64,000 bases of DNA from Clostridia bacterium (GCA_017536445.1 JAFXHJ010000018.1:30772-94771), one strand, 5' to 3'. Positions 1 to 64,000 are shown, numbered from the stretch's first letter. Made by a program: numbers and translations. Notes: generated by a model not told the origin, from the sequence alone.

Positions 1-2
1 AA

Positions 3-368
3 ATGGTACCGATATTAATACTATTATTTATATTAACATTTGGAGTTTGTGTAATATTATCTAACTTTGGAGTATTCTTTGAAGATTTAGTAAATATCGT
101 AAACATATTACTTAAGTTTACATTCTATTTTTCAGGTATATTCTATTCAGTATCTACTAGAATACCAGCACCATATGGTCCGCTTTTAGCAAGAATAAAT
201 CCGGCGGCATTTTTAATAGAACAATCTAGAGACGTTTTACTAAGAGGTACTCATATGAGTATTGAATGGTTTGTAATTTGGTTAGTAATTGGACTAGCAA
301 TTTCAGCTTGGGGTGTAAGACTAATATACAAAAATGAAAATGACTATGTAAAGGTAATGAATGGGTGA
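3..368 (+). CDS. tagG: ABC-2 type polymer-export permease, C-terminal fragment (TagG-like); 5' end outside window
   Basis: Frame is open to the window start. Hydrophobic ABC-2-like C-terminus. Its stop overlaps the GTG of the next ATPase gene (GTGA). Sits in teichoic-acid gene context. Confidence 0.6.
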   Translation: MVPILILLFILTFGVCVILSNFGVFFEDLVNIVNILLKFTFYFSGIFYSVSTRIPAPYGPLLARINPAAFLIEQSRDVLLRGTHMSIEWFVIWLVIGLAISAWGVRLIYKNENDYVKVMNG

Positions 369-1117
369 TAGCCGTGGGAGAAAAAAAGAAATATGCAATA
401 TCTGTAAAGAATTTACATATATGCTATAGAAATATAAAAAAGACATCTATAAGAAAAGCTTTCTTAAAGAAACAACCAAAGGTAGAATACTTTGAAGCGG
501 TTAAAGGTGTAAGCTTTGATATAGAACAAGGAAAGATAGTTGGTATAGTTGGTAAAAACGGAAGTGGTAAATCTACTATGCTTAAAGCTATAGCTGGGAT
601 ATTCTCAGCAGATAAGGGAACAATTAAATTATATGACAATACAATTTCACTTTTATCTATAGGTGTTGGATTCCAACCAAAACTTACTGGATACGAAAAT
701 ATATTCTTATCTGGTATGCTTCTAGGATTTAGTGAAGAAGAGATAAAAGAAAAGGTGGATAGCATTATAGAGTTCTCTGAACTTGGTAAAGCAATACATA
801 AACCTGTTAGAGCTTATTCAAGCGGAATGTATTCTAAACTTGCTTTCTCAATAACGGCAATACTTGAAACAGATATACTTTTAATAGACGAAGTATTTAG
901 TGTTGGAGATATCAAGTTTAAGGAAAAGAGCTATAACAAAATGAAAGAATTAATATCTAAAGAAGATAGAACGGTTGTTATAGTATCACATAGCATGAAT
1001 GCATTAAAAGAACTATGTAATGAAATAATATGGCTTAATGATGGTGTTATTATGGACCAAGGTGCTCCAGAGGATATAATACCAAAATACGAAGAATATA
1101 TGAGAAATTTAGATTAA
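365..1117 (+). CDS. tagH: Teichoic acid/polysaccharide export ABC transporter ATP-binding protein (short TagH/TarH type)
   Basis: Walker A GKNGSGKST, ABC signature YSSGMYSKL, Walker B LLIDEV. Translationally coupled to the upstream permease. Confidence 0.8.
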   Translation: MIAVGEKKKYAISVKNLHICYRNIKKTSIRKAFLKKQPKVEYFEAVKGVSFDIEQGKIVGIVGKNGSGKSTMLKAIAGIFSADKGTIKLYDNTISLLSIGVGFQPKLTGYENIFLSGMLLGFSEEEIKEKVDSIIEFSELGKAIHKPVRAYSSGMYSKLAFSITAILETDILLIDEVFSVGDIKFKEKSYNKMKELISKEDRTVVIVSHSMNALKELCNEIIWLNDGVIMDQGAPEDIIPKYEEYMRNLD

Positions 1118-1135
1118 GTATAAAGGGGTTAATAT

Positions 1136-2389
1136 ATGGGTAAATTAAAAAATAAAGTAATGGATGCAGCAAAAAAGAATGTAGCATTAAGAGTAGTAAC
1201 AAAAAAAGGTTTAAAGGTGTATAGAACTTTAAGATATGTTAGATACTATTTAACAAACAAAGTAGATGATAAAACTATAGTATTTGAAAGCTTTATGGGA
1301 AGAGCATTCTCAGATAGCCAAAAAGCATTATACAAAGAAATGTTAAAAGATGATTTCTTTAAGGACTATACTTTTGTGTGGGCGTTTAAAGATGAAGCAA
1401 ATTATAAACATTTGGAAGAAAATAAAAACACTAAGGTTGTTAAGTACGGTTCTAAAGATTTTATGAAATATATGGCTAAAGCTAAATGGTGGATTACAAA
1501 CTCAAGATTACCAGAATATTTAATAAAGAAAAAATCTCAAAAATATATTCAATGTTGGCATGGTACACCACTAAAAAGACTAGGATTTGATATAGAAGTT
1601 GAAGGTGGAAATGCACTTAACACATTAAAAGAAATAAAAGAGAAGTATGAAGATGATGCTAAGAGATATGACTATATGTTATCTCCATCAGCATTTTGTA
1701 CTGAAAAATTTGCTTCAGCATTTAATCTTAAAAAATTAAAGAAAGAAGATGTATTAGTTGAACTTGGATATCCAAGAAATGATTATCTATTTAATCACAC
1801 AACAGAAGATGTAGTTAAACTTAAAAAAGAATTAGGTATACCATTAGACAAAAAAGTTATACTTTATGCTCCAACATGGAGAGATAACCAACATCAAGCC
1901 GGTGTAGGATATACATACGACTTAAATCTTGATTTTGACAGATTAAGAGAAAAAATAAGTGATGAATATGTAATAATATTTAGAACTCACTATTTTGTTG
2001 CAAGTCAGTTTAATTTTGATAAATATAAAGGATTTATATTTAATATGTCTAGTCATGATGATGTTAACGAATGTTATATACTAAGTGACATCATAATAAC
2101 AGACTATTCAAGCGTATTTTTTGATTACGCAAACTTAAAGAGACCAATGTTATTCTATATGTATGATCTTGACGAATATCAAGGAAAACTTAGAGATTTT
2201 TATTTTGGACTAGATGAACTTCCAGGACCAATTGTAAAAACTCAAGATGAACTTGAAAATGAAATATTAAATATTAAAGATTATGATAAAAAGTATAATG
2301 AAAAATATACAGCATTTACAAATAGATTCACTTATTTAGATAGTGGAGATTGTAGTAAGAGGGTAATAGAAAAGATATTTAAATATTAG
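1136..2389 (+). CDS. CDP-glycerol glycerophosphotransferase family protein (TagB/TagF family)
   Basis: Family hallmarks QCWHGTPLKRLG, YAPTWRD, ITDYSSVFFDY. RBS AAGGGG lies upstream. Confidence 0.85.
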   Translation: MGKLKNKVMDAAKKNVALRVVTKKGLKVYRTLRYVRYYLTNKVDDKTIVFESFMGRAFSDSQKALYKEMLKDDFFKDYTFVWAFKDEANYKHLEENKNTKVVKYGSKDFMKYMAKAKWWITNSRLPEYLIKKKSQKYIQCWHGTPLKRLGFDIEVEGGNALNTLKEIKEKYEDDAKRYDYMLSPSAFCTEKFASAFNLKKLKKEDVLVELGYPRNDYLFNHTTEDVVKLKKELGIPLDKKVILYAPTWRDNQHQAGVGYTYDLNLDFDRLREKISDEYVIIFRTHYFVASQFNFDKYKGFIFNMSSHDDVNECYILSDIIITDYSSVFFDYANLKRPMLFYMYDLDEYQGKLRDFYFGLDELPGPIVKTQDELENEILNIKDYDKKYNEKYTAFTNRFTYLDSGDCSKRVIEKIFKY

Positions 2390-2405
2390 AAGAAAGGAAG
2401 TAATA

Positions 2406-4496
2406 ATGGAAAAGAAGATAAGCGTTATAATACCAACATATAATACTGAAAAATATATAAAAGGTTGTGTAGAATCTGTATTGAATCAAACGTACCAAAA
2501 CTTTGAAATAATAGTGGTAAACGACGGTTCTACAGATAATACGCTTAAAATTTTAGATGAAATAAAGTCAGATAAGCTAGAAGTAATTACAATCAAGAAT
2601 TCTGGACAAGGTTACGCAAGAAATATGGCGCTTAAAAAAGCAACTGGCGATTACATTATGTTCCTTGATTCGGATGATTATATAGAACCGGTTACATTTG
2701 AAGTAGCGGTAAAAAGAATAGAACAAGATAATTCAGACTTTGTATATTTTGATTACAAGTATTTGAAAGTAGAAAATAATGAATTGGTATATACAAGTAA
2801 AGAAGATTTCCTTAGTAAAAAAGAATTAAATGGAGAAGAGTGTATAGAAGTATTAAAGATTCCTCATTATTTTACAGTTAATAAGTTATATAGAAAACAA
2901 TTCTTGTTAGAAAATAAGTGTAAATACGGCGAAGGTTATATTTATGAAGATGTTGAATTTTGGGTTAAAGTTGCAACTAGCGCAAAAAAAATATCTTTAA
3001 TTCATTCGCCATTATATGTAATTAGAACTAACGGAAAATCTACTACTCGTTCTAATCACAATACAGATAGACATGTAAATGGATTTATAAATGCTTTTGA
3101 TAATAGTATTAAATTAATAAAAGACGATAAAGCAAAATATATATTCTTAAATTATATGATGCAAAAGTTCTTAATTTATTACAGTAAGAGAACACCAGGA
3201 AAACTAAAGAAAAGTTTTTCGGAAGAACTATACAATAGATTCAAAAAATATAAACTATCGAAATTTGATAAGAATGATAAATTAATAAAATTAGGAATAA
3301 AATTAAAGGCAATGAATAGTTTAACAAAATTTAGATTTTATGCAGACATTGCTTGTAAGTTGAAGAAAAACTATAAAGACACTAGAAAGAGTTTAAGAAA
3401 CCTGAAGAACTATTTTACAGATAAAAACGAAGTATATTCAAGAAAGTATAAAAATAAAAAACTAGACAATATTTTATTTATGGGATTTGATTATAGATAT
3501 ACTGGTAATTCTAGATATTTATATGAAAAGATGTTAAAAGAAGGATATGAGAATTTATACTTTGTTACAAAAAGCGATTTAGTTAACGAAGAAAGAAGAA
3601 TAGAGCCAAAATCTAAGAACTTTTATAAAATGCTTTATTCGTCTAAAATAGTAATATTTGAATCTTGGATACCTAAGGCGCTTGTAAAACCAGAAGATGC
3701 AATATGGATTAATTTATGGCATGGAACACCATTAAAGAAAATGCTTTATGATTCAAATGAAGAGGAAATACTGATAACAAATCCTGCGCATAAAAGGGAT
3801 AAGTTTAAGGCTATTAAAAAAATGGATTACTTATTATTAGATAATCCTAGTATATCTAAATATTTTGAAACAAGCTTTTTGATGAGCAAAGAACAGTTAT
3901 TAGGATTTGGTTATCCTAGAGTAGAGTATTTGATAGAGAATAAAGATAATGTAGAGTTAAAAACTGAAATAAGAAAGAAATTGAATGTTGACGAGAATAA
4001 AAAAATAATTATGTATCTTCCAACTTGGAGAGATTATAATTATGGCAATTCTGAAGAATATGATTTTGCATATTTCTTAGATAAAGTTACTTTAGAAAAA
4101 GAACTAAATGATGATAAATATGTAATAATTTCTAAAGATCATGCATTCTTAAGAAAAGCAAAAGATGTAACAGTAACAGATATAGAAACACAAGAATTAC
4201 TACTTGTTAGTGATTTTGTTATTACAGATTATTCTTCGGTTATGTTTGACGCATTTGCAATAGATATTCCAGTTGGTATAATAGCAAAAGATTATGAAAA
4301 ATATTCTAAATCTAGAGGATTATACGAAGATATGTGGAAAGATTTAAGCGACTTTACTGTAACAAATGAGAAAGATTTAGCTAAATTAATAAAAGAATAT
4401 AAAATAAATGATAAATATAAATATGTAAAAGAAGAATATTGCTACAAATCTGAAGGTAGTATTTCAGAATTTATAAAAGATAAAATGAAAGATTAG
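2406..4496 (+). CDS. Bifunctional family-2 glycosyltransferase / CDP-glycerol glycerophosphotransferase
   Basis: N-terminal GT2 signature (SVIIPTYN, VNDGSTD, LDSDD). C-terminal TagF-like signature (NLWHGTPLKKM, YLPTWRD, ITDYSSVMFD). Confidence 0.85.
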   Translation: MEKKISVIIPTYNTEKYIKGCVESVLNQTYQNFEIIVVNDGSTDNTLKILDEIKSDKLEVITIKNSGQGYARNMALKKATGDYIMFLDSDDYIEPVTFEVAVKRIEQDNSDFVYFDYKYLKVENNELVYTSKEDFLSKKELNGEECIEVLKIPHYFTVNKLYRKQFLLENKCKYGEGYIYEDVEFWVKVATSAKKISLIHSPLYVIRTNGKSTTRSNHNTDRHVNGFINAFDNSIKLIKDDKAKYIFLNYMMQKFLIYYSKRTPGKLKKSFSEELYNRFKKYKLSKFDKNDKLIKLGIKLKAMNSLTKFRFYADIACKLKKNYKDTRKSLRNLKNYFTDKNEVYSRKYKNKKLDNILFMGFDYRYTGNSRYLYEKMLKEGYENLYFVTKSDLVNEERRIEPKSKNFYKMLYSSKIVIFESWIPKALVKPEDAIWINLWHGTPLKKMLYDSNEEEILITNPAHKRDKFKAIKKMDYLLLDNPSISKYFETSFLMSKEQLLGFGYPRVEYLIENKDNVELKTEIRKKLNVDENKKIIMYLPTWRDYNYGNSEEYDFAYFLDKVTLEKELNDDKYVIISKDHAFLRKAKDVTVTDIETQELLLVSDFVITDYSSVMFDAFAIDIPVGIIAKDYEKYSKSRGLYEDMWKDLSDFTVTNEKDLAKLIKEYKINDKYKYVKEEYCYKSEGSISEFIKDKMKD

Positions 4497-4510
4497 AAGG
4501 GAGAAAAAAT

Positions 4511-4924
4511 ATGAGAAAGATATTAACATATGGAACATATGATGTTCTTCATAGAGGACACATAAACCTATTAAGAAGAGCTAAAGAAAGAGGAGATTAT
4601 TTAATAGTTGGTATTTCTACAGATGAATTTAATGCCATAAAAGGTAAAAAATCATACTATGATTATGAAACAAGAAAAGAAATGCTAGAAGCAATTAAAT
4701 ATGTTGACGAAGTTATACCTGAATGTACTTGGGATCAAAAACCAGGAGATATAGCAAAATATGGTGCTGATGAAGTAGTTATGGGAAGCGACTGGGAAGG
4801 AAACGAAAAATTTGAAGCTTTAAGACAGTACTGTGATGTATACTATCTTCCAAGAACAGAAGGTATAAGTTCAACACAAATTAAATCAGAATTACATTTA
4901 ATGGACGATAAGGCTGGTGTTTAA
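4511..4924 (+). CDS. tagD: Glycerol-3-phosphate cytidylyltransferase
   Basis: GTYDVLHRGHINLLRRAKE and RTEGISST motifs. Length of 137 aa is typical of TagD/TarD. Confidence 0.92.
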   Translation: MRKILTYGTYDVLHRGHINLLRRAKERGDYLIVGISTDEFNAIKGKKSYYDYETRKEMLEAIKYVDEVIPECTWDQKPGDIAKYGADEVVMGSDWEGNEKFEALRQYCDVYYLPRTEGISSTQIKSELHLMDDKAGV

Positions 4925-6026
4925 TATAAAGAAGCTAGTTATTAAAATAGCAATATTTGTATTAAACGTAATGTATCTACCATTTAAATGTCTAAAAACT
5001 AAACACAAATTAACATATATAAGCAGACAATCAGATACACCATCTATAGATTTTACTTTGTTACACAACAAGATGAAAGAATTAGATAGTGATTTAGTAC
5101 AAGTAATGCTTACTAAAAAAATAGGAAAAGGTATAATGGGAAAAATTAAGTATGGACTACATACTTTTGTACAAATGTATCACATAGCTACATCTAAAGT
5201 AGTTGTAATAGATACATATATAATTCCTGTTAGTGTTCTTAAACATAAAAAGAGTTTAAAAGTTGTGCAAATCTGGCATGCATTAGGAGCAATAAAACAA
5301 TTTGGATATCAAGTAATTGGTAAAAAAGAAGGTAGCTCAAGCGATGTTGCATATACAATGAAAATGCACAATAACTATGATGCTGTAACAACATCTAGTA
5401 AAGTTACTGCAAAATTCTTTGCTGAAGCATTTAATACAGACATTAGTAAAATCAAAGTTGTTGGAATGCCTAGAGTAGATGATATTTTAGGAGACAATAG
5501 AGATACTGAAGTGTTAGATAGAAATCCAGAATACAACGGGAAGAAAACAATATTATACATTCCTACATTTAGAAAAAATGATACTGTTTATACAGAAGAC
5601 ATTATAAAATTAGTAGATACAAACAAATATAATTTAGTAATAAAATTACATCCATTAGATAACACAGTTGTAGATGACAAATATCTTGTAAAAGGTAATT
5701 TCACTACATACGATATGATGAAGTTTGCAGATTATATAATAACAGATTATTCTGCAACAGCAATAGAAGCAAGTGTACTTAATAAACCATTGTTTTTGTA
5801 TGTTTATGACATAGATAATTATAGTGAGATTAGAGGACTAAATGTAAACCTTACAGAAGAATTAAAGACAAGTACATTTAAGGAGTTTAAGGATATATTA
5901 AGCATTATTGAAAATGGTAATTATGACTTTAAATCTTTAGAAGCTTTTAAGAATAAATATGTTGAAACACATAATATAAATAACACAGAAAGTGTTTGCA
6001 ATTTAATAACAGAATATTTGAAATAA
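4917..6026 (+). CDS. CDP-glycerol glycerophosphotransferase family protein (TagB-like size)
   Basis: IWHALGAIKQFG, YIPTFRKND and ITDYSATAIE motifs. GTG start overlaps the tagD stop. The start codon is uncertain. Confidence 0.75.
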   Translation: MFNIKKLVIKIAIFVLNVMYLPFKCLKTKHKLTYISRQSDTPSIDFTLLHNKMKELDSDLVQVMLTKKIGKGIMGKIKYGLHTFVQMYHIATSKVVVIDTYIIPVSVLKHKKSLKVVQIWHALGAIKQFGYQVIGKKEGSSSDVAYTMKMHNNYDAVTTSSKVTAKFFAEAFNTDISKIKVVGMPRVDDILGDNRDTEVLDRNPEYNGKKTILYIPTFRKNDTVYTEDIIKLVDTNKYNLVIKLHPLDNTVVDDKYLVKGNFTTYDMMKFADYIITDYSATAIEASVLNKPLFLYVYDIDNYSEIRGLNVNLTEELKTSTFKEFKDILSIIENGNYDFKSLEAFKNKYVETHNINNTESVCNLITEYLK

Positions 6027-6107
6027 ATAGTTGAGGTAGAGAGTTAGTGACACTACGCACCTAGTAATAGGTCAAAAGAAATGTGGGGACAGTCACACCC
6101 ACCAACT

Positions 6108-6137
6108 AAAAAAGACACCGTAAGGTGTCTTTTTTTA
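6108..6137. terminator. Rho-independent terminator, bidirectional (A-run / hairpin / T-run)
   Basis: Stem AGACACC (6113-6119) pairs with GGTGTCT (6124-6130) around a GTAA loop. Six A residues lie upstream and seven T residues downstream. Confidence 0.8.
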
Positions 6138-6263
6138 TGTATAAAAAAAGAGATGGATTTCAATGAAAGGGTCAAATTCCCAAACATTGCCAACTCTTAG
6201 ATATGTTAGAACTATCGAAGCCACGCAGTGACTTATTAACGGATAGTTCTCTCACATAAATTA

Positions 6264-6292
6264 AGTATAACATCCTAAAATGCAGTTGTCAA
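6264..6292 (-). promoter_or_regulatory. Candidate sigma-A promoter on minus strand with no annotated ORF downstream (orphan transcription unit)
   Basis: On the minus strand the sequence reads TTGACA, a 17-nt spacer, then TATACT. It fires toward the bidirectional terminator at 6108-6137. Confidence 0.35.
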
Positions 6293-6337
6293 TATGCTTA
6301 TCAATTTGGTAGCTAGATAATGTTCACAACTTTCACA

Positions 6338-6366
6338 TTGACTTTACACAAACAATTGTATATAAT
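6338..6366 (+). promoter_or_regulatory. glyA promoter
   Basis: TTGACT (6338-6343), a 17-nt spacer, then TATAAT (6361-6366). This places the transcription start just upstream of AGGAGGA at 6377. Confidence 0.6.
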
Positions 6367-6390
6367 ATGGTGAGCGTAGGAGGATGGTTT

Positions 6391-7620
6391 ATGTATAGTA
6401 ATTTAGAAAAAATGGATAAAGAGATTTATGATATAATAAAAAAAGAAGAGAAAAGACAAAGTGAAAATATTGAGCTAATAGCATCAGAAAACTTTGTTAG
6501 CCCAGCTGTTTTAGAAGCTGTAGGTAGTATTTTAACAAATAAATATGCAGAGGGCTATCCAAATGCTAGATATTATGGTGGATGCCATAATATAGACGAA
6601 ATAGAAGCTTTAGCAATATCTAGAGCTAAAGAATTATTTGGTGCAGAACATGTAAATGTACAACCACATAGTGGATCACAAGCAAATATGGCAGTATATA
6701 TGTCAGTGTTAGAGCCAGGAGATACAGTTCTTGGAATGGATTTATCTAACGGTGGACATTTAACACACGGAAGCAAAGTTAACTTCTCAGGAAAGTTATA
6801 CAACTTCATTGCATATGGTGTAAGTGATAATGGATATATAGATTATGAGGATGTTCTATCTAAAGCACTAGAATTTAAACCTAAGATGATAGTTGCAGGT
6901 GCAAGTGCCTATCCAAGAAGTATAGATTTTGCTAAATTTAGAGAAATAGCAGATAAAGTAGGAGCATATCTAATGGTAGATATGGCACATATTGCAGGCC
7001 TTGTAGCAGCTGATGAACATATGTCTCCAGTACCTTATGCAGACTTTGTTACAACTACAACACATAAAACCTTAAGAGGTCCTCGTGCAGGATTAATACT
7101 TTGCAAAAAAGAATATGCTAAAAAATTAGATAAAACAATATTCCCAGGAATACAAGGTGGACCATTAGAACACGTTATTGCTGGTAAAGCAGTGTGCTTT
7201 GGAGAAGCATTAAAACCTGAGTTTAAGGAATATGCACATAATATAATACTTAATGCAAAAGCATTAGCAGATGCATTAATAGGATACGGATTTAATTTAG
7301 TATCTAATGGAACAGATAATCATTTGATGCTTATAGATTTAAGAAATAAAGGAATAACTGGTAAAGAAGCTACAGAGTGGTTAGATAATGTCGGAATAAC
7401 AGTAAATAAAAACTCTGTACCAAACGATCCAGAGAAACCAACTGTAACAAGTGGTATCCGTGTAGGAACAGCTGCGGTTACAACTAAAGGATTAAAAGAA
7501 GAAGATATGAAAATACTTGCAGAAGCTATGGATTTAACTTTAAGAAAAGATAACACTGAAGAAAATATAGCTCGTGCAAAAGAATTAGTGGCAGTATTAC
7601 GTGGGAGGTATACAGCTTAA
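6391..7620 (+). CDS. glyA: Serine hydroxymethyltransferase
   Basis: [14 protein letters not shown]-lysine motif, with full-length similarity to GlyA. The ATG at 6391 follows AGGAGGA. The track start at 6367 abuts the -10 box, upstream of the likely transcription start. Confidence 0.95.
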
Positions 7621-9695
7621 TGGCTAACAAATTAGTAATAGTGGAATCACCATCAAAAGCAAAAACTATAAAAAAATACCTAGGAAGCGATTATGATGTA
7701 ATCGCTTCTCAAGGCCATATTATAGACTTACCTGCAAGTAGAATGGGTGTAGACACAGAAAATGGCTTTAAACCTGAATATATTAAAATGAAGGGTAAAG
7801 CAAAATTAATAAAAGATATAAAAGATACAGCTAAAAGTAAAGAAAAAATATTTCTTGCAACCGACCCTGACCGTGAGGGAGAGGCAATAGCATGGCATTT
7901 AAGAAATGAACTTAAAATAAAAGACACGGATAAATGTAGAATAGAATTTCATGAAATAACAGAAACGGCAGTAACTGCAGCTGTTAAAAATCCAAGAACA
8001 ATAGATATGAATACTGTGGATGCTCAACAAGCTAGAAGAATATTAGATAGATTAGTTGGGTATAAAATTAGTCCGCTTTTATGGAAAAAAGTAAAAAGAG
8101 GATTAAGTGCAGGTCGTGTTCAATCTGTAACTTTAAGAATAATAATGGACAGAGAACAAGAGATAAGAGATTTTGTTCCAGAAGAATATTGGTTATTAGA
8201 TGTTATACTTGAAAAAGATAAAGAACCAAGACTTGTATATGCTAAGTTCTACGGCGACGTAAACGGCAAAATAGAGCTTAAAGAAGAAAAACAAGTACAG
8301 AATATCGTTGACGTTATAAAAGGCGGCAAATATACTGTTACGGACATTAAAGTAACAGAAAAAAGAAAGAGTCCACCGCCACCATTTACAACTTCATCAC
8401 TTCAACAAGATGCATCAAGAAGATTAGGTTTCCCAGTTAAGAAAACAATGATGGTTGCACAAAAGTTATATGAAGCCGGATTTATTACATATATGAGAAC
8501 AGATTCTACAAGAGTTTCAGATGATGCAATTAAAATGGCAAAAGCATATATTTGCAAAACATATGGTGAGAAATATTACTTAAATAGAAACTATAAGACT
8601 AAAGAGGGAGCACAAGATGCCCACGAAGCTATACGTCCAACACATCTTGGAAGTTTAAGCGCAGTAGAAGCTGAACTAGGGAAAGATGAAGCAAGACTTT
8701 ATGCGTTAATATTTAATAGATTTGTAGCAAGTAGAATGGAAGCTTGTGTATATGATTTTACTAAAGTAACACTTAATGTAAAAGATTATATATTCCATGC
8801 AACTGGTTCAGTTATTAAGTTTGATGGATTTATGGCACTATATAAAGAGTCTAAAGAAGATAATAAGAAAGTAGAAGAAGGAGATTTAGATGAAGAATCT
8901 AAAGAACTCCCAAAACTTGAAATTGGAGATGTACTTACAGAAAACAAATTAAACTTTGCACAAAAGTTTACTGAACCACCTTCAAGATATAGTGAAGCAA
9001 CACTAGTAAAAGTAATGGAGGAAAAAGGTATTGGTAGACCAAGTACATATGCTCCAACAATTTCTACATTAATAGATAGATTATATGTAGAAAAAGATGG
9101 AAGAATGTTAGTACCAACAGAACTTGGAGAAGTGGTAAACAAGATAATGGTTGAACACTTTGAGAACATAGTAGACATTACATTTACTGCAGATATGGAA
9201 TCTAAATTAGATGGTGTTGCTGAAGGTACAACAGATTATGTTGCAATGCTTACTAATTTCTATGAACCATTTATTAAGAATTTGGAAAAAGTAGAAGGAA
9301 GCATTGAACATGTAAAACTTGCAGACAAAGAAACAGATATTATCTGCGAACTTTGTGGAAGAAATATGGTAATTAAACGCGGTAAATTTGGCGAGTTCTT
9401 AGCTTGCCCAGGTTATCCAGAATGTAAAAATGCTAAGCCTATAGTAAATAGCATTAAAGAACCTTGCCCACATTGTGGCGGTAAAGTGCTAGTTAGAAAG
9501 AGTAAAGCAAAGAAAACATTCTATGTTTGTGAAAATAATACAAATGATGAAAATAAAAAATGCGATTATATATCTTGGAACAAACCAGGAGCACCTGAAA
9601 AGAAGTTTGTAAGAAAAGCTGCCAAGAAGACAACTACTAAAAAAGCAGCAAAAAAAACTACTAAGAAAACTACAACTAAAAAATCTAGTAAATAG
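7620..9695 (+). CDS. topA: DNA topoisomerase I with Lys/Thr/Ala-rich C-terminal tail
   Basis: LVIVESPSKAKTIKKYLG Toprim start. Catalytic region ITYMRTDS. C-terminal C4 zinc ribbons (CELCG...CPGYPEC, CPHCGG...C). Its ATG overlaps the glyA TAA (TAATG). Confidence 0.95.
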   Translation: MANKLVIVESPSKAKTIKKYLGSDYDVIASQGHIIDLPASRMGVDTENGFKPEYIKMKGKAKLIKDIKDTAKSKEKIFLATDPDREGEAIAWHLRNELKIKDTDKCRIEFHEITETAVTAAVKNPRTIDMNTVDAQQARRILDRLVGYKISPLLWKKVKRGLSAGRVQSVTLRIIMDREQEIRDFVPEEYWLLDVILEKDKEPRLVYAKFYGDVNGKIELKEEKQVQNIVDVIKGGKYTVTDIKVTEKRKSPPPPFTTSSLQQDASRRLGFPVKKTMMVAQKLYEAGFITYMRTDSTRVSDDAIKMAKAYICKTYGEKYYLNRNYKTKEGAQDAHEAIRPTHLGSLSAVEAELGKDEARLYALIFNRFVASRMEACVYDFTKVTLNVKDYIFHATGSVIKFDGFMALYKESKEDNKKVEEGDLDEESKELPKLEIGDVLTENKLNFAQKFTEPPSRYSEATLVKVMEEKGIGRPSTYAPTISTLIDRLYVEKDGRMLVPTELGEVVNKIMVEHFENIVDITFTADMESKLDGVAEGTTDYVAMLTNFYEPFIKNLEKVEGSIEHVKLADKETDIICELCGRNMVIKRGKFGEFLACPGYPECKNAKPIVNSIKEPCPHCGGKVLVRKSKAKKTFYVCENNTNDENKKCDYISWNKPGAPEKKFVRKAAKKTTTKKAAKKTTKKTTTKKSSK

Positions 9696-9703
9696 AGGTG
9701 TTT

Positions 9704-10570
9704 ATGACAAATAATAAAAGTAATGAAGTAAAGAGAGTAGGAGCTATAGGGGTTATAGCTAATCTCTTTTTGCTTGGTATAAAGTTTATAGTGGGATTTG
9801 TATTTAAATCTCAAGGATTAATAGCAGATGCAATAAATAGTTTTGGAGATGTCTTTTCTTCAATAGTAACATTTGTTGGAGGTAAAATATCTTCTAAACC
9901 AGCAGATGATGAACATGAATTTGGTCATGGAAAAGCAGAATTTGTAGCATCGCTACTAATTGGAATATTTATGGTATTTGTAAGTTTCAAAACAATAAGA
10001 AGTGGTTTTGAATCTATATTAAATAAAGAAAGTTTAATATTCTCATTCATATTGTTAATTGTTCCAGTGGTAACAATAATAGTAAAAAGCTTGCTATTTA
10101 TGTATTGCAAGAAGTTAGCTAAAACAAATAATTCATTGTTATTAGAAGCAAATGCTAAAGATCATAGAAACGATATATTATTATCTCTAGGTGTACTTGT
10201 TGGAATAATAGCAAGTAAACTAGGATATACATATGTAGATGGTTTGGTAGGTATAGCAATATCTGGTGTTATTGTAGTAACAGGTATTACAATAATAAAA
10301 GAAGCATTTGATGTATTAATAGACAAATGTATAGATGCGGAAATAGTAGGCGAAATGAAAAAGAAAATAGAAGAAATAGCTGGAGTAAATCACATAGATA
10401 GTATTAAATCTAAACCAACAGGTACTCTTCATATGATGATAATAAAAGTATCTGTAAATCCAGATATGACAGTAAGAGAAAGTCATAAGATAGCGGGTAT
10501 GATAAGAGAACTAGTGTGTCGTAACGACAATGTTTATGATGCAGTTGTACATATTAATCCAGATGAATAA
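9704..10570 (+). CDS. Cation diffusion facilitator family transporter
   Basis: Six TM segments. HEFGHGKAE motif after TM2 and a HINP C-terminal domain. The ATG at 9704 is preceded by AGAGGTG. Confidence 0.85.
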   Translation: MTNNKSNEVKRVGAIGVIANLFLLGIKFIVGFVFKSQGLIADAINSFGDVFSSIVTFVGGKISSKPADDEHEFGHGKAEFVASLLIGIFMVFVSFKTIRSGFESILNKESLIFSFILLIVPVVTIIVKSLLFMYCKKLAKTNNSLLLEANAKDHRNDILLSLGVLVGIIASKLGYTYVDGLVGIAISGVIVVTGITIIKEAFDVLIDKCIDAEIVGEMKKKIEEIAGVNHIDSIKSKPTGTLHMMIIKVSVNPDMTVRESHKIAGMIRELVCRNDNVYDAVVHINPDE

Positions 10571-10680
10571 GAAAAGTATAAATAGAATAATCGAAAAGCA
10601 ATGCAAATATATTTGTGTTGCTTTTTGTCGTTTTATGGTATAATCTAAAGTATGTTAAAACATATTAAAGAGGTAATAAT

Positions 10681-11268
10681 ATGAAAAAAACAAAGAAGAG
10701 TGGAGCAGCTCTTTTAATAGATATAATAATAGAAATATGTGTGTTAATAATGATAGCGTGCTTTTTAATGTATTACACTGGGTATTTCAAAAATGGAGCG
10801 GTGCTATATACAGGTGTAACGGCGTTTACAATAGTATATCAATTAGGATTAAGGTTAGAGTTTGGGGTTATAACAACGAAATTTAAGGAAAAATTAAGCA
10901 CTAAACAATTTTTATTTAAGGAAAGAAAGTTTGAACAAAAATTATACAGAATTCTTAAAGTAAAGAAGTGGAAGCCTAAAGCACTAACATATGATCCAGA
11001 TGCTTTTAATCTTAAAAAGAATACAAAAGAGCAAGTGTTACAAACAATGCTTAAGTCTGAACTAGATCATTGGATAAATGAACTTATATCTTTATCTACA
11101 TTGTTATTTGCGCTTATATGGGGAGAGTTTGCAATATTCTTAGTAACATGTATACTTGCGATGTTATTTGATGCGCAGTTTATATTAATACAAAGATTTA
11201 ATAGACCAAGAATTGAAAGGTTAATTAATAAGGAAAAGAGAATAAAAGCTAAAAAGAAAACAGCATAA
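10681..11268 (+). CDS. Membrane protein of unknown function (possibly CrtO-like acyltransferase family)
   Basis: Four predicted TM helices. The KVKKWKPK and SELDHW motifs resemble the glycosyl-diaponeurosporenoate acyltransferase family. This is recalled from memory only. Confidence 0.35.
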   Translation: MKKTKKSGAALLIDIIIEICVLIMIACFLMYYTGYFKNGAVLYTGVTAFTIVYQLGLRLEFGVITTKFKEKLSTKQFLFKERKFEQKLYRILKVKKWKPKALTYDPDAFNLKKNTKEQVLQTMLKSELDHWINELISLSTLLFALIWGEFAIFLVTCILAMLFDAQFILIQRFNRPRIERLINKEKRIKAKKKTA

Positions 11269-11275
11269 AAAATAA

Positions 11276-11306
11276 AGCCGTTAAGAAAAATCTTAACGGT
11301 TTTATT
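11276..11306. terminator. Rho-independent terminator between convergent gene and tRNA
   Basis: CCGTTAAGA, AAAA loop, TCTTAACGG, followed by TTTTATTT. Confidence 0.75.
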
Positions 11307-11382
11307 TGGTGCGCCATCGGGGACTCGAACCCCGGACCAATAGATTAAGAGTCTACTGCTCTACCAACTGAGCTAATGGCAC
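11307..11382 (-). tRNA. tRNA-Lys (anticodon CTT), CCA encoded
   Basis: 76-nt cloverleaf. Acceptor stem GTGCCAT / ATGGCGC followed by ACCA. D arm GCTC-AGTTGGTA-GAGC. Anticodon loop CTCTTAA. T arm CGGGG-TTCGAGT-CCCCG. Confidence 0.93.
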
Positions 11383-11398
11383 ATCAGCTACGATATTT

Positions 11399-11427
11399 AT
11401 TATAACAAAAAGAAAATAAAATGTAAA
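11399..11427 (-). promoter_or_regulatory. tRNA-Lys promoter
   Basis: The minus strand reads TTTACA, a 17-nt spacer, then TGTTATAAT (extended -10). It lies about 16 nt upstream of the mature 5' end. Confidence 0.55.
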
Positions 11428-11451
11428 GTGAAAAATAAAATAAAATGGTAA

Positions 11452-11488
11452 AAATAAAGAAAAACGGTATAACCTGTTGGTTATACCG
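11452..11488 (-). terminator. Rho-independent terminator of the 150-aa gene
   Basis: 10-bp stem CGGTATAACC/GGTTATACCG, followed by TTTTTCTTT on the minus strand. Confidence 0.8.
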
Positions 11489-11496
11489 TAAGAAAA

Positions 11497-11949
11497 TTAG
11501 CGTAAAGCTGAAGCATAGTGCGGAATTATTTCACGCAATTTGTTAAGCCGTTCGTTAATTTCTTCAAGAGATGAGGGAGACTCGCAAGATGCTACATATT
11601 CATCATAATGTTCTGTTCTATAAACGAGCAGTTTTTCCCATTCTTTGAACATAGCAAGCTTCTTGGTCATTTTTTCTCTGGTTTCTTGACGTTTGTCGAA
11701 AGCGTCATCCCAACGATTAGCTCTAGCTGTACGACCTCTATATGAACTGTGAATGATTTTAGAGTAGACAGCTTCTGCAACTGTTGTAGAGAGAATGTTT
11801 TCAGCAATGCCGCGCCAGAGAATGTTGGATACCATTCTTCCTGAAAGGTCGTGACTTGCACCGACACATTCAAATGTTACATAAGGGCTAGAAAGGTACT
11901 CTTTTGCAAGTAACCAGATTGACCTTCGGTCAACATCTTTCGATTTCAT
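11497..11949 (-). CDS. Hypothetical 150-aa protein, putative N-terminal HTH plus coiled-coil; paralogue of 12104-12568
   Basis: Shares SNILWRGIAENI, RWD[DE]AFD[KR]R and PSLEE[IL] blocks with its neighbour. Has its own promoter, GGAGGT RBS and terminator. Richer in G+C than its surroundings and uses CGT Arg codons. Confidence 0.75.
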   Translation of the reverse strand: MKSKDVDRRSIWLLAKEYLSSPYVTFECVGASHDLSGRMVSNILWRGIAENILSTTVAEAVYSKIIHSSYRGRTARANRWDDAFDKRQETREKMTKKLAMFKEWEKLLVYRTEHYDEYVASCESPSSLEEINERLNKLREIIPHYASALR

Positions 11950-12002
11950 TTTCCGCTTTAACCTCCAAATTTATTTGTGGTACCATTTTTAATAACGCAT
12001 AT

Positions 12003-12031
12003 ATTATATCACACTTAACATAAAAATACAA
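12003..12031 (-). promoter_or_regulatory. Strong sigma-A type promoter of 11497-11949
   Basis: The minus strand reads TTGTAT, a 17-nt spacer, then TGATATAAT. The leader contains GGTACCACAAATAAATTTGGAGGT. Confidence 0.65.
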
Positions 12032-12047
12032 ATTTTATATTAATAAA

Positions 12048-12092
12048 CAGGGTAAAAAGGAAAAACCTGACTGCATATTTGCAATCAGGTTT
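12048..12092 (-). terminator. Rho-independent terminator of 12104-12568
   Basis: AAACCTGA-TGCA pairs with TGCA-TCAGGTTT as a hairpin, followed by TTTTTCCTTTTT on the minus strand. Confidence 0.75.
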
Positions 12093-12103
12093 AAATCCTT
12101 TTG

Positions 12104-12568
12104 TTAGGACAGGGCTTCGATTTTTCTTATGACTGTATCGAGATTATACTGAAGTTCTTCAAGAGAAGGGCCACCATTTTCTTCTATAAAGTAGTTATCG
12201 TAGCTTGCGATTGAATGCTCGTAATACTCTTTAAGGGCCTCAAGGTTAAGAAGTTCTTCTTGAATCTTTGCTTCGCGTTCTTTTTCTTTGATAAACTCGT
12301 CACGTCTGTCAAAAGCTTCATCCCACCGCAGTTTCCGTTGATACCAACCGATAGAGGGCTTGTCTACTACTTTGTTGTAGATGCATTTTGCAACTCTCGT
12401 ATCGATAATATTCTCGGCTATTCCTCGCCAGAGAATGTTGGAAATGGTAGTTGCGGTTGTCCGGTACTTCGTAGCAATGGTCTTTAAGGATACGTAAGAA
12501 CCAGAGAGGTACTCACTTGCCATTCTACGAATTGTGCGTTCATCGACATTCTTTACTACAAGTGCCAT
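12104..12568 (-). CDS. Hypothetical 154-aa protein, putative N-terminal HTH (SpoIIID-like by eye) plus coiled-coil; paralogue of 11497-11949
   Basis: The ATG at 12568 is preceded by GGAGGT. The longer track ORF (to 12646) would run through its own -10 and -35 boxes. Uses CGG/CGT Arg codons. Confidence 0.75.
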   Translation of the reverse strand: MALVVKNVDERTIRRMASEYLSGSYVSLKTIATKYRTTATTISNILWRGIAENIIDTRVAKCIYNKVVDKPSIGWYQRKLRWDEAFDRRDEFIKEKEREAKIQEELLNLEALKEYYEHSIASYDNYFIEENGGPSLEELQYNLDTVIRKIEALS

Positions 12569-12617
12569 GTTTTTACCTCCAAATTTATTTGGGATCCGTG
12601 CTATAACCACTAATTTA

Positions 12618-12646
12618 ATTATAACATTTTTTATAGTTAAATTCAA
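12618..12646 (-). promoter_or_regulatory. Strong sigma-A type promoter of 12104-12568
   Basis: The minus strand reads TTGAAT, a 17-nt spacer, then TGTTATAAT. The leader contains GGATCCCAAATAAATTTGGAGGT. Confidence 0.65.
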
Positions 12647-12755
12647 TAATTTATTCTAACAAAATACAGCGGCTAGAATGCCACGTAGAGTTGAAATGAT
12701 ATTCATATTGTGATATAATTTATGAAGTCCTAATAGAATATTAAAGGGTGAATTT

Positions 12756-13676
12756 ATGAAAGTAGAATATAATAAGATTAAAGAATATATAGATGAATCA
12801 AAGGTTAGATTTAACGAGCCAATGGAGAAACACACAACATTAAAAGTTGGTGGACCAGCAGACATACTTGTATTACCAGAGAATGTACAAGATGTGATAG
12901 ACGCAATGGAGTTTGCAAAGGAATATGATGTACCTGTAACTGTTATAGGTAACGGAAGTAAATTACTTGTACTAGATGGTGGAATTAGAGGATTAGTAAT
13001 TAAGCTAGGAAGTAAATTCTCTAATGTAGAAGTAAACGGAGAATATATTACAGCAGAGATTGGCCTTAGTATGCCACGTCTAGCTATAATTGCAAAAGAT
13101 AATGAACTTACAGGTTTAGAATTTGCTGCAGGCATACCAGGGTATCTTGGTGGCGGCGTATTCATGAATGCTGGAGCATATGGTGGAGAACTTGGAAATG
13201 TAATAGAAGAAGTTACATATCTAGACAAGAATAATGAAGTTAAAACACTAACTCATGATGAATTAGAATTTGGATATAGATCAAGCTATTTCAAGAATCA
13301 TAAAGACGAAGGAAATATAATTCTTCAAGCTAAATTTAAATTAACTAAAGGTAATAAAGAAGAAATAGAAGCTAAGATGAAGGAAAACAATGATTCTAGA
13401 AAAGCTAAACAACCTTTAGAGTATCCAAATGCAGGAAGTACTTTCAAAAGACCAGAAGGATATTTTGTTGGAAAGCTTATAGATGATTTAGGACTAAAAG
13501 GCTATAGAATTGGTGGAGCAGAAGTTTCTACTAAACATTCAGGCTTTATAGTAAATGTAGATCATGCTAAAGCAAAAGATGTATTGGATTTAATTAATTA
13601 CATCAAAGAAAAAGTATTTGAGGCAAACAAAGTTAAACTAGAAGAAGAAATAATAATACTTGGAGAGGAAGTTTAA
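12756..13676 (+). CDS. murB: UDP-N-acetylenolpyruvoylglucosamine reductase
   Basis: TTLKVGGPAD and GNGSKLLV FAD-binding motifs. NAGSTFKRP and VSTKHSGFIVN C-terminal motifs. Confidence 0.93.
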   Translation: MKVEYNKIKEYIDESKVRFNEPMEKHTTLKVGGPADILVLPENVQDVIDAMEFAKEYDVPVTVIGNGSKLLVLDGGIRGLVIKLGSKFSNVEVNGEYITAEIGLSMPRLAIIAKDNELTGLEFAAGIPGYLGGGVFMNAGAYGGELGNVIEEVTYLDKNNEVKTLTHDELEFGYRSSYFKNHKDEGNIILQAKFKLTKGNKEEIEAKMKENNDSRKAKQPLEYPNAGSTFKRPEGYFVGKLIDDLGLKGYRIGGAEVSTKHSGFIVNVDHAKAKDVLDLINYIKEKVFEANKVKLEEEIIILGEEV

Positions 13677-13684
13677 GAGAAAAA

Positions 13685-15085
13685 ATGAAAGCATTTTTAG
13701 AGTGGTTAAAGCCAGGAATAAAAGTAAAACGTTATGTTATATTACAAATAGCATCTGTTGTATTATTAGGTTATACAACATATAAATGTTTTGGTGAACA
13801 AGGCCACGGTAAAGAAAGAATAATAGCATATATAGCATTAATTACTATATCGCTATTTACTACAGTATATTCGTTTATACTAGCTCAAAGAAGTATTCTT
13901 AAAATAACATTAAAGAATATGGCATATAAAGAGAAAAATGGAGATATCCGTAAATTGTTATTTACAGAATCTATGCTAAAAAAAGGACCTAAAGTTGTTA
14001 TTATAGGTGGCGGAAAAGGCCTATCTAACATATTAAGCGGTCTTAAGGAATTTACATCAAACATCACATCAATTGTAGCAACTTTTGATGATGGTGGCTC
14101 TACAGGAAGAATAATGCAACAAATAGATACATTACCTCCTGGAGATATTCGTAGAAGTATAATAGCATTATCAGAAGTTGAACCTTGTATGGAAAAACTT
14201 CTAAGTTATAGATTTAAAGATGGTAAAATAGATAACCATTCTTTAGGAAACCTTATGATAGTTGCTATGACAGAAGTTATGGGTGGATTTGCACCAGCAG
14301 TACAAAAAATAGCAGAAATATTTAGAGTAAAAGGAAAGATACTTCCAGTATCTTTAGATAAAGCAAAGCTTTGCGCAAGCTTAGAAAATGGTGAACTTGT
14401 TGTTGGTGAAGATAACATTAGACCAAGAGCTTTAGAATCTAAAAGTAGAATTAAACAAATATTCTTAAAGGATACTGAAGCTGATCCAGCACCAGGTGTA
14501 CTTGAAGCATTAAAAGAAGCAGATGTTATAGTAATTGGACCAGGAAGCCTTTACTCAAGTGTTATTTGCAACTTACTTGTAAATGATGTAAGTAAAACAA
14601 TAATACAAAGTAAAGCTAAAAAGGTTATGATTTCAAACATAATGAATGAACCTGGTGAAACTACAGGTTATACACTTGCTAAACATGTTAACGAAGTTGA
14701 AAGATATTTAGGTAAACAAGCATTAGATTATGTAATTGCTAATAATGGAGAAATTACAGAAGATATGATATTAGACTTTAACCAAGGAGCTTCAACTCCA
14801 GTAACAATAGATTTAGAAAACATTAAAAACAGAACTATATCTGTTATAGAAGAGGACTTAGTTATTACAGCTCCAAATTCTATCCTACATGATAATTTAA
14901 GAGTTGCTGAAATAATTATAGAAATTGCTAAAACCAAAGGAATTGGTTCTTTAAATTTATTAAAAAGAAAGAATTCTAAAAAGAAGAAAAAAATAGTTAG
15001 CAGAATAAGTCCAGAAACTAAAGAAAAAATAATTAACGCTGAGTTAGAAAGAAGAAAAAGAACGGAAGAAGAAAAGAATTCCTAA
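13685..15085 (+). CDS. YvcK/CofD-family gluconeogenesis factor homologue with N-terminal 2-TM extension and Lys-rich tail
   Basis: VVIIGGGKGLSNIL, ATFDDGGSTGRI, PPGDIRRS and IGPGSLYSS motifs. Two hydrophobic helices lie in the first roughly 70 aa. Confidence 0.85.
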   Translation: MKAFLEWLKPGIKVKRYVILQIASVVLLGYTTYKCFGEQGHGKERIIAYIALITISLFTTVYSFILAQRSILKITLKNMAYKEKNGDIRKLLFTESMLKKGPKVVIIGGGKGLSNILSGLKEFTSNITSIVATFDDGGSTGRIMQQIDTLPPGDIRRSIIALSEVEPCMEKLLSYRFKDGKIDNHSLGNLMIVAMTEVMGGFAPAVQKIAEIFRVKGKILPVSLDKAKLCASLENGELVVGEDNIRPRALESKSRIKQIFLKDTEADPAPGVLEALKEADVIVIGPGSLYSSVICNLLVNDVSKTIIQSKAKKVMISNIMNEPGETTGYTLAKHVNEVERYLGKQALDYVIANNGEITEDMILDFNQGASTPVTIDLENIKNRTISVIEEDLVITAPNSILHDNLRVAEIIIEIAKTKGIGSLNLLKRKNSKKKKKIVSRISPETKEKIINAELERRKRTEEEKNS

Positions 15086-15104
15086 AATGAGAGGGAAAAA
15101 ATAC

Positions 15105-16931
15105 ATGATATATAAAAGAACAAATAAAACCTTGACTGACGACACAAGAGTAGAATACGTAGAATCAAACAATCAAGGTATATATATAAATACTTCAGTT
15201 ACGGGTGCAAATTTTGCACCCTATCATGGTTTATATATAAACCAAACGCCTAAACAAAATGATATTTATTTATCCAAGATGATTGAATATCTAATTATTG
15301 ACCACGAAAGATATGATATAATGGATATAAAAACAAGCGAAGAAAATTATGGCGGAGTAGAGTATTTGGAGGAATTTACAAACGATCCAGTGCCTACATA
15401 TACATACAACGTAAATGGTTGCAGAATAGTTAAGAAATATAAATTGGATCCAAATAGTAAGTTGCTGTGTATAGATTATGCGGTTACAAATAACACTGGG
15501 AAGATAGTTAAATTTTTTGCAATGCCGTGCGTAACAAAAAGATCGCTTGTAACACTAAGACGTAAAAGTGATATGAAGTTTACAAGTCAGTATGCGCCTA
15601 CAGCGGCAAAAGTTGCTTTAAGCATAAGTGACGGCTTAAATTTGTATATTAAATCACCTAATATGCGTTATGATAAAAAGGAAACATATTTGTCTGGAGT
15701 AAATTCAGATTACGAAGATAGTTTTGGAAACGTTAAAACATATGTAGAAGATTTGTTTATACCGGGCACGTTTGAAGCACATGTTAAGAACATGAATACA
15801 TCAACATTCTTAGTATTCGTTGCTACTGAAGATATAAATGTACAAATGTGCGAATCTATGAATATGGAAATGGATATTAAAGATAGAGACGATATGCGTT
15901 ATCATTCAATTGATGAAGCATATTATGAGCTTAAATCTTTAGCTAAAACAGCCTATGCACTTCAATATATAGATAAAGAAAAAAGACAATTTGTACTTTT
16001 AGAATCTATGCCACCAATTTATGATTCTAAAGAGTATGTTAAAAATATGATAGTTTCTATAGAAGGAAATTATTTGTTGCTTGGAAGATATAAAGAGGCA
16101 CATAAAATACTAGAAAGCATGATGATAAAGCTAAAAGATACAACATATAAATTAGAAGATATAGATAGATGTGAAGCTATACTATTATATATAGAAGCGT
16201 TAAATAGGTATGTGGCTATTACCGAAGCACCAAACACAGAAATAAAAGACTTTTATTCATTTATTAGAGATAATATATATGAAATGTTAAACAGAAGACT
16301 AGAGAATATGTATGCTGATGAAAAAGACAATCTACTTGTAGTAGATGGGAAGAAATATATTAAGCTTAATGCTTTATGGTATAATGCACTTAGAATATAT
16401 GTAGATTTAGCAGATAAGTTTGGCGAAAATTCAGAATATATATATAATGTTTCGGAAAATGTAAAATACAAAATCCAAGAATTATTCTGGGATGAAGAAA
16501 AAGCCGTTCTTAAATATGAATTAAGCGAAGAATCTTATGCAACAGTAGATATGTTATTTGCGCTTAGCTTGTCATATAAAGTAATACACGATGGTAATGT
16601 AAGTATGAAACTTATGGATACAGCGTTTAAGAAATTATATACTGCATTAGGAATGAGACTTGGAGAAATAAATTCTAAAAGATATGATGGATATGTTTAT
16701 CCACACTTATTAGTACATTTCTTAAAAGCAAATTTAAGACAAATGGGCGTAACACGTGCAAGTCAAAAACTAGCGTATAATTTAGTAAAAGATGCGTTCC
16801 AAGAAATAGGTAAAAATACTGTAGGAACAGTAAAATATAAATATAATGAAAAAACTAAAAAAGCAATTGGTAATACAGTATCTGCTATGACAAATGCAGA
16901 ACTTATTCGCGCTTTTGATATGTTAACTTAA
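15105..16931 (+). CDS. Amylo-alpha-1,6-glucosidase / glycogen debranching enzyme family protein
   Basis: The KLNALWYNALRIY block is typical of the GDE C-terminal (alpha/alpha)6 domain. Size is about 610 aa. The ATG at 15105 follows GAGAGGG; an alternative start lies at 15087. Confidence 0.6.
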   Translation: MIYKRTNKTLTDDTRVEYVESNNQGIYINTSVTGANFAPYHGLYINQTPKQNDIYLSKMIEYLIIDHERYDIMDIKTSEENYGGVEYLEEFTNDPVPTYTYNVNGCRIVKKYKLDPNSKLLCIDYAVTNNTGKIVKFFAMPCVTKRSLVTLRRKSDMKFTSQYAPTAAKVALSISDGLNLYIKSPNMRYDKKETYLSGVNSDYEDSFGNVKTYVEDLFIPGTFEAHVKNMNTSTFLVFVATEDINVQMCESMNMEMDIKDRDDMRYHSIDEAYYELKSLAKTAYALQYIDKEKRQFVLLESMPPIYDSKEYVKNMIVSIEGNYLLLGRYKEAHKILESMMIKLKDTTYKLEDIDRCEAILLYIEALNRYVAITEAPNTEIKDFYSFIRDNIYEMLNRRLENMYADEKDNLLVVDGKKYIKLNALWYNALRIYVDLADKFGENSEYIYNVSENVKYKIQELFWDEEKAVLKYELSEESYATVDMLFALSLSYKVIHDGNVSMKLMDTAFKKLYTALGMRLGEINSKRYDGYVYPHLLVHFLKANLRQMGVTRASQKLAYNLVKDAFQEIGKNTVGTVKYKYNEKTKKAIGNTVSAMTNAELIRAFDMLT

Positions 16932-16948
16932 GAAAAAGGAGGTAGTAT

Positions 16949-17455
16949 ATGTACATATTAGGAATAGATCCTGGTTTTGGAAGACTAGGTTATGGAATAA
17001 TAGAATATAGAAATAACAAGTTTAGAACGGTAGAATATGGATGTATTACTACTCCTGCAAAAGAAAGACTTTCTTTAAGACTTAAGAAAATAGAAGAAGA
17101 TTTGGAAGAAGTTTTATCTAGAAATAAAATAGACGAAGCTTCAATAGAAGATTTATTCTTTAATCAAAATATAACCACGGGTATACAAGTTGCAGAAGCA
17201 AGAGGTGTAGTGCTTTGTACATTAGAAAAACATGGTATAAAGATAAGTGAATATACACCACTTCAAGTAAAACAAGCATTAGTAGGTTATGGTAGAGCAA
17301 AAAAAGATCAAGTAGAATATATGGTAAAAGATATATTAAAATTAGATAAAATGCCTAAAATTGACGATACAACAGATGCTTTAGCTATAGCAATCTGTCA
17401 TGCTAACAGCAACAAGTATAATAGCTATATAGAAAAAGAGATAAATAAAAAATAG
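16949..17455 (+). CDS. ruvC: Crossover junction endodeoxyribonuclease RuvC
   Basis: ILGIDPGFGRLGYGII start. Downstream acidic catalytic residues (DDTTDALAIAICH). Confidence 0.92.
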   Translation: MYILGIDPGFGRLGYGIIEYRNNKFRTVEYGCITTPAKERLSLRLKKIEEDLEEVLSRNKIDEASIEDLFFNQNITTGIQVAEARGVVLCTLEKHGIKISEYTPLQVKQALVGYGRAKKDQVEYMVKDILKLDKMPKIDDTTDALAIAICHANSNKYNSYIEKEINKK

Positions 17456-17458
17456 AAT

Positions 17459-17505
17459 AAAACAAACCATCAACAAAATAATTATTGATGGTTTGTTTTG
17501 TTATT
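17459..17505 (+). terminator. Rho-independent terminator after ruvC
   Basis: 13-bp stem AACAAACCATCAA/TTGATGGTTTGTT, followed by TTGTTATT. Confidence 0.75.
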
Positions 17506-17572
17506 ATAAAAGTATTGTAAAAAATGTAAAAATATAATAGGATTATTATGTGAGAAAGAGGGTAAACGAAAG

Positions 17573-18613
17573 ATGAAAAAAGGAATATCATTAATAGTGC
17601 TAGTAATAACAATAATAGTAATGATAATAATTGCTGCAAGTGTAGTAATAACATTAACTAATACAGGAATAACTAATAAAGCAAATGAAGCGGTGGATTT
17701 AACAAACGAAAAACAAGTACAAAATTTAGCAGCATTAATATGGTCAGAAAGTTATTTAGATGAATTAAGAGGAAAAGCATTAGTAGATGAAGTAACAGAT
17801 AGATTGAAAGGATATGGAGTAACAGACGCAGAGTGGAATATAGTAATAGCGGATAATGGAATTACAGTAGAGAATAAAAATAATAATGGCGGGAATAACA
17901 CACAATTTGGAACGGGACTAGGTTCATTAATAACAGCTGATAATTATGGCGACAAAGTAGATTATACTGTAACAGTAAACGGAACAACATATGATGATTG
18001 GCAAATATATTATCATAATAACGAGTATATATTTTTGATAGCAGAAGAATATGTAGAAAAAGATGTAGTACTAAATAAAGGGACACAAGTAGCAAGTTTA
18101 ACAGAGGCAGAAGTTGCTTTGTATGAAAAATTTAGAGTAGGTGATGCACCAAAATATACATTAGTAGATAAAGTTGGTAGTAGTACATCAAATAATTCGC
18201 AAGCAGTGGTACAATTAATAAAAGATTATGCCAATTTTGCAAATACAACTACATATGGCTCGAATGTAGAGGGGGCAATAGGAGGACCGACAATAGAGTT
18301 ACTAGTAGCAGGTTGGAATGCAAAAGGTTACACTCCACAAATGACACTCTCAATAGGTAAGTATGGGTACAAAATAAATGAAGCAACAAAACTAGAGTTA
18401 ACAAAGGATGAATTGTATTTAGCTTACAATTATATTTATTGGCTGACATCTCCGTCGGCGGATTATTCTTTTTATGTTTTGCGTGCTAGCGGTGACGATA
18501 TAGACTTTGGCTCTTACAGTTATGGGGCATATGTTAGACCGGTAGTTTGTCTAAAATCTAGTATACCAGCCACGATAGGAAATGGAGAATATCAATTTAG
18601 TTTAATAAAATAA
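17573..18613 (+). CDS. N-terminally anchored extracellular protein with pilin-like leader lacking Glu5
   Basis: MKKGISLIVLVITIIVMIIIAA resembles a prepilin leader (KKG then a hydrophobic stretch) but has Val at +5. The rest of the protein is unassigned. Confidence 0.5.
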   Translation: MKKGISLIVLVITIIVMIIIAASVVITLTNTGITNKANEAVDLTNEKQVQNLAALIWSESYLDELRGKALVDEVTDRLKGYGVTDAEWNIVIADNGITVENKNNNGGNNTQFGTGLGSLITADNYGDKVDYTVTVNGTTYDDWQIYYHNNEYIFLIAEEYVEKDVVLNKGTQVASLTEAEVALYEKFRVGDAPKYTLVDKVGSSTSNNSQAVVQLIKDYANFANTTTYGSNVEGAIGGPTIELLVAGWNAKGYTPQMTLSIGKYGYKINEATKLELTKDELYLAYNYIYWLTSPSADYSFYVLRASGDDIDFGSYSYGAYVRPVVCLKSSIPATIGNGEYQFSLIK

Positions 18614-18662
18614 AAAAATAAAAATATAATACTCGCATTAAAGGGAATAAAAGTAATATAAA

Positions 18663-19949
18663 ATGAAGAAAAAAATAATAAAAAGAGCTTATTGGAGAAA
18701 ACTTGATGATCAAGCGAAAGTTTTTACTTTAGCTTCTAATAAAAAGTATAGTTCTATATATAGATTATCTGTGCTTTTAAAAGAAAACATAGATAAGGAA
18801 CTTTTGCAAAAAGCAACAGAACTTGCTATTAGTAAATATAGAGCATATAAAGTAAAACTTAAGAGTGGCCTTTTTTGGTACTATTTTGAAGAAAACGAAT
18901 TACTTCCGGTAGTGTCAGAAGAAGTAGATTATCCATTTAAGAAGATAAACGATAAAGCAAATAATGAATACCTGTTTAAGGTTACATATTTTCATAAAAA
19001 GATTAATTTAGAAGTGTTTCATGCTTTGACCGATGGAAATGGAGCTATATTATTCTTAAATGAAATTGTGTATAGATATCTTGAAATGAAGTATCCAAAT
19101 GAAATTCCGGAACATAAAAAAGAGTTTAGAAGAATGTCTGAGGATACGGAGGATGCATATAAGAAAAGCTATGTTAAGAAAAGAGTTAAAACTAAAAAAA
19201 TAAAAAAGGCGTATATGCTTCAAGGTGAAGAATTAGATAAAGGCGAATATGGAATAACACACAATATAATTAACCTTAAAGAATTAAAAGAGTATGCAAG
19301 AAGCATTGAATGTAGTCTTTCAGAATATCTAGTAGCTTTAATAGCTTATTCAATATATGAAACAAATTACAGAATATATAATGGTAAAAGACCAATAAAT
19401 ATTTCTGTTCCAATTAATCTTAAAAAATATATTAAGACAGAAACTATTTCAAATTTCTTTTCATATATGCAAGTTAGTATTGCGTTAAAAGAGAAGAAAG
19501 TGTATACTTTTGATGATGTGCTAATTTTAGTGAAAAAAGAGTTTGAAAAGAAATTAATACTAGATAAAATTCTTTCTACAATAACAAAAGACGCTGGAAG
19601 TACAAATAACATATTTGTAAGAATAGTGCCTCTAGTATTAAAAAAACTAGCATTTAGAATTGGCTCTATGCAAGTTAAAAGAAAGTTTACAACATCATTT
19701 TCTAACGTAGGAATAGTAAGTGTGGAAGATGAGTATAAGCCACATGTAGATGGATACTTTGTAATACTTTCACCTGACTGGGCGGAAAAGATTAAATGTG
19801 GTATAGTATCTTATGAAAATGATATAGTAGTTACCTTTTCAACTATACTCAAAGATAATCTAGTAGAAAATAAATTTAAGGAATTATTAAAGGAAAGAAA
19901 TATATCTGTAAGGATAGAAGGGAATGATTTAGTAGATGTATCCAACTAA
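18663..19949 (+). CDS. Condensation/acyltransferase-superfamily protein (HxxxDG active-site motif)
   Basis: FHALTDGNG motif about 120 aa from the N-terminus. Length of 428 aa is consistent with the CAT/condensation/PapA5-like fold. Confidence 0.5.
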   Translation: MKKKIIKRAYWRKLDDQAKVFTLASNKKYSSIYRLSVLLKENIDKELLQKATELAISKYRAYKVKLKSGLFWYYFEENELLPVVSEEVDYPFKKINDKANNEYLFKVTYFHKKINLEVFHALTDGNGAILFLNEIVYRYLEMKYPNEIPEHKKEFRRMSEDTEDAYKKSYVKKRVKTKKIKKAYMLQGEELDKGEYGITHNIINLKELKEYARSIECSLSEYLVALIAYSIYETNYRIYNGKRPINISVPINLKKYIKTETISNFFSYMQVSIALKEKKVYTFDDVLILVKKEFEKKLILDKILSTITKDAGSTNNIFVRIVPLVLKKLAFRIGSMQVKRKFTTSFSNVGIVSVEDEYKPHVDGYFVILSPDWAEKIKCGIVSYENDIVVTFSTILKDNLVENKFKELLKERNISVRIEGNDLVDVSN

Positions 19950-20114
19950 TATAAAAATGAAAAAGAAGGATAAAAGAAAGGTAGCTAAAGCGGTAAGAGG
20001 AGCTATTAAAGCTGGCATAAAAGAAAATATAAAATTATTTCTAAATACAAAGAAATTTGGAAGAATAATTTTAGCAAAGTTACATATTTAAAGAATAATA
20101 AAAAGAGATAGAGA

Positions 20115-20145
20115 GAAAAAAATACCCCTATGGGGTATTTTTTAT
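20115..20145. terminator. Bidirectional terminator between convergent genes
   Basis: AATACCCC, TAT loop, GGGGTATT. A-run upstream and T-run downstream. Confidence 0.75.
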
Positions 20146-21113
20146 TGTCCAACAAACATAGCTACGATTATATATCCATATATAGGGCTTTTAGCAACTC
20201 CTATACCTAGATAGTTGTATGAGCTAGAATAAATGTTTTGCTTATGAGTTTCAGATTCTAACCAAGCGTTTACCGCATCTTCTAAGCTAGGATTACCTGC
20301 AATATTTTCTCCGGCTGTTTTGTATTCTACTTTGTTGTTTGTAAGCATCTTAAATGGATCGCCGTAAGTAGGAGAAGAGTGGGAGAAGTATTCTTTAGAA
20401 ACCATATCATCCGCTTTAAGCCCAGCAAGTTTAGTAAGATTTACACCTGCTTCTAGCTTTTTAAGCCCTTTTTTAGTTCTTGCGTTATTAATTAAATTAA
20501 AAACCGTCTGTTCGTTTTCGCTCATAGATACTTTTGTTGTATTTGTTGTATTTGAATTGGTATTAGTGGTGGTATTGGTATTTTTGTTAGAATTAGTAGT
20601 AGATTTTAGTAAATCTTTTCGTATACATCCAACATTACCGTTATCTGTTAATACAACATACCAATTAGATATATATCCAATTACAGTTACCTTTGTATTT
20701 TTATCCAAAGTCATTCTTTTTGTAAAATTTGTTCCGGGGCCACCGCGTAAAATTGTATTTGCACTTGTTGCTTTTTGAACTTTAGTAACCATTGTATATG
20801 TTTTAGCTCCTTTAGGCGCGCTAGAAACGGTTTTAACGTACTTTTTACTAACTATCCCTATCTCATTAGTAGCGGTTTGTACAACGTAAAATTCACCTGT
20901 TGTGGCTAGAATTTTAACAGCGGTATTTTTCTTAAGCGTTCCAAGTTTCCCTTTCTTAGTAGAAGCGATTGCTCTAAAGTTTACACTTGCGCTAGTTTTA
21001 CCGTATTTTGGTTTGTAGTTAGATACAGATATTGCAAATACATTTGTGCTAAATATTGTTAGAATTAATGTAAACAGAAAAAATATACTTAATAATTTAT
21101 TTGTTTTCTTCAT
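20142..21113 (-). CDS. Secreted protein with two SH3b-like domains, Asn/Thr-rich linker and C-terminal CAP/SCP (YkwD-like) domain
   Basis: Signal peptide MKKTNKLLSIFFLFTLILTIFSTNVFA. C-terminal YFSHSSPTYG...GENIA...W..S..H..NI motif set. The ATG at 21113 follows GGAGGT. Confidence 0.8.
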   Translation of the reverse strand: MKKTNKLLSIFFLFTLILTIFSTNVFAISVSNYKPKYGKTSASVNFRAIASTKKGKLGTLKKNTAVKILATTGEFYVVQTATNEIGIVSKKYVKTVSSAPKGAKTYTMVTKVQKATSANTILRGGPGTNFTKRMTLDKNTKVTVIGYISNWYVVLTDNGNVGCIRKDLLKSTTNSNKNTNTTTNTNSNTTNTTKVSMSENEQTVFNLINNARTKKGLKKLEAGVNLTKLAGLKADDMVSKEYFSHSSPTYGDPFKMLTNNKVEYKTAGENIAGNPSLEDAVNAWLESETHKQNIYSSSYNYLGIGVAKSPIYGYIIVAMFVGQ

Positions 21114-21225
21114 ATGTATAACCTCCAATATATATGTATGTACAAGCATATTTTTTTAGAACTAAATTTCTAAAAAATGTATATATTGTGTATCTATGCA
21201 AAATAATATATGCGAGGTGGAACAA

Positions 21226-22461
21226 ATGAATATACATGAAGGAAATTTTCTTTGGAATATGGAAACGGGAATAATTAAAAAATATGAATATCTAGCAAGT
21301 AATAAAAAGTGTGATACACTAGTTATTGGTGGAGGAATAACAGGCGCTTTAACTGCGTATATGCAAGCAAAATCTGGGGCTCATGTTATTATTGTGGATA
21401 AAAACATATTAGGATATGGGGCAACACTAAAAACAGATGGCGTGTTACTAAAAGAAATGGATATAACAAACTTAAAGAAGAAAAGCATAGATAACGGAAA
21501 GTTACTTAAGTATAACAAGCTTTGCAGTGCTGCTATGGAAAATATACTAAATATAATAAGCGAAATATCTGAAGATGAAGATTGCAAAAAATATATTAAT
21601 TTACTAGGACTAAAAGAAATGGATGTAATGTACTATTCTAATAAATTGACCAACAAGTATTATATATATAAACTTTTTGAAAGACTAGGCGAAACTAACA
21701 ACAAAATAGAATATTTAGAACAAGATCCGCTTCTTAATTTAAGGAGTGCAATTTTAATTCCTAAGAATGGATATACAATAAATCCATATGTTTTAACGGC
21801 TCTAATATATATGTATCTATCAAAGAAAAACAATGTAGAAATATATGAAAATACGTATGTAGAGAAAATAAATGCAAAAGAAGAAGGAGTGGAATGTACA
21901 ACTAGTAATAGATTTAAGATAGACTCTAAGTGTGTTATTTTAGCTTGCGGGATTAACACGTTAAAATATATGGAAAATAATAATATAGATGTATATAAAC
22001 AATTTACAATAGTAACAGAAAGAATAGACCAAAAAGAAGCTAAAAATATGGATGTAATTGCCAAAAATATATCTACAAAAAATACAATTGTTACTTTTAC
22101 AAAAGATAATAGAATTATATTAAGTGGCGAGGATATTAAAGAAACAGAAAGACTGCAAGATAAAAAATATTTTAATTATGTTGAAAAGGGAAGATATAAG
22201 AAACTGTATCAAACATTAAATAAGATAGTGCCACTAATTAATCCGCCTAAAGTATATAAATGTTTTTATTCTATGTATTTGGAAACAAAAGATATGTTAC
22301 CTGTAATAGATGAATTGGAAAATATGCCTAATGTATATGTTAATTTGAGTGTTGGTAAAAATGGAATAGTAGAATCTATGATAGGGGCGAATATGTTAAA
22401 AGATGTATATAAAAAGTATCATATAAAAGATATGTATTTGTTTAGAGAAAATAGATGGTGA
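21226..22461 (+). CDS. FAD-dependent oxidoreductase
   Basis: Dinucleotide-binding motif DTLVIGGGITGALTAY...VIIVDKN. The ATG at 21226 follows GAGGTGG. Confidence 0.7.
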   Translation: MNIHEGNFLWNMETGIIKKYEYLASNKKCDTLVIGGGITGALTAYMQAKSGAHVIIVDKNILGYGATLKTDGVLLKEMDITNLKKKSIDNGKLLKYNKLCSAAMENILNIISEISEDEDCKKYINLLGLKEMDVMYYSNKLTNKYYIYKLFERLGETNNKIEYLEQDPLLNLRSAILIPKNGYTINPYVLTALIYMYLSKKNNVEIYENTYVEKINAKEEGVECTTSNRFKIDSKCVILACGINTLKYMENNNIDVYKQFTIVTERIDQKEAKNMDVIAKNISTKNTIVTFTKDNRIILSGEDIKETERLQDKKYFNYVEKGRYKKLYQTLNKIVPLINPPKVYKCFYSMYLETKDMLPVIDELENMPNVYVNLSVGKNGIVESMIGANMLKDVYKKYHIKDMYLFRENRW

Positions 22462-22509
22462 AAAGTAATTTGAAAAACAGATAAGTTAGAAATATATAAA
22501 TTATTTAAA

Positions 22510-22546
22510 AGGAACAAGCCCCGAAATATCGGGGCTTGAAACTTTT
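22510..22546. terminator. Bidirectional terminator between convergent genes
   Basis: GC-rich 9-bp stem CAAGCCCCG/CGGGGCTTG with an AAATAT loop. Confidence 0.8.
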
Positions 22547-22548
22547 CC

Positions 22549-23373
22549 TTATCGAGCTTGCTTTGAAATAACTTTTGAAAGTTTCAAATGCAAGCCTTTT
22601 TTGGATGCGCTAGAAATAACGCATTCAACGGTGTCGCCGTAATTGAGAATGGGATGCCAGGGCTGGTAATCCAGAATGCCAGCAACTTGAGGTGATACGT
22701 TCACAAAAAAACCAGAGAATTTTGAATCTACAGGTTCATTAATGACACCGGTTATCATTTCACCGGGAATATAATTCTCGGGATTGTACTCCGGAAACGT
22801 ATCTTTGAAGGAAACGTTGAAACGTCCAAGCTCGTCCAAGTTCAGGACCTTTACAAAGAAAGAGTCGCCTTTCTTACATATTTCAGCAGTTGAACGAATT
22901 CGTGCTTTACAAAGATCAGGAACGCTGATTCGTGCTTGAACCCCTTGGCCTACATCTCCAAATACGATTTTGGTTCTGGTGGCTGTGACGTTAAAGGGCA
23001 ATGCGGTTGCGTTTTTAATGAGTTCGAGTGCTTCAAGCATATTATCCTTTCTGGACAATGTGATTTTGTGACCTTTGATGCTCTTAACTTTTGCGCAGAT
23101 GTTTTTTTCTTTAAGACATCCAACCTGCAAAGGAAAGGGAAATTCCGGATTGTTTTGGGAATAAGTCAAAGGATACATCGTTGCCTCATCAAAAGGAAGA
23201 TAAGCTACGACTTCATTACCTAACCGGATGGTAAGGTTTTCGTTAGCTTGACTTATTGCTTCCACATATCCTATTACGGTCATGTTTTCTTTGAATGCTT
23301 TTTCGACGTCTTTGAAGGTCATATTAGCTAGTGGATAACATGCCTCCGGTAAGATTTTTTCAAAATTACTCAT
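22549..23373 (-). CDS. Multi-S1-domain (OB-fold) RNA-binding-like protein, 274 aa
   Basis: Three to four S1-like segments, for example GEMITGVINEPVDSKFSGFFVNVSPQVAGIL and GDSFFVKVLNLDELGRFNVSFKD. Visibly higher G+C, with a CGG Arg codon. Has its own promoter and terminator. Confidence 0.7.
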   Translation of the reverse strand: MSNFEKILPEACYPLANMTFKDVEKAFKENMTVIGYVEAISQANENLTIRLGNEVVAYLPFDEATMYPLTYSQNNPEFPFPLQVGCLKEKNICAKVKSIKGHKITLSRKDNMLEALELIKNATALPFNVTATRTKIVFGDVGQGVQARISVPDLCKARIRSTAEICKKGDSFFVKVLNLDELGRFNVSFKDTFPEYNPENYIPGEMITGVINEPVDSKFSGFFVNVSPQVAGILDYQPWHPILNYGDTVECVISSASKKGLHLKLSKVISKQAR

Positions 23374-23423
23374 TTTATTTCTACCTCCAAATTATTTAGT
23401 GGATAAAAAATTAACCTGCGTAT

Positions 23424-23452
23424 ATTATACCACACTTGTTTACATAAATCAA
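23424..23452 (-). promoter_or_regulatory. Strong sigma-A type promoter of 22549-23373
   Basis: The minus strand reads TTGATT, a 17-nt spacer, then TGGTATAAT. The leader contains TCCACTAAATAATTTGGAGGT. Confidence 0.65.
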
Positions 23453-23552
23453 GTATGAAACTCAAATTAAAAATATACAAAATACTTATGAAATAATGTT
23501 GAAAAAAAATATAATATAGTATAGAATAAAATTGTCTATAAGGAGCGGAAAT

Positions 23553-25067
23553 ATGAAAACAAAAGATTTTAAGGAACTATGTGCTGCATATACAGCAAAT
23601 CCAAATTTGGATAATGAAAATGTGCTACTAAGAACAATGGTATTTGATACTAAATTCTATGTTGCAACAAAGAAATATGATAAAGGAAACGCGTTGAGAT
23701 TGTTACAATCAGAAACGGGGACTACAGTATTATGCGTCTATACACATAATATTGATGTTGATTCGGAAGTTAAAGAAAAATATGATGTTACAGAGATGTC
23801 TTTTGATGACATCTATGAAAATGTTAATGTAAATAATGTTGGATATATTTTAATTAATCCAAGTTCAGAAGCATTAACGTTGACAGCGGCACAAATAGCT
23901 AAATTGTATAGAGAAAAATATTACTCGGATTTTAGTTATCCGTTACATTTAGATGTAGAAACGGATTTTAAAGCTAGGGCTATGAATTTAACAGAGGTAA
24001 ATACAAAAACAACTAGTAAAAAATTAATAGATGTATATATAGATTCGCAAAAAGAAGAATCTGAAGAAAAGAGATTAGAATTATTAAATAAATTTTTAGA
24101 TGAATTTATCAATCATGCTAAATTTTATACACCAGTATTTCCAACTGGAGAAACAGATAGTATCGGAAATTATGTAGTAAATAAAGAAAGAGTTGTATTT
24201 ATAACAGAGGATGGAATTAAAGGAAAGTATTATTTATTTGTGGACGCAGAAAGAATAGCAGAATATTTAGGTGCTGAAAAAGAAAAAACTTATGTATCTG
24301 TTTTTGATTTTGATGATTATGTAACGATGATGGATGCTGCTCATGGCGCTATAACAGGCCTTAAAATAATTGGAGATTTAGATTTAGAAATACCATCAAA
24401 TGACATATACCATTATAATGCTATTAAAGTACACAATGAATTGTTAAAAGATGTAACTGTGTTACAAGGTTCATATGCACCGTCAGAAGAAACGACAGAA
24501 ATAGAAAATGATATAAACGAATATTTTGAGACTATTCCTTCTGTCGAGAAAGTATGGTTGGGCAGAGAAATAGAAATGTACAAAAACAAAAAGAATGCAT
24601 TTGTATATAATGTAGTTCTTAAACTAAAAAATGATGAGTTTAACAAGGAAGAAGTAAAAGATACTATAAGAAGAATTTTAGGCAATAATTTATTTAGAAT
24701 GTACATATCTCAAGAGAATGTAACAGACACTCAATTAAAGCAAGTATATGCTGCATCAAATAAGCCTGCTAAAAAGGTCGTAAAGGTTGAAGAAAAAGAA
24801 GAAACTGTAGAAAAAGCAAAGACTGTGGCTAAAAAGGTACCAACTAAGAAAAAGGAAACTGCTGTTAAAAAGACTACTACTAAAAAAGTAGAAACTGAGG
24901 CTAAAAAAACCGCAGCTAAAAAGACTTCTGTTAAAAAAGCAGAAATTAAAGCTAAACCAGAGATTAAAAAAGAGGTAAAAAAAACAGCTGCTAAAAAACC
25001 AGCAACGGCTAAGAAAACAGAAGATGCGTCTAAAAAGGCTACTACTAAAAAAGTAGAAAAGAAATAA
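23553..25067 (+). CDS. Hypothetical protein (two SseB-like segments by eye) with about 100-aa Lys/Ala/Thr-rich histone-H1-like tail
   Basis: The ATG at 23553 follows AAGGAG. The C-terminus is KKTTTKKVETEAKKTAAKKTSVKK... The SseB similarity is only a recollection of FYV.....LP.FT-type patterns. Confidence 0.45.
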   Translation: MKTKDFKELCAAYTANPNLDNENVLLRTMVFDTKFYVATKKYDKGNALRLLQSETGTTVLCVYTHNIDVDSEVKEKYDVTEMSFDDIYENVNVNNVGYILINPSSEALTLTAAQIAKLYREKYYSDFSYPLHLDVETDFKARAMNLTEVNTKTTSKKLIDVYIDSQKEESEEKRLELLNKFLDEFINHAKFYTPVFPTGETDSIGNYVVNKERVVFITEDGIKGKYYLFVDAERIAEYLGAEKEKTYVSVFDFDDYVTMMDAAHGAITGLKIIGDLDLEIPSNDIYHYNAIKVHNELLKDVTVLQGSYAPSEETTEIENDINEYFETIPSVEKVWLGREIEMYKNKKNAFVYNVVLKLKNDEFNKEEVKDTIRRILGNNLFRMYISQENVTDTQLKQVYAASNKPAKKVVKVEEKEETVEKAKTVAKKVPTKKKETAVKKTTTKKVETEAKKTAAKKTSVKKAEIKAKPEIKKEVKKTAAKKPATAKKTEDASKKATTKKVEKK

Positions 25068-25078
25068 TATAGTTAAAC

Positions 25079-25113
25079 GAAAGATATACGTGAAATGTAT
25101 ATCTTTTTCTTTT
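25079..25113 (+). terminator. Rho-independent terminator
   Basis: AAGATATAC, GTGAAAT loop, GTATATCTT, followed by TTTCTTTT. Confidence 0.8.
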
Positions 25114-25183
25114 GCTAAATATGTTTTAAATGTTGAGATTTAGCATACTTTGTGATATAATTTCAAGATGTAAGGAGAAAATT

Positions 25184-25849
25184 ATGTATATCGTAAGAGT
25201 TACTTATACAAAATCTAAAGAAGCAATATATATACCATCGAATGAATTAAGAAGAATACTTGAATCAGCTATGATAAGAGCCGGTGTTTATGTCGCATAC
25301 ACAAAAGATAATATTCCAGATATTACATTTGCAGATAATATTGCGCTAGGTATAGAAAGTACAGCGGAAATTTGTGATGTGGCGCTTCAAGAACCGATAG
25401 ATGCTACATATATTGTAAAAAGCTTAAATAGAGAACTGCCGTCAGGAATAGTTGTACTTACTGTTGAACAAATAGGAGATTTCGAGCCGCAAATAGACAA
25501 AAGTGCATACGCGGTAACATATGAAATAACTCCAAAACTTGGTGACGTTTCTAAAATGACAAATCGTGAGTATGACGATTTAAGAGCTTGGTACAGATAC
25601 CAAATGAAAAAATACTTATCTGAACCGAACATTCTTGTTTTAGTTAAGTCACTAGACAGAAGTGAAAGAATAGATATCAAACCAGCCATTATGAATTGGG
25701 ATATACAAATAAATGATGCAACAAGAGTAACTGTTTCTAAAGATACAGAATATATGTTTAATCCACATTACATTATGGATGGCTTTATGGAATTTGTGGA
25801 TAGAAAAATAGACTACACAGTTAAAAGAATAAAAATATTATATAACTAA
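25184..25849 (+). CDS. DUF2344 / radical-SAM-linked protein family (TIGR03936-like)
   Basis: The N-terminus VRVTYTKSKEAIYIPSNELRRILESAMIRAGV matches the family pattern. The ATG at 25184 follows AAGGAG. Confidence 0.5.
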   Translation: MYIVRVTYTKSKEAIYIPSNELRRILESAMIRAGVYVAYTKDNIPDITFADNIALGIESTAEICDVALQEPIDATYIVKSLNRELPSGIVVLTVEQIGDFEPQIDKSAYAVTYEITPKLGDVSKMTNREYDDLRAWYRYQMKKYLSEPNILVLVKSLDRSERIDIKPAIMNWDIQINDATRVTVSKDTEYMFNPHYIMDGFMEFVDRKIDYTVKRIKILYN

Positions 25850-25886
25850 TAAGCATATATAATATTAAACATATAAAGGAGAGACG

Positions 25887-28800
25887 ATGAATCCGCTAGT
25901 TAAAGAATTGCCAAAGCACAGCAAGTTTAAAGAACTTCTAAAGTGTATTAAAGATGGCGAAACAAATTTAAGTATAACAGGGTTAACAGATGCGACTAAG
26001 GCACACGTCATATATAGTTTATACAACTATAGTGGCGTGCGCCCAGTTGTTGTATGCCCAAATGTAAGTTCTGCAAAAAGATTTATGCAAGATATTAAAT
26101 TCTATGCAGAAAAAGACATTGTATTTATGCCAGCGCGTGAAATAATATATTATGATGTAGACGCGCAAAGTAGAGAAACAAACAATGCAAGAGTAGGAGC
26201 AATATCTAAACTTGTAGATAACAAAGATATGATACTTGTTACTACAATAGATGCTCTTCTTCAACCAATGTTACCTAAAAAAGAATATGAGAATCTAAAT
26301 ATGACTATCTCTTTAGGAGAGGAATTAGATTTAGATGAGACAATATTAAAATTAGACAGACTAGGTTACACTCGTGAAGATGTTGTTCTTGCTAAAGGAC
26401 AATTCTCTGTAAGAGGTGGAATAATTGACATATTCCCAACTGATGCAAAAATGCCGTATAGAGTTGAGTTGTTTGGTACTGAAGTGGATAACATCAGAAC
26501 TTTTGATACTGAAACTCAAAGAAGTATGGATACAGTCCATGATTTCTATATAACATTCTCAACAGAACATGTTATATCGCTTAATACTAAAGAGGAAGCA
26601 ATAAATAAACTAAAGAGTGTTCTTGATGAAGACATATCTTTGGATGTTAAAAAAAGTGTTAAAGCAGACATAGAGAGAATGGAAGAGGGTAATATTTCTG
26701 GATTAATAGATAGATATTATGAGCTATTTGTGCCAGAAAGGGTTACGTTATTAGATTATTTGGGAGAAAACTTCTGTATATTTATGGATGAAACTGCAAG
26801 AGAAATAAGTAGAGCTGAGGCCATTAAATACGAAAATAACGAAGCAATAAAAGTAATAACAATGAGTGGTAATGTATATTCTAAATATGCATTCAAGTAC
26901 GTTAGTTTTGAGGAAATAGAACTTAAACTAAAAAGCCTATCTACAGTATATATGAGTAAACTAGGACAAGATAGAGTTATGCATGCGAAAAGAAAAGAGT
27001 ACAGCTTTAGCTGTAGGGAGGTCAACTTTTTTCGTAGCACAATGGATCTACTTATTAAGGACATCAAGAGATATAAAGAAGAAAGAAAAATAATATTAAT
27101 GGTATTTTCTACACTTCAAAAAGTTGAAACTGTAAAAAATGCTATGGAAGATAATGGTGTAAAAACTAAATTTGTACAAGATATATCTATGGTAGACGAC
27201 CTAGATAATAACACTATATATATTACACAAGGATTAATATCTGCTGGATTTAGTTATGATGAATTTGATCTTGTAGTTGTATCTGAAAGTTTATCTGGTA
27301 CTTCTAAAAAGGAAATAAAATCTTCTAAAGCTTTTATGGGAGATATGTTAAATTCATATGAAGACTTAAAGATAGGAGATTATGTAGTACATGTTAATCA
27401 CGGCATTGGTAAGTATTTAGGTATAGAAACAATAGATACAGCTGGGGTTGTAAAAGACTATATTAAACTAGAATATAAAGATGGTGGAACACTATACATT
27501 CCAATAACAAGTCTAGATAGCATTAAGAAGTATGTCTGCGAAGATGGATTTGCTCCTAAAATGAACAAACTTGGAACTAAGGAATGGGAAAACACTAAAG
27601 CTAAAGTTACTAAACATGTTAGTGATGTTGCAAAAGAATTAACGCTACTTTATGCTAAAAGAAGCCAAGCAAAAGGATTTGCATTTTCTAAAGATACACC
27701 TTGGCAAAGAGAGTTTGAAGCAGACTTTGAGTATGAATTAACTAATGATCAAAAAAGAGCCATAATGGAAATGAAAAAAGATATGGAACAACAGAAACCA
27801 ATGGATAGGCTTTTATGTGGTGATGTTGGTTATGGTAAAACTGAAGTAGCAATCCGTGGCGCTTTTAAAGCAGTTATGGATTCTAAACAAGTTGCATATC
27901 TAGTTCCAACAACAGTACTATCTTTGCAACAATTTAATACATTTAAAAACCGTATGGAAAAGTTTGGTGTTAAGGTAGAAATGCTTAGCCGTTTTAGAAC
28001 AGCTAAACAACAACAAGAAATAATAGCTAAACTTGCTAGTGGAGAAATAGACGTAGTAGTAGGGACGCATAGAATTCTTTCTAAAGATGTTAAGTTTAAG
28101 GATTTAGGGCTATTAATAATAGACGAAGAACATCGTTTTGGCGTTGAAGATAAAGAAAAAATTAAGAAATATAAGAATAATATAGATGTACTTTCTATGA
28201 CAGCAACACCAATTCCAAGAACATTACATATGTCTATGATAGGAATACGTGATGTTTCTGTAATAACGGAACCACCACAAGAAAGATTACCGGTACATAC
28301 ATATGTATCAGAATATAATGCGGCAATGGTTGCTGAAGGTATAGAAAAAGAACTTGCTCGTGATGGCCAAGTATTTTACTTGAGTAATAGAGTAGAAAAT
28401 ATTGAAAGCATAGTAGCTAAAGTAAGAAGTTTAGCACCGACAGCAAGAGTTGCTTATGCGCATGGTAAGATGACACCAAATCAAATAGAAGATACAATGG
28501 TTGAGTATATGAACCACGAATCAGACATTCTTGTTTGTACAACAATTCTAGAGTCTGGAATAGACATTCCAAATGCAAACACAATAATAATTGAAAATGC
28601 AGATAAGTTAGGACTCGCACAACTTTACCAAATACGTGGAAGAGTTGGTCGTTCAAATAGACTTGCTTATGCCTATGTTACATATAACAAAGGTAGTATT
28701 TTAACAGAAGAAGCTTCTAAGCGTTTAGGTGCAATTAAAGATTATAGTGAATTTGGAAGTGGATTTAAGATAGCGCTTCGTGACCTTGAAATAAGAGGAG

Positions 28801-29315
28801 CGGGGAATCTTTTAGGCGCTGAACAATCTGGACATATGATGATGGTTGGTTATGACATGTATGCATCTATGTTAAATAAAGCTATAGAAAAAGAAAAACT
28901 TAAGGTAGATAATGATGCATCTGGTGAAAAGATTTCAGAAGATGTTAAGATTACACTTGATGTATCTGCTAATATTCCAAGTGATTATATTAAAAATAGT
29001 ATGCTTAAAATAGAAATGTATGGTAAACTTTCAAATGCAGATACGGAAGAAGATATTGAAGATGTAATAGACGAGTTTATAGATAGATTTGGTGAAATTC
29101 CAAAGGAAACAATGAATTTGATTGAAATAGTTAAGCTTAGAAATAGATGCAGGAAGTTGAGTATAAAAGAAGTAAAAGTTATGGGAGATTTTTTATACTT
29201 TATGGATAATACAAAAAATCACATAAAATATAGGTTGACAAATAGCTCAAAAAGTGATATATTGAGCTTTGTAAATAGCTCGATTGGTATACTTGAACAA
29301 ACCATGAGTAAATAG
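25887..29315 (+). CDS. mfd: Transcription-repair coupling factor
   Basis: 1142 aa. CarD-like KIGDYVVHVNHGIGKY. Helicase motifs GDVGYGKTEVA, DEEHRFG, SMTATPIPRTL, QIRGRVGRS. Confidence 0.95.
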   Translation: MNPLVKELPKHSKFKELLKCIKDGETNLSITGLTDATKAHVIYSLYNYSGVRPVVVCPNVSSAKRFMQDIKFYAEKDIVFMPAREIIYYDVDAQSRETNNARVGAISKLVDNKDMILVTTIDALLQPMLPKKEYENLNMTISLGEELDLDETILKLDRLGYTREDVVLAKGQFSVRGGIIDIFPTDAKMPYRVELFGTEVDNIRTFDTETQRSMDTVHDFYITFSTEHVISLNTKEEAINKLKSVLDEDISLDVKKSVKADIERMEEGNISGLIDRYYELFVPERVTLLDYLGENFCIFMDETAREISRAEAIKYENNEAIKVITMSGNVYSKYAFKYVSFEEIELKLKSLSTVYMSKLGQDRVMHAKRKEYSFSCREVNFFRSTMDLLIKDIKRYKEERKIILMVFSTLQKVETVKNAMEDNGVKTKFVQDISMVDDLDNNTIYITQGLISAGFSYDEFDLVVVSESLSGTSKKEIKSSKAFMGDMLNSYEDLKIGDYVVHVNHGIGKYLGIETIDTAGVVKDYIKLEYKDGGTLYIPITSLDSIKKYVCEDGFAPKMNKLGTKEWENTKAKVTKHVSDVAKELTLLYAKRSQAKGFAFSKDTPWQREFEADFEYELTNDQKRAIMEMKKDMEQQKPMDRLLCGDVGYGKTEVAIRGAFKAVMDSKQVAYLVPTTVLSLQQFNTFKNRMEKFGVKVEMLSRFRTAKQQQEIIAKLASGEIDVVVGTHRILSKDVKFKDLGLLIIDEEHRFGVEDKEKIKKYKNNIDVLSMTATPIPRTLHMSMIGIRDVSVITEPPQERLPVHTYVSEYNAAMVAEGIEKELARDGQVFYLSNRVENIESIVAKVRSLAPTARVAYAHGKMTPNQIEDTMVEYMNHESDILVCTTILESGIDIPNANTIIIENADKLGLAQLYQIRGRVGRSNRLAYAYVTYNKGSILTEEASKRLGAIKDYSEFGSGFKIALRDLEIRGAGNLLGAEQSGHMMMVGYDMYASMLNKAIEKEKLKVDNDASGEKISEDVKITLDVSANIPSDYIKNSMLKIEMYGKLSNADTEEDIEDVIDEFIDRFGEIPKETMNLIEIVKLRNRCRKLSIKEVKVMGDFLYFMDNTKNHIKYRLTNSSKSDILSFVNSSIGILEQTMSK

Positions 29316-29336
29316 GAAAGAATAGGGGTAGGAAAA

Positions 29337-30377
29337 ATGGAAAAAGAACAAAAAGTTAAAAAACCAGGTAGCAAAGATTCTTTAATAATAGGAATTGTTA
29401 TAGCAGTTGTACTTATACTTACAGCGGCAATAGTTGCATATGTATTCTGGGGAGTAAACAGTGAAGTGCTAGTACACTATAAAGGTGGAGAAATTACAAG
29501 AGGCAAATATGAATCTGTATATAGATATTGGGCTCCAACTTTATCATATTATGGATATAATCCAGATAATATTCCAGAACTAGTAATTGATGAAATATTA
29601 TTAAATGAAGTTTTATATAAAGAGGCTGTAGAAGCTGGTGCAAAGATTTCAGATGAAGACCAAAAATCAATAAACGAACAATTTACAGATAAAGAAAATC
29701 TAGAAGGATTAGTAGCACAAGGTGTTGATGTAGACGAATTAAAGGCGTTTTTTGAAAAGAATGCAGTTATAACTGCATATCTTGACGCAAAACAAGATAA
29801 AGTAACAACTGAAGAAATAAAGCAATTTATAATTCAAGATGAAGGTGAAGACGCTGACTTAAATCTATACAAAACAAGACATATATTATTTGCATTTAAA
29901 GCAGATATGACAGACGCAGATAAAGCTAAATTATTAAAAGAAGCACAAGATGTTTTAGCAAAAGTTAAAAAAGGCGGAGATTTTGCAAAACTTGCAGCAG
30001 AACACTCAGATGATGGTTCAGCTCAAAATGGTGGACAATTCGATATGGCTAACAACCAAACAGTTGTAAAAGCATACAGAGATGCTGTTGTTAAATTAAA
30101 AGCTGGTCAAGTTGCAGATAAAGTTGTTGAAACTGAATATGGATATCATATTATAAAATTAGATAGCGTTGAAAAGAATGGAAGACTTACAGCCGAGGAT
30201 GAAATTTCAAAATTCATAAATGCATATATTTCAGACAGAATAAGTGAAGTGTTCGATCCAGCAGATGAAGAAAGCAAAAAAGAATTAGAAGCAGTTAAAG
30301 AGTTATCTTTAAGAGTAGATAATGAATTAGGAATAATTCATGAAGAATCAGAAGTGCAAAGCGTAGTAGCACAATAA
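29337..30377 (+). CDS. Membrane-anchored parvulin-type peptidylprolyl isomerase (PrsA/SurA-like)
   Basis: N-terminal TM segment. Parvulin core TRHILFAF...GGDFAKLAAEHSDD...GYHIIKL. Confidence 0.8.
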   Translation: MEKEQKVKKPGSKDSLIIGIVIAVVLILTAAIVAYVFWGVNSEVLVHYKGGEITRGKYESVYRYWAPTLSYYGYNPDNIPELVIDEILLNEVLYKEAVEAGAKISDEDQKSINEQFTDKENLEGLVAQGVDVDELKAFFEKNAVITAYLDAKQDKVTTEEIKQFIIQDEGEDADLNLYKTRHILFAFKADMTDADKAKLLKEAQDVLAKVKKGGDFAKLAAEHSDDGSAQNGGQFDMANNQTVVKAYRDAVVKLKAGQVADKVVETEYGYHIIKLDSVEKNGRLTAEDEISKFINAYISDRISEVFDPADEESKKELEAVKELSLRVDNELGIIHEESEVQSVVAQ

Positions 30378-30404
30378 TAAATAAGAAATTAAGAAAAGAA
30401 GATA

Positions 30405-31223
30405 GTGTATATGATAATAGTTAGTAAAAGTAACGAAAAAATCAAATACATTAACAGTCTAAAAGATAAAAAATACAGAGACAAATATAATAAATATATT
30501 TTGGAAGGTATTAAACTAGTAAATGAACAGATAAGCTCAGGGGATAATACCCTTGAGTTTATTGTTATATCTAGGGAACTTCTAAACATACATCAAGGTG
30601 GTAATGAACTGTATGAAAAACTTAAAGACTTAGATAATGTATTGGAAGTAGATGAAAAAATATTTGCATATTTATCTGATACAGAAACACCACAAGGTGC
30701 ACTTATAGTATTAGATAAGAAAAAATGTGAATTAAAAGATTTAATAAATAATATAAATAATAATGAGAAGATTATAGTATTAGATAAAGTGCAAGATGCA
30801 GGAAATATGGGTACTATAATTCGTACAGCAGTAGCTTTTGGTATAAATAATGTAGTTTGTATAAAAGGAAGTGTAGACGTATATTCTTCTAAGGTAATAC
30901 GTAGCACAATGGGAGCTATACATAAAACTAATATATTCTATGTAAATCTAGATGAAATGAAAGAAATAAAAAAAGCGTTAGAGGCTAACGGCTATGATTT
31001 ATGTGGAACAGATCTTAAAGCTACTAAGTATTTAAATGAAACAAAACCTAATAACAAAACAGTATATGTATTAGGAAATGAAGCAAATGGAATGAGTGAG
31101 GAAATGAAAGAACTATGTAGCTCACTTGTAAAAATACCAATGGAAAGTGTTCAAGAATCTCTTAATGTTGGTGTGGCTGCGGCAATACTTATGTACAACG
31201 GATATATTGGAGGTGAAGCATAA
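30405..31223 (+). CDS. TrmH/SpoU-family RNA 2'-O-methyltransferase
   Basis: SpoU motifs DKVQDAGNMGTIIRTA, YVLGNEANGMS, IPMESVQESLNVGVAAAILMY. The start may be at 30411. Confidence 0.85.
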   Translation: MYMIIVSKSNEKIKYINSLKDKKYRDKYNKYILEGIKLVNEQISSGDNTLEFIVISRELLNIHQGGNELYEKLKDLDNVLEVDEKIFAYLSDTETPQGALIVLDKKKCELKDLINNINNNEKIIVLDKVQDAGNMGTIIRTAVAFGINNVVCIKGSVDVYSSKVIRSTMGAIHKTNIFYVNLDEMKEIKKALEANGYDLCGTDLKATKYLNETKPNNKTVYVLGNEANGMSEEMKELCSSLVKIPMESVQESLNVGVAAAILMYNGYIGGEA

Positions 31224-32314
31224 TGCCAGCAAGACTTACGATTAATCTTTCAAATTTAAAACATAATATAGAAAGTATGAAAACAAAATTACATAGTAAT
31301 CAAGAAATTCTTGCTATGGTTAAGGCTGATGCTTATGGTTCAGGACTCGTAGAAACTACTAAATATCTAGAGGAAAATGGGATAAGAAATTTTGGCGTTG
31401 CTTATCTTAAAGAGGCTAAAAAGTTAAGAGCTGCAGGAGTAAAAGGTAAAATAGTAGTATTCTCAGGAATACTTCCATATGAGGTAGAAGAAGCGGTAAA
31501 TGTTGATGCGGTGTATAGTGTTTCAAATTTAGAAATATTAAAAGACCTAGATAAAAAAGCTACTTCTAAAGTTAAAATTGAGATTGCTATAGATACAGGT
31601 ATGACTAGACTTGGGTTTGCAAAAGAAGAATTAGTAGAACTTGCAAGCACATTAAAAACTTTAAATAATGTAGAAGTAGATGGTGTTTATACACACTTTT
31701 CTAGTGCTGATGTAGAAGGAAAAGAAAGTTTTACTAAAACTCAAATGAAACTGTTTGAAGAATGCATTAATATTCTTGAAAATGAAGGTATTGTTATACC
31801 GAACAAGCATATGGATAATAGTGCAGGAATAATGAAATATAATTTGGATAAATATAATGTTGTAAGACTTGGAATATCTTTATATGGATATTATCCAGAT
31901 TCTATGTTTAAATCCTCTGTTAACTTAAAAGGAATATTTAAACTAACAGCTCCAATATGTAATATACGTACAGTAGGGACTGGACATAATGTAAGTTATG
32001 GTGGTACATATACTACAGATAAAGAAACTAAAATAGCTGTGCTTCAAATAGGATATGCTGATGGATTTGTAAGAAGCTTATCTAATAATTTTAAAGTACT
32101 AGTAAACGGTATGGAAGCTCCTATAATTGGAAGAATATGTATGGATACATGTATGATAGATGTAACAGGTATAGATGTAAAACTTGGAGATGAAGCGATT
32201 ATATTTGATTATGATGGTGTAAAACTTGAAGAAATAGCTAACCTTACAAATACAATTCATTATGAAATAATAACTACTATTGGTAAAAGAGTAGATAGAG
32301 AATATATAAGATAA
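31223..32314 (+). CDS. alr: Alanine racemase
   Basis: AMVKADAYGSG PLP-lysine motif, THFSSAD, GYADG, GRICMD. Its ATG overlaps the upstream TAA. Confidence 0.92.
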   Translation: MPARLTINLSNLKHNIESMKTKLHSNQEILAMVKADAYGSGLVETTKYLEENGIRNFGVAYLKEAKKLRAAGVKGKIVVFSGILPYEVEEAVNVDAVYSVSNLEILKDLDKKATSKVKIEIAIDTGMTRLGFAKEELVELASTLKTLNNVEVDGVYTHFSSADVEGKESFTKTQMKLFEECINILENEGIVIPNKHMDNSAGIMKYNLDKYNVVRLGISLYGYYPDSMFKSSVNLKGIFKLTAPICNIRTVGTGHNVSYGGTYTTDKETKIAVLQIGYADGFVRSLSNNFKVLVNGMEAPIIGRICMDTCMIDVTGIDVKLGDEAIIFDYDGVKLEEIANLTNTIHYEIITTIGKRVDREYIR

Positions 32315-32392
32315 TATATAAATTCATAATATTTGTTTATATATTACGTATAAAAAACTAAATATTGGTAAAAATATATACAGGTGACGATT

Positions 32393-32923
32393 ATGTTAGA
32401 ATGTATATATTTTTTTATTATAGGATCTTTTGCAGGATGGCTTTTAGAATGCTTGTTTAGATTTATGGCAGGCCACTTAGATAAAAGTCCGGGAATATTA
32501 AATACACCTTTTTGTATCCTTTACGGTTTTGGGACGGTTGCACTTTCTTTAATAATATCTAGAATAACAACAAATGCGCCTATACTCTTTTTATTATCTG
32601 CTGCTATTCTTACTTTAATGGAATATGTAACATATATTCTTTTAAGAGATATTTATGGACTTAAGCTTTGGGACTATTCTAATATGACATTTAAACTAGA
32701 TGAAAAAGTTTGTTTAGAATTTTCTTTAATATGGGGAACATTAGGAGTGTTATATATTAAATATTTACTCCCTATATTAACTAGATTCTTTTATTTAGCA
32801 AAAGGCCCAACGTTAATATTTGCAATATACATATTATTTGGAATAATATTTGTAGATTTTGTATATTCAAATTACAAATTATTAAGGTCTAAGAAGATGT
32901 ACACAGTAAAAATAAATGGATAG
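32393..32923 (+). CDS. Membrane protein, PF06541-like (putative ABC-transporter type IV family)
   Basis: GSFAGWLLECLF N-terminal motif and four to five TM segments. Confidence 0.5.
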   Translation: MLECIYFFIIGSFAGWLLECLFRFMAGHLDKSPGILNTPFCILYGFGTVALSLIISRITTNAPILFLLSAAILTLMEYVTYILLRDIYGLKLWDYSNMTFKLDEKVCLEFSLIWGTLGVLYIKYLLPILTRFFYLAKGPTLIFAIYILFGIIFVDFVYSNYKLLRSKKMYTVKING

Positions 32924-32961
32924 TAAAATAGATAATAAATTAAATTGAATTATATTAATAT

Positions 32962-32998
32962 AAAAAACATAGAATGTATAAACGTTCTATGTTTTTTG
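32962..32998 (+). terminator. Rho-independent terminator
   Basis: AACATAGAA/TTCTATGTT stem, followed by TTTTTG. Confidence 0.7.
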
Positions 32999-33096
32999 TA
33001 TGTTTTTATTGTATTAAAAAGAGCTTCTATAGTTGACTACTTAAAATATATGTAGTAAAATAGGGTGATAGAATAAGTTAATAATGGAGGGTGATT

Positions 33097-34986
33097 ATGA
33101 CTAAAAAAATAATGAGTATCTTCCTTGCAATAATAATGGTAATGCCGGTAGTTTTTCCGGTGTTTGCTTTGAGTAAAGAGGATATATTAGCAAGACTAGA
33201 TGAATTATCAGTAGATATTAAAGATATGAAGGAAAAGTATGAAGAAATTCTTGAAACATATCCAGATGTTATAGATTCGTTGTCTACAGCAAATAAAGAT
33301 GCAATAGAAAATCTTGCTGAAAATATGACAGATGACAATATAAAAGAAACAATTAATTCTATTAAAGAGGAACTAGCAAATTCTACAGTAGAAAATGCGG
33401 ATAAAGTTCTAGAAGGTATTGAAGCATTAGAAGATGATGCTAAAGCTTTAATAGATGAAAATAAAGACCTTATAGAAGATGTTAAGTCTGGATATAAAGA
33501 CTTGTCTGCTAAAGAATTAGAAGAGGTTCTAGATAAGGTAAAAGATGTAGTAGGAGATTTAGGATATAACACAGATACAACAGCTACATTTAATAGCCTA
33601 AAAAACATATTAGATGACGCACATGATATAGCATTAGAAGTAAATGATATGGTTGAAGATATGCTTAAAAAGCATCATGATGTTTTTATAGAAGGGTTAG
33701 AAAAAACTAGTGTAAAAGAAGTAGCAGAAGCTGTAAAGACTAAAGATATTAATGAAGTAATAGCAGTAATAGAAAAAACATTAAACAAATTATCTGGAGC
33801 TGAAGCTGAAGCTGCTAAAGCGGATGTTAAAGCTGCAAAAAATAAAGCAGTAGAGCTTAAGAATGTTATTAAAAAAGTAAAAAATCTAGATAAACTAGAA
33901 ATCCTTATGTTTACAGATGTTCAAATAGAAACTATTTCAGATAAAGTTAAAGATGTTGAAAAGGATTATATAGCATTTGTTAAATTAATAATAAATAATT
34001 ATCTACAACAATATGTTGGAAGCATAATGGAAGTATCTTATGGTAAATCTATAGATACAGCAATAGATTATGCTAATGATGTCCTAGATTATGTAGAAGA
34101 ATTTAAATCTACTAAGGACATTACAACTGAAGATTTAATAGATAGATTACCAAAGGGTGTAGTAGAAAACGCTGGACTTTTAGTAGCAATGGGATTTGTA
34201 GATGTAGAAAGATATAACAAGCAATTTATTTTAGACAACTTTGATCCTGAAATAAATAAAACAATAGATTTTCTTGCAGAAGAAGTTATAGATTATTTAT
34301 CTAATCTTGAGACTACTTTAGAAAAAGAAATCAAAGCGGAGTTAGATAAAAATCTTGATGCTAGTACAACTCAAACAAACGTTAAAGGGTTAACAAGTAA
34401 GAGATTTACTACTGTAACAAAATTAAAAGCGCTTAAGAAAAGAGCAGATGATATAGCTTTAAATAAAGTGCAAAGTGTAAAAGAAAAAGTAGAACTAGTT
34501 GAACCTTTAGCTTATGATATATTCTATTCAAATATATTAATGAGCATAGAAAAGACTATGGGACTAGAAAAAGAAAAATCTAATAAAGAATATGAGTTTA
34601 ATGAAACTCGTGGATATATAATAACAGATTCATTTATGAAGACTGCAAATATATATTCTAAATTAGGAATTCCTAGTGCAAATAAGAGTGTACTAACATT
34701 TGAAAAAGTAGCAAGTTCTAAAATAAGAACAGGTTCAACAATGTTGATAACTCTTGGAGAAAACATTGAAGAAACATATACATATGCAGTACTTGGAGAT
34801 GTATATGCAGATGGCATAGTAGATGCAAGAGATTATATGATGATTAAGAATTATATAATGGAAAAAGAAACTTTAGATGCTATTAAATTATTAGCAGCAG
34901 ATCCATACAGAGACTCTACAATAGATGCAAGAGATTATATGATGATTAAAAATCAAATAATGGAAAAAGACGAGATTTCGTTATAG
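33097..34986 (+). CDS. Secreted coiled-coil-rich protein with C-terminal dockerin-like duplicated Ca-loop/helix segment
   Basis: Signal peptide ending VFA/LS. The C-terminus DVYADGIVDARDYMMIKNYIMEK ... DPYRDSTIDARDYMMIKNQIMEK is a tandem EF-hand-like pair. Confidence 0.6.
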   Translation: MTKKIMSIFLAIIMVMPVVFPVFALSKEDILARLDELSVDIKDMKEKYEEILETYPDVIDSLSTANKDAIENLAENMTDDNIKETINSIKEELANSTVENADKVLEGIEALEDDAKALIDENKDLIEDVKSGYKDLSAKELEEVLDKVKDVVGDLGYNTDTTATFNSLKNILDDAHDIALEVNDMVEDMLKKHHDVFIEGLEKTSVKEVAEAVKTKDINEVIAVIEKTLNKLSGAEAEAAKADVKAAKNKAVELKNVIKKVKNLDKLEILMFTDVQIETISDKVKDVEKDYIAFVKLIINNYLQQYVGSIMEVSYGKSIDTAIDYANDVLDYVEEFKSTKDITTEDLIDRLPKGVVENAGLLVAMGFVDVERYNKQFILDNFDPEINKTIDFLAEEVIDYLSNLETTLEKEIKAELDKNLDASTTQTNVKGLTSKRFTTVTKLKALKKRADDIALNKVQSVKEKVELVEPLAYDIFYSNILMSIEKTMGLEKEKSNKEYEFNETRGYIITDSFMKTANIYSKLGIPSANKSVLTFEKVASSKIRTGSTMLITLGENIEETYTYAVLGDVYADGIVDARDYMMIKNYIMEKETLDAIKLLAADPYRDSTIDARDYMMIKNQIMEKDEISL

Positions 34987-34999
34987 GGGGATAAAGTAT

Positions 35000-36217
35000 A
35001 TGAATAAATTAAAGAAAATATTTGGCGTATTGTTTATACTTGCTATAATACTAACAGCTATGCCACAAAAGGTATATGCAGCAGGGAAATATTCGATTTC
35101 TGTAGGAGCAACATCAATAACTGTTGGTAAATCAGTAAAATTAACAATAAAAACAACAAATGCTGCTGGTAAATTTACAGTAACATCATCTAACCCAGCT
35201 GTTGTTAAGGTAAGTAGCTCATCTACATGGGTAGATGGATCTGCAATGGATCCTAAGATTACACTTAAAGGATTAAAAGCTGGTACAGCTACAATAACAA
35301 TAACACCAGTTAACGTATCAGATGACGAATATAAATTATTAACAAATAAAAAGAGTATTAAAATAACTGTTAAGAAAGCTAGTACAACAACTACTACAGA
35401 TAAAACAACAACAACTACTACAACTAAATCTTCAGATGCAACTTTAAAAAGTTTAACAACAACACAAGATTTAGACTTAGTATTTAGTAAAGATAAAACA
35501 AATTATTCTGTAACTGTAGATAAGACAGTTAACTCTTTAGGATTAAAAGCAGTAGCAAACGATAGTAAAGCAACTGTTAAAATAGAAGGAGATAAAGACT
35601 TCGTTGTTGGAGAAAATACAGTAACAATTACTGTAACTGCAGAAAATGGAACAAAGAAAATATATACAGTAACAGTAACTAAAACAGCTACAGCTGAAGC
35701 TCCACTAGTAGATTTAGGAGTTAAAGGATATGAACTTAACAAAGAGTTTAATCCAGAAGAATTAGAATATAGCGTTGAAGCTATGGGGGTAGATGCAGTA
35801 GAAGTAGAATATACAACATTAAGACCAACTACTAAAGTAGAAGTTATAGGACATGATAATCTAAAAGAAGGTAGAAACCAAATTAAAGTTATAGCTATAA
35901 CAGAAAAAGGATTAACTACTGTATACACAATCAATGTAAATGTATCTAAAGCACCAGCTGCTGTAGTAGAGAAGAATAATACAATGTGGTTAATAATAAT
36001 TGTAATATTAATTGCTCTTGTATTAATTGAAAGCTTATACATAATGGTTCAAGATAAAATAGTTCCAGTAAAAGATGACGAAGAAGAGGAAGAAACTAAG
36101 AAAACAACTAGAAGAAGAACTCAAACAACAACTAAAAAAGCAGATAGTAAGAAAGAAGTAGCTAAAAAAACAGCAGCAAAGAAGACAGAAACAGCAAAGA
36201 AAACAACTAAAAAATAA
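35000..36217 (+). CDS. Surface protein: signal peptide, Big_2-like Ig domain, two cadherin-like beta-sandwich domains, TM anchor, Lys-rich cytoplasmic tail
   Basis: SPVNVSDDEY-type Big_2 segment. Two DATLKSL...YSVTV...TVTAENGTKKIYTVTV-type segments. TM segment MWLIIIVILIALVLI. Tail KKTTRRRTQTTTKKADSKK. Confidence 0.65.
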   Translation: MNKLKKIFGVLFILAIILTAMPQKVYAAGKYSISVGATSITVGKSVKLTIKTTNAAGKFTVTSSNPAVVKVSSSSTWVDGSAMDPKITLKGLKAGTATITITPVNVSDDEYKLLTNKKSIKITVKKASTTTTTDKTTTTTTTKSSDATLKSLTTTQDLDLVFSKDKTNYSVTVDKTVNSLGLKAVANDSKATVKIEGDKDFVVGENTVTITVTAENGTKKIYTVTVTKTATAEAPLVDLGVKGYELNKEFNPEELEYSVEAMGVDAVEVEYTTLRPTTKVEVIGHDNLKEGRNQIKVIAITEKGLTTVYTINVNVSKAPAAVVEKNNTMWLIIIVILIALVLIESLYIMVQDKIVPVKDDEEEEETKKTTRRRTQTTTKKADSKKEVAKKTAAKKTETAKKTTKK

Positions 36218-36244
36218 TATATATAGTAGTAATAAAAAATAGCA

Positions 36245-36274
36245 GAAGAAGTAGGTGAAAACCTACTTCTTTAA
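36245..36274 (+). terminator. Terminator-like hairpin
   Basis: AGAAGTAGGT, GAAA loop, ACCTACTTCT. The T-run is short. Confidence 0.55.
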
Positions 36275-36398
36275 TGCGCATAAATAAATACTGGAAATTA
36301 AAGTTAATTGACATAAAATTGTTGAAAATGTACACATTTTATGGTAGTATATATGAGACGATTTGTCGGATAAATTTTAGTGAGGCAAATAAGAATAA

Positions 36399-37505
36399 AT
36401 GGATAAGAAAATAGTAATTGAAGATATACAAATAGAGGACCTATTAGAACGCAGTGAAATCGATTTAAATGACAATAAAGTAAAAGATGACATATTAGGA
36501 AAAGTAGTGCTTGTAACAGGCGCTGGCGGCTCGATAGGATCAGAACTATGTATGCAAATAGCAAGCTTTAATCCAAAGCTGCTGTTAATGTTAGACATTT
36601 ATGAAAATACATTGTATGAACTAGATATAGAATTAAGAAGAAAATATCCTATGCTAGAATTAAAAAGTATTATTGCAAGCGTAAGAGACAGTAAAAGGAT
36701 TAATGAGATATTTGAAGAATTTAAACCAAACTTAGTATTTCATGCGGCTGCACATAAACACGTTCCTTTAATGGAAATAAGCCCAATAGAGGCAATAAAA
36801 AACAATGTATTTGGAACATATAATGTAGCTAAAGCTGCGGACAAGTTTGGTACTCAAAAGTTTGTTCTTGTATCAACAGATAAAGCTGTTAATCCAACAA
36901 GTATTATGGGTGCTACAAAGAGAATTTGTGAAATGATTATCCAAATGATGAATAGTTCATCTATGACAAATTATGTTGCAGTAAGATTTGGTAATGTACT
37001 TGGAAGTCACGGTTCAGTTATACCAATATTCAAAAAACAAATTAAAGAAGGTGGACCTGTTACAGTAACTCATAAAGATGTAACAAGATACTTTATGACT
37101 ATTCCGGAAGCAGTAGGACTAATACTTAAAGCAAATACATTTGCTTTAGGTGGAGAAATATTTGTTCTAGATATGGGTAAGCAAATAAGAATTTATGATT
37201 TAGCAGTGAATATGATAAAGCTTTGTGGCTATGAACCAGATAAAGACATAAAGATAGAATTTACTGGATTAAGACCTGGCGAAAAGCTTTATGAAGAATT
37301 ACTAGTAAACGAAGAAGGATTATCTAAAACGTTACATGAGAAGATAATGGTTACAAAAATAATGGATTTTGATCCTAAACTAGTAAAAGAAGAACTAGAA
37401 AAGTTAAAAGAGTTAATAACGTCTGAAGAAAAAGTATCTAAAGAAGATATAAAAAGAATAATTAAAGAGATTGTTCCAACATATATTGAATGTGGGACTA
37501 ACTAA
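36399..37505 (+). CDS. Polysaccharide biosynthesis protein, CapD/PglF-like NDP-sugar 4,6-dehydratase (soluble, lacks the usual N-terminal TM domain)
   Basis: Rossmann motif VLVTGAGGSIGSEL, catalytic region STDKAVNPTSIMGATKR, and RFGNVLGSHGSV. Confidence 0.85.
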   Translation: MDKKIVIEDIQIEDLLERSEIDLNDNKVKDDILGKVVLVTGAGGSIGSELCMQIASFNPKLLLMLDIYENTLYELDIELRRKYPMLELKSIIASVRDSKRINEIFEEFKPNLVFHAAAHKHVPLMEISPIEAIKNNVFGTYNVAKAADKFGTQKFVLVSTDKAVNPTSIMGATKRICEMIIQMMNSSSMTNYVAVRFGNVLGSHGSVIPIFKKQIKEGGPVTVTHKDVTRYFMTIPEAVGLILKANTFALGGEIFVLDMGKQIRIYDLAVNMIKLCGYEPDKDIKIEFTGLRPGEKLYEELLVNEEGLSKTLHEKIMVTKIMDFDPKLVKEELEKLKELITSEEKVSKEDIKRIIKEIVPTYIECGTN

Positions 37506-37527
37506 ATTAAAAAGGGGAGAGAGTTAA

Positions 37528-38142
37528 ATGTATAGGAAATGTATAAAAAGAATACTAGACTTTACAGTAGCTTTAATAGGATTAATAATAGCATCACCAG
37601 TGATGGTAATTATAGCTATACTAATAAAACTAGATAGTAAAGGACCTGTAATATTTAAACAAGAAAGAACAGGATATAAAGGTAAAATATTTAACTGTTA
37701 CAAATTTAGAACTATGAAAGTAGAAACTCATGCAAAGGATGGTAGAGAACTTACACATGACGAAAGATGTACTAAGATAGGTAATATAATTCGTAAATTA
37801 AGTGTAGATGAATTACCACAACTTATAAACATATTAAAAGGTGAAATGAGTTTAATTGGTCCAAGACCTTGGATTCCAGAATATTATAAATACTTTTCTA
37901 AAGAGCAAAAGAAAAGATGTGATGTATTACCAGGAATAACAGGACTAGCACAAGCTATGGGAAGAAATAATTTAGATATATTTGAGAAGATCAATTATGA
38001 TATCAAATATACTCAAAATGTAAGCTTCAAAATGGACTGTAAGGTAGTAATAGAAACAGTAAAAACAGTATTATCTAAAACTGGTGCCGAAATAAAACAA
38101 GAAGGTATCCAAGATGAGATAAATATGTTAAAGGCACAATAA
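37528..38142 (+). CDS. Undecaprenyl-phosphate sugar phosphotransferase (small bacterial sugar transferase, PglC/EpsL-like)
   Basis: A single N-terminal re-entrant helix, then KFRTM and VDELPQLINILKGEMSLIGPRP. Confidence 0.88.
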   Translation: MYRKCIKRILDFTVALIGLIIASPVMVIIAILIKLDSKGPVIFKQERTGYKGKIFNCYKFRTMKVETHAKDGRELTHDERCTKIGNIIRKLSVDELPQLINILKGEMSLIGPRPWIPEYYKYFSKEQKKRCDVLPGITGLAQAMGRNNLDIFEKINYDIKYTQNVSFKMDCKVVIETVKTVLSKTGAEIKQEGIQDEINMLKAQ

Positions 38143-38143
38143 A

Positions 38144-38629
38144 ATGAAGAAACAAACTATATTAAGAATAATAAGCATAATATTTGTATTAGCTTGGATG
38201 ATAACTGTATTTATGTTATCACATCAAATAGCAGAAGAATCATCTAAGACAAGCAGCAACTTTATTACAGTAATAATAAAACTATTTAATAAAGACATTG
38301 AACAAGAACAACTAGAAACAATGATATTAAAAGTAGAAATGATAGTAAGAAAGTTAGCACATTTTGTGTTATACACACTAGGTGGAATGCTAATAACAAT
38401 TATGTTTATTAATTTTAAAGAATATATAACAAAAACAAAAATAGCATCATTTTTATTAGGAGCAACATATGCAATAACAGATGAAATACATCAGTTATTC
38501 ATACCTGGTAGAAGTGGAGAAATACGAGATGTATTAATAGATTCAACAGGGGTATTACTTGGTGTATTTATTATATATCTCTTAATGCGTATAAAGGGGA
38601 TGTTTAGAAGTGGGGAAAAAAATAAATGA
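38144..38629 (+). CDS. VanZ family membrane protein
   Basis: KLAHFVLYTLGG and DEIHQLFIPGRSGEIRDVLIDSTG motifs. Confidence 0.8.
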   Translation: MKKQTILRIISIIFVLAWMITVFMLSHQIAEESSKTSSNFITVIIKLFNKDIEQEQLETMILKVEMIVRKLAHFVLYTLGGMLITIMFINFKEYITKTKIASFLLGATYAITDEIHQLFIPGRSGEIRDVLIDSTGVLLGVFIIYLLMRIKGMFRSGEKNK

Positions 38630-39452
38630 AAATATTAAATTCTCATGTTTAATGTCGGTGTATAAAAATGATAAGCCAGAATATGTAGCATTAGCTATAG
38701 ATTCTATATTAAATCAAACATTGAAACCTAATCAATATGTAATAGTTGTAGATGGCCCTATATCTAATGAACTAAAAGAACTTTTACTAGATTATGAAAA
38801 GAAAGATGAAATAATAGAACTTCATTTTAGAGATAAGAATTTAGGATTAGGACTAACATTAAATGAAGGGTTGGGTTATTGTAAATACGAATATGTCGCA
38901 AGAATGGATGCAGATGATTATTCTTTACCAGATAGATTTGAAAAGCAAATGGAACATTTAATGAATGATAAAACAATAGATGTGCTTAGTTCGTTTATAG
39001 ATGAATATGATGATTTAATGGTAAATAAAATATCTACAAGGAAAGTGCCTGAATTAGATGAAGACATAAAAAAATACATGAAGTTTAGAAATCCTATCAA
39101 TCATGTAACTGCTGTGTACAGAAAAAGTAAGGTTTTAGAAGTGAATAGTTATGAGGATTATCCATATTTTGAAGATTATTATCTGTGGGCAAAGTTAGCA
39201 AGAAATAATGCTAAATTCTATAATATTCAAAAAAATTTAGTGAACGTAAGAGGCGGAAACTCTATGTATGAGAGAAGAGGCGGGAAAAAATATATAACTT
39301 GTATAAAAAAATTTGAGGAAGGAATATTAGCATTAGGAATAATTAATAAAAGAGAATATAGAAAGAACTTAATTAAAAGATATATAGGCGCCTTATTACC
39401 AAACTGGGTGAGAGGTATACTATACAAATTAATATTAAGAGGGAATAGATGA
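38610..39452 (+). CDS. Family 2 glycosyltransferase
   Basis: FSCLMSVYKNDK, VVDGP and RMDADD motifs. GTG start overlaps the vanZ-like gene. Confidence 0.8.
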   Translation: MGKKINENIKFSCLMSVYKNDKPEYVALAIDSILNQTLKPNQYVIVVDGPISNELKELLLDYEKKDEIIELHFRDKNLGLGLTLNEGLGYCKYEYVARMDADDYSLPDRFEKQMEHLMNDKTIDVLSSFIDEYDDLMVNKISTRKVPELDEDIKKYMKFRNPINHVTAVYRKSKVLEVNSYEDYPYFEDYYLWAKLARNNAKFYNIQKNLVNVRGGNSMYERRGGKKYITCIKKFEEGILALGIINKREYRKNLIKRYIGALLPNWVRGILYKLILRGNR

Positions 39453-39456
39453 TAAA

Positions 39457-40569
39457 ATGAGTAAGATTGAATTAGTAACTATGCATAGAGTAAAAAATTA
39501 TGGTTCTGTTTTGCAAGCATATGCTACTCAAATAGCGTTAGAAAAATTAGGACACACCGTGGAAGTTTTGGATTATTACCCCGAAAGAAACACTAAAAGG
39601 GGAATGCTCGAAAGAATAAAGAATCAAAATAAATATTTGAAAAGATTTAAGTTTTTAAGAATAGTTGCGAGAGTAATAATATTACCATCGTATAATAAAA
39701 GATTTAAAGTATTTGAAGAATATTTAAACAAGTATATTAATTTATCAGATAAGGTATATCACTCGTATGATGAAATAAAAGATGAATTACCAACAGCAGA
39801 CTTCTATATGACAGGCTCTGATCAAGTTTGGAATTCTGAATGGAATGGTGGAATAGATAATACTTTGTTTTGGAATTTTGATGAGATAAATAAGAACCAA
39901 AGAATTGCATACTCAGCTTCTTTTGGGAAAACTATACTAGATGATAAGGAAAAAACAAAAACAAAAGAATTATTAGAAAACTATGCTGCAATTTCTCTTA
40001 GAGAAAAAGCAGGTGCTGATATTTGTGATGATTTAGGAATAAAAAATACTAAAGAAGTGTTAGATCCAACTTTATTACTCACATATGAAGAATGGGAAAA
40101 AATCTCATCTAATAAATTTGAAAATGAAGAATATATATTAGTTTATAATTTAAATAGAAATAAAAAAATAGATAATTATGCTAAGAATTTATCTAAAAAA
40201 ACAGGAATCAAAGTAAAATATATATCATATCAATTACATGAATTCTACAAAAACGGGAAAATGTATTGCAATCCTAAAGTAGAAGATTTTTTAGCGATTA
40301 TAAAAAACGCAAAATATGTTATAAGTGATTCATTTCACGCTACGGCTTTTTCACTAACATTTCGTAAAGAATTTGTCATTATATATCCTGGGAAATATAG
40401 TAGTAGATTACAAAATATATTAGTAAAGTTGGGGCTTGAAAATAGAGTTGCTAAAGATGAAAACGATTTGGTGATAGTTGACAACAAAATAAATTATAAA
40501 AATGTAACAAATATATTGGAAGAAGAGAGAAAAGTTTCGATTAATTGGTTAAAAGAACATATAAGGTAG
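39457..40569 (+). CDS. Polysaccharide pyruvyl transferase family protein
   Basis: The N-terminal VTMHRVKNYGSVLQAYATQ pattern and the GSDQVWN motif are typical of PF04230 members. Confidence 0.65.
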   Translation: MSKIELVTMHRVKNYGSVLQAYATQIALEKLGHTVEVLDYYPERNTKRGMLERIKNQNKYLKRFKFLRIVARVIILPSYNKRFKVFEEYLNKYINLSDKVYHSYDEIKDELPTADFYMTGSDQVWNSEWNGGIDNTLFWNFDEINKNQRIAYSASFGKTILDDKEKTKTKELLENYAAISLREKAGADICDDLGIKNTKEVLDPTLLLTYEEWEKISSNKFENEEYILVYNLNRNKKIDNYAKNLSKKTGIKVKYISYQLHEFYKNGKMYCNPKVEDFLAIIKNAKYVISDSFHATAFSLTFRKEFVIIYPGKYSSRLQNILVKLGLENRVAKDENDLVIVDNKINYKNVTNILEEERKVSINWLKEHIR

Positions 40570-40576
40570 GTAAAAC

Positions 40577-41587
40577 ATGAAAGAAAATAATGTAACAGAA
40601 GAATTAGTAACCATAATAGTACCTGTATATAATGTTGAGAAATACATTGAACAGTGCTTAAATTCACTAATAACTCAAACATATAAAAACTTAGAAATTA
40701 TAGTAGTTAATGATGGTAGCCCGGACAACAGCGAAACAATAATAAAAGAATTAATGAAGACAGACGATAGAATAAAATTAATTTCTCAAAAGAATGCTGG
40801 CGTAAGTATGGCAAGAAACAATGCTATAAACAATGCCACAGGAGAATATATAATTTTTGTTGATGCAGACGACTATTTAGCAAAAGATTATGTAGAGTAT
40901 ATGCTTGAGTTAATCAACCAAGATGACTGTCAATTCGCATGTACTATAAAAAATTATTGGGCGAATGGTGAAAAGCAAACTCAAAAAATAGTGAACAGTG
41001 TATATTCATCAGAAGAAACAGTAGGATTATTATTATCTCCAGATGTTATGGTGGGATGCACAAACAAAATATATAGAAGAAGCTTTTTATCTGCTAATAA
41101 TTTGTTGTTCAGATCGGACTTGTATTATGGAGAAGGCCTTAATTATATTATAAGAGCAGCGATAGCAGCAACAAAAGTTGGTATTGGAAATAAGAAAGTG
41201 TATTACTACAGAAAGAACAATCTTAGCTCTGCTACAACAAAATATTCTTTTGATAAATATAGCAATGGTGAAAAATCTTTACAAATGATAGGCAAAATGA
41301 TTAATAGAGATAATGATTATGTACAAGCAATGTATGAATTACATCTATCAACATTTTATTTGGGCGCTTTGACTAAATTAATAGAAAATGGAAAAGTGAA
41401 TGAGCATAAGGAAAAATTTGCAGAATGGAAGAAATATATAAGAAATAGCTTGACTTTATTATTAAGGAGTAAATATGTTTCAGTATATAGAAAAACAATG
41501 CTGTTAGTTGGAAGCGTATGTCCTAATATTATAGTTTGGTTAAATAAGAAAAGAGAAAAGAATATAATAAAGAACAGTGTAAAATAA
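40577..41587 (+). CDS. Family 2 glycosyltransferase
   Basis: VTIIVPVYNVEKYI, VNDGSPD and VDADD motifs. Confidence 0.85.
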   Translation: MKENNVTEELVTIIVPVYNVEKYIEQCLNSLITQTYKNLEIIVVNDGSPDNSETIIKELMKTDDRIKLISQKNAGVSMARNNAINNATGEYIIFVDADDYLAKDYVEYMLELINQDDCQFACTIKNYWANGEKQTQKIVNSVYSSEETVGLLLSPDVMVGCTNKIYRRSFLSANNLLFRSDLYYGEGLNYIIRAAIAATKVGIGNKKVYYYRKNNLSSATTKYSFDKYSNGEKSLQMIGKMINRDNDYVQAMYELHLSTFYLGALTKLIENGKVNEHKEKFAEWKKYIRNSLTLLLRSKYVSVYRKTMLLVGSVCPNIIVWLNKKREKNIIKNSVK

Positions 41588-41598
41588 GGAGGTAAAAG

Positions 41599-42669
41599 GT
41601 GAAGGTATTACATATTACATCAATAACACATCCACAAGGCAATGGTGTAGCCGTTGCAGTATCTAATTTTATTAAGTATCAATCAGAATTAACAGAAGTA
41701 GCGATATATAATATAGAATCAGATATAGATGAGCAAAATGTAATAAGCTTTAATTATAATAAATATAAAAGTATAAGCAGTTTGCCTTCGGGTTTTTCAA
41801 ATCCTGACTTGGTGGTTTTTAATGAAGTTTATAAAAAAGAATATTTAAAATTATATAAAGAATGTATATCAAAAAATATACCATATATTATTATTCCGCA
41901 TGGTTGTTTAGTAAAAAAAGCTCAAAATAATAAAAAAATAAAAAAGAAAATTGCTAATTTCTTATTTTTTAATAGCTTTATCAAATGTGCTACGGCATTA
42001 CAGTATTTAAATGAAGACGAAAAAGAAAAAAGTATATTTTCTTCTCAGAGATATTTAATTTCAGGTAATGGAGTTAATGCTCCTATAAGAAAAAATAAGC
42101 CTAAAGGTAAGAATTTTGTATATATTGGAAGATATGATATAAAAGTTAAAGGATTAGATTTACTTTTAAAAACAATAAATACTAATAAAGAATGGTTTGA
42201 AAAAAACAATGTAAAAATAGATTTATATGGTAGGGCATCGGGTAACGGAATTGTTGAAATAAAAAAATATATTGAAAAATATAGCTTGAATGAGATAGTT
42301 AGTATTAATGATGCTATATATGGTGAAGAAAAAGAAACACTCTTATTAAATGCATATACATTTATTCAGGTTTCAAGACACGAAGGACAACCAATGGGTA
42401 TAATGGAAGCATTAGCGTACGGATTACCGTGTATTGTTACTTATGGCACAAATTTTGGGAAATATGTAAATGATAATGAATGTGGCATTGGTATAGAATT
42501 TAGCGAACAACAATTGTTTGATGCCATAAAGCAAATGTATAACAACGAAAATATAAGAAATGAATACTCTAATAATTGTGAAATAATAATAAAAGATTAT
42601 GAATGGAAAAATGTAACTAAAGCGTTGATTCATAAATATAAAAGAATAATAAAAGAAAGGAATACTTAA
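41599..42669 (+). CDS. Family 4 (GT-B) glycosyltransferase
   Basis: C-terminal SRHEGQPMGIMEALAYGLPCIVT (E-x7-E region). GTG start after AGGAGG. Confidence 0.75.
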   Translation: MKVLHITSITHPQGNGVAVAVSNFIKYQSELTEVAIYNIESDIDEQNVISFNYNKYKSISSLPSGFSNPDLVVFNEVYKKEYLKLYKECISKNIPYIIIPHGCLVKKAQNNKKIKKKIANFLFFNSFIKCATALQYLNEDEKEKSIFSSQRYLISGNGVNAPIRKNKPKGKNFVYIGRYDIKVKGLDLLLKTINTNKEWFEKNNVKIDLYGRASGNGIVEIKKYIEKYSLNEIVSINDAIYGEEKETLLLNAYTFIQVSRHEGQPMGIMEALAYGLPCIVTYGTNFGKYVNDNECGIGIEFSEQQLFDAIKQMYNNENIRNEYSNNCEIIIKDYEWKNVTKALIHKYKRIIKERNT

Positions 42670-43982
42670 TGTTAAAGATGGAAGTAAAGAATGGAATAAA
42701 AAAAATAGATGTTAGACTAATAACATATGTTTTTATTGTATTATTAAAACAATTTTCATATGTTTTTTTCCCTAGCAATATTATAAGTTATTTACTTATA
42801 GTAGCATTGATATTTTTATTTTTAACTGAAAAAAAAGAAAACTTTTTACCAGTGATATTATTTTTTCATCCGTGCGCAGCTTTATTTGATGATGTGAATT
42901 TTACATACATATTTAATTTTACTATTGTAATATTTGCGTTAAAGCAGTTTGTATTATTATATAAGCAAAAGCTATTTACTAATAAAAATAAGAAGCTATT
43001 AATATTATTGTTGTTAATTGTGTGTTATGAAATAATACTAACTTTAGCAAATGGATTTTTAGATGCAGGAATATTATCGTTAGTATCATGGATAAGTTCT
43101 TACATCTTTGTTATTACATATATGTCAGTTATAGATAAACCTGATGTGAATAAAATGCTTAAGTATTTCTATTATGGTTTTGTTGCAGGCGCCATAGGTG
43201 GATACGCTATACCATATTCAATTTATGGTATTGATTTCCCAAGCAAATATAGATTTATGGGATTATTTAGAGATCCTAATGTATATTCTTTAGATGCATT
43301 GTTGATTATTTTTACATCACTAAAAATAAAAAAAAGATTAAGCATAATGACTATTGTTACAATTACTCTTGGATGTTTTTCGGTTTCAAAAATGTTTTTG
43401 CTTGTGTTATTATTAGGAATGGGACTACATTTAATTATTAATCTGAAAACAATTAAAGCAAAAGAAATTATTAAAGTGATGCCGTTAGTGGTGATTGCAT
43501 GTGTTATAGGAATACGTTTCAATTTTTTTACTACTATTTATGATAAATATATAGATAGAATTGATGTAGAAAATATATCAACTGGTAGAACGGAGATAAT
43601 AGAATTTTATTTAGGAAGATTATATGATAAGCCGCTGAATCTGATTTTTGGTTCTAGTGATTCCAATTATAGATTAGTCTTACAAGATAATACACAAAAG
43701 CGTTCTTTATATGAAACTCATAACACATATTTAGAATTACTTGTGGCTTGGGGAATATTAGGTACGACTTATTATTTAATATATATAGAGAAGATAATAG
43801 AATATATAAAAAATAAATATAATAAATATGACATGAAAATTAAGTACAGTTTCCCATTAATATTTAGCTTCTTATTGGCAATATTTTCTTTAGCATATTT
43901 ATCAGCAGATATATTTGTTATACTAATATTATTTATAGTATTAGTAACATATATCCCCGCTGAAATGGAGGATACAAAATGA
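42669..43982 (+). CDS. Wzy-type polysaccharide polymerase / O-antigen ligase-like membrane protein
   Basis: About 10-12 TM helices with a large loop late in the protein (GRTEIIEFYLG...HNTYLELLV). Position in a wzx/wzy locus supports the call. Confidence 0.65.
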   Translation: MLKMEVKNGIKKIDVRLITYVFIVLLKQFSYVFFPSNIISYLLIVALIFLFLTEKKENFLPVILFFHPCAALFDDVNFTYIFNFTIVIFALKQFVLLYKQKLFTNKNKKLLILLLLIVCYEIILTLANGFLDAGILSLVSWISSYIFVITYMSVIDKPDVNKMLKYFYYGFVAGAIGGYAIPYSIYGIDFPSKYRFMGLFRDPNVYSLDALLIIFTSLKIKKRLSIMTIVTITLGCFSVSKMFLLVLLLGMGLHLIINLKTIKAKEIIKVMPLVVIACVIGIRFNFFTTIYDKYIDRIDVENISTGRTEIIEFYLGRLYDKPLNLIFGSSDSNYRLVLQDNTQKRSLYETHNTYLELLVAWGILGTTYYLIYIEKIIEYIKNKYNKYDMKIKYSFPLIFSFLLAIFSLAYLSADIFVILILFIVLVTYIPAEMEDTK

Positions 43983-45067
43983 AAAAAATATTGAATGTAG
44001 TATCATCATTGGATTCGGGCGGAGTAGAAACAATGTTATATAATTATTATTCCAATTTTAAAAATAATGAATTAATATTTGATTTTGCAGTTTATGCAAA
44101 AGAAGAAGGAATGATAGAGAAAAAACTTATAGAACGTGGGGCAAAAATATACCATATCACTCCAAGAAAAAAAAGTGTTTTTAGAAACTTATATGATTTA
44201 TTCTTGGTTGTAAAAAATGGTAATTATGACGCGGTATATTCTCATATGAATTTTTATTCATGGATTGCGCTCTTCTATGCAAAGATATTTAGCGTGAAAA
44301 CTAGAATTGCACATTCACACGGAATTGCACCTGAAAAAATAAGTTTCGGCAAAAGGATAAAAAATGTAATAAATAGAATGGCAATAAAATTATTTGCAAC
44401 TAATTTTTTTGCGTGCAGTAATGAAGCTGGGGAATACTTATATGGTAAACATTGGAATGAAAAGAACGAAAAATATTTAATTATAAAAAATGCTATAGAT
44501 ATTTCAAAGTTTGCTTATGATGAAGAGATTAGAAAGAAATATAGAAAAGAGTATAAAATAGGAGATAGAATTTGTTTATTGCACATTGGTAGGTTTGCAC
44601 CGGAAAAGAATCATAAGTTTTTAATGGATATAATAAATCAATTAGATAGTAACAAATTCGTATTGGTATGCGTTGGCGATGGAAAAGAGTTAATTAGATA
44701 TATGTCTGAATATAAAAATGATAGTATAATTTTTACTGGTAAACGTAGTGACATAGAAGCGTTTTATTCGATGGGAGATATATTTCTTTTACCGTCACTG
44801 CATGAGGGGCTGGGAATAGTTTTGATAGAAGCACAGGTGTCAGGACTAAGATGTATTGCTTCGACAAATGTTCCTAATGAAGCTAAGTTAACAAATAATG
44901 TAACTTTTTTACCATTAGAAGCCGAACAATGGATAGAAGAAATTAAAAATCAAACATTATATAAACGAAATTGCGAAGTAAATATTATAACTGATAAAGG
45001 TTACAATATAAAGAAAGAATCGGAAAAATTTGAAGATATGTTGTGTGAATTAATTAAAAACAAATAA
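43979..45067 (+). CDS. Family 4 (GT-B) glycosyltransferase
   Basis: SLDSGGVE N-terminal motif. PSLHEGLGIVLIEAQVSGLRCIAS E-x7-E region. Confidence 0.8.
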   Translation: MKKILNVVSSLDSGGVETMLYNYYSNFKNNELIFDFAVYAKEEGMIEKKLIERGAKIYHITPRKKSVFRNLYDLFLVVKNGNYDAVYSHMNFYSWIALFYAKIFSVKTRIAHSHGIAPEKISFGKRIKNVINRMAIKLFATNFFACSNEAGEYLYGKHWNEKNEKYLIIKNAIDISKFAYDEEIRKKYRKEYKIGDRICLLHIGRFAPEKNHKFLMDIINQLDSNKFVLVCVGDGKELIRYMSEYKNDSIIFTGKRSDIEAFYSMGDIFLLPSLHEGLGIVLIEAQVSGLRCIASTNVPNEAKLTNNVTFLPLEAEQWIEEIKNQTLYKRNCEVNIITDKGYNIKKESEKFEDMLCELIKNK

Positions 45068-45079
45068 TAAGGAGGCGTT

Positions 45080-46627
45080 ATGTCAAGAAAAGGTAAGAGT
45101 ATTAACAATTTTGCCTTTGCTCTACTTGGACAGGGATTTGGTATATTAATAAGTTTTATAAGTAGGATTGTTTTTATACGCGTTTTAGGTAAAGAGTATT
45201 TAGGATTAAATGGATTGTTTACAAATATATTAACAGTATTGTCGCTAGCAGAATTGGGTATTGGTGAAGCAATTAATTTTAGCTTATATAAACCTTTAGC
45301 TATAAATGATACTAAGAAATGTAATATGTTGATGCAATATTATAAAAAGACATATTATATTATTGGCTGCGCTGTTTTAATATTAGGAATTGCAATAACG
45401 CCACTTGTACCACTGCTTATAAATGATCTTCCGGATATAGATAATTTGAAAATCATATATATATTGTTTGTTATAAATACAGGAATATCATATTTTTATT
45501 CCTATAAAAGGAATTTAATAATCGCTGATCAAAATAGGTATATAGCAACTATATATAGATATTTATTTTATTTTATTTTAAATGTTGTTCAAATTATATG
45601 GTTGATAGTATTCAAAAATTATATAGGCTTTTTAATATTACAGATTTTGAATACATTATTAGAAAATATTTTTATTTCCAAAAAAGCTAATAAAATGTAC
45701 CCGTTTTTAGAACAAAAAGAATCTATACAATTAGACAAGGAAACTAAGCGCGAAATAGTAAAAAATACAAAAGCATTAATGATGCATAAAGTTGGTGGAA
45801 TAGCAGTATCTTCAACAGATAATATAATTTTATCCAAATTCGTAAATTTATCTGAAGTAGGCTTATATTCAAATTATAGTATGATATTAAGTGCATTAAA
45901 TGCAGTGTTTTCTCAATTTTATAATTCTATTATTGCGAGCGTTGGTAATTTATTTGCATTAAAAGATAAAGAAAAACAGTATGAGGTTTTTGAAATTATT
46001 GATTTTATAGGATTTTGTATATATAGTTTAGCGTTCGTTGGATTGGCAGTGCTTTTAAATCCATTTATAGAGATTTGGCTTGGCTCACAATTCTTATTTG
46101 ACAAATATATTGTATTAGTATTAGTGATTAATTTCTATATAACTGGAATGCGTAAATCAAGTATGACATTTAGAGAAGCTTCGGGACTGTTCTATAAAGA
46201 TAGATGGAAGTCCATAGTTGAAGCTATTATTAATATTGTCGCTTCGTTGATATTAGTAAAAAAAATAGGAACAATAGGAGTATTTTTGGGAACATTAATT
46301 AGTTCAATTACAGTTTGTGCATGGGTAGAACCGTTGGTGTTGTACAAATATGGTTTTGAAAAAAAAATTAGTTTATATTTTAAAAATTACTTTATATATA
46401 TGGCTTTTACAGCTTTTTTATTTGTACAAATAAATTTAGTAAGTTTACTTATAAAAGGAAATATTTATATAGTTTTTTTAATAAAGCTTGTATTAATTAT
46501 AATAATATATTTAATTAATATGCTAATTTTCTTTAGAAAAGACAAGAAATATAAATACCTAATAGAAATGCTAAAATCTGCAATTATTAAAATAAAAAAC
46601 AAATTTGCAAAAACACCCAATCTGTAG
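45080..46627 (+). CDS. Wzx-type oligosaccharide flippase (MOP superfamily)
   Basis: 515 aa with about 14 TM helices. The N-terminus FALLGQGFGILISFISRIVFIRVLG is typical of polysaccharide biosynthesis (Wzx) proteins. Confidence 0.75.
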   Translation: MSRKGKSINNFAFALLGQGFGILISFISRIVFIRVLGKEYLGLNGLFTNILTVLSLAELGIGEAINFSLYKPLAINDTKKCNMLMQYYKKTYYIIGCAVLILGIAITPLVPLLINDLPDIDNLKIIYILFVINTGISYFYSYKRNLIIADQNRYIATIYRYLFYFILNVVQIIWLIVFKNYIGFLILQILNTLLENIFISKKANKMYPFLEQKESIQLDKETKREIVKNTKALMMHKVGGIAVSSTDNIILSKFVNLSEVGLYSNYSMILSALNAVFSQFYNSIIASVGNLFALKDKEKQYEVFEIIDFIGFCIYSLAFVGLAVLLNPFIEIWLGSQFLFDKYIVLVLVINFYITGMRKSSMTFREASGLFYKDRWKSIVEAIINIVASLILVKKIGTIGVFLGTLISSITVCAWVEPLVLYKYGFEKKISLYFKNYFIYMAFTAFLFVQINLVSLLIKGNIYIVFLIKLVLIIIIYLINMLIFFRKDKKYKYLIEMLKSAIIKIKNKFAKTPNL

Positions 46628-46656
46628 TAAAATATATATCTGTGAGGGAGAAGATT

Positions 46657-47196
46657 ATGAAATCTGTATTTGAAAAAGACATATATCGTTACTATGGAGA
46701 AAAAGGAGAAACTAAAAAAGAAAAACGTAACCGTGGTAATGAAATAAAGTATATATATTATTTTCGTAAATGCCAAGAATCTAAAGGTATTATGAAATGG
46801 TGGTATGAAAAAAGATTAGACAAGCTGTCTAAGATTACACATATTAGAATATCTCCTAAGACAAAAATAGGAGAAGGTTTCTATATAGGTCATTGTGGTA
46901 GAGTTATTATTAACCATAATGCTGTTTTGGGTAAAAATGTTAACATTGCTACAGGTGTTACTATAGGACAAGAAAATAGAGGAAAAAGAAAAGGTGTACC
47001 TACTATTAAAGATAATGTATGGATTGGTACTAATGCAGTTATTGTCGGTAATATAACAATAGGTGAAGATGTTTTAATTGCGCCACTTACGTATGTTAAT
47101 TTTGATGTACCAGATCATTCTATTGTTATTGGTAATCCCGGCAAAATAATACCTAGAGAAAATGCAACAGAAGATTATATAAATAATAAAGTATAG
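46657..47196 (+). CDS. Hexapeptide-repeat O-acetyltransferase (serine acetyltransferase-like)
   Basis: Left-handed beta-helix repeats IGEGFYIGHCGRVIINHNAVLGKNVNIATGVTIG and VWIGTNAVIVGNITIGEDVLIAP. The ATG at 46657 follows GAGGGAG. Confidence 0.8.
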   Translation: MKSVFEKDIYRYYGEKGETKKEKRNRGNEIKYIYYFRKCQESKGIMKWWYEKRLDKLSKITHIRISPKTKIGEGFYIGHCGRVIINHNAVLGKNVNIATGVTIGQENRGKRKGVPTIKDNVWIGTNAVIVGNITIGEDVLIAPLTYVNFDVPDHSIVIGNPGKIIPRENATEDYINNKV

Positions 47197-47240
47197 ACAA
47201 CAAAGCTACACTTCATGCTGAAGTGTAGCTTTGTTATTAT
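47197..47240 (+). terminator. Rho-independent terminator closing the polysaccharide operon
   Basis: 15-bp stem CAAAGCTACACTTCA/TGAAGTGTAGCTTTG, followed by a T-rich tail. Confidence 0.85.
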
Positions 47241-47302
47241 TATATAGCCAAAAACTGGAAAAATGTGTCGAAATATGATACAATAAAATAGCGAGGTGTA
47301 CT

Positions 47303-50300
47303 ATGAAAGAAAATATAAGTAATAATTACCTAATGGATAAACCTATTGATAGAATAACAAAAGATGAATTTGATAACAAAAGTATTGTTGATGAAATAGT
47401 TCATAATATAAAATCTAACGAACCACCATATAACATAGCACTAATAGGTAAATGGGGAACAGGAAAAAGCAGCATATTAGAATGTGTGGAAAATGAATTT
47501 AATAAAGATGAATACTTATTTGTAAGAATCAATGCTTGGAAATATGAAAAACAAGAAATAAGAAGAGCGTTTATTTTTGAAATATTGAATGAATTGCCTA
47601 AAATCAGCGGAAAAGTAAATCCAATAGTTGTTGCAATAAAAGAAACTCTAAACAAAGTTTTTAGTGCTAAGATAGAGGAAGATAAAAGCAAAGCAACAAT
47701 TAAAGATATTTCAGCAAAAATATTTAGCAATACTATGGCTTTAATTTTGGGATGTGGCTTGCCATTATGTTTAATTTTCCTTCTTTGTATATTTGGTATT
47801 GATTTTGTGTTAAGCTGTTTTAATATTAAAATAGATAATTATAATGGAATTAGGCTAGAAATGGCAGGTGCTTTTATAGTTACATTAATACCTTTAATAT
47901 ATGATTGTATTATGAAATTTTGCGAATCAAAAAAACCGATTAATATTAATGTTTCAGAACAAGTAAAAGATACTAATTTCTACGAAGAGCAAATGAAAGT
48001 AGCGCTTGCTGAATATGAAAAAAAGAAAAAAGAATTTAAATCTATTATTTGTATTGTAGAAGATATAGATAGATTAAATGCAGATAAAATGGTAGAAGCA
48101 ATAAACGCTTTGAAAAGTTTTATAGGCACAGATAAAATAATATTTATAGTACCTTATGATAATAATATTTTATCCTCTGTATTAGAAAGATGTAAGAACA
48201 GTAAAATATCATCAAATTACGAAATATTAGAAGGTGAAATGATATTAAATAAATTGTTCCAATATAAAATATATATGCCAGAATTGATACAAGAAGACAT
48301 GTACGAATTTGCCAAAAAACAAGTTAGTGAAAGTACAATACCTAATTTGTTTAAAGATAAAAGTATATTATATGACAATATACTTCCGGTGTTAATGTAT
48401 GAAGAAACTAAGACGCCAAGAGATGTTAAACAACTGATAAATTCGTATATAGCAAAATATAATATTGCGTTTTCAAGAGGAATAGTGAATTGTGAAGCAA
48501 AAGAACAATTACAATTGATGGCAGTACTAACTGTTTTAGAAAATGATTTCAACGAATTCTATTCTGAAATAGTAAATTATCCAAATATAATTGAATATTT
48601 TCTAGAGAACAAGATGACATTTGAAGAAAAAGAAAATGATGAAGAAAGTCAAATAAATGAAGAAGGCCTATCTCTAATATATAAAAGGTTAAAAAAAGAT
48701 ATATACCGAGGTTCAAAGTTTAAAAAATTAGAAGCATTTTTAAAGTATACAAAAAGCATAAATAAAGATAATATAGAACGTTTAGTTTATCTGAATTATA
48801 GCAAAATAGATAAAATAGGCGGAGGAATAGCATCTCGTGAATTTAGGTCAGCATTAATAAATTGCAACTTAAATAAAGCAAGAGAGTATCTAAGTGGAAT
48901 TAGTAGGGTTAGCGAACTTATCTCTAGGGAACTTTCATATAGAGATTTCTATAAGAAAAAGAACATAGTAATAACAATGGTGGGACTATATAAAGAATTA
49001 TCTAATATAGATGTTAATGAACGTAAAAATATTAGTATGGAAATAGAGAAAAACCTTGTATTATTAGATGATCAAGATATATATGAATTAAAAATGATAG
49101 ATATAATTAAAATAATTGAAGAATTTAATTATACTAATTGCAATAATTTATATGCCGCGTTAAGGTTAAAATTATACAATTGGAAACCAACATATCTTTA
49201 TGTTGAAGATGAAACGGGAGAAGTTATAGAAGATGAAAAAGCGCTTCTAGAGGAGGAGTTAACAGAATTAATCAGAATATATTCCAATGTTGATAATGAT
49301 ATACAAAGAGAAATTAAAAAGATAGTAGAAAGCATAGGTAACTATAACCAAACAGAAGAAGATGTTCAAGAGAGCGAAACAGTATATAAATTTAGTGATT
49401 TTTTCAATTGCGTTTTACCTACACTTGGTGTAGAAGAATACAATATATTAGGAGAAGACTTTTTGAAAAAAGCTCTTATGCTTGTAATAAAAAATATCAT
49501 AAATATATGTGATTTGCAAAAAATAAAGGAAGTATATATTGCCAATAATGATATAGATAGTTTTATAAAATTGTTATTTGCAACTATAGAAGGCGAAGAT
49601 GAAAGAATGATTTTAAATGTATTAGAAAATATACAAAGTGATATTCCTTTATTAAATAGAGAAACGAAGAAAATAATATTTTCAACAATAGAAGCTTATT
49701 CGGAAAGTATTAGTCAGTTGGATCGTGATGAATATAAAGTACTAGATAATGTTCTTTCTTTAATATGTGTAGACATAATAAAAGATGATGAAGACAATTC
49801 TATAGATGCTGTCTTAAAATCAGTAGAAGATAATATATATTTAACATTAACAATCATAAGTTTGGCAAACAATAACATGTTAGGAAAAATCGAACAAACA
49901 ATTAGACAAATAAACGATAAGCTGGTTAATGAAGATGAAGAATATGATGAAATGTTTGGCAAGATATGTAAGAAATATACCAACGAAGAAAAGTCGGATT
50001 TATTAGAAAAACTATTAAGTAAAATTAATGGATATCAAGGCAATATAAGCATTATTAGAACTCGTTTTGATGTTATTAAAACTACTAGTAATGTAAGCGA
50101 TATATGCACGAAATTCGTAGGGGAAATAGCAAATTACGTTATTACTAAATATAATAACATTGTAGATTTAGAAAGACGTAAAGATATGTTACAGTTTTGC
50201 GTAGAAAACTGTAAGTATTTAACAGAAGAAGAGGTAATAAAATTCTTTGATTTTTTAAATAACACAGTGATTTTAAATTATCCAGAAATAACAATTGAAG

Positions 50301-51058
50301 CAAGTAAATATAAAGAGTTTATAAATTTACCTGATGAAAATTGGAAAGAAGCTTTAAGCAAATATATATTAGCAAATAATATTGAAATAATGGACATTAT
50401 AAGTATACTAGAAAAGAAACTGGAAATAGTAAATGGTAACGTTGAAATAAAAAAACACACTGTAAGCAAAATTATCACTGAATTTACAGACGATGAAAGA
50501 ATACTTAATTTATTAATTAGACTAAAAATTGCTAGTATTGCTCAAATTATAGAATTATACAATGTAATGGATAATTACATTCAAAATAATAGTGTGTTAA
50601 GAACATTAAAAGATATAGTAGAACCAATGGAAGACAAAGTGAGTTTGGTAAGAGAAATAATTAATAAAGCCGAAGACTTAGAAATGTTAATAATTATTAC
50701 TAACGAATACAGTACTTCAGGACTTGAAACGGGCTTAATAGATTTATTAACTGAATATGAAAATAGCGACAGAGTAGTTAATGATGATTATAGAATGAGA
50801 TTGCTAGAAGTTGTAGCTAAAATCAACAAATCAAAAAAACAAATAGTAAACAAATTCTATATGTTGCTGATAGATGTACTAAACAGATTGCATGAAACAG
50901 ATGCAGAGAAGGTTGTTGAATTAATGAATATTGGTAAGAATAAATTAAATAAAAATTCAAGAAATACAGCGCTCAACAAATTAGAAGTGACAATATCAAA
51001 AATAGAAAACGAAGAAGAAAAAGAAAGAATCATTTCAAAGTTAAAAGATTTCACATAA
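47303..51058 (+). CDS. KAP-family P-loop NTPase with about 850-aa helical C-terminal extension
   Basis: Walker A GKWGTGKSS and the RINAWKYE block. TM helices are inserted between Walker A and Walker B (ALILGCGLPLCLIFLLCIFGIDFVL, AGAFIVTLIPLIYDCI). Walker B is ICIVEDIDRL. Monocistronic, lying between two strong terminators. Confidence 0.8.
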   Translation: MKENISNNYLMDKPIDRITKDEFDNKSIVDEIVHNIKSNEPPYNIALIGKWGTGKSSILECVENEFNKDEYLFVRINAWKYEKQEIRRAFIFEILNELPKISGKVNPIVVAIKETLNKVFSAKIEEDKSKATIKDISAKIFSNTMALILGCGLPLCLIFLLCIFGIDFVLSCFNIKIDNYNGIRLEMAGAFIVTLIPLIYDCIMKFCESKKPININVSEQVKDTNFYEEQMKVALAEYEKKKKEFKSIICIVEDIDRLNADKMVEAINALKSFIGTDKIIFIVPYDNNILSSVLERCKNSKISSNYEILEGEMILNKLFQYKIYMPELIQEDMYEFAKKQVSESTIPNLFKDKSILYDNILPVLMYEETKTPRDVKQLINSYIAKYNIAFSRGIVNCEAKEQLQLMAVLTVLENDFNEFYSEIVNYPNIIEYFLENKMTFEEKENDEESQINEEGLSLIYKRLKKDIYRGSKFKKLEAFLKYTKSINKDNIERLVYLNYSKIDKIGGGIASREFRSALINCNLNKAREYLSGISRVSELISRELSYRDFYKKKNIVITMVGLYKELSNIDVNERKNISMEIEKNLVLLDDQDIYELKMIDIIKIIEEFNYTNCNNLYAALRLKLYNWKPTYLYVEDETGEVIEDEKALLEEELTELIRIYSNVDNDIQREIKKIVESIGNYNQTEEDVQESETVYKFSDFFNCVLPTLGVEEYNILGEDFLKKALMLVIKNIINICDLQKIKEVYIANNDIDSFIKLLFATIEGEDERMILNVLENIQSDIPLLNRETKKIIFSTIEAYSESISQLDRDEYKVLDNVLSLICVDIIKDDEDNSIDAVLKSVEDNIYLTLTIISLANNNMLGKIEQTIRQINDKLVNEDEEYDEMFGKICKKYTNEEKSDLLEKLLSKINGYQGNISIIRTRFDVIKTTSNVSDICTKFVGEIANYVITKYNNIVDLERRKDMLQFCVENCKYLTEEEVIKFFDFLNNTVILNYPEITIEASKYKEFINLPDENWKEALSKYILANNIEIMDIISILEKKLEIVNGNVEIKKHTVSKIITEFTDDERILNLLIRLKIASIAQIIELYNVMDNYIQNNSVLRTLKDIVEPMEDKVSLVREIINKAEDLEMLIIITNEYSTSGLETGLIDLLTEYENSDRVVNDDYRMRLLEVVAKINKSKKQIVNKFYMLLIDVLNRLHETDAEKVVELMNIGKNKLNKNSRNTALNKLEVTISKIENEEEKERIISKLKDFT

Positions 51059-51069
51059 TAACAAACACT

Positions 51070-51106
51070 CAAAAATAATACAGCTAGTTTGGCTGTATTA
51101 TTTTTA
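51070..51106 (+). terminator. Rho-independent terminator after the KAP NTPase gene
   Basis: 13-bp stem AAAATAATACAGC/GCTGTATTATTTT. Confidence 0.8.
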
Positions 51107-51207
51107 TGCATAAATTTAGTGTTTACATAACAAAAGTTGCTTTTTTCGTTGAAAAAAAAGCTTGTCTATGGTAAAATAATATATGCGTGATGAAAAGAGG
51201 AGAAAAA

Positions 51208-51915
51208 ATGGAAGAAATCAATATTAAAGATTTATTTGAATTTTTTATATCAAAAATAAGAATAATAACATTAGTAGTATTAATTGTAGTTTTAATTGGT
51301 GCAGTATATTCATTATGCTTTCAAGAGCCAATGTTTGAATCTACAACTAATATGGTTCTAACAGGAACAGCTAGTGCTAGCGGTAGCACAACTAATATAG
51401 AAGGTGGAGAAGCTATTACTCAAAATGATATTAACTTAAATTCTAAGTTAGTTGCTACATATAGAGAGATTATTAAATCTAAAACTGTATTAAAAGATGT
51501 TATAAACACACTAGATCTTGAATACACAACTAAAGAATTATATAGAAATATAACTGTTTCAACAGTAGCAGATACTGAAATGATTAGTATTACAGTTAAG
51601 TCTTTAAATGCAGAAGAAGCAGCTAAAGTAACAAATAAGCTAGCTGAAATATTTAGTGAAAATATTAAAGAAATATATAACATAGAAAACATTTCTATAA
51701 TAGATAAAGCTGAAATAGAATCTGTACCTACAAACATAAATGTAGTTAAACAATTAATAATATATTTCCTAATTGGTTTTGTAGTTGCATGTGGTATAGT
51801 ATTTGTACTATTCTATTTTGATACTACATTAAAAGATGCTTCACAAATAGAAAAAATGGGATTTGTAGTTTTAACTTCAATTCCCGAAAGAATAGAAGAA
51901 GGAGGTAAGAAATAA
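51208..51915 (+). CDS. Wzz/CpsC-type chain-length determinant, tyrosine-kinase transmembrane modulator
   Basis: N- and C-terminal TM helices flank a periplasmic-type domain. It immediately precedes the CpsD-like kinase. The ATG at 51208 follows AAGAGGAG. Confidence 0.8.
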   Translation: MEEINIKDLFEFFISKIRIITLVVLIVVLIGAVYSLCFQEPMFESTTNMVLTGTASASGSTTNIEGGEAITQNDINLNSKLVATYREIIKSKTVLKDVINTLDLEYTTKELYRNITVSTVADTEMISITVKSLNAEEAAKVTNKLAEIFSENIKEIYNIENISIIDKAEIESVPTNINVVKQLIIYFLIGFVVACGIVFVLFYFDTTLKDASQIEKMGFVVLTSIPERIEEGGKK

Positions 51916-52577
51916 TGGCTAATATAATTTCACATAAGAATCCTAAATCTATAATTTCAGAAAGTATAAAAATACTACGTACAAATCTTCAATTCTCAAA
52001 TGTAGATGGTAGTCTAAAAACAATTATGATTACATCTTCAATATCTGGAGAAGGTAAGAGCTTTACTACAGCAAACCTTGCAGTATCATTTGCGGCACTT
52101 GGAATGAAAATTTTAGTTGTAGACTGTGATATGAGACGTGGAACACAACATAAACAATTTGGTGTAACAAATGCTAATGGTTTATCTGATCTTTTAATAG
52201 ATCCAGTTATGAACTTAGATAAATATGTAAAAAAAGTAGATATAGACAATGTTTCGTTAATAACTGCTGGTACAGTACCACCAAACCCAAGTGAATTATT
52301 AAGTTCAAATAGTTTTGCTAAATTCTTAGAATTAGTAAAAGCAAAATATGATATGGTTATTTTAGACGTTCCACCAGTAACTGTAGTTCCAGATGCATCT
52401 ATTGTTGCTACAAAAGTAGATAAGACAATAATTGTTTCTAGAATAAAAGTTACACCAATGGAAGAATTAGAAAAAACTAAAAAGATGTTAGAGAACGTAA
52501 AAGCTAACATTGCTGGTGTAGTAGTAAATGGTGTTAAAACATCTGCTAAAAAATACTATGGTAACTATTACAAATAA
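51915..52577 (+). CDS. CpsD/CapB-family BY-kinase (protein-tyrosine kinase)
   Basis: Walker A SSISGEGKS, Walker A' VVDCDMRRG, Walker B ILDVPP. C-terminal Tyr cluster KKYYGNYYK. Confidence 0.88.
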   Translation: MANIISHKNPKSIISESIKILRTNLQFSNVDGSLKTIMITSSISGEGKSFTTANLAVSFAALGMKILVVDCDMRRGTQHKQFGVTNANGLSDLLIDPVMNLDKYVKKVDIDNVSLITAGTVPPNPSELLSSNSFAKFLELVKAKYDMVILDVPPVTVVPDASIVATKVDKTIIVSRIKVTPMEELEKTKKMLENVKANIAGVVVNGVKTSAKKYYGNYYK

Positions 52578-52585
52578 GGAGTAAT

Positions 52586-53308
52586 ATGATAGATATACAT
52601 ACACATATATTACATGCGGTAGATGATGGTAGCGATGCTTTAGAAGAAAGTGTCGCTATATTACAATCTGCTGAAAGTGTGGGAGTAACAGATATAATTT
52701 GTACGCCACATTATTTAAGCCAAGAAGAATTTAATAAAAAACTTGTATTAAAAAGGTTTAATGAATTAAAAGAAGAAATAAAAAAGAAAAATATAAATAT
52801 TAATTTGCATTTAGGAACTGAAATTGCAGTATATGGAAGAGTAGATAAATTATTAGAGGATAAAGATTTAACTTCTTTAGCAGGATCTAAATATCTTTTA
52901 ATAGAATTTCCGATGGCAATAGATGTGGATTATGTTTTAGATACTGTGTATGAAATTAAAGTGCGTGGATTTATTCCAGTAATTGCACATCCAGAAAGAT
53001 GTGAATGCTTTAAAAGAGATTATAGCCTAATAACAAAAGCAATTAAAGAAGGTGCTTTAATACAATGTAACATAGACAGTTTATTAGGTGGAAATGGTAC
53101 TACGGCAAAAAGAATAATTAGAAGTTTACTAAAAGAACGCAAAGTAGATTTTCTTGTTACAGATATACATAGTATAACAAATAACAGATATGAACGTTTA
53201 CCTAAAGCTATGAAGAAAGTAGAAAAACTTGTAGGTAAAGAATATATGAATGAATTGTTTGAACACAATGCAAGAAAGATATTATTAAATGAAAATATAG
53301 AGGAGTAG
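52586..53308 (+). CDS. CpsB/YwqE-type PHP-family protein-tyrosine phosphatase
   Basis: MIDIHTHILHAVDDGS start, TPHY, AHPER, TDIH. Confidence 0.88.
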   Translation: MIDIHTHILHAVDDGSDALEESVAILQSAESVGVTDIICTPHYLSQEEFNKKLVLKRFNELKEEIKKKNININLHLGTEIAVYGRVDKLLEDKDLTSLAGSKYLLIEFPMAIDVDYVLDTVYEIKVRGFIPVIAHPERCECFKRDYSLITKAIKEGALIQCNIDSLLGGNGTTAKRIIRSLLKERKVDFLVTDIHSITNNRYERLPKAMKKVEKLVGKEYMNELFEHNARKILLNENIEE

Positions 53309-53311
53309 TTT

Positions 53312-54646
53312 ATGACAAAGAAAGTTTTCTCATTACTTTTTATAATATTTACAGCTAGTACAATTTTTTGTACTAGCGTTTTTGCTGCAACAAAGAACGA
53401 TATAATTTCTTTTGTAAATGCGCAATCAGTATGTGGAGATACGGGATTATTTAATTCATATAAAAAGACATTTACTAGACTTCTTAAACAAAAGGATTTA
53501 AGTGCGTCAGAATTAAATACAATATATTCGTATTTACAAAATGCAGTAGGCATTTTAAATAGTAAAGGTGTTTGTAAAATAGCAGATCTAAGTAAGTTAA
53601 CATCTGCAGAAAAGAAAAGTGTATATAACAGTCTTATGGCAGGAGCTAATATAATTACAAAAGCACCGCCTTTAGAAGATAAAGAGGAGGAAGTAGTAAT
53701 TCCAGAAACACCGGATAATAAAGAACCGGAAGGCAATACAGGTAATACTGGTAATACAGGAAATACTACTAAACCTACTACAAAACCAAATAGTAATAAA
53801 AATAATACTAACAAGAACAATACTTCAAAAGAAAATGAAGGAACTAAAATTACAATAAATACTCAAGATGGTACAATGGATATTTATGAAAATGGCGTAT
53901 TAGTAGATAAACTAGAAATGTCTAATGCTAAAATGACATATACTGGAGCTAATATGACATATGTACTAATATCTGTTACATGTATAGCTGTTTTTGGAGT
54001 ATCACTTTTAATATTTGTTAAGTTGTATGACATACATTCATCAAAAACTAGAATGGTAAAAAATATATTTGTGTCAGGAATGATTTGTTCTACTACAATA
54101 CTTTTAGTAGTATTGGTATTTGGAAGTAAAATAGAAAGCGCATTAGCAACAATAAATATGCTAAGTATATCTAACAGTAAAGAAGAAATACAAGTAGAAC
54201 TAAACGATAAACACGAGATAGTTAAATATCCATCATATGGAGCAGATTATGGTACTTTAAGTATACCTGAAGTAAATGTAGAAAATAAAATATATTTTGG
54301 GGATATGACTACAATATTATCTTTAGGAATTGGACATACAACATCAAGTTCAATGCCAACTGAAGGAGATACTGTAATATACAGTGGTCATAACAGAGAA
54401 AATATGTTAGCAGGACTTAAAGATATTAAAAAAGGAAATAAAATAACAGTAGATACAACATATGCTAAATGTACATATACAGTTGTTAAAACTGAAATTT
54501 TAAATGATACAGAAACAGGCAAACTAGCAAAACAAAATAACAAAGAAACTTTAATACTATACACATGCTATCCATTTGGTAGTTATGTATATACAAATAA
54601 AAGATTTGTTGTATATAGTGTGTTAGATAATGTAGAGTGGAAGTAG
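53312..54646 (+). CDS. Sortase-domain protein fused to an N-terminal secreted domain, low-complexity linker and two TM helices
   Basis: The C-terminal roughly 150 aa carry sortase catalytic signatures: SGH (His), LILYTCYP (TLxTC-type Cys) and NKRFVVY (Arg). N-terminal signal peptide. NTGNTGNTGNT linker. Confidence 0.7.
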   Translation: MTKKVFSLLFIIFTASTIFCTSVFAATKNDIISFVNAQSVCGDTGLFNSYKKTFTRLLKQKDLSASELNTIYSYLQNAVGILNSKGVCKIADLSKLTSAEKKSVYNSLMAGANIITKAPPLEDKEEEVVIPETPDNKEPEGNTGNTGNTGNTTKPTTKPNSNKNNTNKNNTSKENEGTKITINTQDGTMDIYENGVLVDKLEMSNAKMTYTGANMTYVLISVTCIAVFGVSLLIFVKLYDIHSSKTRMVKNIFVSGMICSTTILLVVLVFGSKIESALATINMLSISNSKEEIQVELNDKHEIVKYPSYGADYGTLSIPEVNVENKIYFGDMTTILSLGIGHTTSSSMPTEGDTVIYSGHNRENMLAGLKDIKKGNKITVDTTYAKCTYTVVKTEILNDTETGKLAKQNNKETLILYTCYPFGSYVYTNKRFVVYSVLDNVEWK

Positions 54647-54654
54647 GTGGCTAT

Positions 54655-55419
54655 ATGAAACAAATAATAGGAATATTTTTAATGATAGTACAAACAGTGC
54701 TAGGAATTGTACTTTGTATTGGAATAGCTACTGCTATAAACATGAATTCGGACACTGTATTAAAAGCGGTATACAAGGCAAATTATTTAGAAACAACATC
54801 ATCTGCTGCTAAAGAAACTTTAATGGGATATATGACAGAAGAAAAAGCAGATAGTATATTAAATGAAGTAAGTGTTAAATCTGAAATAAAAGAATTAGTT
54901 GGAGCTATGGACAACAATACTGTAGAAAAGAAAGCAGAAGCTATGAAAGCGGAAATGAATACTAAAGTTGTAATGTCTTTAGAAGATGATGTAGATGAAA
55001 ATTTAAAAGAGCAATTTGCAACTATTGTAAGTGATGCATATATGAAAACAATTTTCCCTATTTCAGAAATGAGCTTAGTAAGTAAATATTGTGCGCTATA
55101 TAAAAACAAAATAATTTTAGCAGTAGTTGTATTAGCGCTAATATATGGAATAATATTTGTAGCATTATCTAAAGGTAGAAAAACATATAAATGGCAAATA
55201 ATATCTATGTATAATACAATAGTATTTACATTAATAATATTTGCACTTCTTGGAACATTTACAAATATAACAATAGGAAACGAAAGAACAAGCGAAGTAA
55301 TAACAAACATTATAAAAAATGTAAGAGGAGATGTTTTAATTGCAGTAATAACAACATTATTGTTCGCCATAACATCTAACTATTTTGCATATTTTAGAAA
55401 AAAGAAAAGTAAACATTAA
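54655..55419 (+). CDS. Membrane protein of unknown function
   Basis: An N-terminal TM segment, a helical ectodomain of about 120 aa, then three C-terminal TM helices. The ATG at 54655 follows GTAGGTGG. Confidence 0.6.
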   Translation: MKQIIGIFLMIVQTVLGIVLCIGIATAINMNSDTVLKAVYKANYLETTSSAAKETLMGYMTEEKADSILNEVSVKSEIKELVGAMDNNTVEKKAEAMKAEMNTKVVMSLEDDVDENLKEQFATIVSDAYMKTIFPISEMSLVSKYCALYKNKIILAVVVLALIYGIIFVALSKGRKTYKWQIISMYNTIVFTLIIFALLGTFTNITIGNERTSEVITNIIKNVRGDVLIAVITTLLFAITSNYFAYFRKKKSKH

Positions 55420-55437
55420 TTGAAATAAAATATTAAA

Positions 55438-55477
55438 TAAAAGCACAGTAGCGGAGAATTAGCTACTGTGCTTTTCT
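55438..55477 (+). terminator. Rho-independent terminator
   Basis: 12-bp stem AAGCACAGTAGC/GCTACTGTGCTT, followed by TTTC. Confidence 0.8.
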
Positions 55478-55609
55478 AATATATTACAACAATATTACGC
55501 CAACATTACAATTAGATTAAAGTTGATAGAGTTAATAAAAAAATGTCGAAATTTTATAGAAAATGACAAAAATTTAGTATATTCTATTGAAGACAGGAGT
55601 GTTAATATT

Positions 55610-56218
55610 ATGATTAATAAAGTTAAAAAAATCTTTGGTATTATAGTTCTAGTAATTTTATTAGTTGTACTTTTTGTTAACAGTGTTATATTAATAGACT
55701 CGGTTATATTTCCGGATAGCGTTCCATCGTTTTTTGGATGGAAGCCATTTATAGTTTTATCAGGATCTATGGAAACTGAAATATATTCTGGTGATCTAGC
55801 AATAGTAAAAGAAGTAGATGCAAGCAAAATAAAAGAAAATGATGTTATTGCATTTAAATCTGGTAATATTGTTGTTACACATAGAGTAATTGAAATTGTA
55901 AATGAAGGCGGAGTAACTAAGTATAAAACAAAGGGAGATAACAATAACATAGAAGATGAGGGTTATGTGTTAGCGGAACAAATTGAAGGATTATATCAAT
56001 TCAAAGTGAGTAGAATGGGTAATCTAGCTATGTTTACACAAACGCCAATTGGAATGATTGTTTGCTTATCTATACCGTTAGGTTTATTAGTTATAATTCA
56101 AATGACTGATTCTAAAGATAATAAAAAGTATCAAAAAGAAAGCGCTAATAAAGAAAAAGAATTACAAGAAGAGATTGAAAAATTAAGAAAGCAAAATGAA
56201 GAACTAAAGAAAAAATAG
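55610..56218 (+). CDS. sipW: SipW-type (ER/archaeal-type) signal peptidase I, copy 1, with C-terminal TM and charged coiled-coil tail
   Basis: LSGSMETEIYSGDLAIV, VTHRV, TKGDNNN. C-terminal TM segment GMIVCLSIPLGLLVII. The ATG at 55610 follows AGGAG. Confidence 0.85.
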   Translation: MINKVKKIFGIIVLVILLVVLFVNSVILIDSVIFPDSVPSFFGWKPFIVLSGSMETEIYSGDLAIVKEVDASKIKENDVIAFKSGNIVVTHRVIEIVNEGGVTKYKTKGDNNNIEDEGYVLAEQIEGLYQFKVSRMGNLAMFTQTPIGMIVCLSIPLGLLVIIQMTDSKDNKKYQKESANKEKELQEEIEKLRKQNEELKKK

Positions 56219-56311
56219 TTAAATGGATTAGATTAATTATAAAAAGTGGGAGGTGAAAAAATGAGAAAAAGGTTTAACACCAGTACAAATAAAAAGGAGG
56301 AAAAAACAAAA

Positions 56312-58189
56312 ATGAAAAAAAATAAATTAAACTTACTAAGAGTTATTAACGTCGTTTTATTAATTACGATGGTAGCGACAATCTTAGTATCTGGCACTTA
56401 TGCTAAATTTACAAGCAGAGCGTCAGGAACTAGCGCAGTAGTTGTTGCAAATTGGTCATTTATGGTTGGTGAACAAGATATTACAGTTTTAGGCTCAGAA
56501 GATGAGATAGAATTTGATTTGTTCACAACAGCAACTATAAAAGATAGCGATGGTAGTGACGAAGAAGATGTAGCAGAAGGATTAATAGCACCAGGAACAT
56601 CTGGAAAATTTGAATTCGTTCTTTCTAATACATCTGATGTTGTTACGGAGTATAAAATACAATTAAGCGCTGAAAATGAAAATAATATTCCAATAGAATT
56701 TTCTTATACAGGTGAAGAAGGTTCTTGGACAAAAGATTTAAACAATCTGATTGAAACTAATATATTAAATATTAATGGAACAAAAAATGTAGTAGTTCAA
56801 TGGAGATGGCCATTTGATGGTGAAGCTGATACTGCATTAGGAACAGCAACAGAGACTCCAACAATAACAGTAACAGCAAGCATAACTGCTACACAAACAA
56901 ATAGTATAACTTCATCTACACAATATGTAGAAAAACAACTTTTTACGGATATTGAAAACGTGACAACAACAACGGCTATTAGCAATATGACTGCCGTTAC
57001 CCTTAGTGCGGGACCATATGTATATCAAGATGTAAATGTGTTTTCAGGTAAAACAATTACAAAGATAGGTATACCGGTTAAATCCGTAAGTGATTTAAAT
57101 ACGCCTCAAACATTTACATTATATGTAGTTGATAAAGAAGCGTTAGCTAATAAAAGTGATTTAAAGCCAGCGACAATAGCGCAAACACATATGTTGACAC
57201 TACCTAAAGAACAACTAGGAGATACTACAACTGTTAATAAAATGGTATATGTAAATGTAAATATTACTCTTGCAGAGAATCAAACTTTGGCTTTCTGTTC
57301 TGAGAATGATACCGTAATATGGGGATTTCTTCGTTACAATTCGTCAGCGGTTATTGGAAATCAATACAAATTTATTGCAGGAAGTCTAACATCACCAGCT
57401 ACTAATAATGGAAACATAATTTTTGACATTTATGTAAGAGAAGAAGTAGAAGTTATAGACCCTGACGACGAAACAGAATCACCTTTAAAAACAGCTTTAA
57501 AAGGCAAAAATCTATCAATATTAGGTGATAGTATAAGTACATATGATGGTTATTCTAATAATTCAAGTACCACAAATACTACAATAGGAAGTAATAAAGT
57601 TTATTATACAAGTTCTTTAGGAAGTCCTATTACCGATGTTAATATGACTTGGTGGATGCAAGCTGCAAACGAAACTGGAATGAATGTGTTAGTAAATAAT
57701 TCATATTCTGGAGATACTATAGCAAACAGAGGAAAAACAAGAGCAATGCAATTGCATGATGATACAGGTGATAATTCGGGTACTAATCCGGATATTGTTG
57801 CAGTATATATAGGTATTAATGATGTTAAAAATACTAGCAATCTTAGCACTACAGTATTTGGAGACAACTATACTACGATGGTAACAAATATTAAAACAAC
57901 ATATCCAGATGCGGATATATTTGTATTTACACTTCCACCTTATACGGCTCCAAATGCAACAGTTCCATCAATGGGAGCTGATGAGATTGAAGTATATAAT
58001 CAAGTAATTAGAAATGTTGCAAACGAAAATGGTTGTACTATAGTTGATATTTTCAACGATAGCGGTATTACTGAAGACAACTATCTTTCAGATTATATGT
58101 GGGATACAGGATTACATCCAAACGAAGCAGGTATGGATGCAATAACAGAAACATTTATTTCTGCTTTAAGCAGCAAATATTTAAATTAA
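56312..58189 (+). CDS. TasA/camelysin-like N-terminal module fused to a central beta-rich region and a C-terminal SGNH/GDSL hydrolase domain
   Basis: The SipW-type signal ends VSGTYAKFTS. Module blocks APGTSGKFEFVLSN, VQWRWPF, SITATQ. SGNH blocks LGDSIS, NNSYSGDT, IGINDV, DTGLHPN. An alternative upstream ATG lies at 56261. Confidence 0.75.
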   Translation: MKKNKLNLLRVINVVLLITMVATILVSGTYAKFTSRASGTSAVVVANWSFMVGEQDITVLGSEDEIEFDLFTTATIKDSDGSDEEDVAEGLIAPGTSGKFEFVLSNTSDVVTEYKIQLSAENENNIPIEFSYTGEEGSWTKDLNNLIETNILNINGTKNVVVQWRWPFDGEADTALGTATETPTITVTASITATQTNSITSSTQYVEKQLFTDIENVTTTTAISNMTAVTLSAGPYVYQDVNVFSGKTITKIGIPVKSVSDLNTPQTFTLYVVDKEALANKSDLKPATIAQTHMLTLPKEQLGDTTTVNKMVYVNVNITLAENQTLAFCSENDTVIWGFLRYNSSAVIGNQYKFIAGSLTSPATNNGNIIFDIYVREEVEVIDPDDETESPLKTALKGKNLSILGDSISTYDGYSNNSSTTNTTIGSNKVYYTSSLGSPITDVNMTWWMQAANETGMNVLVNNSYSGDTIANRGKTRAMQLHDDTGDNSGTNPDIVAVYIGINDVKNTSNLSTTVFGDNYTTMVTNIKTTYPDADIFVFTLPPYTAPNATVPSMGADEIEVYNQVIRNVANENGCTIVDIFNDSGITEDNYLSDYMWDTGLHPNEAGMDAITETFISALSSKYLN

Positions 58190-58211
58190 TAATGAAAAGG
58201 GGTAAAAAATT

Positions 58212-58814
58212 ATGAAAAAATCAAATAAAATAGTAAAACTTACAGCAGTAGTGTTATTTGTATCAGCAATAACATTAGTGCTAGTAACAGGAACATATGC
58301 TAAATATGCAAGTGAAGCATCAGGCAGCTCTTCAGCTGTAGTTGCTAAATGGGATATCAAAGCAGGTGCAAAAGATAACGAGCAATCAATAACAGCAGAG
58401 AATGCAACAGTTACATTCAATCTATTTGACACAATAAAAAATTCTGATGGTGAAGCTGAAACAGCAGTAGCTGCAAATAAAATAGCTCCAGGAACATCAG
58501 GAAGTTTTGAATTATCAGTAAAAAACGATTCTGAAGTAAATGCAGAATATACTGTAAATTTTGCATTAGTAGATACAACATTACCAGAAGGAACAACTTT
58601 ACCATTAGAATTTAAAGTAAATAGTGGTGAATGGTCAAAAGATTTAACAGGTGCTCAAGCAACAGCATTAGCAAGAGGAACAAGTGGAACAGTAACAGTT
58701 CAATGGAGATGGCCTTATGAAGTAGATGGTGGCGATGCTAATGATACAAAATTAGGATTAGATCCAAAGACTATAAAAGTACAAGCAACTCTTGTAGTAT
58801 CTCAAGTAGACTAA
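58212..58814 (+). CDS. Minimal TasA/camelysin-like secreted protein (200 aa), probable major fibre subunit
   Basis: The signal ends VTGTYAKYAS. Blocks APGTSGSFELSVKN, VQWRWPY, ATLVVSQ. No extra domain is present. Confidence 0.75.
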   Translation: MKKSNKIVKLTAVVLFVSAITLVLVTGTYAKYASEASGSSSAVVAKWDIKAGAKDNEQSITAENATVTFNLFDTIKNSDGEAETAVAANKIAPGTSGSFELSVKNDSEVNAEYTVNFALVDTTLPEGTTLPLEFKVNSGEWSKDLTGAQATALARGTSGTVTVQWRWPYEVDGGDANDTKLGLDPKTIKVQATLVVSQVD

Positions 58815-58822
58815 TAAGAAAT

Positions 58823-58857
58823 TAGACAAAATCTCTTTTAAAAAGGGGTTTTGTCTA
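58823..58857 (+). terminator. Long imperfect hairpin directly after the 200-aa subunit gene (possible partial terminator/attenuator)
   Basis: 58823-58838 pairs with 58842-58857: 16 bp including two G-U pairs, with a 3-nt loop. The downstream T-run is weak. Confidence 0.45.
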
Positions 58858-58898
58858 GGATTTATTTATATTGTATAAGAATTAAAGAGGAGAATATA

Positions 58899-60707
58899 AT
58901 GAAACAAAAAACATTAATTAAATTAATGAGTATAGTTGTTTTAGCAATAATGACTACAACAATATTAGTTTCAGGAACGTATGCTAAATACACGACAGTT
59001 GCGTCTGGTATCAATTCTACTGTTGTTGCAAAATGGTCATTTATGGTTGGCGAACAAGATATTACTGTATTAGGTTCAGAAGATGAGCTGGTTTTTGACT
59101 TGTTTAATACAGCGTCTATTAAAGACAGCGATGGTGGTGTAGAAAATGACGTTGAAGCAGGTGTAATAGCACCAGGAACGACTGGTAGTTTTGAATTTGT
59201 ACTAAAAAACACATCAGATGTAACTGCTAAATATGATATAAAATTAACATCAAATAATGAAAATATTCCTATTGAGTATTCTATAGATGGTGCAACATGG
59301 ACAAGTAATTTAGCAGAACTAGTAATGTCTGAAGAAATCATTATAGGTGGAACAAAGAATGTAATGGTTCAATGGAAATGGCCTTTTAATGATGAGACAG
59401 ATGCGTCATTAAGCCAACAAACACTTGAAGTAACAGCTAAGATAACAGCTACACAAGTAGATTATCTATATTTAGATCAATTAGATAAAAATTATGAATT
59501 AACATATTATAATGATGCGGCAGCGGTAGTAGCTGCAATTAATAATACAACTTATGAAGGTGGAACATCAGCTAAAGAAGAAGCTGAGTTAGCTTTATAT
59601 ACAGATGATAATAATGTTCAAAATTTAGTTGTAGTGAAAAACACAGCTCTAAATACAACTTTAACTCCGACAGAAGATTTAGTTGTTGACTTAGCTGGAA
59701 AAACATTAACTTTTAATACAGACAACGCAATAAATGCTGACGGTGTTGATGTTTCAATAAAAGCTGAAGCTGCTGGAAGCAAATTAACTTTGGCTAATAG
59801 TGGAACTACAACAACACTAGTTAGTGTAACAAACGGAACATTAACTATTAGTGGTGGAGAATATGAAACTAAATCTAACGGAGTAGGTACAGACGCTAGT
59901 CCGAATCCATCTATTTTAGTAGGCCAAGGCGGCAGCTTAACAGCAAGTGATATTAAATTAACTGCTACTGATGCAACTAGTGGAACTTTAGCGGGAATAC
60001 TTGTAGAAGAAGGTGGTACAGCTACAGTTACGAATTCACAAATAGAATTAACATCACTTAATGGCTTAAAAAGCGATGGCGTTAGAAATTATGGAACAAT
60101 GACTTTGGTTAATACAAGTGTTCAAGCATATGCAAATTATACTGCGAATGCAGCAAAAACCGATTATGCTACTAATACAAGAGGAATAAATAATGAGGGG
60201 ACAATGACACTAAAGAACTGCTATGTGTATGGTACGCATTCTGGTGTTAGAAGTGCAGGACCTTTATATGTAGATGGCGGAACATACGAAGGGTATGGTC
60301 ATGGTGGAATATATTTCTCACATACAGGTCAAGTGTCATATGTAAAAAATGCAAGTTTAAGACAAGCTGAAATGAAAGTAGGATATGATGATGGAATAGC
60401 TGGAACAAATAGAGCTGGTTGCTATATTGGTGGCGGATCAAATATCGTAGTTTATATGGATAATTGTGATTTATATGGTCAATATTATCCTATGGTTATT
60501 CGTAGTAGTGGTAGTGAAGGTAATAACTCATTATATATAAGTAATTCTAGAATAAACGAAGACAGAACACGTTATCCAAGAAATGATGGAAGTACTAATA
60601 GATTATATATTGGTTCTGGAAATAATTTCGATTTAGAAGATACATACAAAGAAGAATATACTGTAGAAACTGGTGAAGATTATAGCACACAGTTCCCAGA
60701 ATATTAA
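58899..60707 (+). CDS. TasA/camelysin-like N-terminal module fused to a roughly 400-aa right-handed parallel beta-helix-like region
   Basis: The signal ends VSGTYAKYTT. Blocks APGTTGSFEFVLKN, VQWKWPF, KITATQ. The C-terminal half has repeated G-T-[ML]-T-[LI]-x-N-[ST]-x-[VI] turns. Confidence 0.7.
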   Translation: MKQKTLIKLMSIVVLAIMTTTILVSGTYAKYTTVASGINSTVVAKWSFMVGEQDITVLGSEDELVFDLFNTASIKDSDGGVENDVEAGVIAPGTTGSFEFVLKNTSDVTAKYDIKLTSNNENIPIEYSIDGATWTSNLAELVMSEEIIIGGTKNVMVQWKWPFNDETDASLSQQTLEVTAKITATQVDYLYLDQLDKNYELTYYNDAAAVVAAINNTTYEGGTSAKEEAELALYTDDNNVQNLVVVKNTALNTTLTPTEDLVVDLAGKTLTFNTDNAINADGVDVSIKAEAAGSKLTLANSGTTTTLVSVTNGTLTISGGEYETKSNGVGTDASPNPSILVGQGGSLTASDIKLTATDATSGTLAGILVEEGGTATVTNSQIELTSLNGLKSDGVRNYGTMTLVNTSVQAYANYTANAAKTDYATNTRGINNEGTMTLKNCYVYGTHSGVRSAGPLYVDGGTYEGYGHGGIYFSHTGQVSYVKNASLRQAEMKVGYDDGIAGTNRAGCYIGGGSNIVVYMDNCDLYGQYYPMVIRSSGSEGNNSLYISNSRINEDRTRYPRNDGSTNRLYIGSGNNFDLEDTYKEEYTVETGEDYSTQFPEY

Positions 60708-60732
60708 TAACATAATTTAGTAAATTAATTTT

Positions 60733-60770
60733 AGGTATAAAGCTCTATTTTAAGTAGAGCTTTGCCTAAA
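60733..60770 (+). terminator. Terminator-like hairpin
   Basis: AAAGCTCTA/TAGAGCTTT stem, extended by AGGT/GCCT. The T-run is weak. Confidence 0.5.
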
Positions 60771-60826
60771 AATATATTGACAAAAGATTATATGATTTTT
60801 TGTGAGTGTATATAAAGGGGGCTATT

Positions 60827-61441
60827 ATGGAAAATAATCAAGAAACGCTAGAAACATATAAAAGAATTCAAAAACGAGATAGAATACAAAAAATAATTTT
60901 GATAATAATAATTATTATACTATTATTATTATGTATCGTAGTATATAGAGTTGGGAAAATAGGATATAGTGAACATATAGTTCCTACACCTGGCATGGAA
61001 TCTGTGTCTTTAATAAAAGTAACAGCAGGAGATATGGAAATAAAGAAAGATTCGCAATTAGATATATTTAAAAATGCTAAGTTCGATTATAAAAATATAA
61101 TTGCACCAAAATCTAAAGGTGAGTATACATTCTGTGTAAAAAACACTACTGATAAAAATATCTCTTATAATATAAAATTTGAAGAGGAAATGCAGTATCA
61201 TATAAATATGAAATATAAATTAAAAATAGATAATGTTTATATTAGAGGTTCAGAGAATGAATATGTTGATATTGAAGAATTAAGTGTAGAAGATATAGTC
61301 GGAACAAAAGAATCTATAAATATGTATACATTAGAGTGGTATTGGGAAGATGATGATAAAAATGATACTATAGTTGGAAGACAAAACATAGACCAAGAAT
61401 ATACTTTACATTTAGAAATATATGCAAATGAATTAAATTAA
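60827..61441 (+). CDS. Membrane-anchored divergent TasA/camelysin-like protein (no GTYAK-type cleavage motif)
   Basis: About 25 cytoplasmic residues, then TM segment IILIIIIIILLLLCIVVY. Ectodomain blocks APKSKGEYTFCVKN, LEWYWEDDD, LEIYANE. Confidence 0.6.
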   Translation: MENNQETLETYKRIQKRDRIQKIILIIIIIILLLLCIVVYRVGKIGYSEHIVPTPGMESVSLIKVTAGDMEIKKDSQLDIFKNAKFDYKNIIAPKSKGEYTFCVKNTTDKNISYNIKFEEEMQYHINMKYKLKIDNVYIRGSENEYVDIEELSVEDIVGTKESINMYTLEWYWEDDDKNDTIVGRQNIDQEYTLHLEIYANELN

Positions 61442-61460
61442 TAAAGGTGGATTTTTATAA

Positions 61461-62069
61461 ATGCAATATACAAATGAAGCTATAAAAAAAAGAAAAGCAA
61501 GAAAATATAGAATTAAAAAGTTCTTAGCTATTGTAGCATATTGTGTTCTTATTCCATTATTACTATACAATACAAATTTAATAATTCAGGTAATTATTAA
61601 TCCAAATAAGACTCCAAGCTTTTTAGGGATAAAAACATATGTAATTGTTTCTGGAAGTATGAGTCCAGAATTAAATGTTGGAGATATTGTTGTTGTTAAA
61701 GAAGTGGATACAAACACGTTACAAAGCAAAGACATTATTTCTTATAGAGAAGGACAAACAGTTATAACTCATAGAATAGCAAGTATTGAGGCTAAAGGAA
61801 ATCAAAAAATATTTTATACAAAAGGAGACAATAATAACTCTATAGATAATACAGAAGTAATAGCGGATAATATAGAAGGCAAAGTAGTTTCATCAATTCC
61901 GTTTTTAGGGAAAGCTGTATTATTATTGCAAGGCAAATTAACAATAATAATGGTTGTGCTTATATTCTATGCGTATTTTATAAGAAGTGAAAAAGTTAGA
62001 AATAAAAAAGAAGCGAGAAGATTAAAGAGATTAGAGTATGAAGGGAGAAGTATAGAGGATGAACAATAA
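61461..62069 (+). CDS. sipW: SipW-type (ER/archaeal-type) signal peptidase I, copy 2
   Basis: VSGSMSPELNVGDIVVV, ITHRI, TKGDNNN. C-terminal TM segment plus a basic tail. Confidence 0.85.
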   Translation: MQYTNEAIKKRKARKYRIKKFLAIVAYCVLIPLLLYNTNLIIQVIINPNKTPSFLGIKTYVIVSGSMSPELNVGDIVVVKEVDTNTLQSKDIISYREGQTVITHRIASIEAKGNQKIFYTKGDNNNSIDNTEVIADNIEGKVVSSIPFLGKAVLLLQGKLTIIMVVLIFYAYFIRSEKVRNKKEARRLKRLEYEGRSIEDEQ

Positions 62070-62571
62070 ATATCAAAGGTTTTTACCAAAATTAATATTT
62101 ATGTGCTTAATAACTACAAGTATAGTTACAACACTTTCATTTTCTAAATATCAAACTACTGTAACAGGAAAAAGTACAAATGCTAGAGTTTCAGTACCAA
62201 GGTTAAGCGTAGCTCTTGCTGAAAAGCAAGAAGATTCACTTGTGATTGATTGTAATACTAATATAAAAAGTGTAAATTACTCAATAATTGTAAGCAATAA
62301 AGAAAAAGAAAATATATCAGAAGTTTCTTTGGAATATGATATAATAATAACATTACCGGTTGAAGTAGCTAGCGGATTAACCGTTAAAGTAGATGGGAAG
62401 GAAACAACTAGAAATAAGAATAAGTATACAATTAGTAAGGCGGGAAATTTTAAACCATCTACATCTCGTAGCCAAACACATACTTTAACATTTGAAGCAA
62501 ATCCAGATGTTATTAGAAACTGTGAATTGAATAATATAAAAGTAACAGTGTATGCAGAGCAAATAGATTAA
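62059..62571 (+). CDS. Small secreted beta-rich protein with SipW-type-like signal (LSFSKYQTT), distant TasA-like candidate
   Basis: Overlaps the sipW copy 2 stop by 11 nt. Has an N-terminal h-region and ends in the ...VTVYAEQ strand. Confidence 0.55.
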   Translation: MNNKYQRFLPKLIFMCLITTSIVTTLSFSKYQTTVTGKSTNARVSVPRLSVALAEKQEDSLVIDCNTNIKSVNYSIIVSNKEKENISEVSLEYDIIITLPVEVASGLTVKVDGKETTRNKNKYTISKAGNFKPSTSRSQTHTLTFEANPDVIRNCELNNIKVTVYAEQID

Positions 62572-62585
62572 CAGGAGGTAGAAAA

Positions 62586-63692
62586 TTGAATATAAAAGAA
62601 TTTTTTTATAATAAAAATAATCTTATAACAATTATACTTGTCTGTATAATAGCCTGTATGTTAACTGTTTGTATTACTACGTCGTATGGTAAATATGTAT
62701 TAGAAAAAGAAGTTACATTAAATTTGCAAATTGTTGAAAGCAATGAATGGAATAAAAGAACTTTAGTAGATGGCGAAACGTTAAATGGTATATTATTATC
62801 AACAGGAGCAACAAGGGTTGTTTTTGGAAATGAACAGGATTATATTTCTCAATTAGAAAATATTGAGTCACTAGCTGTAGCAATAGAAAATACAAGCAAA
62901 GGATTTGCTACTACGGACATTAAACTATATGTAGCACAAAATAGTGATGAGGTAAAAACAGCATATATACTTTCTAATTATCAAATCAAGGCAAATGAAA
63001 ATAGTTCTAAAATGTTCTCAAATTATGAAAATTTAACAGAGATAGTATTTTCAAATTTCGAAACATACGAAATGAAAAACGCATCAGATATGTTTAGTAA
63101 TTGCGTGAACTTAAAGGAATTAGATTTATATAAATTTGATACATCTAATGTCTTAGATATATCAAATATGTTTTCAGGAAATAATAATTTGGAAAAAGTA
63201 TACGTAAGTGAATTATGGAATTTAAGTAATATATCACAACCACAAGACAATGTGTTCTTGAATTGTACAAAGTTAACCGGAGAAAATAATACGATATATA
63301 GTGAAGAACATGTAAGCAGCGAATATGCAAGAATAGATAGTGCCGAATTGCCAGGGTATTTTACATTTAAATCGATAAATACATCAGAAGAACTTGTTTT
63401 AGACGAAATAGAAACAGGTATGGACTTAATACAATCAACTGAGGATAATTTAAATGAAGGAAATAATCTTTTAGAAACAGAAAAAAATGAAACAGATGAA
63501 GTTGAATATAATATTGGAATTGGTTCAAATACCGAAGTAGAAGAACAACCTAAAGAGGACAAGCAAGAGGAAAATGATGATACACAAGAATTTGTAGAAC
63601 AGACTGAAAAGCAAGAAATAATTAATGAAACTGTTGAAGAAACAGAAAAATTAATAAATGAAGAGAATACGGTAAATATATATTCAGAATAA
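62586..63692 (+). CDS. DUF285/BspA-type leucine-rich-repeat surface protein with SipW-type-like signal (TSYGKYV) and acidic Glu-rich tail
   Basis: Repeats MFSNYENLTEIVFSNF, MFSNCVNLKELDLYKFDTSNVLDISNMFSG. TTG start after AGGAGG. Confidence 0.65.
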   Translation: MNIKEFFYNKNNLITIILVCIIACMLTVCITTSYGKYVLEKEVTLNLQIVESNEWNKRTLVDGETLNGILLSTGATRVVFGNEQDYISQLENIESLAVAIENTSKGFATTDIKLYVAQNSDEVKTAYILSNYQIKANENSSKMFSNYENLTEIVFSNFETYEMKNASDMFSNCVNLKELDLYKFDTSNVLDISNMFSGNNNLEKVYVSELWNLSNISQPQDNVFLNCTKLTGENNTIYSEEHVSSEYARIDSAELPGYFTFKSINTSEELVLDEIETGMDLIQSTEDNLNEGNNLLETEKNETDEVEYNIGIGSNTEVEEQPKEDKQEENDDTQEFVEQTEKQEIINETVEETEKLINEENTVNIYSE

Positions 63693-63718
63693 GTTGCCCG
63701 AAAGTATTTTGTTATAGA

Positions 63719-63760
63719 TAAAAGAAGTCAAATTAGAGAATTTGACTTCTTTTATCTTTT
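63719..63760. terminator. Bidirectional terminator between convergent genes
   Basis: 14-bp stem AAAGAAGTCAAATT/AATTTGACTTCTTT with an AGAG loop and a T-run downstream. Confidence 0.75.
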
Positions 63761-64000
63761 ATTACAAGCGGAGCAACTTCAAAAAGTATATTAAAACATT
63801 TGAATTTATCTGTTTCGCCATTTTCTAAACAATCTAAATATATATCTAATTCATCTAGGTTTTTACAAGCAGATATTACAGCGGGATGTAAATTTGTATT
63901 GAAAAACAATTCTAAACCTAAGTCAAAAGCTTGCTTTAAATTACCATGCTCGCGATCTTTTATTAAATTTAATGATTCCTTAAATCTAGAGAAAGGAGCA
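63733..64000 (-). CDS. 3' end of an unidentified minus-strand gene (5' part outside window)
   Basis: 89 stop-free codons run from the window edge to a TAA at 63735-63733 (...NLDELDIYLDCLENGETDKFKCFNILFEVAPLVIKDKRSQIL). It is absent from the ORF track because no Met occurs in the window. Confidence 0.4.
   Translation of the reverse strand, partial: APFSRFKESLNLIKDREHGNLKQAFDLGLELFFNTNLHPAVISACKNLDELDIYLDCLENGETDKFKCFNILFEVAPLVIKDKRSQIL

Follow-up and report, generated by a model that had tools for sequence, protein, structure and literature searches.

The window analysed here, a 64,000-nucleotide stretch of DNA from a Clostridia bacterium, contains between positions 55610 and 63692 eight co-oriented genes, which encode two SipW-type signal peptidases and six products with a related signal motif. 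The genes and the features around them are as follows.

55442–55472, + strand: terminator-like hairpin (11-bp stem, 9-nt loop and T run), read directly from the sequence
55483–55512, + strand: promoter-like site (ATTACA-18-TACAAT, 9/12 matches), a consensus match only
55610–56218, + strand: SipW-A, ER/archaeal-type signal peptidase I (TIGR02228, 99.2 bits)
56246–58189, + strand: P2, fibre module (~56312–56902), middle region and C-terminal SGNH/GDSL hydrolase (~57506–58150)
58212–58814, + strand: P3, stand-alone subunit of 200 aa, candidate major shaft subunit
58822–58858, + strand: stable hairpin of 17 pairs, directly 3′ of the P3 stop codon
58899–60707, + strand: P4, fibre module (58899–59462) and right-handed beta-helix (59463–60707)
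60806–61441, + strand: P5, membrane-tethered 'GKIG-class' subunit
61461–62069, + strand: SipW-B, second signal peptidase I (TIGR02228, 93.9 bits)
62059–62571, + strand: P7, minor subunit with the same predicted fold as the major one
62586–63692, + strand: P8, variable 'last-position' protein (PF03382 at 5.3e-10)
63716–63757, + strand: terminator-like hairpin (19 pairs and T run), 3′ operon boundary

Hairpins thus stand at both ends of the operon. The one that marks the 5′ boundary follows an upstream membrane-protein gene and was overlooked by our consensus scan, in which the loop limit was 8 nt. Promoter-like sites show no enrichment across the region (44 observed versus 53.7 expected). Public gene calls place the probable start of P2 at 56261 or 56309 (642 aa), and the likely starts of P4 and P5 at 58899 and 60827, respectively; the SipW-A start codon (ATG, 55610) is preceded by AGGAG. 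The signal peptides of all six products end in [GST]-x-[ASG]-[KR]-[YF]. The motif reads SGTYAKFTS in P2, TGTYAKYAS in P3 and SGTYAKYTT in P4, with degenerate versions in P7 (SFSKYQTT) and P8 (TSYGKYV). Every open reading frame, peptidase and motif described in the original prediction was found in place.

Both peptidases, which had been recognized as co-oriented and of ER/archaeal type, score above the TIGR02228 cut-off of 51.85 bits in the profile check proposed with the original prediction. SipW-A has transmembrane segments at its N and C termini, a charged C-terminal tail and the catalytic motifs SGSM, THRV and GDNN; both proteins are catalytically intact, with the Ser of SGSM, the His of THR and the Asp of GDNN in place. 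These residues are retained in 62/65, 61/65 and 63/65 class A homologues and in 65/65, 65/65 and 60/65 class B homologues, respectively. Against the Bacillus SipW equivalog NF046067 the two score 111.6 and 93.5 bits, both below its 190-bit cut-off, and they are relatives of SipW rather than its orthologues. Among the 65 loci with exactly two such genes, one branch of the tree correctly separates position A from position B for all 130 of 130 SipWs; SipW-A of the window groups with the position-A clade and SipW-B with the position-B clade. The two peptidases represent separate orthologous groups of ancient origin.

The same gene set occurs in 79 loci from other genomes, so its make-up is not due to chance. 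At least two SipW genes are present in 69 of the 80 loci, the remaining 11 being cut by contig ends, and 65 of the 69 untruncated loci have exactly two. The order is conserved: SipW-A, one or more major subunits, a GKIG membrane-tethered subunit, SipW-B, a minor subunit and a variable large protein. A signal peptidase gene adjoins a subunit gene in the window and in every locus that is not cut by a contig end. Most carriers are uncultured Firmicutes whose genomes were assembled from metagenomes; [Clostridium] asparagiforme DSM 15981 is an example of a cultured one. The locus is a member of a large family with neither a name nor a model and with two distinct signal peptidases. It had been described as an expanded version with two peptidases; in this family, however, two SipWs are the norm, and the locus is typical of it.

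Five of the six products (P2, P3, P4, P5 and P7) are paralogues of one beta-sandwich module. We found 320 homologues of P3, and the family comprises 7,920 cluster representatives. A hidden Markov model built from 51 of these homologues matches P2 at 6e-56, P4 at 6e-57 and P5 at 3e-10. The N-terminal modules of P2, P3 and P4 share 40–58% identity with one another, and P5 and P7 share approximately 20% with them. A profile of the P7 class aligns with the major-subunit family over 156 columns (hhalign probability 99.2%, E 7e-20), and P7 is a conserved minor paralogue with the same fold. In 69/69 multi-SipW loci the last SipW is followed by another gene, which encodes 140–240 aa in 60 of them. The expected set is borne out: P3 is the one minimal subunit, P2 and P4 are the two fusions (to an SGNH hydrolase and a beta-helix, respectively), and P5 is the membrane-anchored member. 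Of the 'two divergent cargo proteins' also proposed, P7 does not fit that description, and P8 does lack the beta-sandwich module. Similarly, a module shared by four products was correctly perceived, although the APG[TK] and [AT]TQ blocks cited for it are not uniform: P5 reads AP-K-S-K-G, and P3 ends in VSQVD. P5 consists of a charged N terminus, a poly-Ile/Leu helix that is its single hydrophobic segment, a VGKIGYSE motif and one fibre module; the GKIG class is defined across loci, and its large members contain the fibre module twice.

A hairpin comparable to that at 58822–58858 follows the stand-alone major-type gene in 62/69 cases. These hairpins have a mean dG of −21.2 kcal/mol, compared with −10.3 kcal/mol in an in-gene control. 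We propose that the hairpin is an attenuator or an mRNA stabilizer through which more of the major subunit is made relative to the minor ones.

P2 matches PF13472 at 3.2e-23, and SGNH fusions occur in 5/7 long family representatives. The C-terminal part of P4 has no Pfam match in our searches of the protein and was modelled with AlphaFold2 at high confidence (pLDDT 95.6, pTM 0.94). Foldseek matches of this helix include the fucoidan lyase FdlA, the AlgE4 epimerase, phage tailspikes and RbmB, which suggests a beta-helix of the polysaccharide-lyase type. Elsewhere, the same module is fused to true PF12389 N-terminal modules (above the gathering score) and also to type IV pilin N termini. The enzyme roles of P2 and P4 are predicted from domain likeness, and the beta-helices may be purely structural or adhesive. 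P8 has a TSYGKY signal peptide and a short strand-like stretch near its N terminus, as well as DUF285/PARCEL repeats (8.2e-07 against TIGR02167, just under the cut-off) and an acidic tail. It has the signal motif in common with the other products. A gene occupies this position in 58/60 loci and carries the motif in 51 of those 58. We propose that P8 is a TapA-like strand donor, a cap or an adhesin.

The relationship to TasA would rest on fold, signal motif and SipW linkage, because profile and hhalign searches were insignificant. The profile check proposed with the original prediction returned no matches among the six products. None matches PF12389 (Peptidase_M73/TasA-camelysin) at E ≤ 1, nor do 51 homologues at E ≤ 10. 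No NCBIfam SipW-cognate model (TIGR04088–04090) matched any of the six at E ≤ 1, from a library in which the presence of these models was unconfirmed; short models of this kind can be lost to HMMER speed filters. Alignment to the TasA family covers 15 columns, in the last strand only (hhalign probability 10.9%, E 0.0028). The signal region can be aligned with the TasA cleavage region, GTWA|AFND (AFND being the mature TasA N terminus in structure 8aur), and it matches clostridial PF12389 modules within the signal region only (probability 70.7%, E 3.8e-5). A weak match to AbpX (E 0.085) disappeared with a broader profile. The AlphaFold2 model of P3 (pLDDT 84.5) has the TasA fibre 8aur_A as its top Foldseek match (E 5.7e-4, probability 1.0), with low TM-scores of 0.35–0.40, to which the presence of the signal helix in the model contributes. 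The next PDB matches are PapG, CfaB, AbpA and FimG, all donor-strand pilins; many Ig-like and PapD-like domains that do not form filaments are also among the matches. The most conserved positions (T28, A30, K31, Y32, S34, A45 and W47) cluster just after the cut site. With regard to the Asn-Glu-Lys triad that forms the intermolecular isopeptide bond of BsaA-type 'exchange and lock' fibres, the conserved residues include K31, K46, N105, E108 and D178.

On balance, we consider it probable that positions 55610–63692 form a self-contained eight-gene operon for a SipW-dependent cell-surface fibre of TasA-like beta-sandwich subunits. Polymerization is inferred, and motifs and gene order are the basis for the proposed cut sites, the role of each subunit, the polarity of the fibre and the split of substrates between the peptidases. 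After Sec export, the peptidases would cut behind a small residue that precedes K-[YF], exposing the highly conserved N-terminal segment KY.S...VAKW, which would act as a donor strand that completes the fold of a neighbouring subunit, as in TasA. P3 would form the shaft, produced in excess owing to the hairpin 3′ of the P3 gene. P2 and P4 would join the shaft through the same module, the former hanging an SGNH esterase off the fibre and the latter a polysaccharide-lyase- or epimerase-like beta-helix. P5 would tether the fibre base by its transmembrane helix, which is expected to be retained because a Tyr stands at the site of the expected small −1 residue. P7 would be an adaptor. P8 may cap or nucleate the groove end in the manner of TapA and bear an adhesive repeat domain, because it has the signal and the N-terminal strand and lacks the acceptor module; TasA receives the N-terminal strand of TapA (PMC10151520). 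The two peptidases would divide the substrates, with SipW-A most likely processing the shaft subunits and SipW-B processing P7 and P8, with both of which it would be translationally coupled. A fibre displaying modules, as originally suggested, is consistent with the recurring SGNH fusions and with the presence of the P4 helix on PF12389 modules and type IV pilins.

It seems unlikely that the locus is instead a secretion or retention system without polymerization, in which the module would serve SipW-processed exoproteins as a carrier domain that binds the cell surface or polysaccharide, and P3, P5 and P7 would bind on their own instead of building a fibre. Although the insignificant sequence link to TasA and the many non-filament domains among the structural matches favour such a system, the top matches are donor-strand filament subunits, conservation peaks behind the predicted cut site and not on a binding face, and the hairpin after the 200-aa gene suits a subunit needed in excess. 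The occurrence of the same beta-helix cargo on type IV pilins and PF12389 modules also argues against it, and two dedicated peptidases are difficult to explain for simple exoproteins. We regard as more doubtful still the idea that P7, crossing the membrane once and exposing a beta-sandwich ectodomain, is an accessory subunit of SipW-B, the pair forming a two-subunit peptidase comparable to SEC11 and SPC3 of the eukaryotic signal peptidase complex. P7 is homologous to the major subunit over its full length, it carries the same cleavage-type motif ([TS][YFL][SA][KR][YF]), which suggests a substrate, and SipW-A is just as well conserved although it lacks such a partner; these points have to be set against the 11-nt overlap of the P7 start with the SipW-B stop, the SipW-B/P7 pairing as the most invariant feature of the locus (gaps of −49 to +33 nt) and the accessory subunits of signal peptidase I proposed for AbpX and Tafi loci (bioRxiv 10.64898/2026.01.04.697558).

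The capsule genes (Wzz, CpsD and CpsB) and a gene with a sortase domain (53312–54646; PF04203 at 1.2e-20) lie directly upstream of the operon, and a sortase also adjoins the bsa operon of C. perfringens (PMC11580942). It is nevertheless highly improbable that a sortase assembles the fibre as a pilus or that the fibre belongs to the capsule machinery: all six products lack an LPXTG-type sorting signal or C-terminal anchor, and a terminator hairpin separates the upstream genes from the operon. Moreover, the sortase, membrane-protein and capsule genes have no counterparts beside the 79 related loci, so the capsule neighbourhood mentioned in the original prediction is not conserved.

Read as a fibre operon, the locus resembles tapA-sipW-tasA of B. 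subtilis in its dedicated SipW-type peptidase, in a G-T-aromatic-A sequence just before the cut, in a predicted beta-sandwich subunit that has the TasA fibre as its best structural match, in a last strand ending in ATQ and in an N-terminal-strand partner outside the shaft (TapA versus P8). It differs in having no detectable PF12389 membership, two peptidases rather than one, four or more classes of substrate (one of them membrane-tethered), some subunits fused to enzyme-like domains, and a predicted mature N terminus of KY.S...VAKW rather than AFND. The sipW-bsaA-bsaB-bsaC operon of C. perfringens is likewise clostridial, with several TasA-like paralogues and a large non-TasA cargo behind sipW (PMC7395162, PMC11580942) and a sortase gene nearby; however, it has a single SipW, its BsaA subunits are locked by an Asn-Glu-Lys isopeptide, and no GKIG-class anchor, second peptidase or enzyme-fused subunit has been described for it. 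Archaeal filaments of the TasA superfamily (AbpA, AbpX, Tafi and threads) also have a TIGR02228-type peptidase adjoining the subunit gene, accessory proteins for membrane anchoring and for the tip in the locus and donor-strand polymerization (predicted for the window), and AbpA is among the structural matches. Their sequence families differ, the AbpX match not being robust, and their loci encode one peptidase, in some cases accompanied by a DUF5305 protein as accessory, whereas the hosts here are bacterial. With the Gram-negative chaperone–usher pili (Fim and Pap), from which PapG, FimG and CfaB are among the structural matches, the locus would share donor-strand exchange and a set consisting of an excess shaft subunit, an adaptor and an adhesin at the tip. 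Here, by contrast, there is no chaperone, usher or outer membrane, the signal peptidases are the only dedicated machinery, and the strand-only protein would sit at the groove end.

The BsaA/TasA family has been found in multi-paralogue operons with signal peptidases (PMC11580942), and the breadth of the family and possible heteropolymers have already been noted (PMC7395162, PMC11580942). What is new is a family of 7,920 representatives without a model, in which two SipWs are the rule, the A/B split is ancient and the gene order is conserved, together with the hairpin after the major gene, the recurring SGNH fusions and the occurrence of the P4 helix on both PF12389 modules and type IV pilins.

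Eight closely packed genes, running from the ATG at 55610 (preceded by AGGAG) through 63692, make up the operon, in a window with a GC content of around 29% in which all genes of the last 14 kb lie on the + strand. They match public gene calls made on identical contigs. An Rfam scan of 50000–64000 found no regulatory RNA (for example, no c-di-GMP riboswitch), and its sole matches were chance microRNA hits on the terminator.

Features of the operon and its boundaries
55442–55472, +, hairpin (11-bp stem and T run) 3′ of the upstream membrane-protein gene
55483–55512, +, promoter-like site
55610–56218, +, SipW-A, first SipW-type signal peptidase
56246–58189, +, P2, fibre module with SGNH hydrolase
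58212–58814, +, P3, stand-alone 200-amino-acid subunit
58822–58858, +, hairpin (17 pairs) immediately 3′ of P3
58899–60707, +, P4, fibre module with β-helix
60806–61441, +, P5, membrane-tethered subunit
61461–62069, +, SipW-B, second SipW-type signal peptidase
62059–62571, +, P7, small gene; its start overlaps the SipW-B stop
62586–63692, +, P8, variable last-position protein
63716–63757, +, hairpin (19 pairs) that closes the operon

The original prediction, of two ER/archaeal-type signal peptidases among substrates with a common signal motif and module, proved right in substance. Both peptidases pass TIGR02228 (99.2 and 93.9 bits; cut-off, 51.85) and carry the catalytic motifs SGSM, THR and GDNN; neither reaches the cut-off of the Bacillus SipW equivalog. 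Signal peptides of P2, P3 and P4 end in [ST]GTYAK[FY], with SFSKY in P7 and SYGKY in P8. The N-modules of P2, P3 and P4 share 40–58% pairwise identity, and an HMM made from P3 homologues also matches P5, in its C-terminal part (3e-10). P2 has a C-terminal SGNH/GDSL hydrolase (PF13472, 3e-23), and DUF285/PARCEL repeats are present in P8. The fibre module itself received no assignment from Pfam, NCBIfam or PHROGs. The locus very probably encodes a SipW-dependent, multi-subunit surface system.

At E ≤ 1e-3 the P3 profile recovers 7,920 cluster representatives, of which 636 remain at E ≤ 1e-30; no Pfam or NCBIfam model covers this family. Scanning one genome per species yielded 79 related loci, mostly in metagenome-assembled Clostridia, Bacilli, ‘Tenericutes’ and Erysipelotrichaceae; three are from cultured strains ([Clostridium] asparagiforme DSM 15981, Clostridium sp. 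MCC353 and chh4-2). The genes always come in the order SipW-A, one to three major-type genes encoding around 200 amino acids, a variable middle gene (210–1540 amino acids), SipW-B and a small gene (160–225 amino acids in 60 of 69 loci). This fixed six-part architecture marks the family.

At least two same-strand SipW genes occur in 69 of 80 loci (the window counted), and in each of the remaining 11 a contig end lies beside the major gene. When the 130 peptidases of the loci with exactly two (65 loci) were placed in a neighbour-joining tree, a single branch parted first-position from second-position enzymes without exception (65 of each), and the two paralogues have stayed separate across Clostridia and Bacilli. 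The perfect split rules out a recent duplication. Catalytic residues are retained in both groups. On the tree and the alignments, the duplication is thus old, with both copies maintained as active-looking enzymes, which argues for distinct roles of SipW-A and SipW-B. Two loci (L022 and L026) have a third SipW gene, together with one more subunit gene, ahead of the usual set; a locus can thus hold more than two peptidases. Our literature search found no description of two-SipW operons.

The substrates fall into four classes. Among 79 major-type (P3) sequences, T28, A30, K31, Y32, S34, A45, W47, W165, W167, D178 and Q198 show little or no variation; 7 of these 11 residues lie at the predicted cut site or no more than 17 residues beyond it, where a donor strand would be expected. 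The most conserved residues of TasA-like proteins are likewise at the protomer interface (PMC10151520). Directly downstream of the stand-alone major-type gene, 62 of 69 cases show a stable hairpin (mean ΔG, −21.2 kcal/mol, versus −10.3 for an in-gene control), which fits a subunit required in excess. The SGNH-fused subunits (P2, 56246–58189; L002:2406-4415; L003:3863-5842, the last two in related loci) have Asn in place of the Lys46 (VA-K-W) found in 66 of 79 family members, a position inside the putative donor strand; this substitution could mark different bonding or chain-terminating behaviour.

The GKIG class, to which P5 belongs, has a charged N terminus, a poly-Ile/Leu helix and a G[KR]IG motif followed by the module. 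Because P5 has Tyr at the would-be −1 position (VVY-R-VGKIG), its cleavage appears unlikely and it is expected to remain anchored. In Bacilli-type and ‘Tenericutes’ loci, the GKIG protein has 800–1500 amino acids, with a module at both ends and Ig-like repeats between (for example, L019:2450-4918, L029:2097-6191 and L056:10953-15101). A lipobox-like LITSC just upstream of the GKIG motif in 22 of 36 such large proteins suggests lipid anchoring in place of the transmembrane helix. The P7 class carries the motif [TS][YFL][SA][KR][YF]. Last comes the P8 class, a further gene in 58 of 60 loci (159–2470 amino acids); 51 of the 58 carry the signal motif, and the module HMM has no full-length match in any of them. 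This class resembles TapA, which gives an N-terminal strand to TasA yet is not a shaft subunit (PMC10151520).

Enzyme-domain fusions recur. GDSL/SGNH domains are present in five of seven long family representatives and in the P2 orthologues of L002 and L003. For the C-terminal 414 residues of P4, sequence searches returned no annotation, and the domain was identified by structure prediction only: AF2 gives a high-confidence right-handed β-helix (pLDDT 95.6, pTM 0.94). Its closest structures are the fucoidan lyase FdlA, the mannuronan epimerase AlgE4, phage tailspike depolymerases, AlgG and the Vibrio matrix lyase RbmB. Homologues of this β-helix (window 59463–60707; P0189, P0238, P0249 and P0188, P0216, P0219, P0223, P0225, P0288) are fused elsewhere to three kinds of partner: window-family N-modules, PF12389 N-modules (six proteins above the gathering score) and type IV pilin N-terminal methylation motifs (a Pfam scan confirmed three, and precomputed PF07963 annotations add more). 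By these sequence matches, the β-helix is a mobile cargo module. Fusions to SGNH, collagen-like, LysM, Big_2 and phage BppU_N domains also occur.

The original prediction likened the module to TasA/camelysin; the sequence tests proposed there came out negative, and predicted structure was more informative. No operon product matches PF12389 in Pfam, none of 51 homologues does so even at E ≤ 10, and the NCBIfam output contains no SipW-cognate signal model for any product. Aligned with hhalign, 38 PF12389 members and 79 window-family members gave a probability of 10.9% across the last strand only (v.v.atQvd with l.F.FEATQ of TasA), which is not significant. Relaxed settings paired VsGTyAKYTS with GGTWAAFND and APGT.G.f.f.l.N.SEV with LKPGD...f.L.N.GSL, again not significantly, as was the comparison with one TasA sequence (the mature form was confirmed against PDB 8aur). 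Clostridial PF12389 modules are related to Bacillus TasA at 97.7% probability and to the window family at 70.7%, the latter in the signal region only. Membership of the window module in PF12389 is thus not detectable. The AF2 model of P3 (pLDDT 84.5) has the TasA fibre 8aur as its top PDB match (E 5.7e-4, TM 0.35–0.40), followed by PapG, CfaB, archaeal AbpA and FimG, all donor-strand filament subunits. These models make it plausible that the module is a remote branch of the TasA superfamily as defined by structure. Sequence searches of solved structures found nothing with P3 alone as query; with the A2 profile, WD-repeat designer proteins were spurious, and a weak match to AbpX (E 0.085) disappeared with the broader A4 profile and was not relied on.

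Upstream of the operon, beyond a terminator, lie the following genes.

Genes upstream of the operon
36399–53308, Wzx/Wzy capsule genes
53312–54646, sortase-domain protein
54637–55419, membrane protein

The capsule adjacency noted in the original prediction is real, but none of these genes has a counterpart adjoining the related loci. As no operon product has a sorting signal either, we rejected a link to the sortase and capsule genes, and the adjacency looks incidental. The sortase domain is class D-like, under subfamily cut-offs, and in the protein it comes after a secreted N-terminal domain, a low-complexity (TGN)n stretch and transmembrane segments; there is no LPXTG substrate among the six products or in ORF 35000–36217. 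The product of that ORF is a surface protein that has Ig-like repeats and, at the C-terminal end, a transmembrane segment and a tail rich in Lys. Since it clustered with the family only through these repeats, which match those in the central stalk of large GKIG-class proteins, it was rejected as a fibre module. Within the capsule locus, 47303–51058 encodes a 1251-amino-acid KAP-family P-loop NTPase (PF07693, 1.7e-27), oddly placed between a flippase-like gene (45080–46627) and Wzz (51187–51915). A C-terminal type I dockerin (PF00404, 8.5e-13) in the protein at 33091–34986 hints at a cellulosome-type organism.

We consider a TasA-like surface fibre operon a moderately likely overall explanation, and the locus probably builds a donor-strand fibre. 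Signals would be cut between [ASG] and K-[YF], and subunits would polymerise by donor strand. P5 would anchor the fibre, P3 would form its shaft, P7 would be an adaptor and P8 a cap or adhesin, with SipW-A processing the shaft subunits and SipW-B processing P7 and P8; these specific roles are tentative, somewhat nearer to doubt than to belief. The main rival is a system of carrier domains that do not polymerise. We judge it unlikely: that one cargo is borne by three kinds of filament subunit provides the best indirect evidence for the window module being a filament subunit itself, and supports display of cargo on a filament. Placed directly after SipW-B, P7 might instead be an SPC3-like partner of that peptidase, a minority reading that seems very unlikely; P7-class proteins are homologous to the major family along their whole length (99.2%, E 7e-20).

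Fibres of the TasA/BsaA type that have their own SipW, that are encoded by operons with several paralogues and that may form heteropolymers are already known (PMC11580942; bioRxiv 10.64898/2026.01.04.697558). In the SipW-dependent TasA-like fibres known from Bacillus, C. perfringens and archaea, a single peptidase goes with one or two subunits, whereas the window family has two peptidase paralogues and six fixed parts. In the literature searched, we found no description of this sequence family (which the 2,172-protein BsaA set may include), of an obligatory pair of ancient SipW paralogues, of the GKIG anchor class or of recurrent enzyme-bearing subunits. It is possible, if doubtful, that these loci represent an unrecognised class of Gram-positive filament, a heteropolymeric donor-strand pilus (anchor, shaft, adaptor and tip) with two anciently diverged, substrate-dividing signal peptidases as its only dedicated machinery and shaft subunits that bear polysaccharide-active enzymes: an ‘enzyme-displaying pilus’ widespread in uncultured Firmicutes.

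The family raises the question of whether signal peptidases can act as specificity or assembly factors for the subunit classes of one filament, and the three cultured carriers bring this two-peptidase question within experimental reach. The predicted fibre-borne esterase and lyase-like domains may be functionally linked to the cell’s own polysaccharide. The family suggests a natural means to mount such enzymes on a fibre, with relevance to biofilm remodelling, glycan foraging and engineered display.
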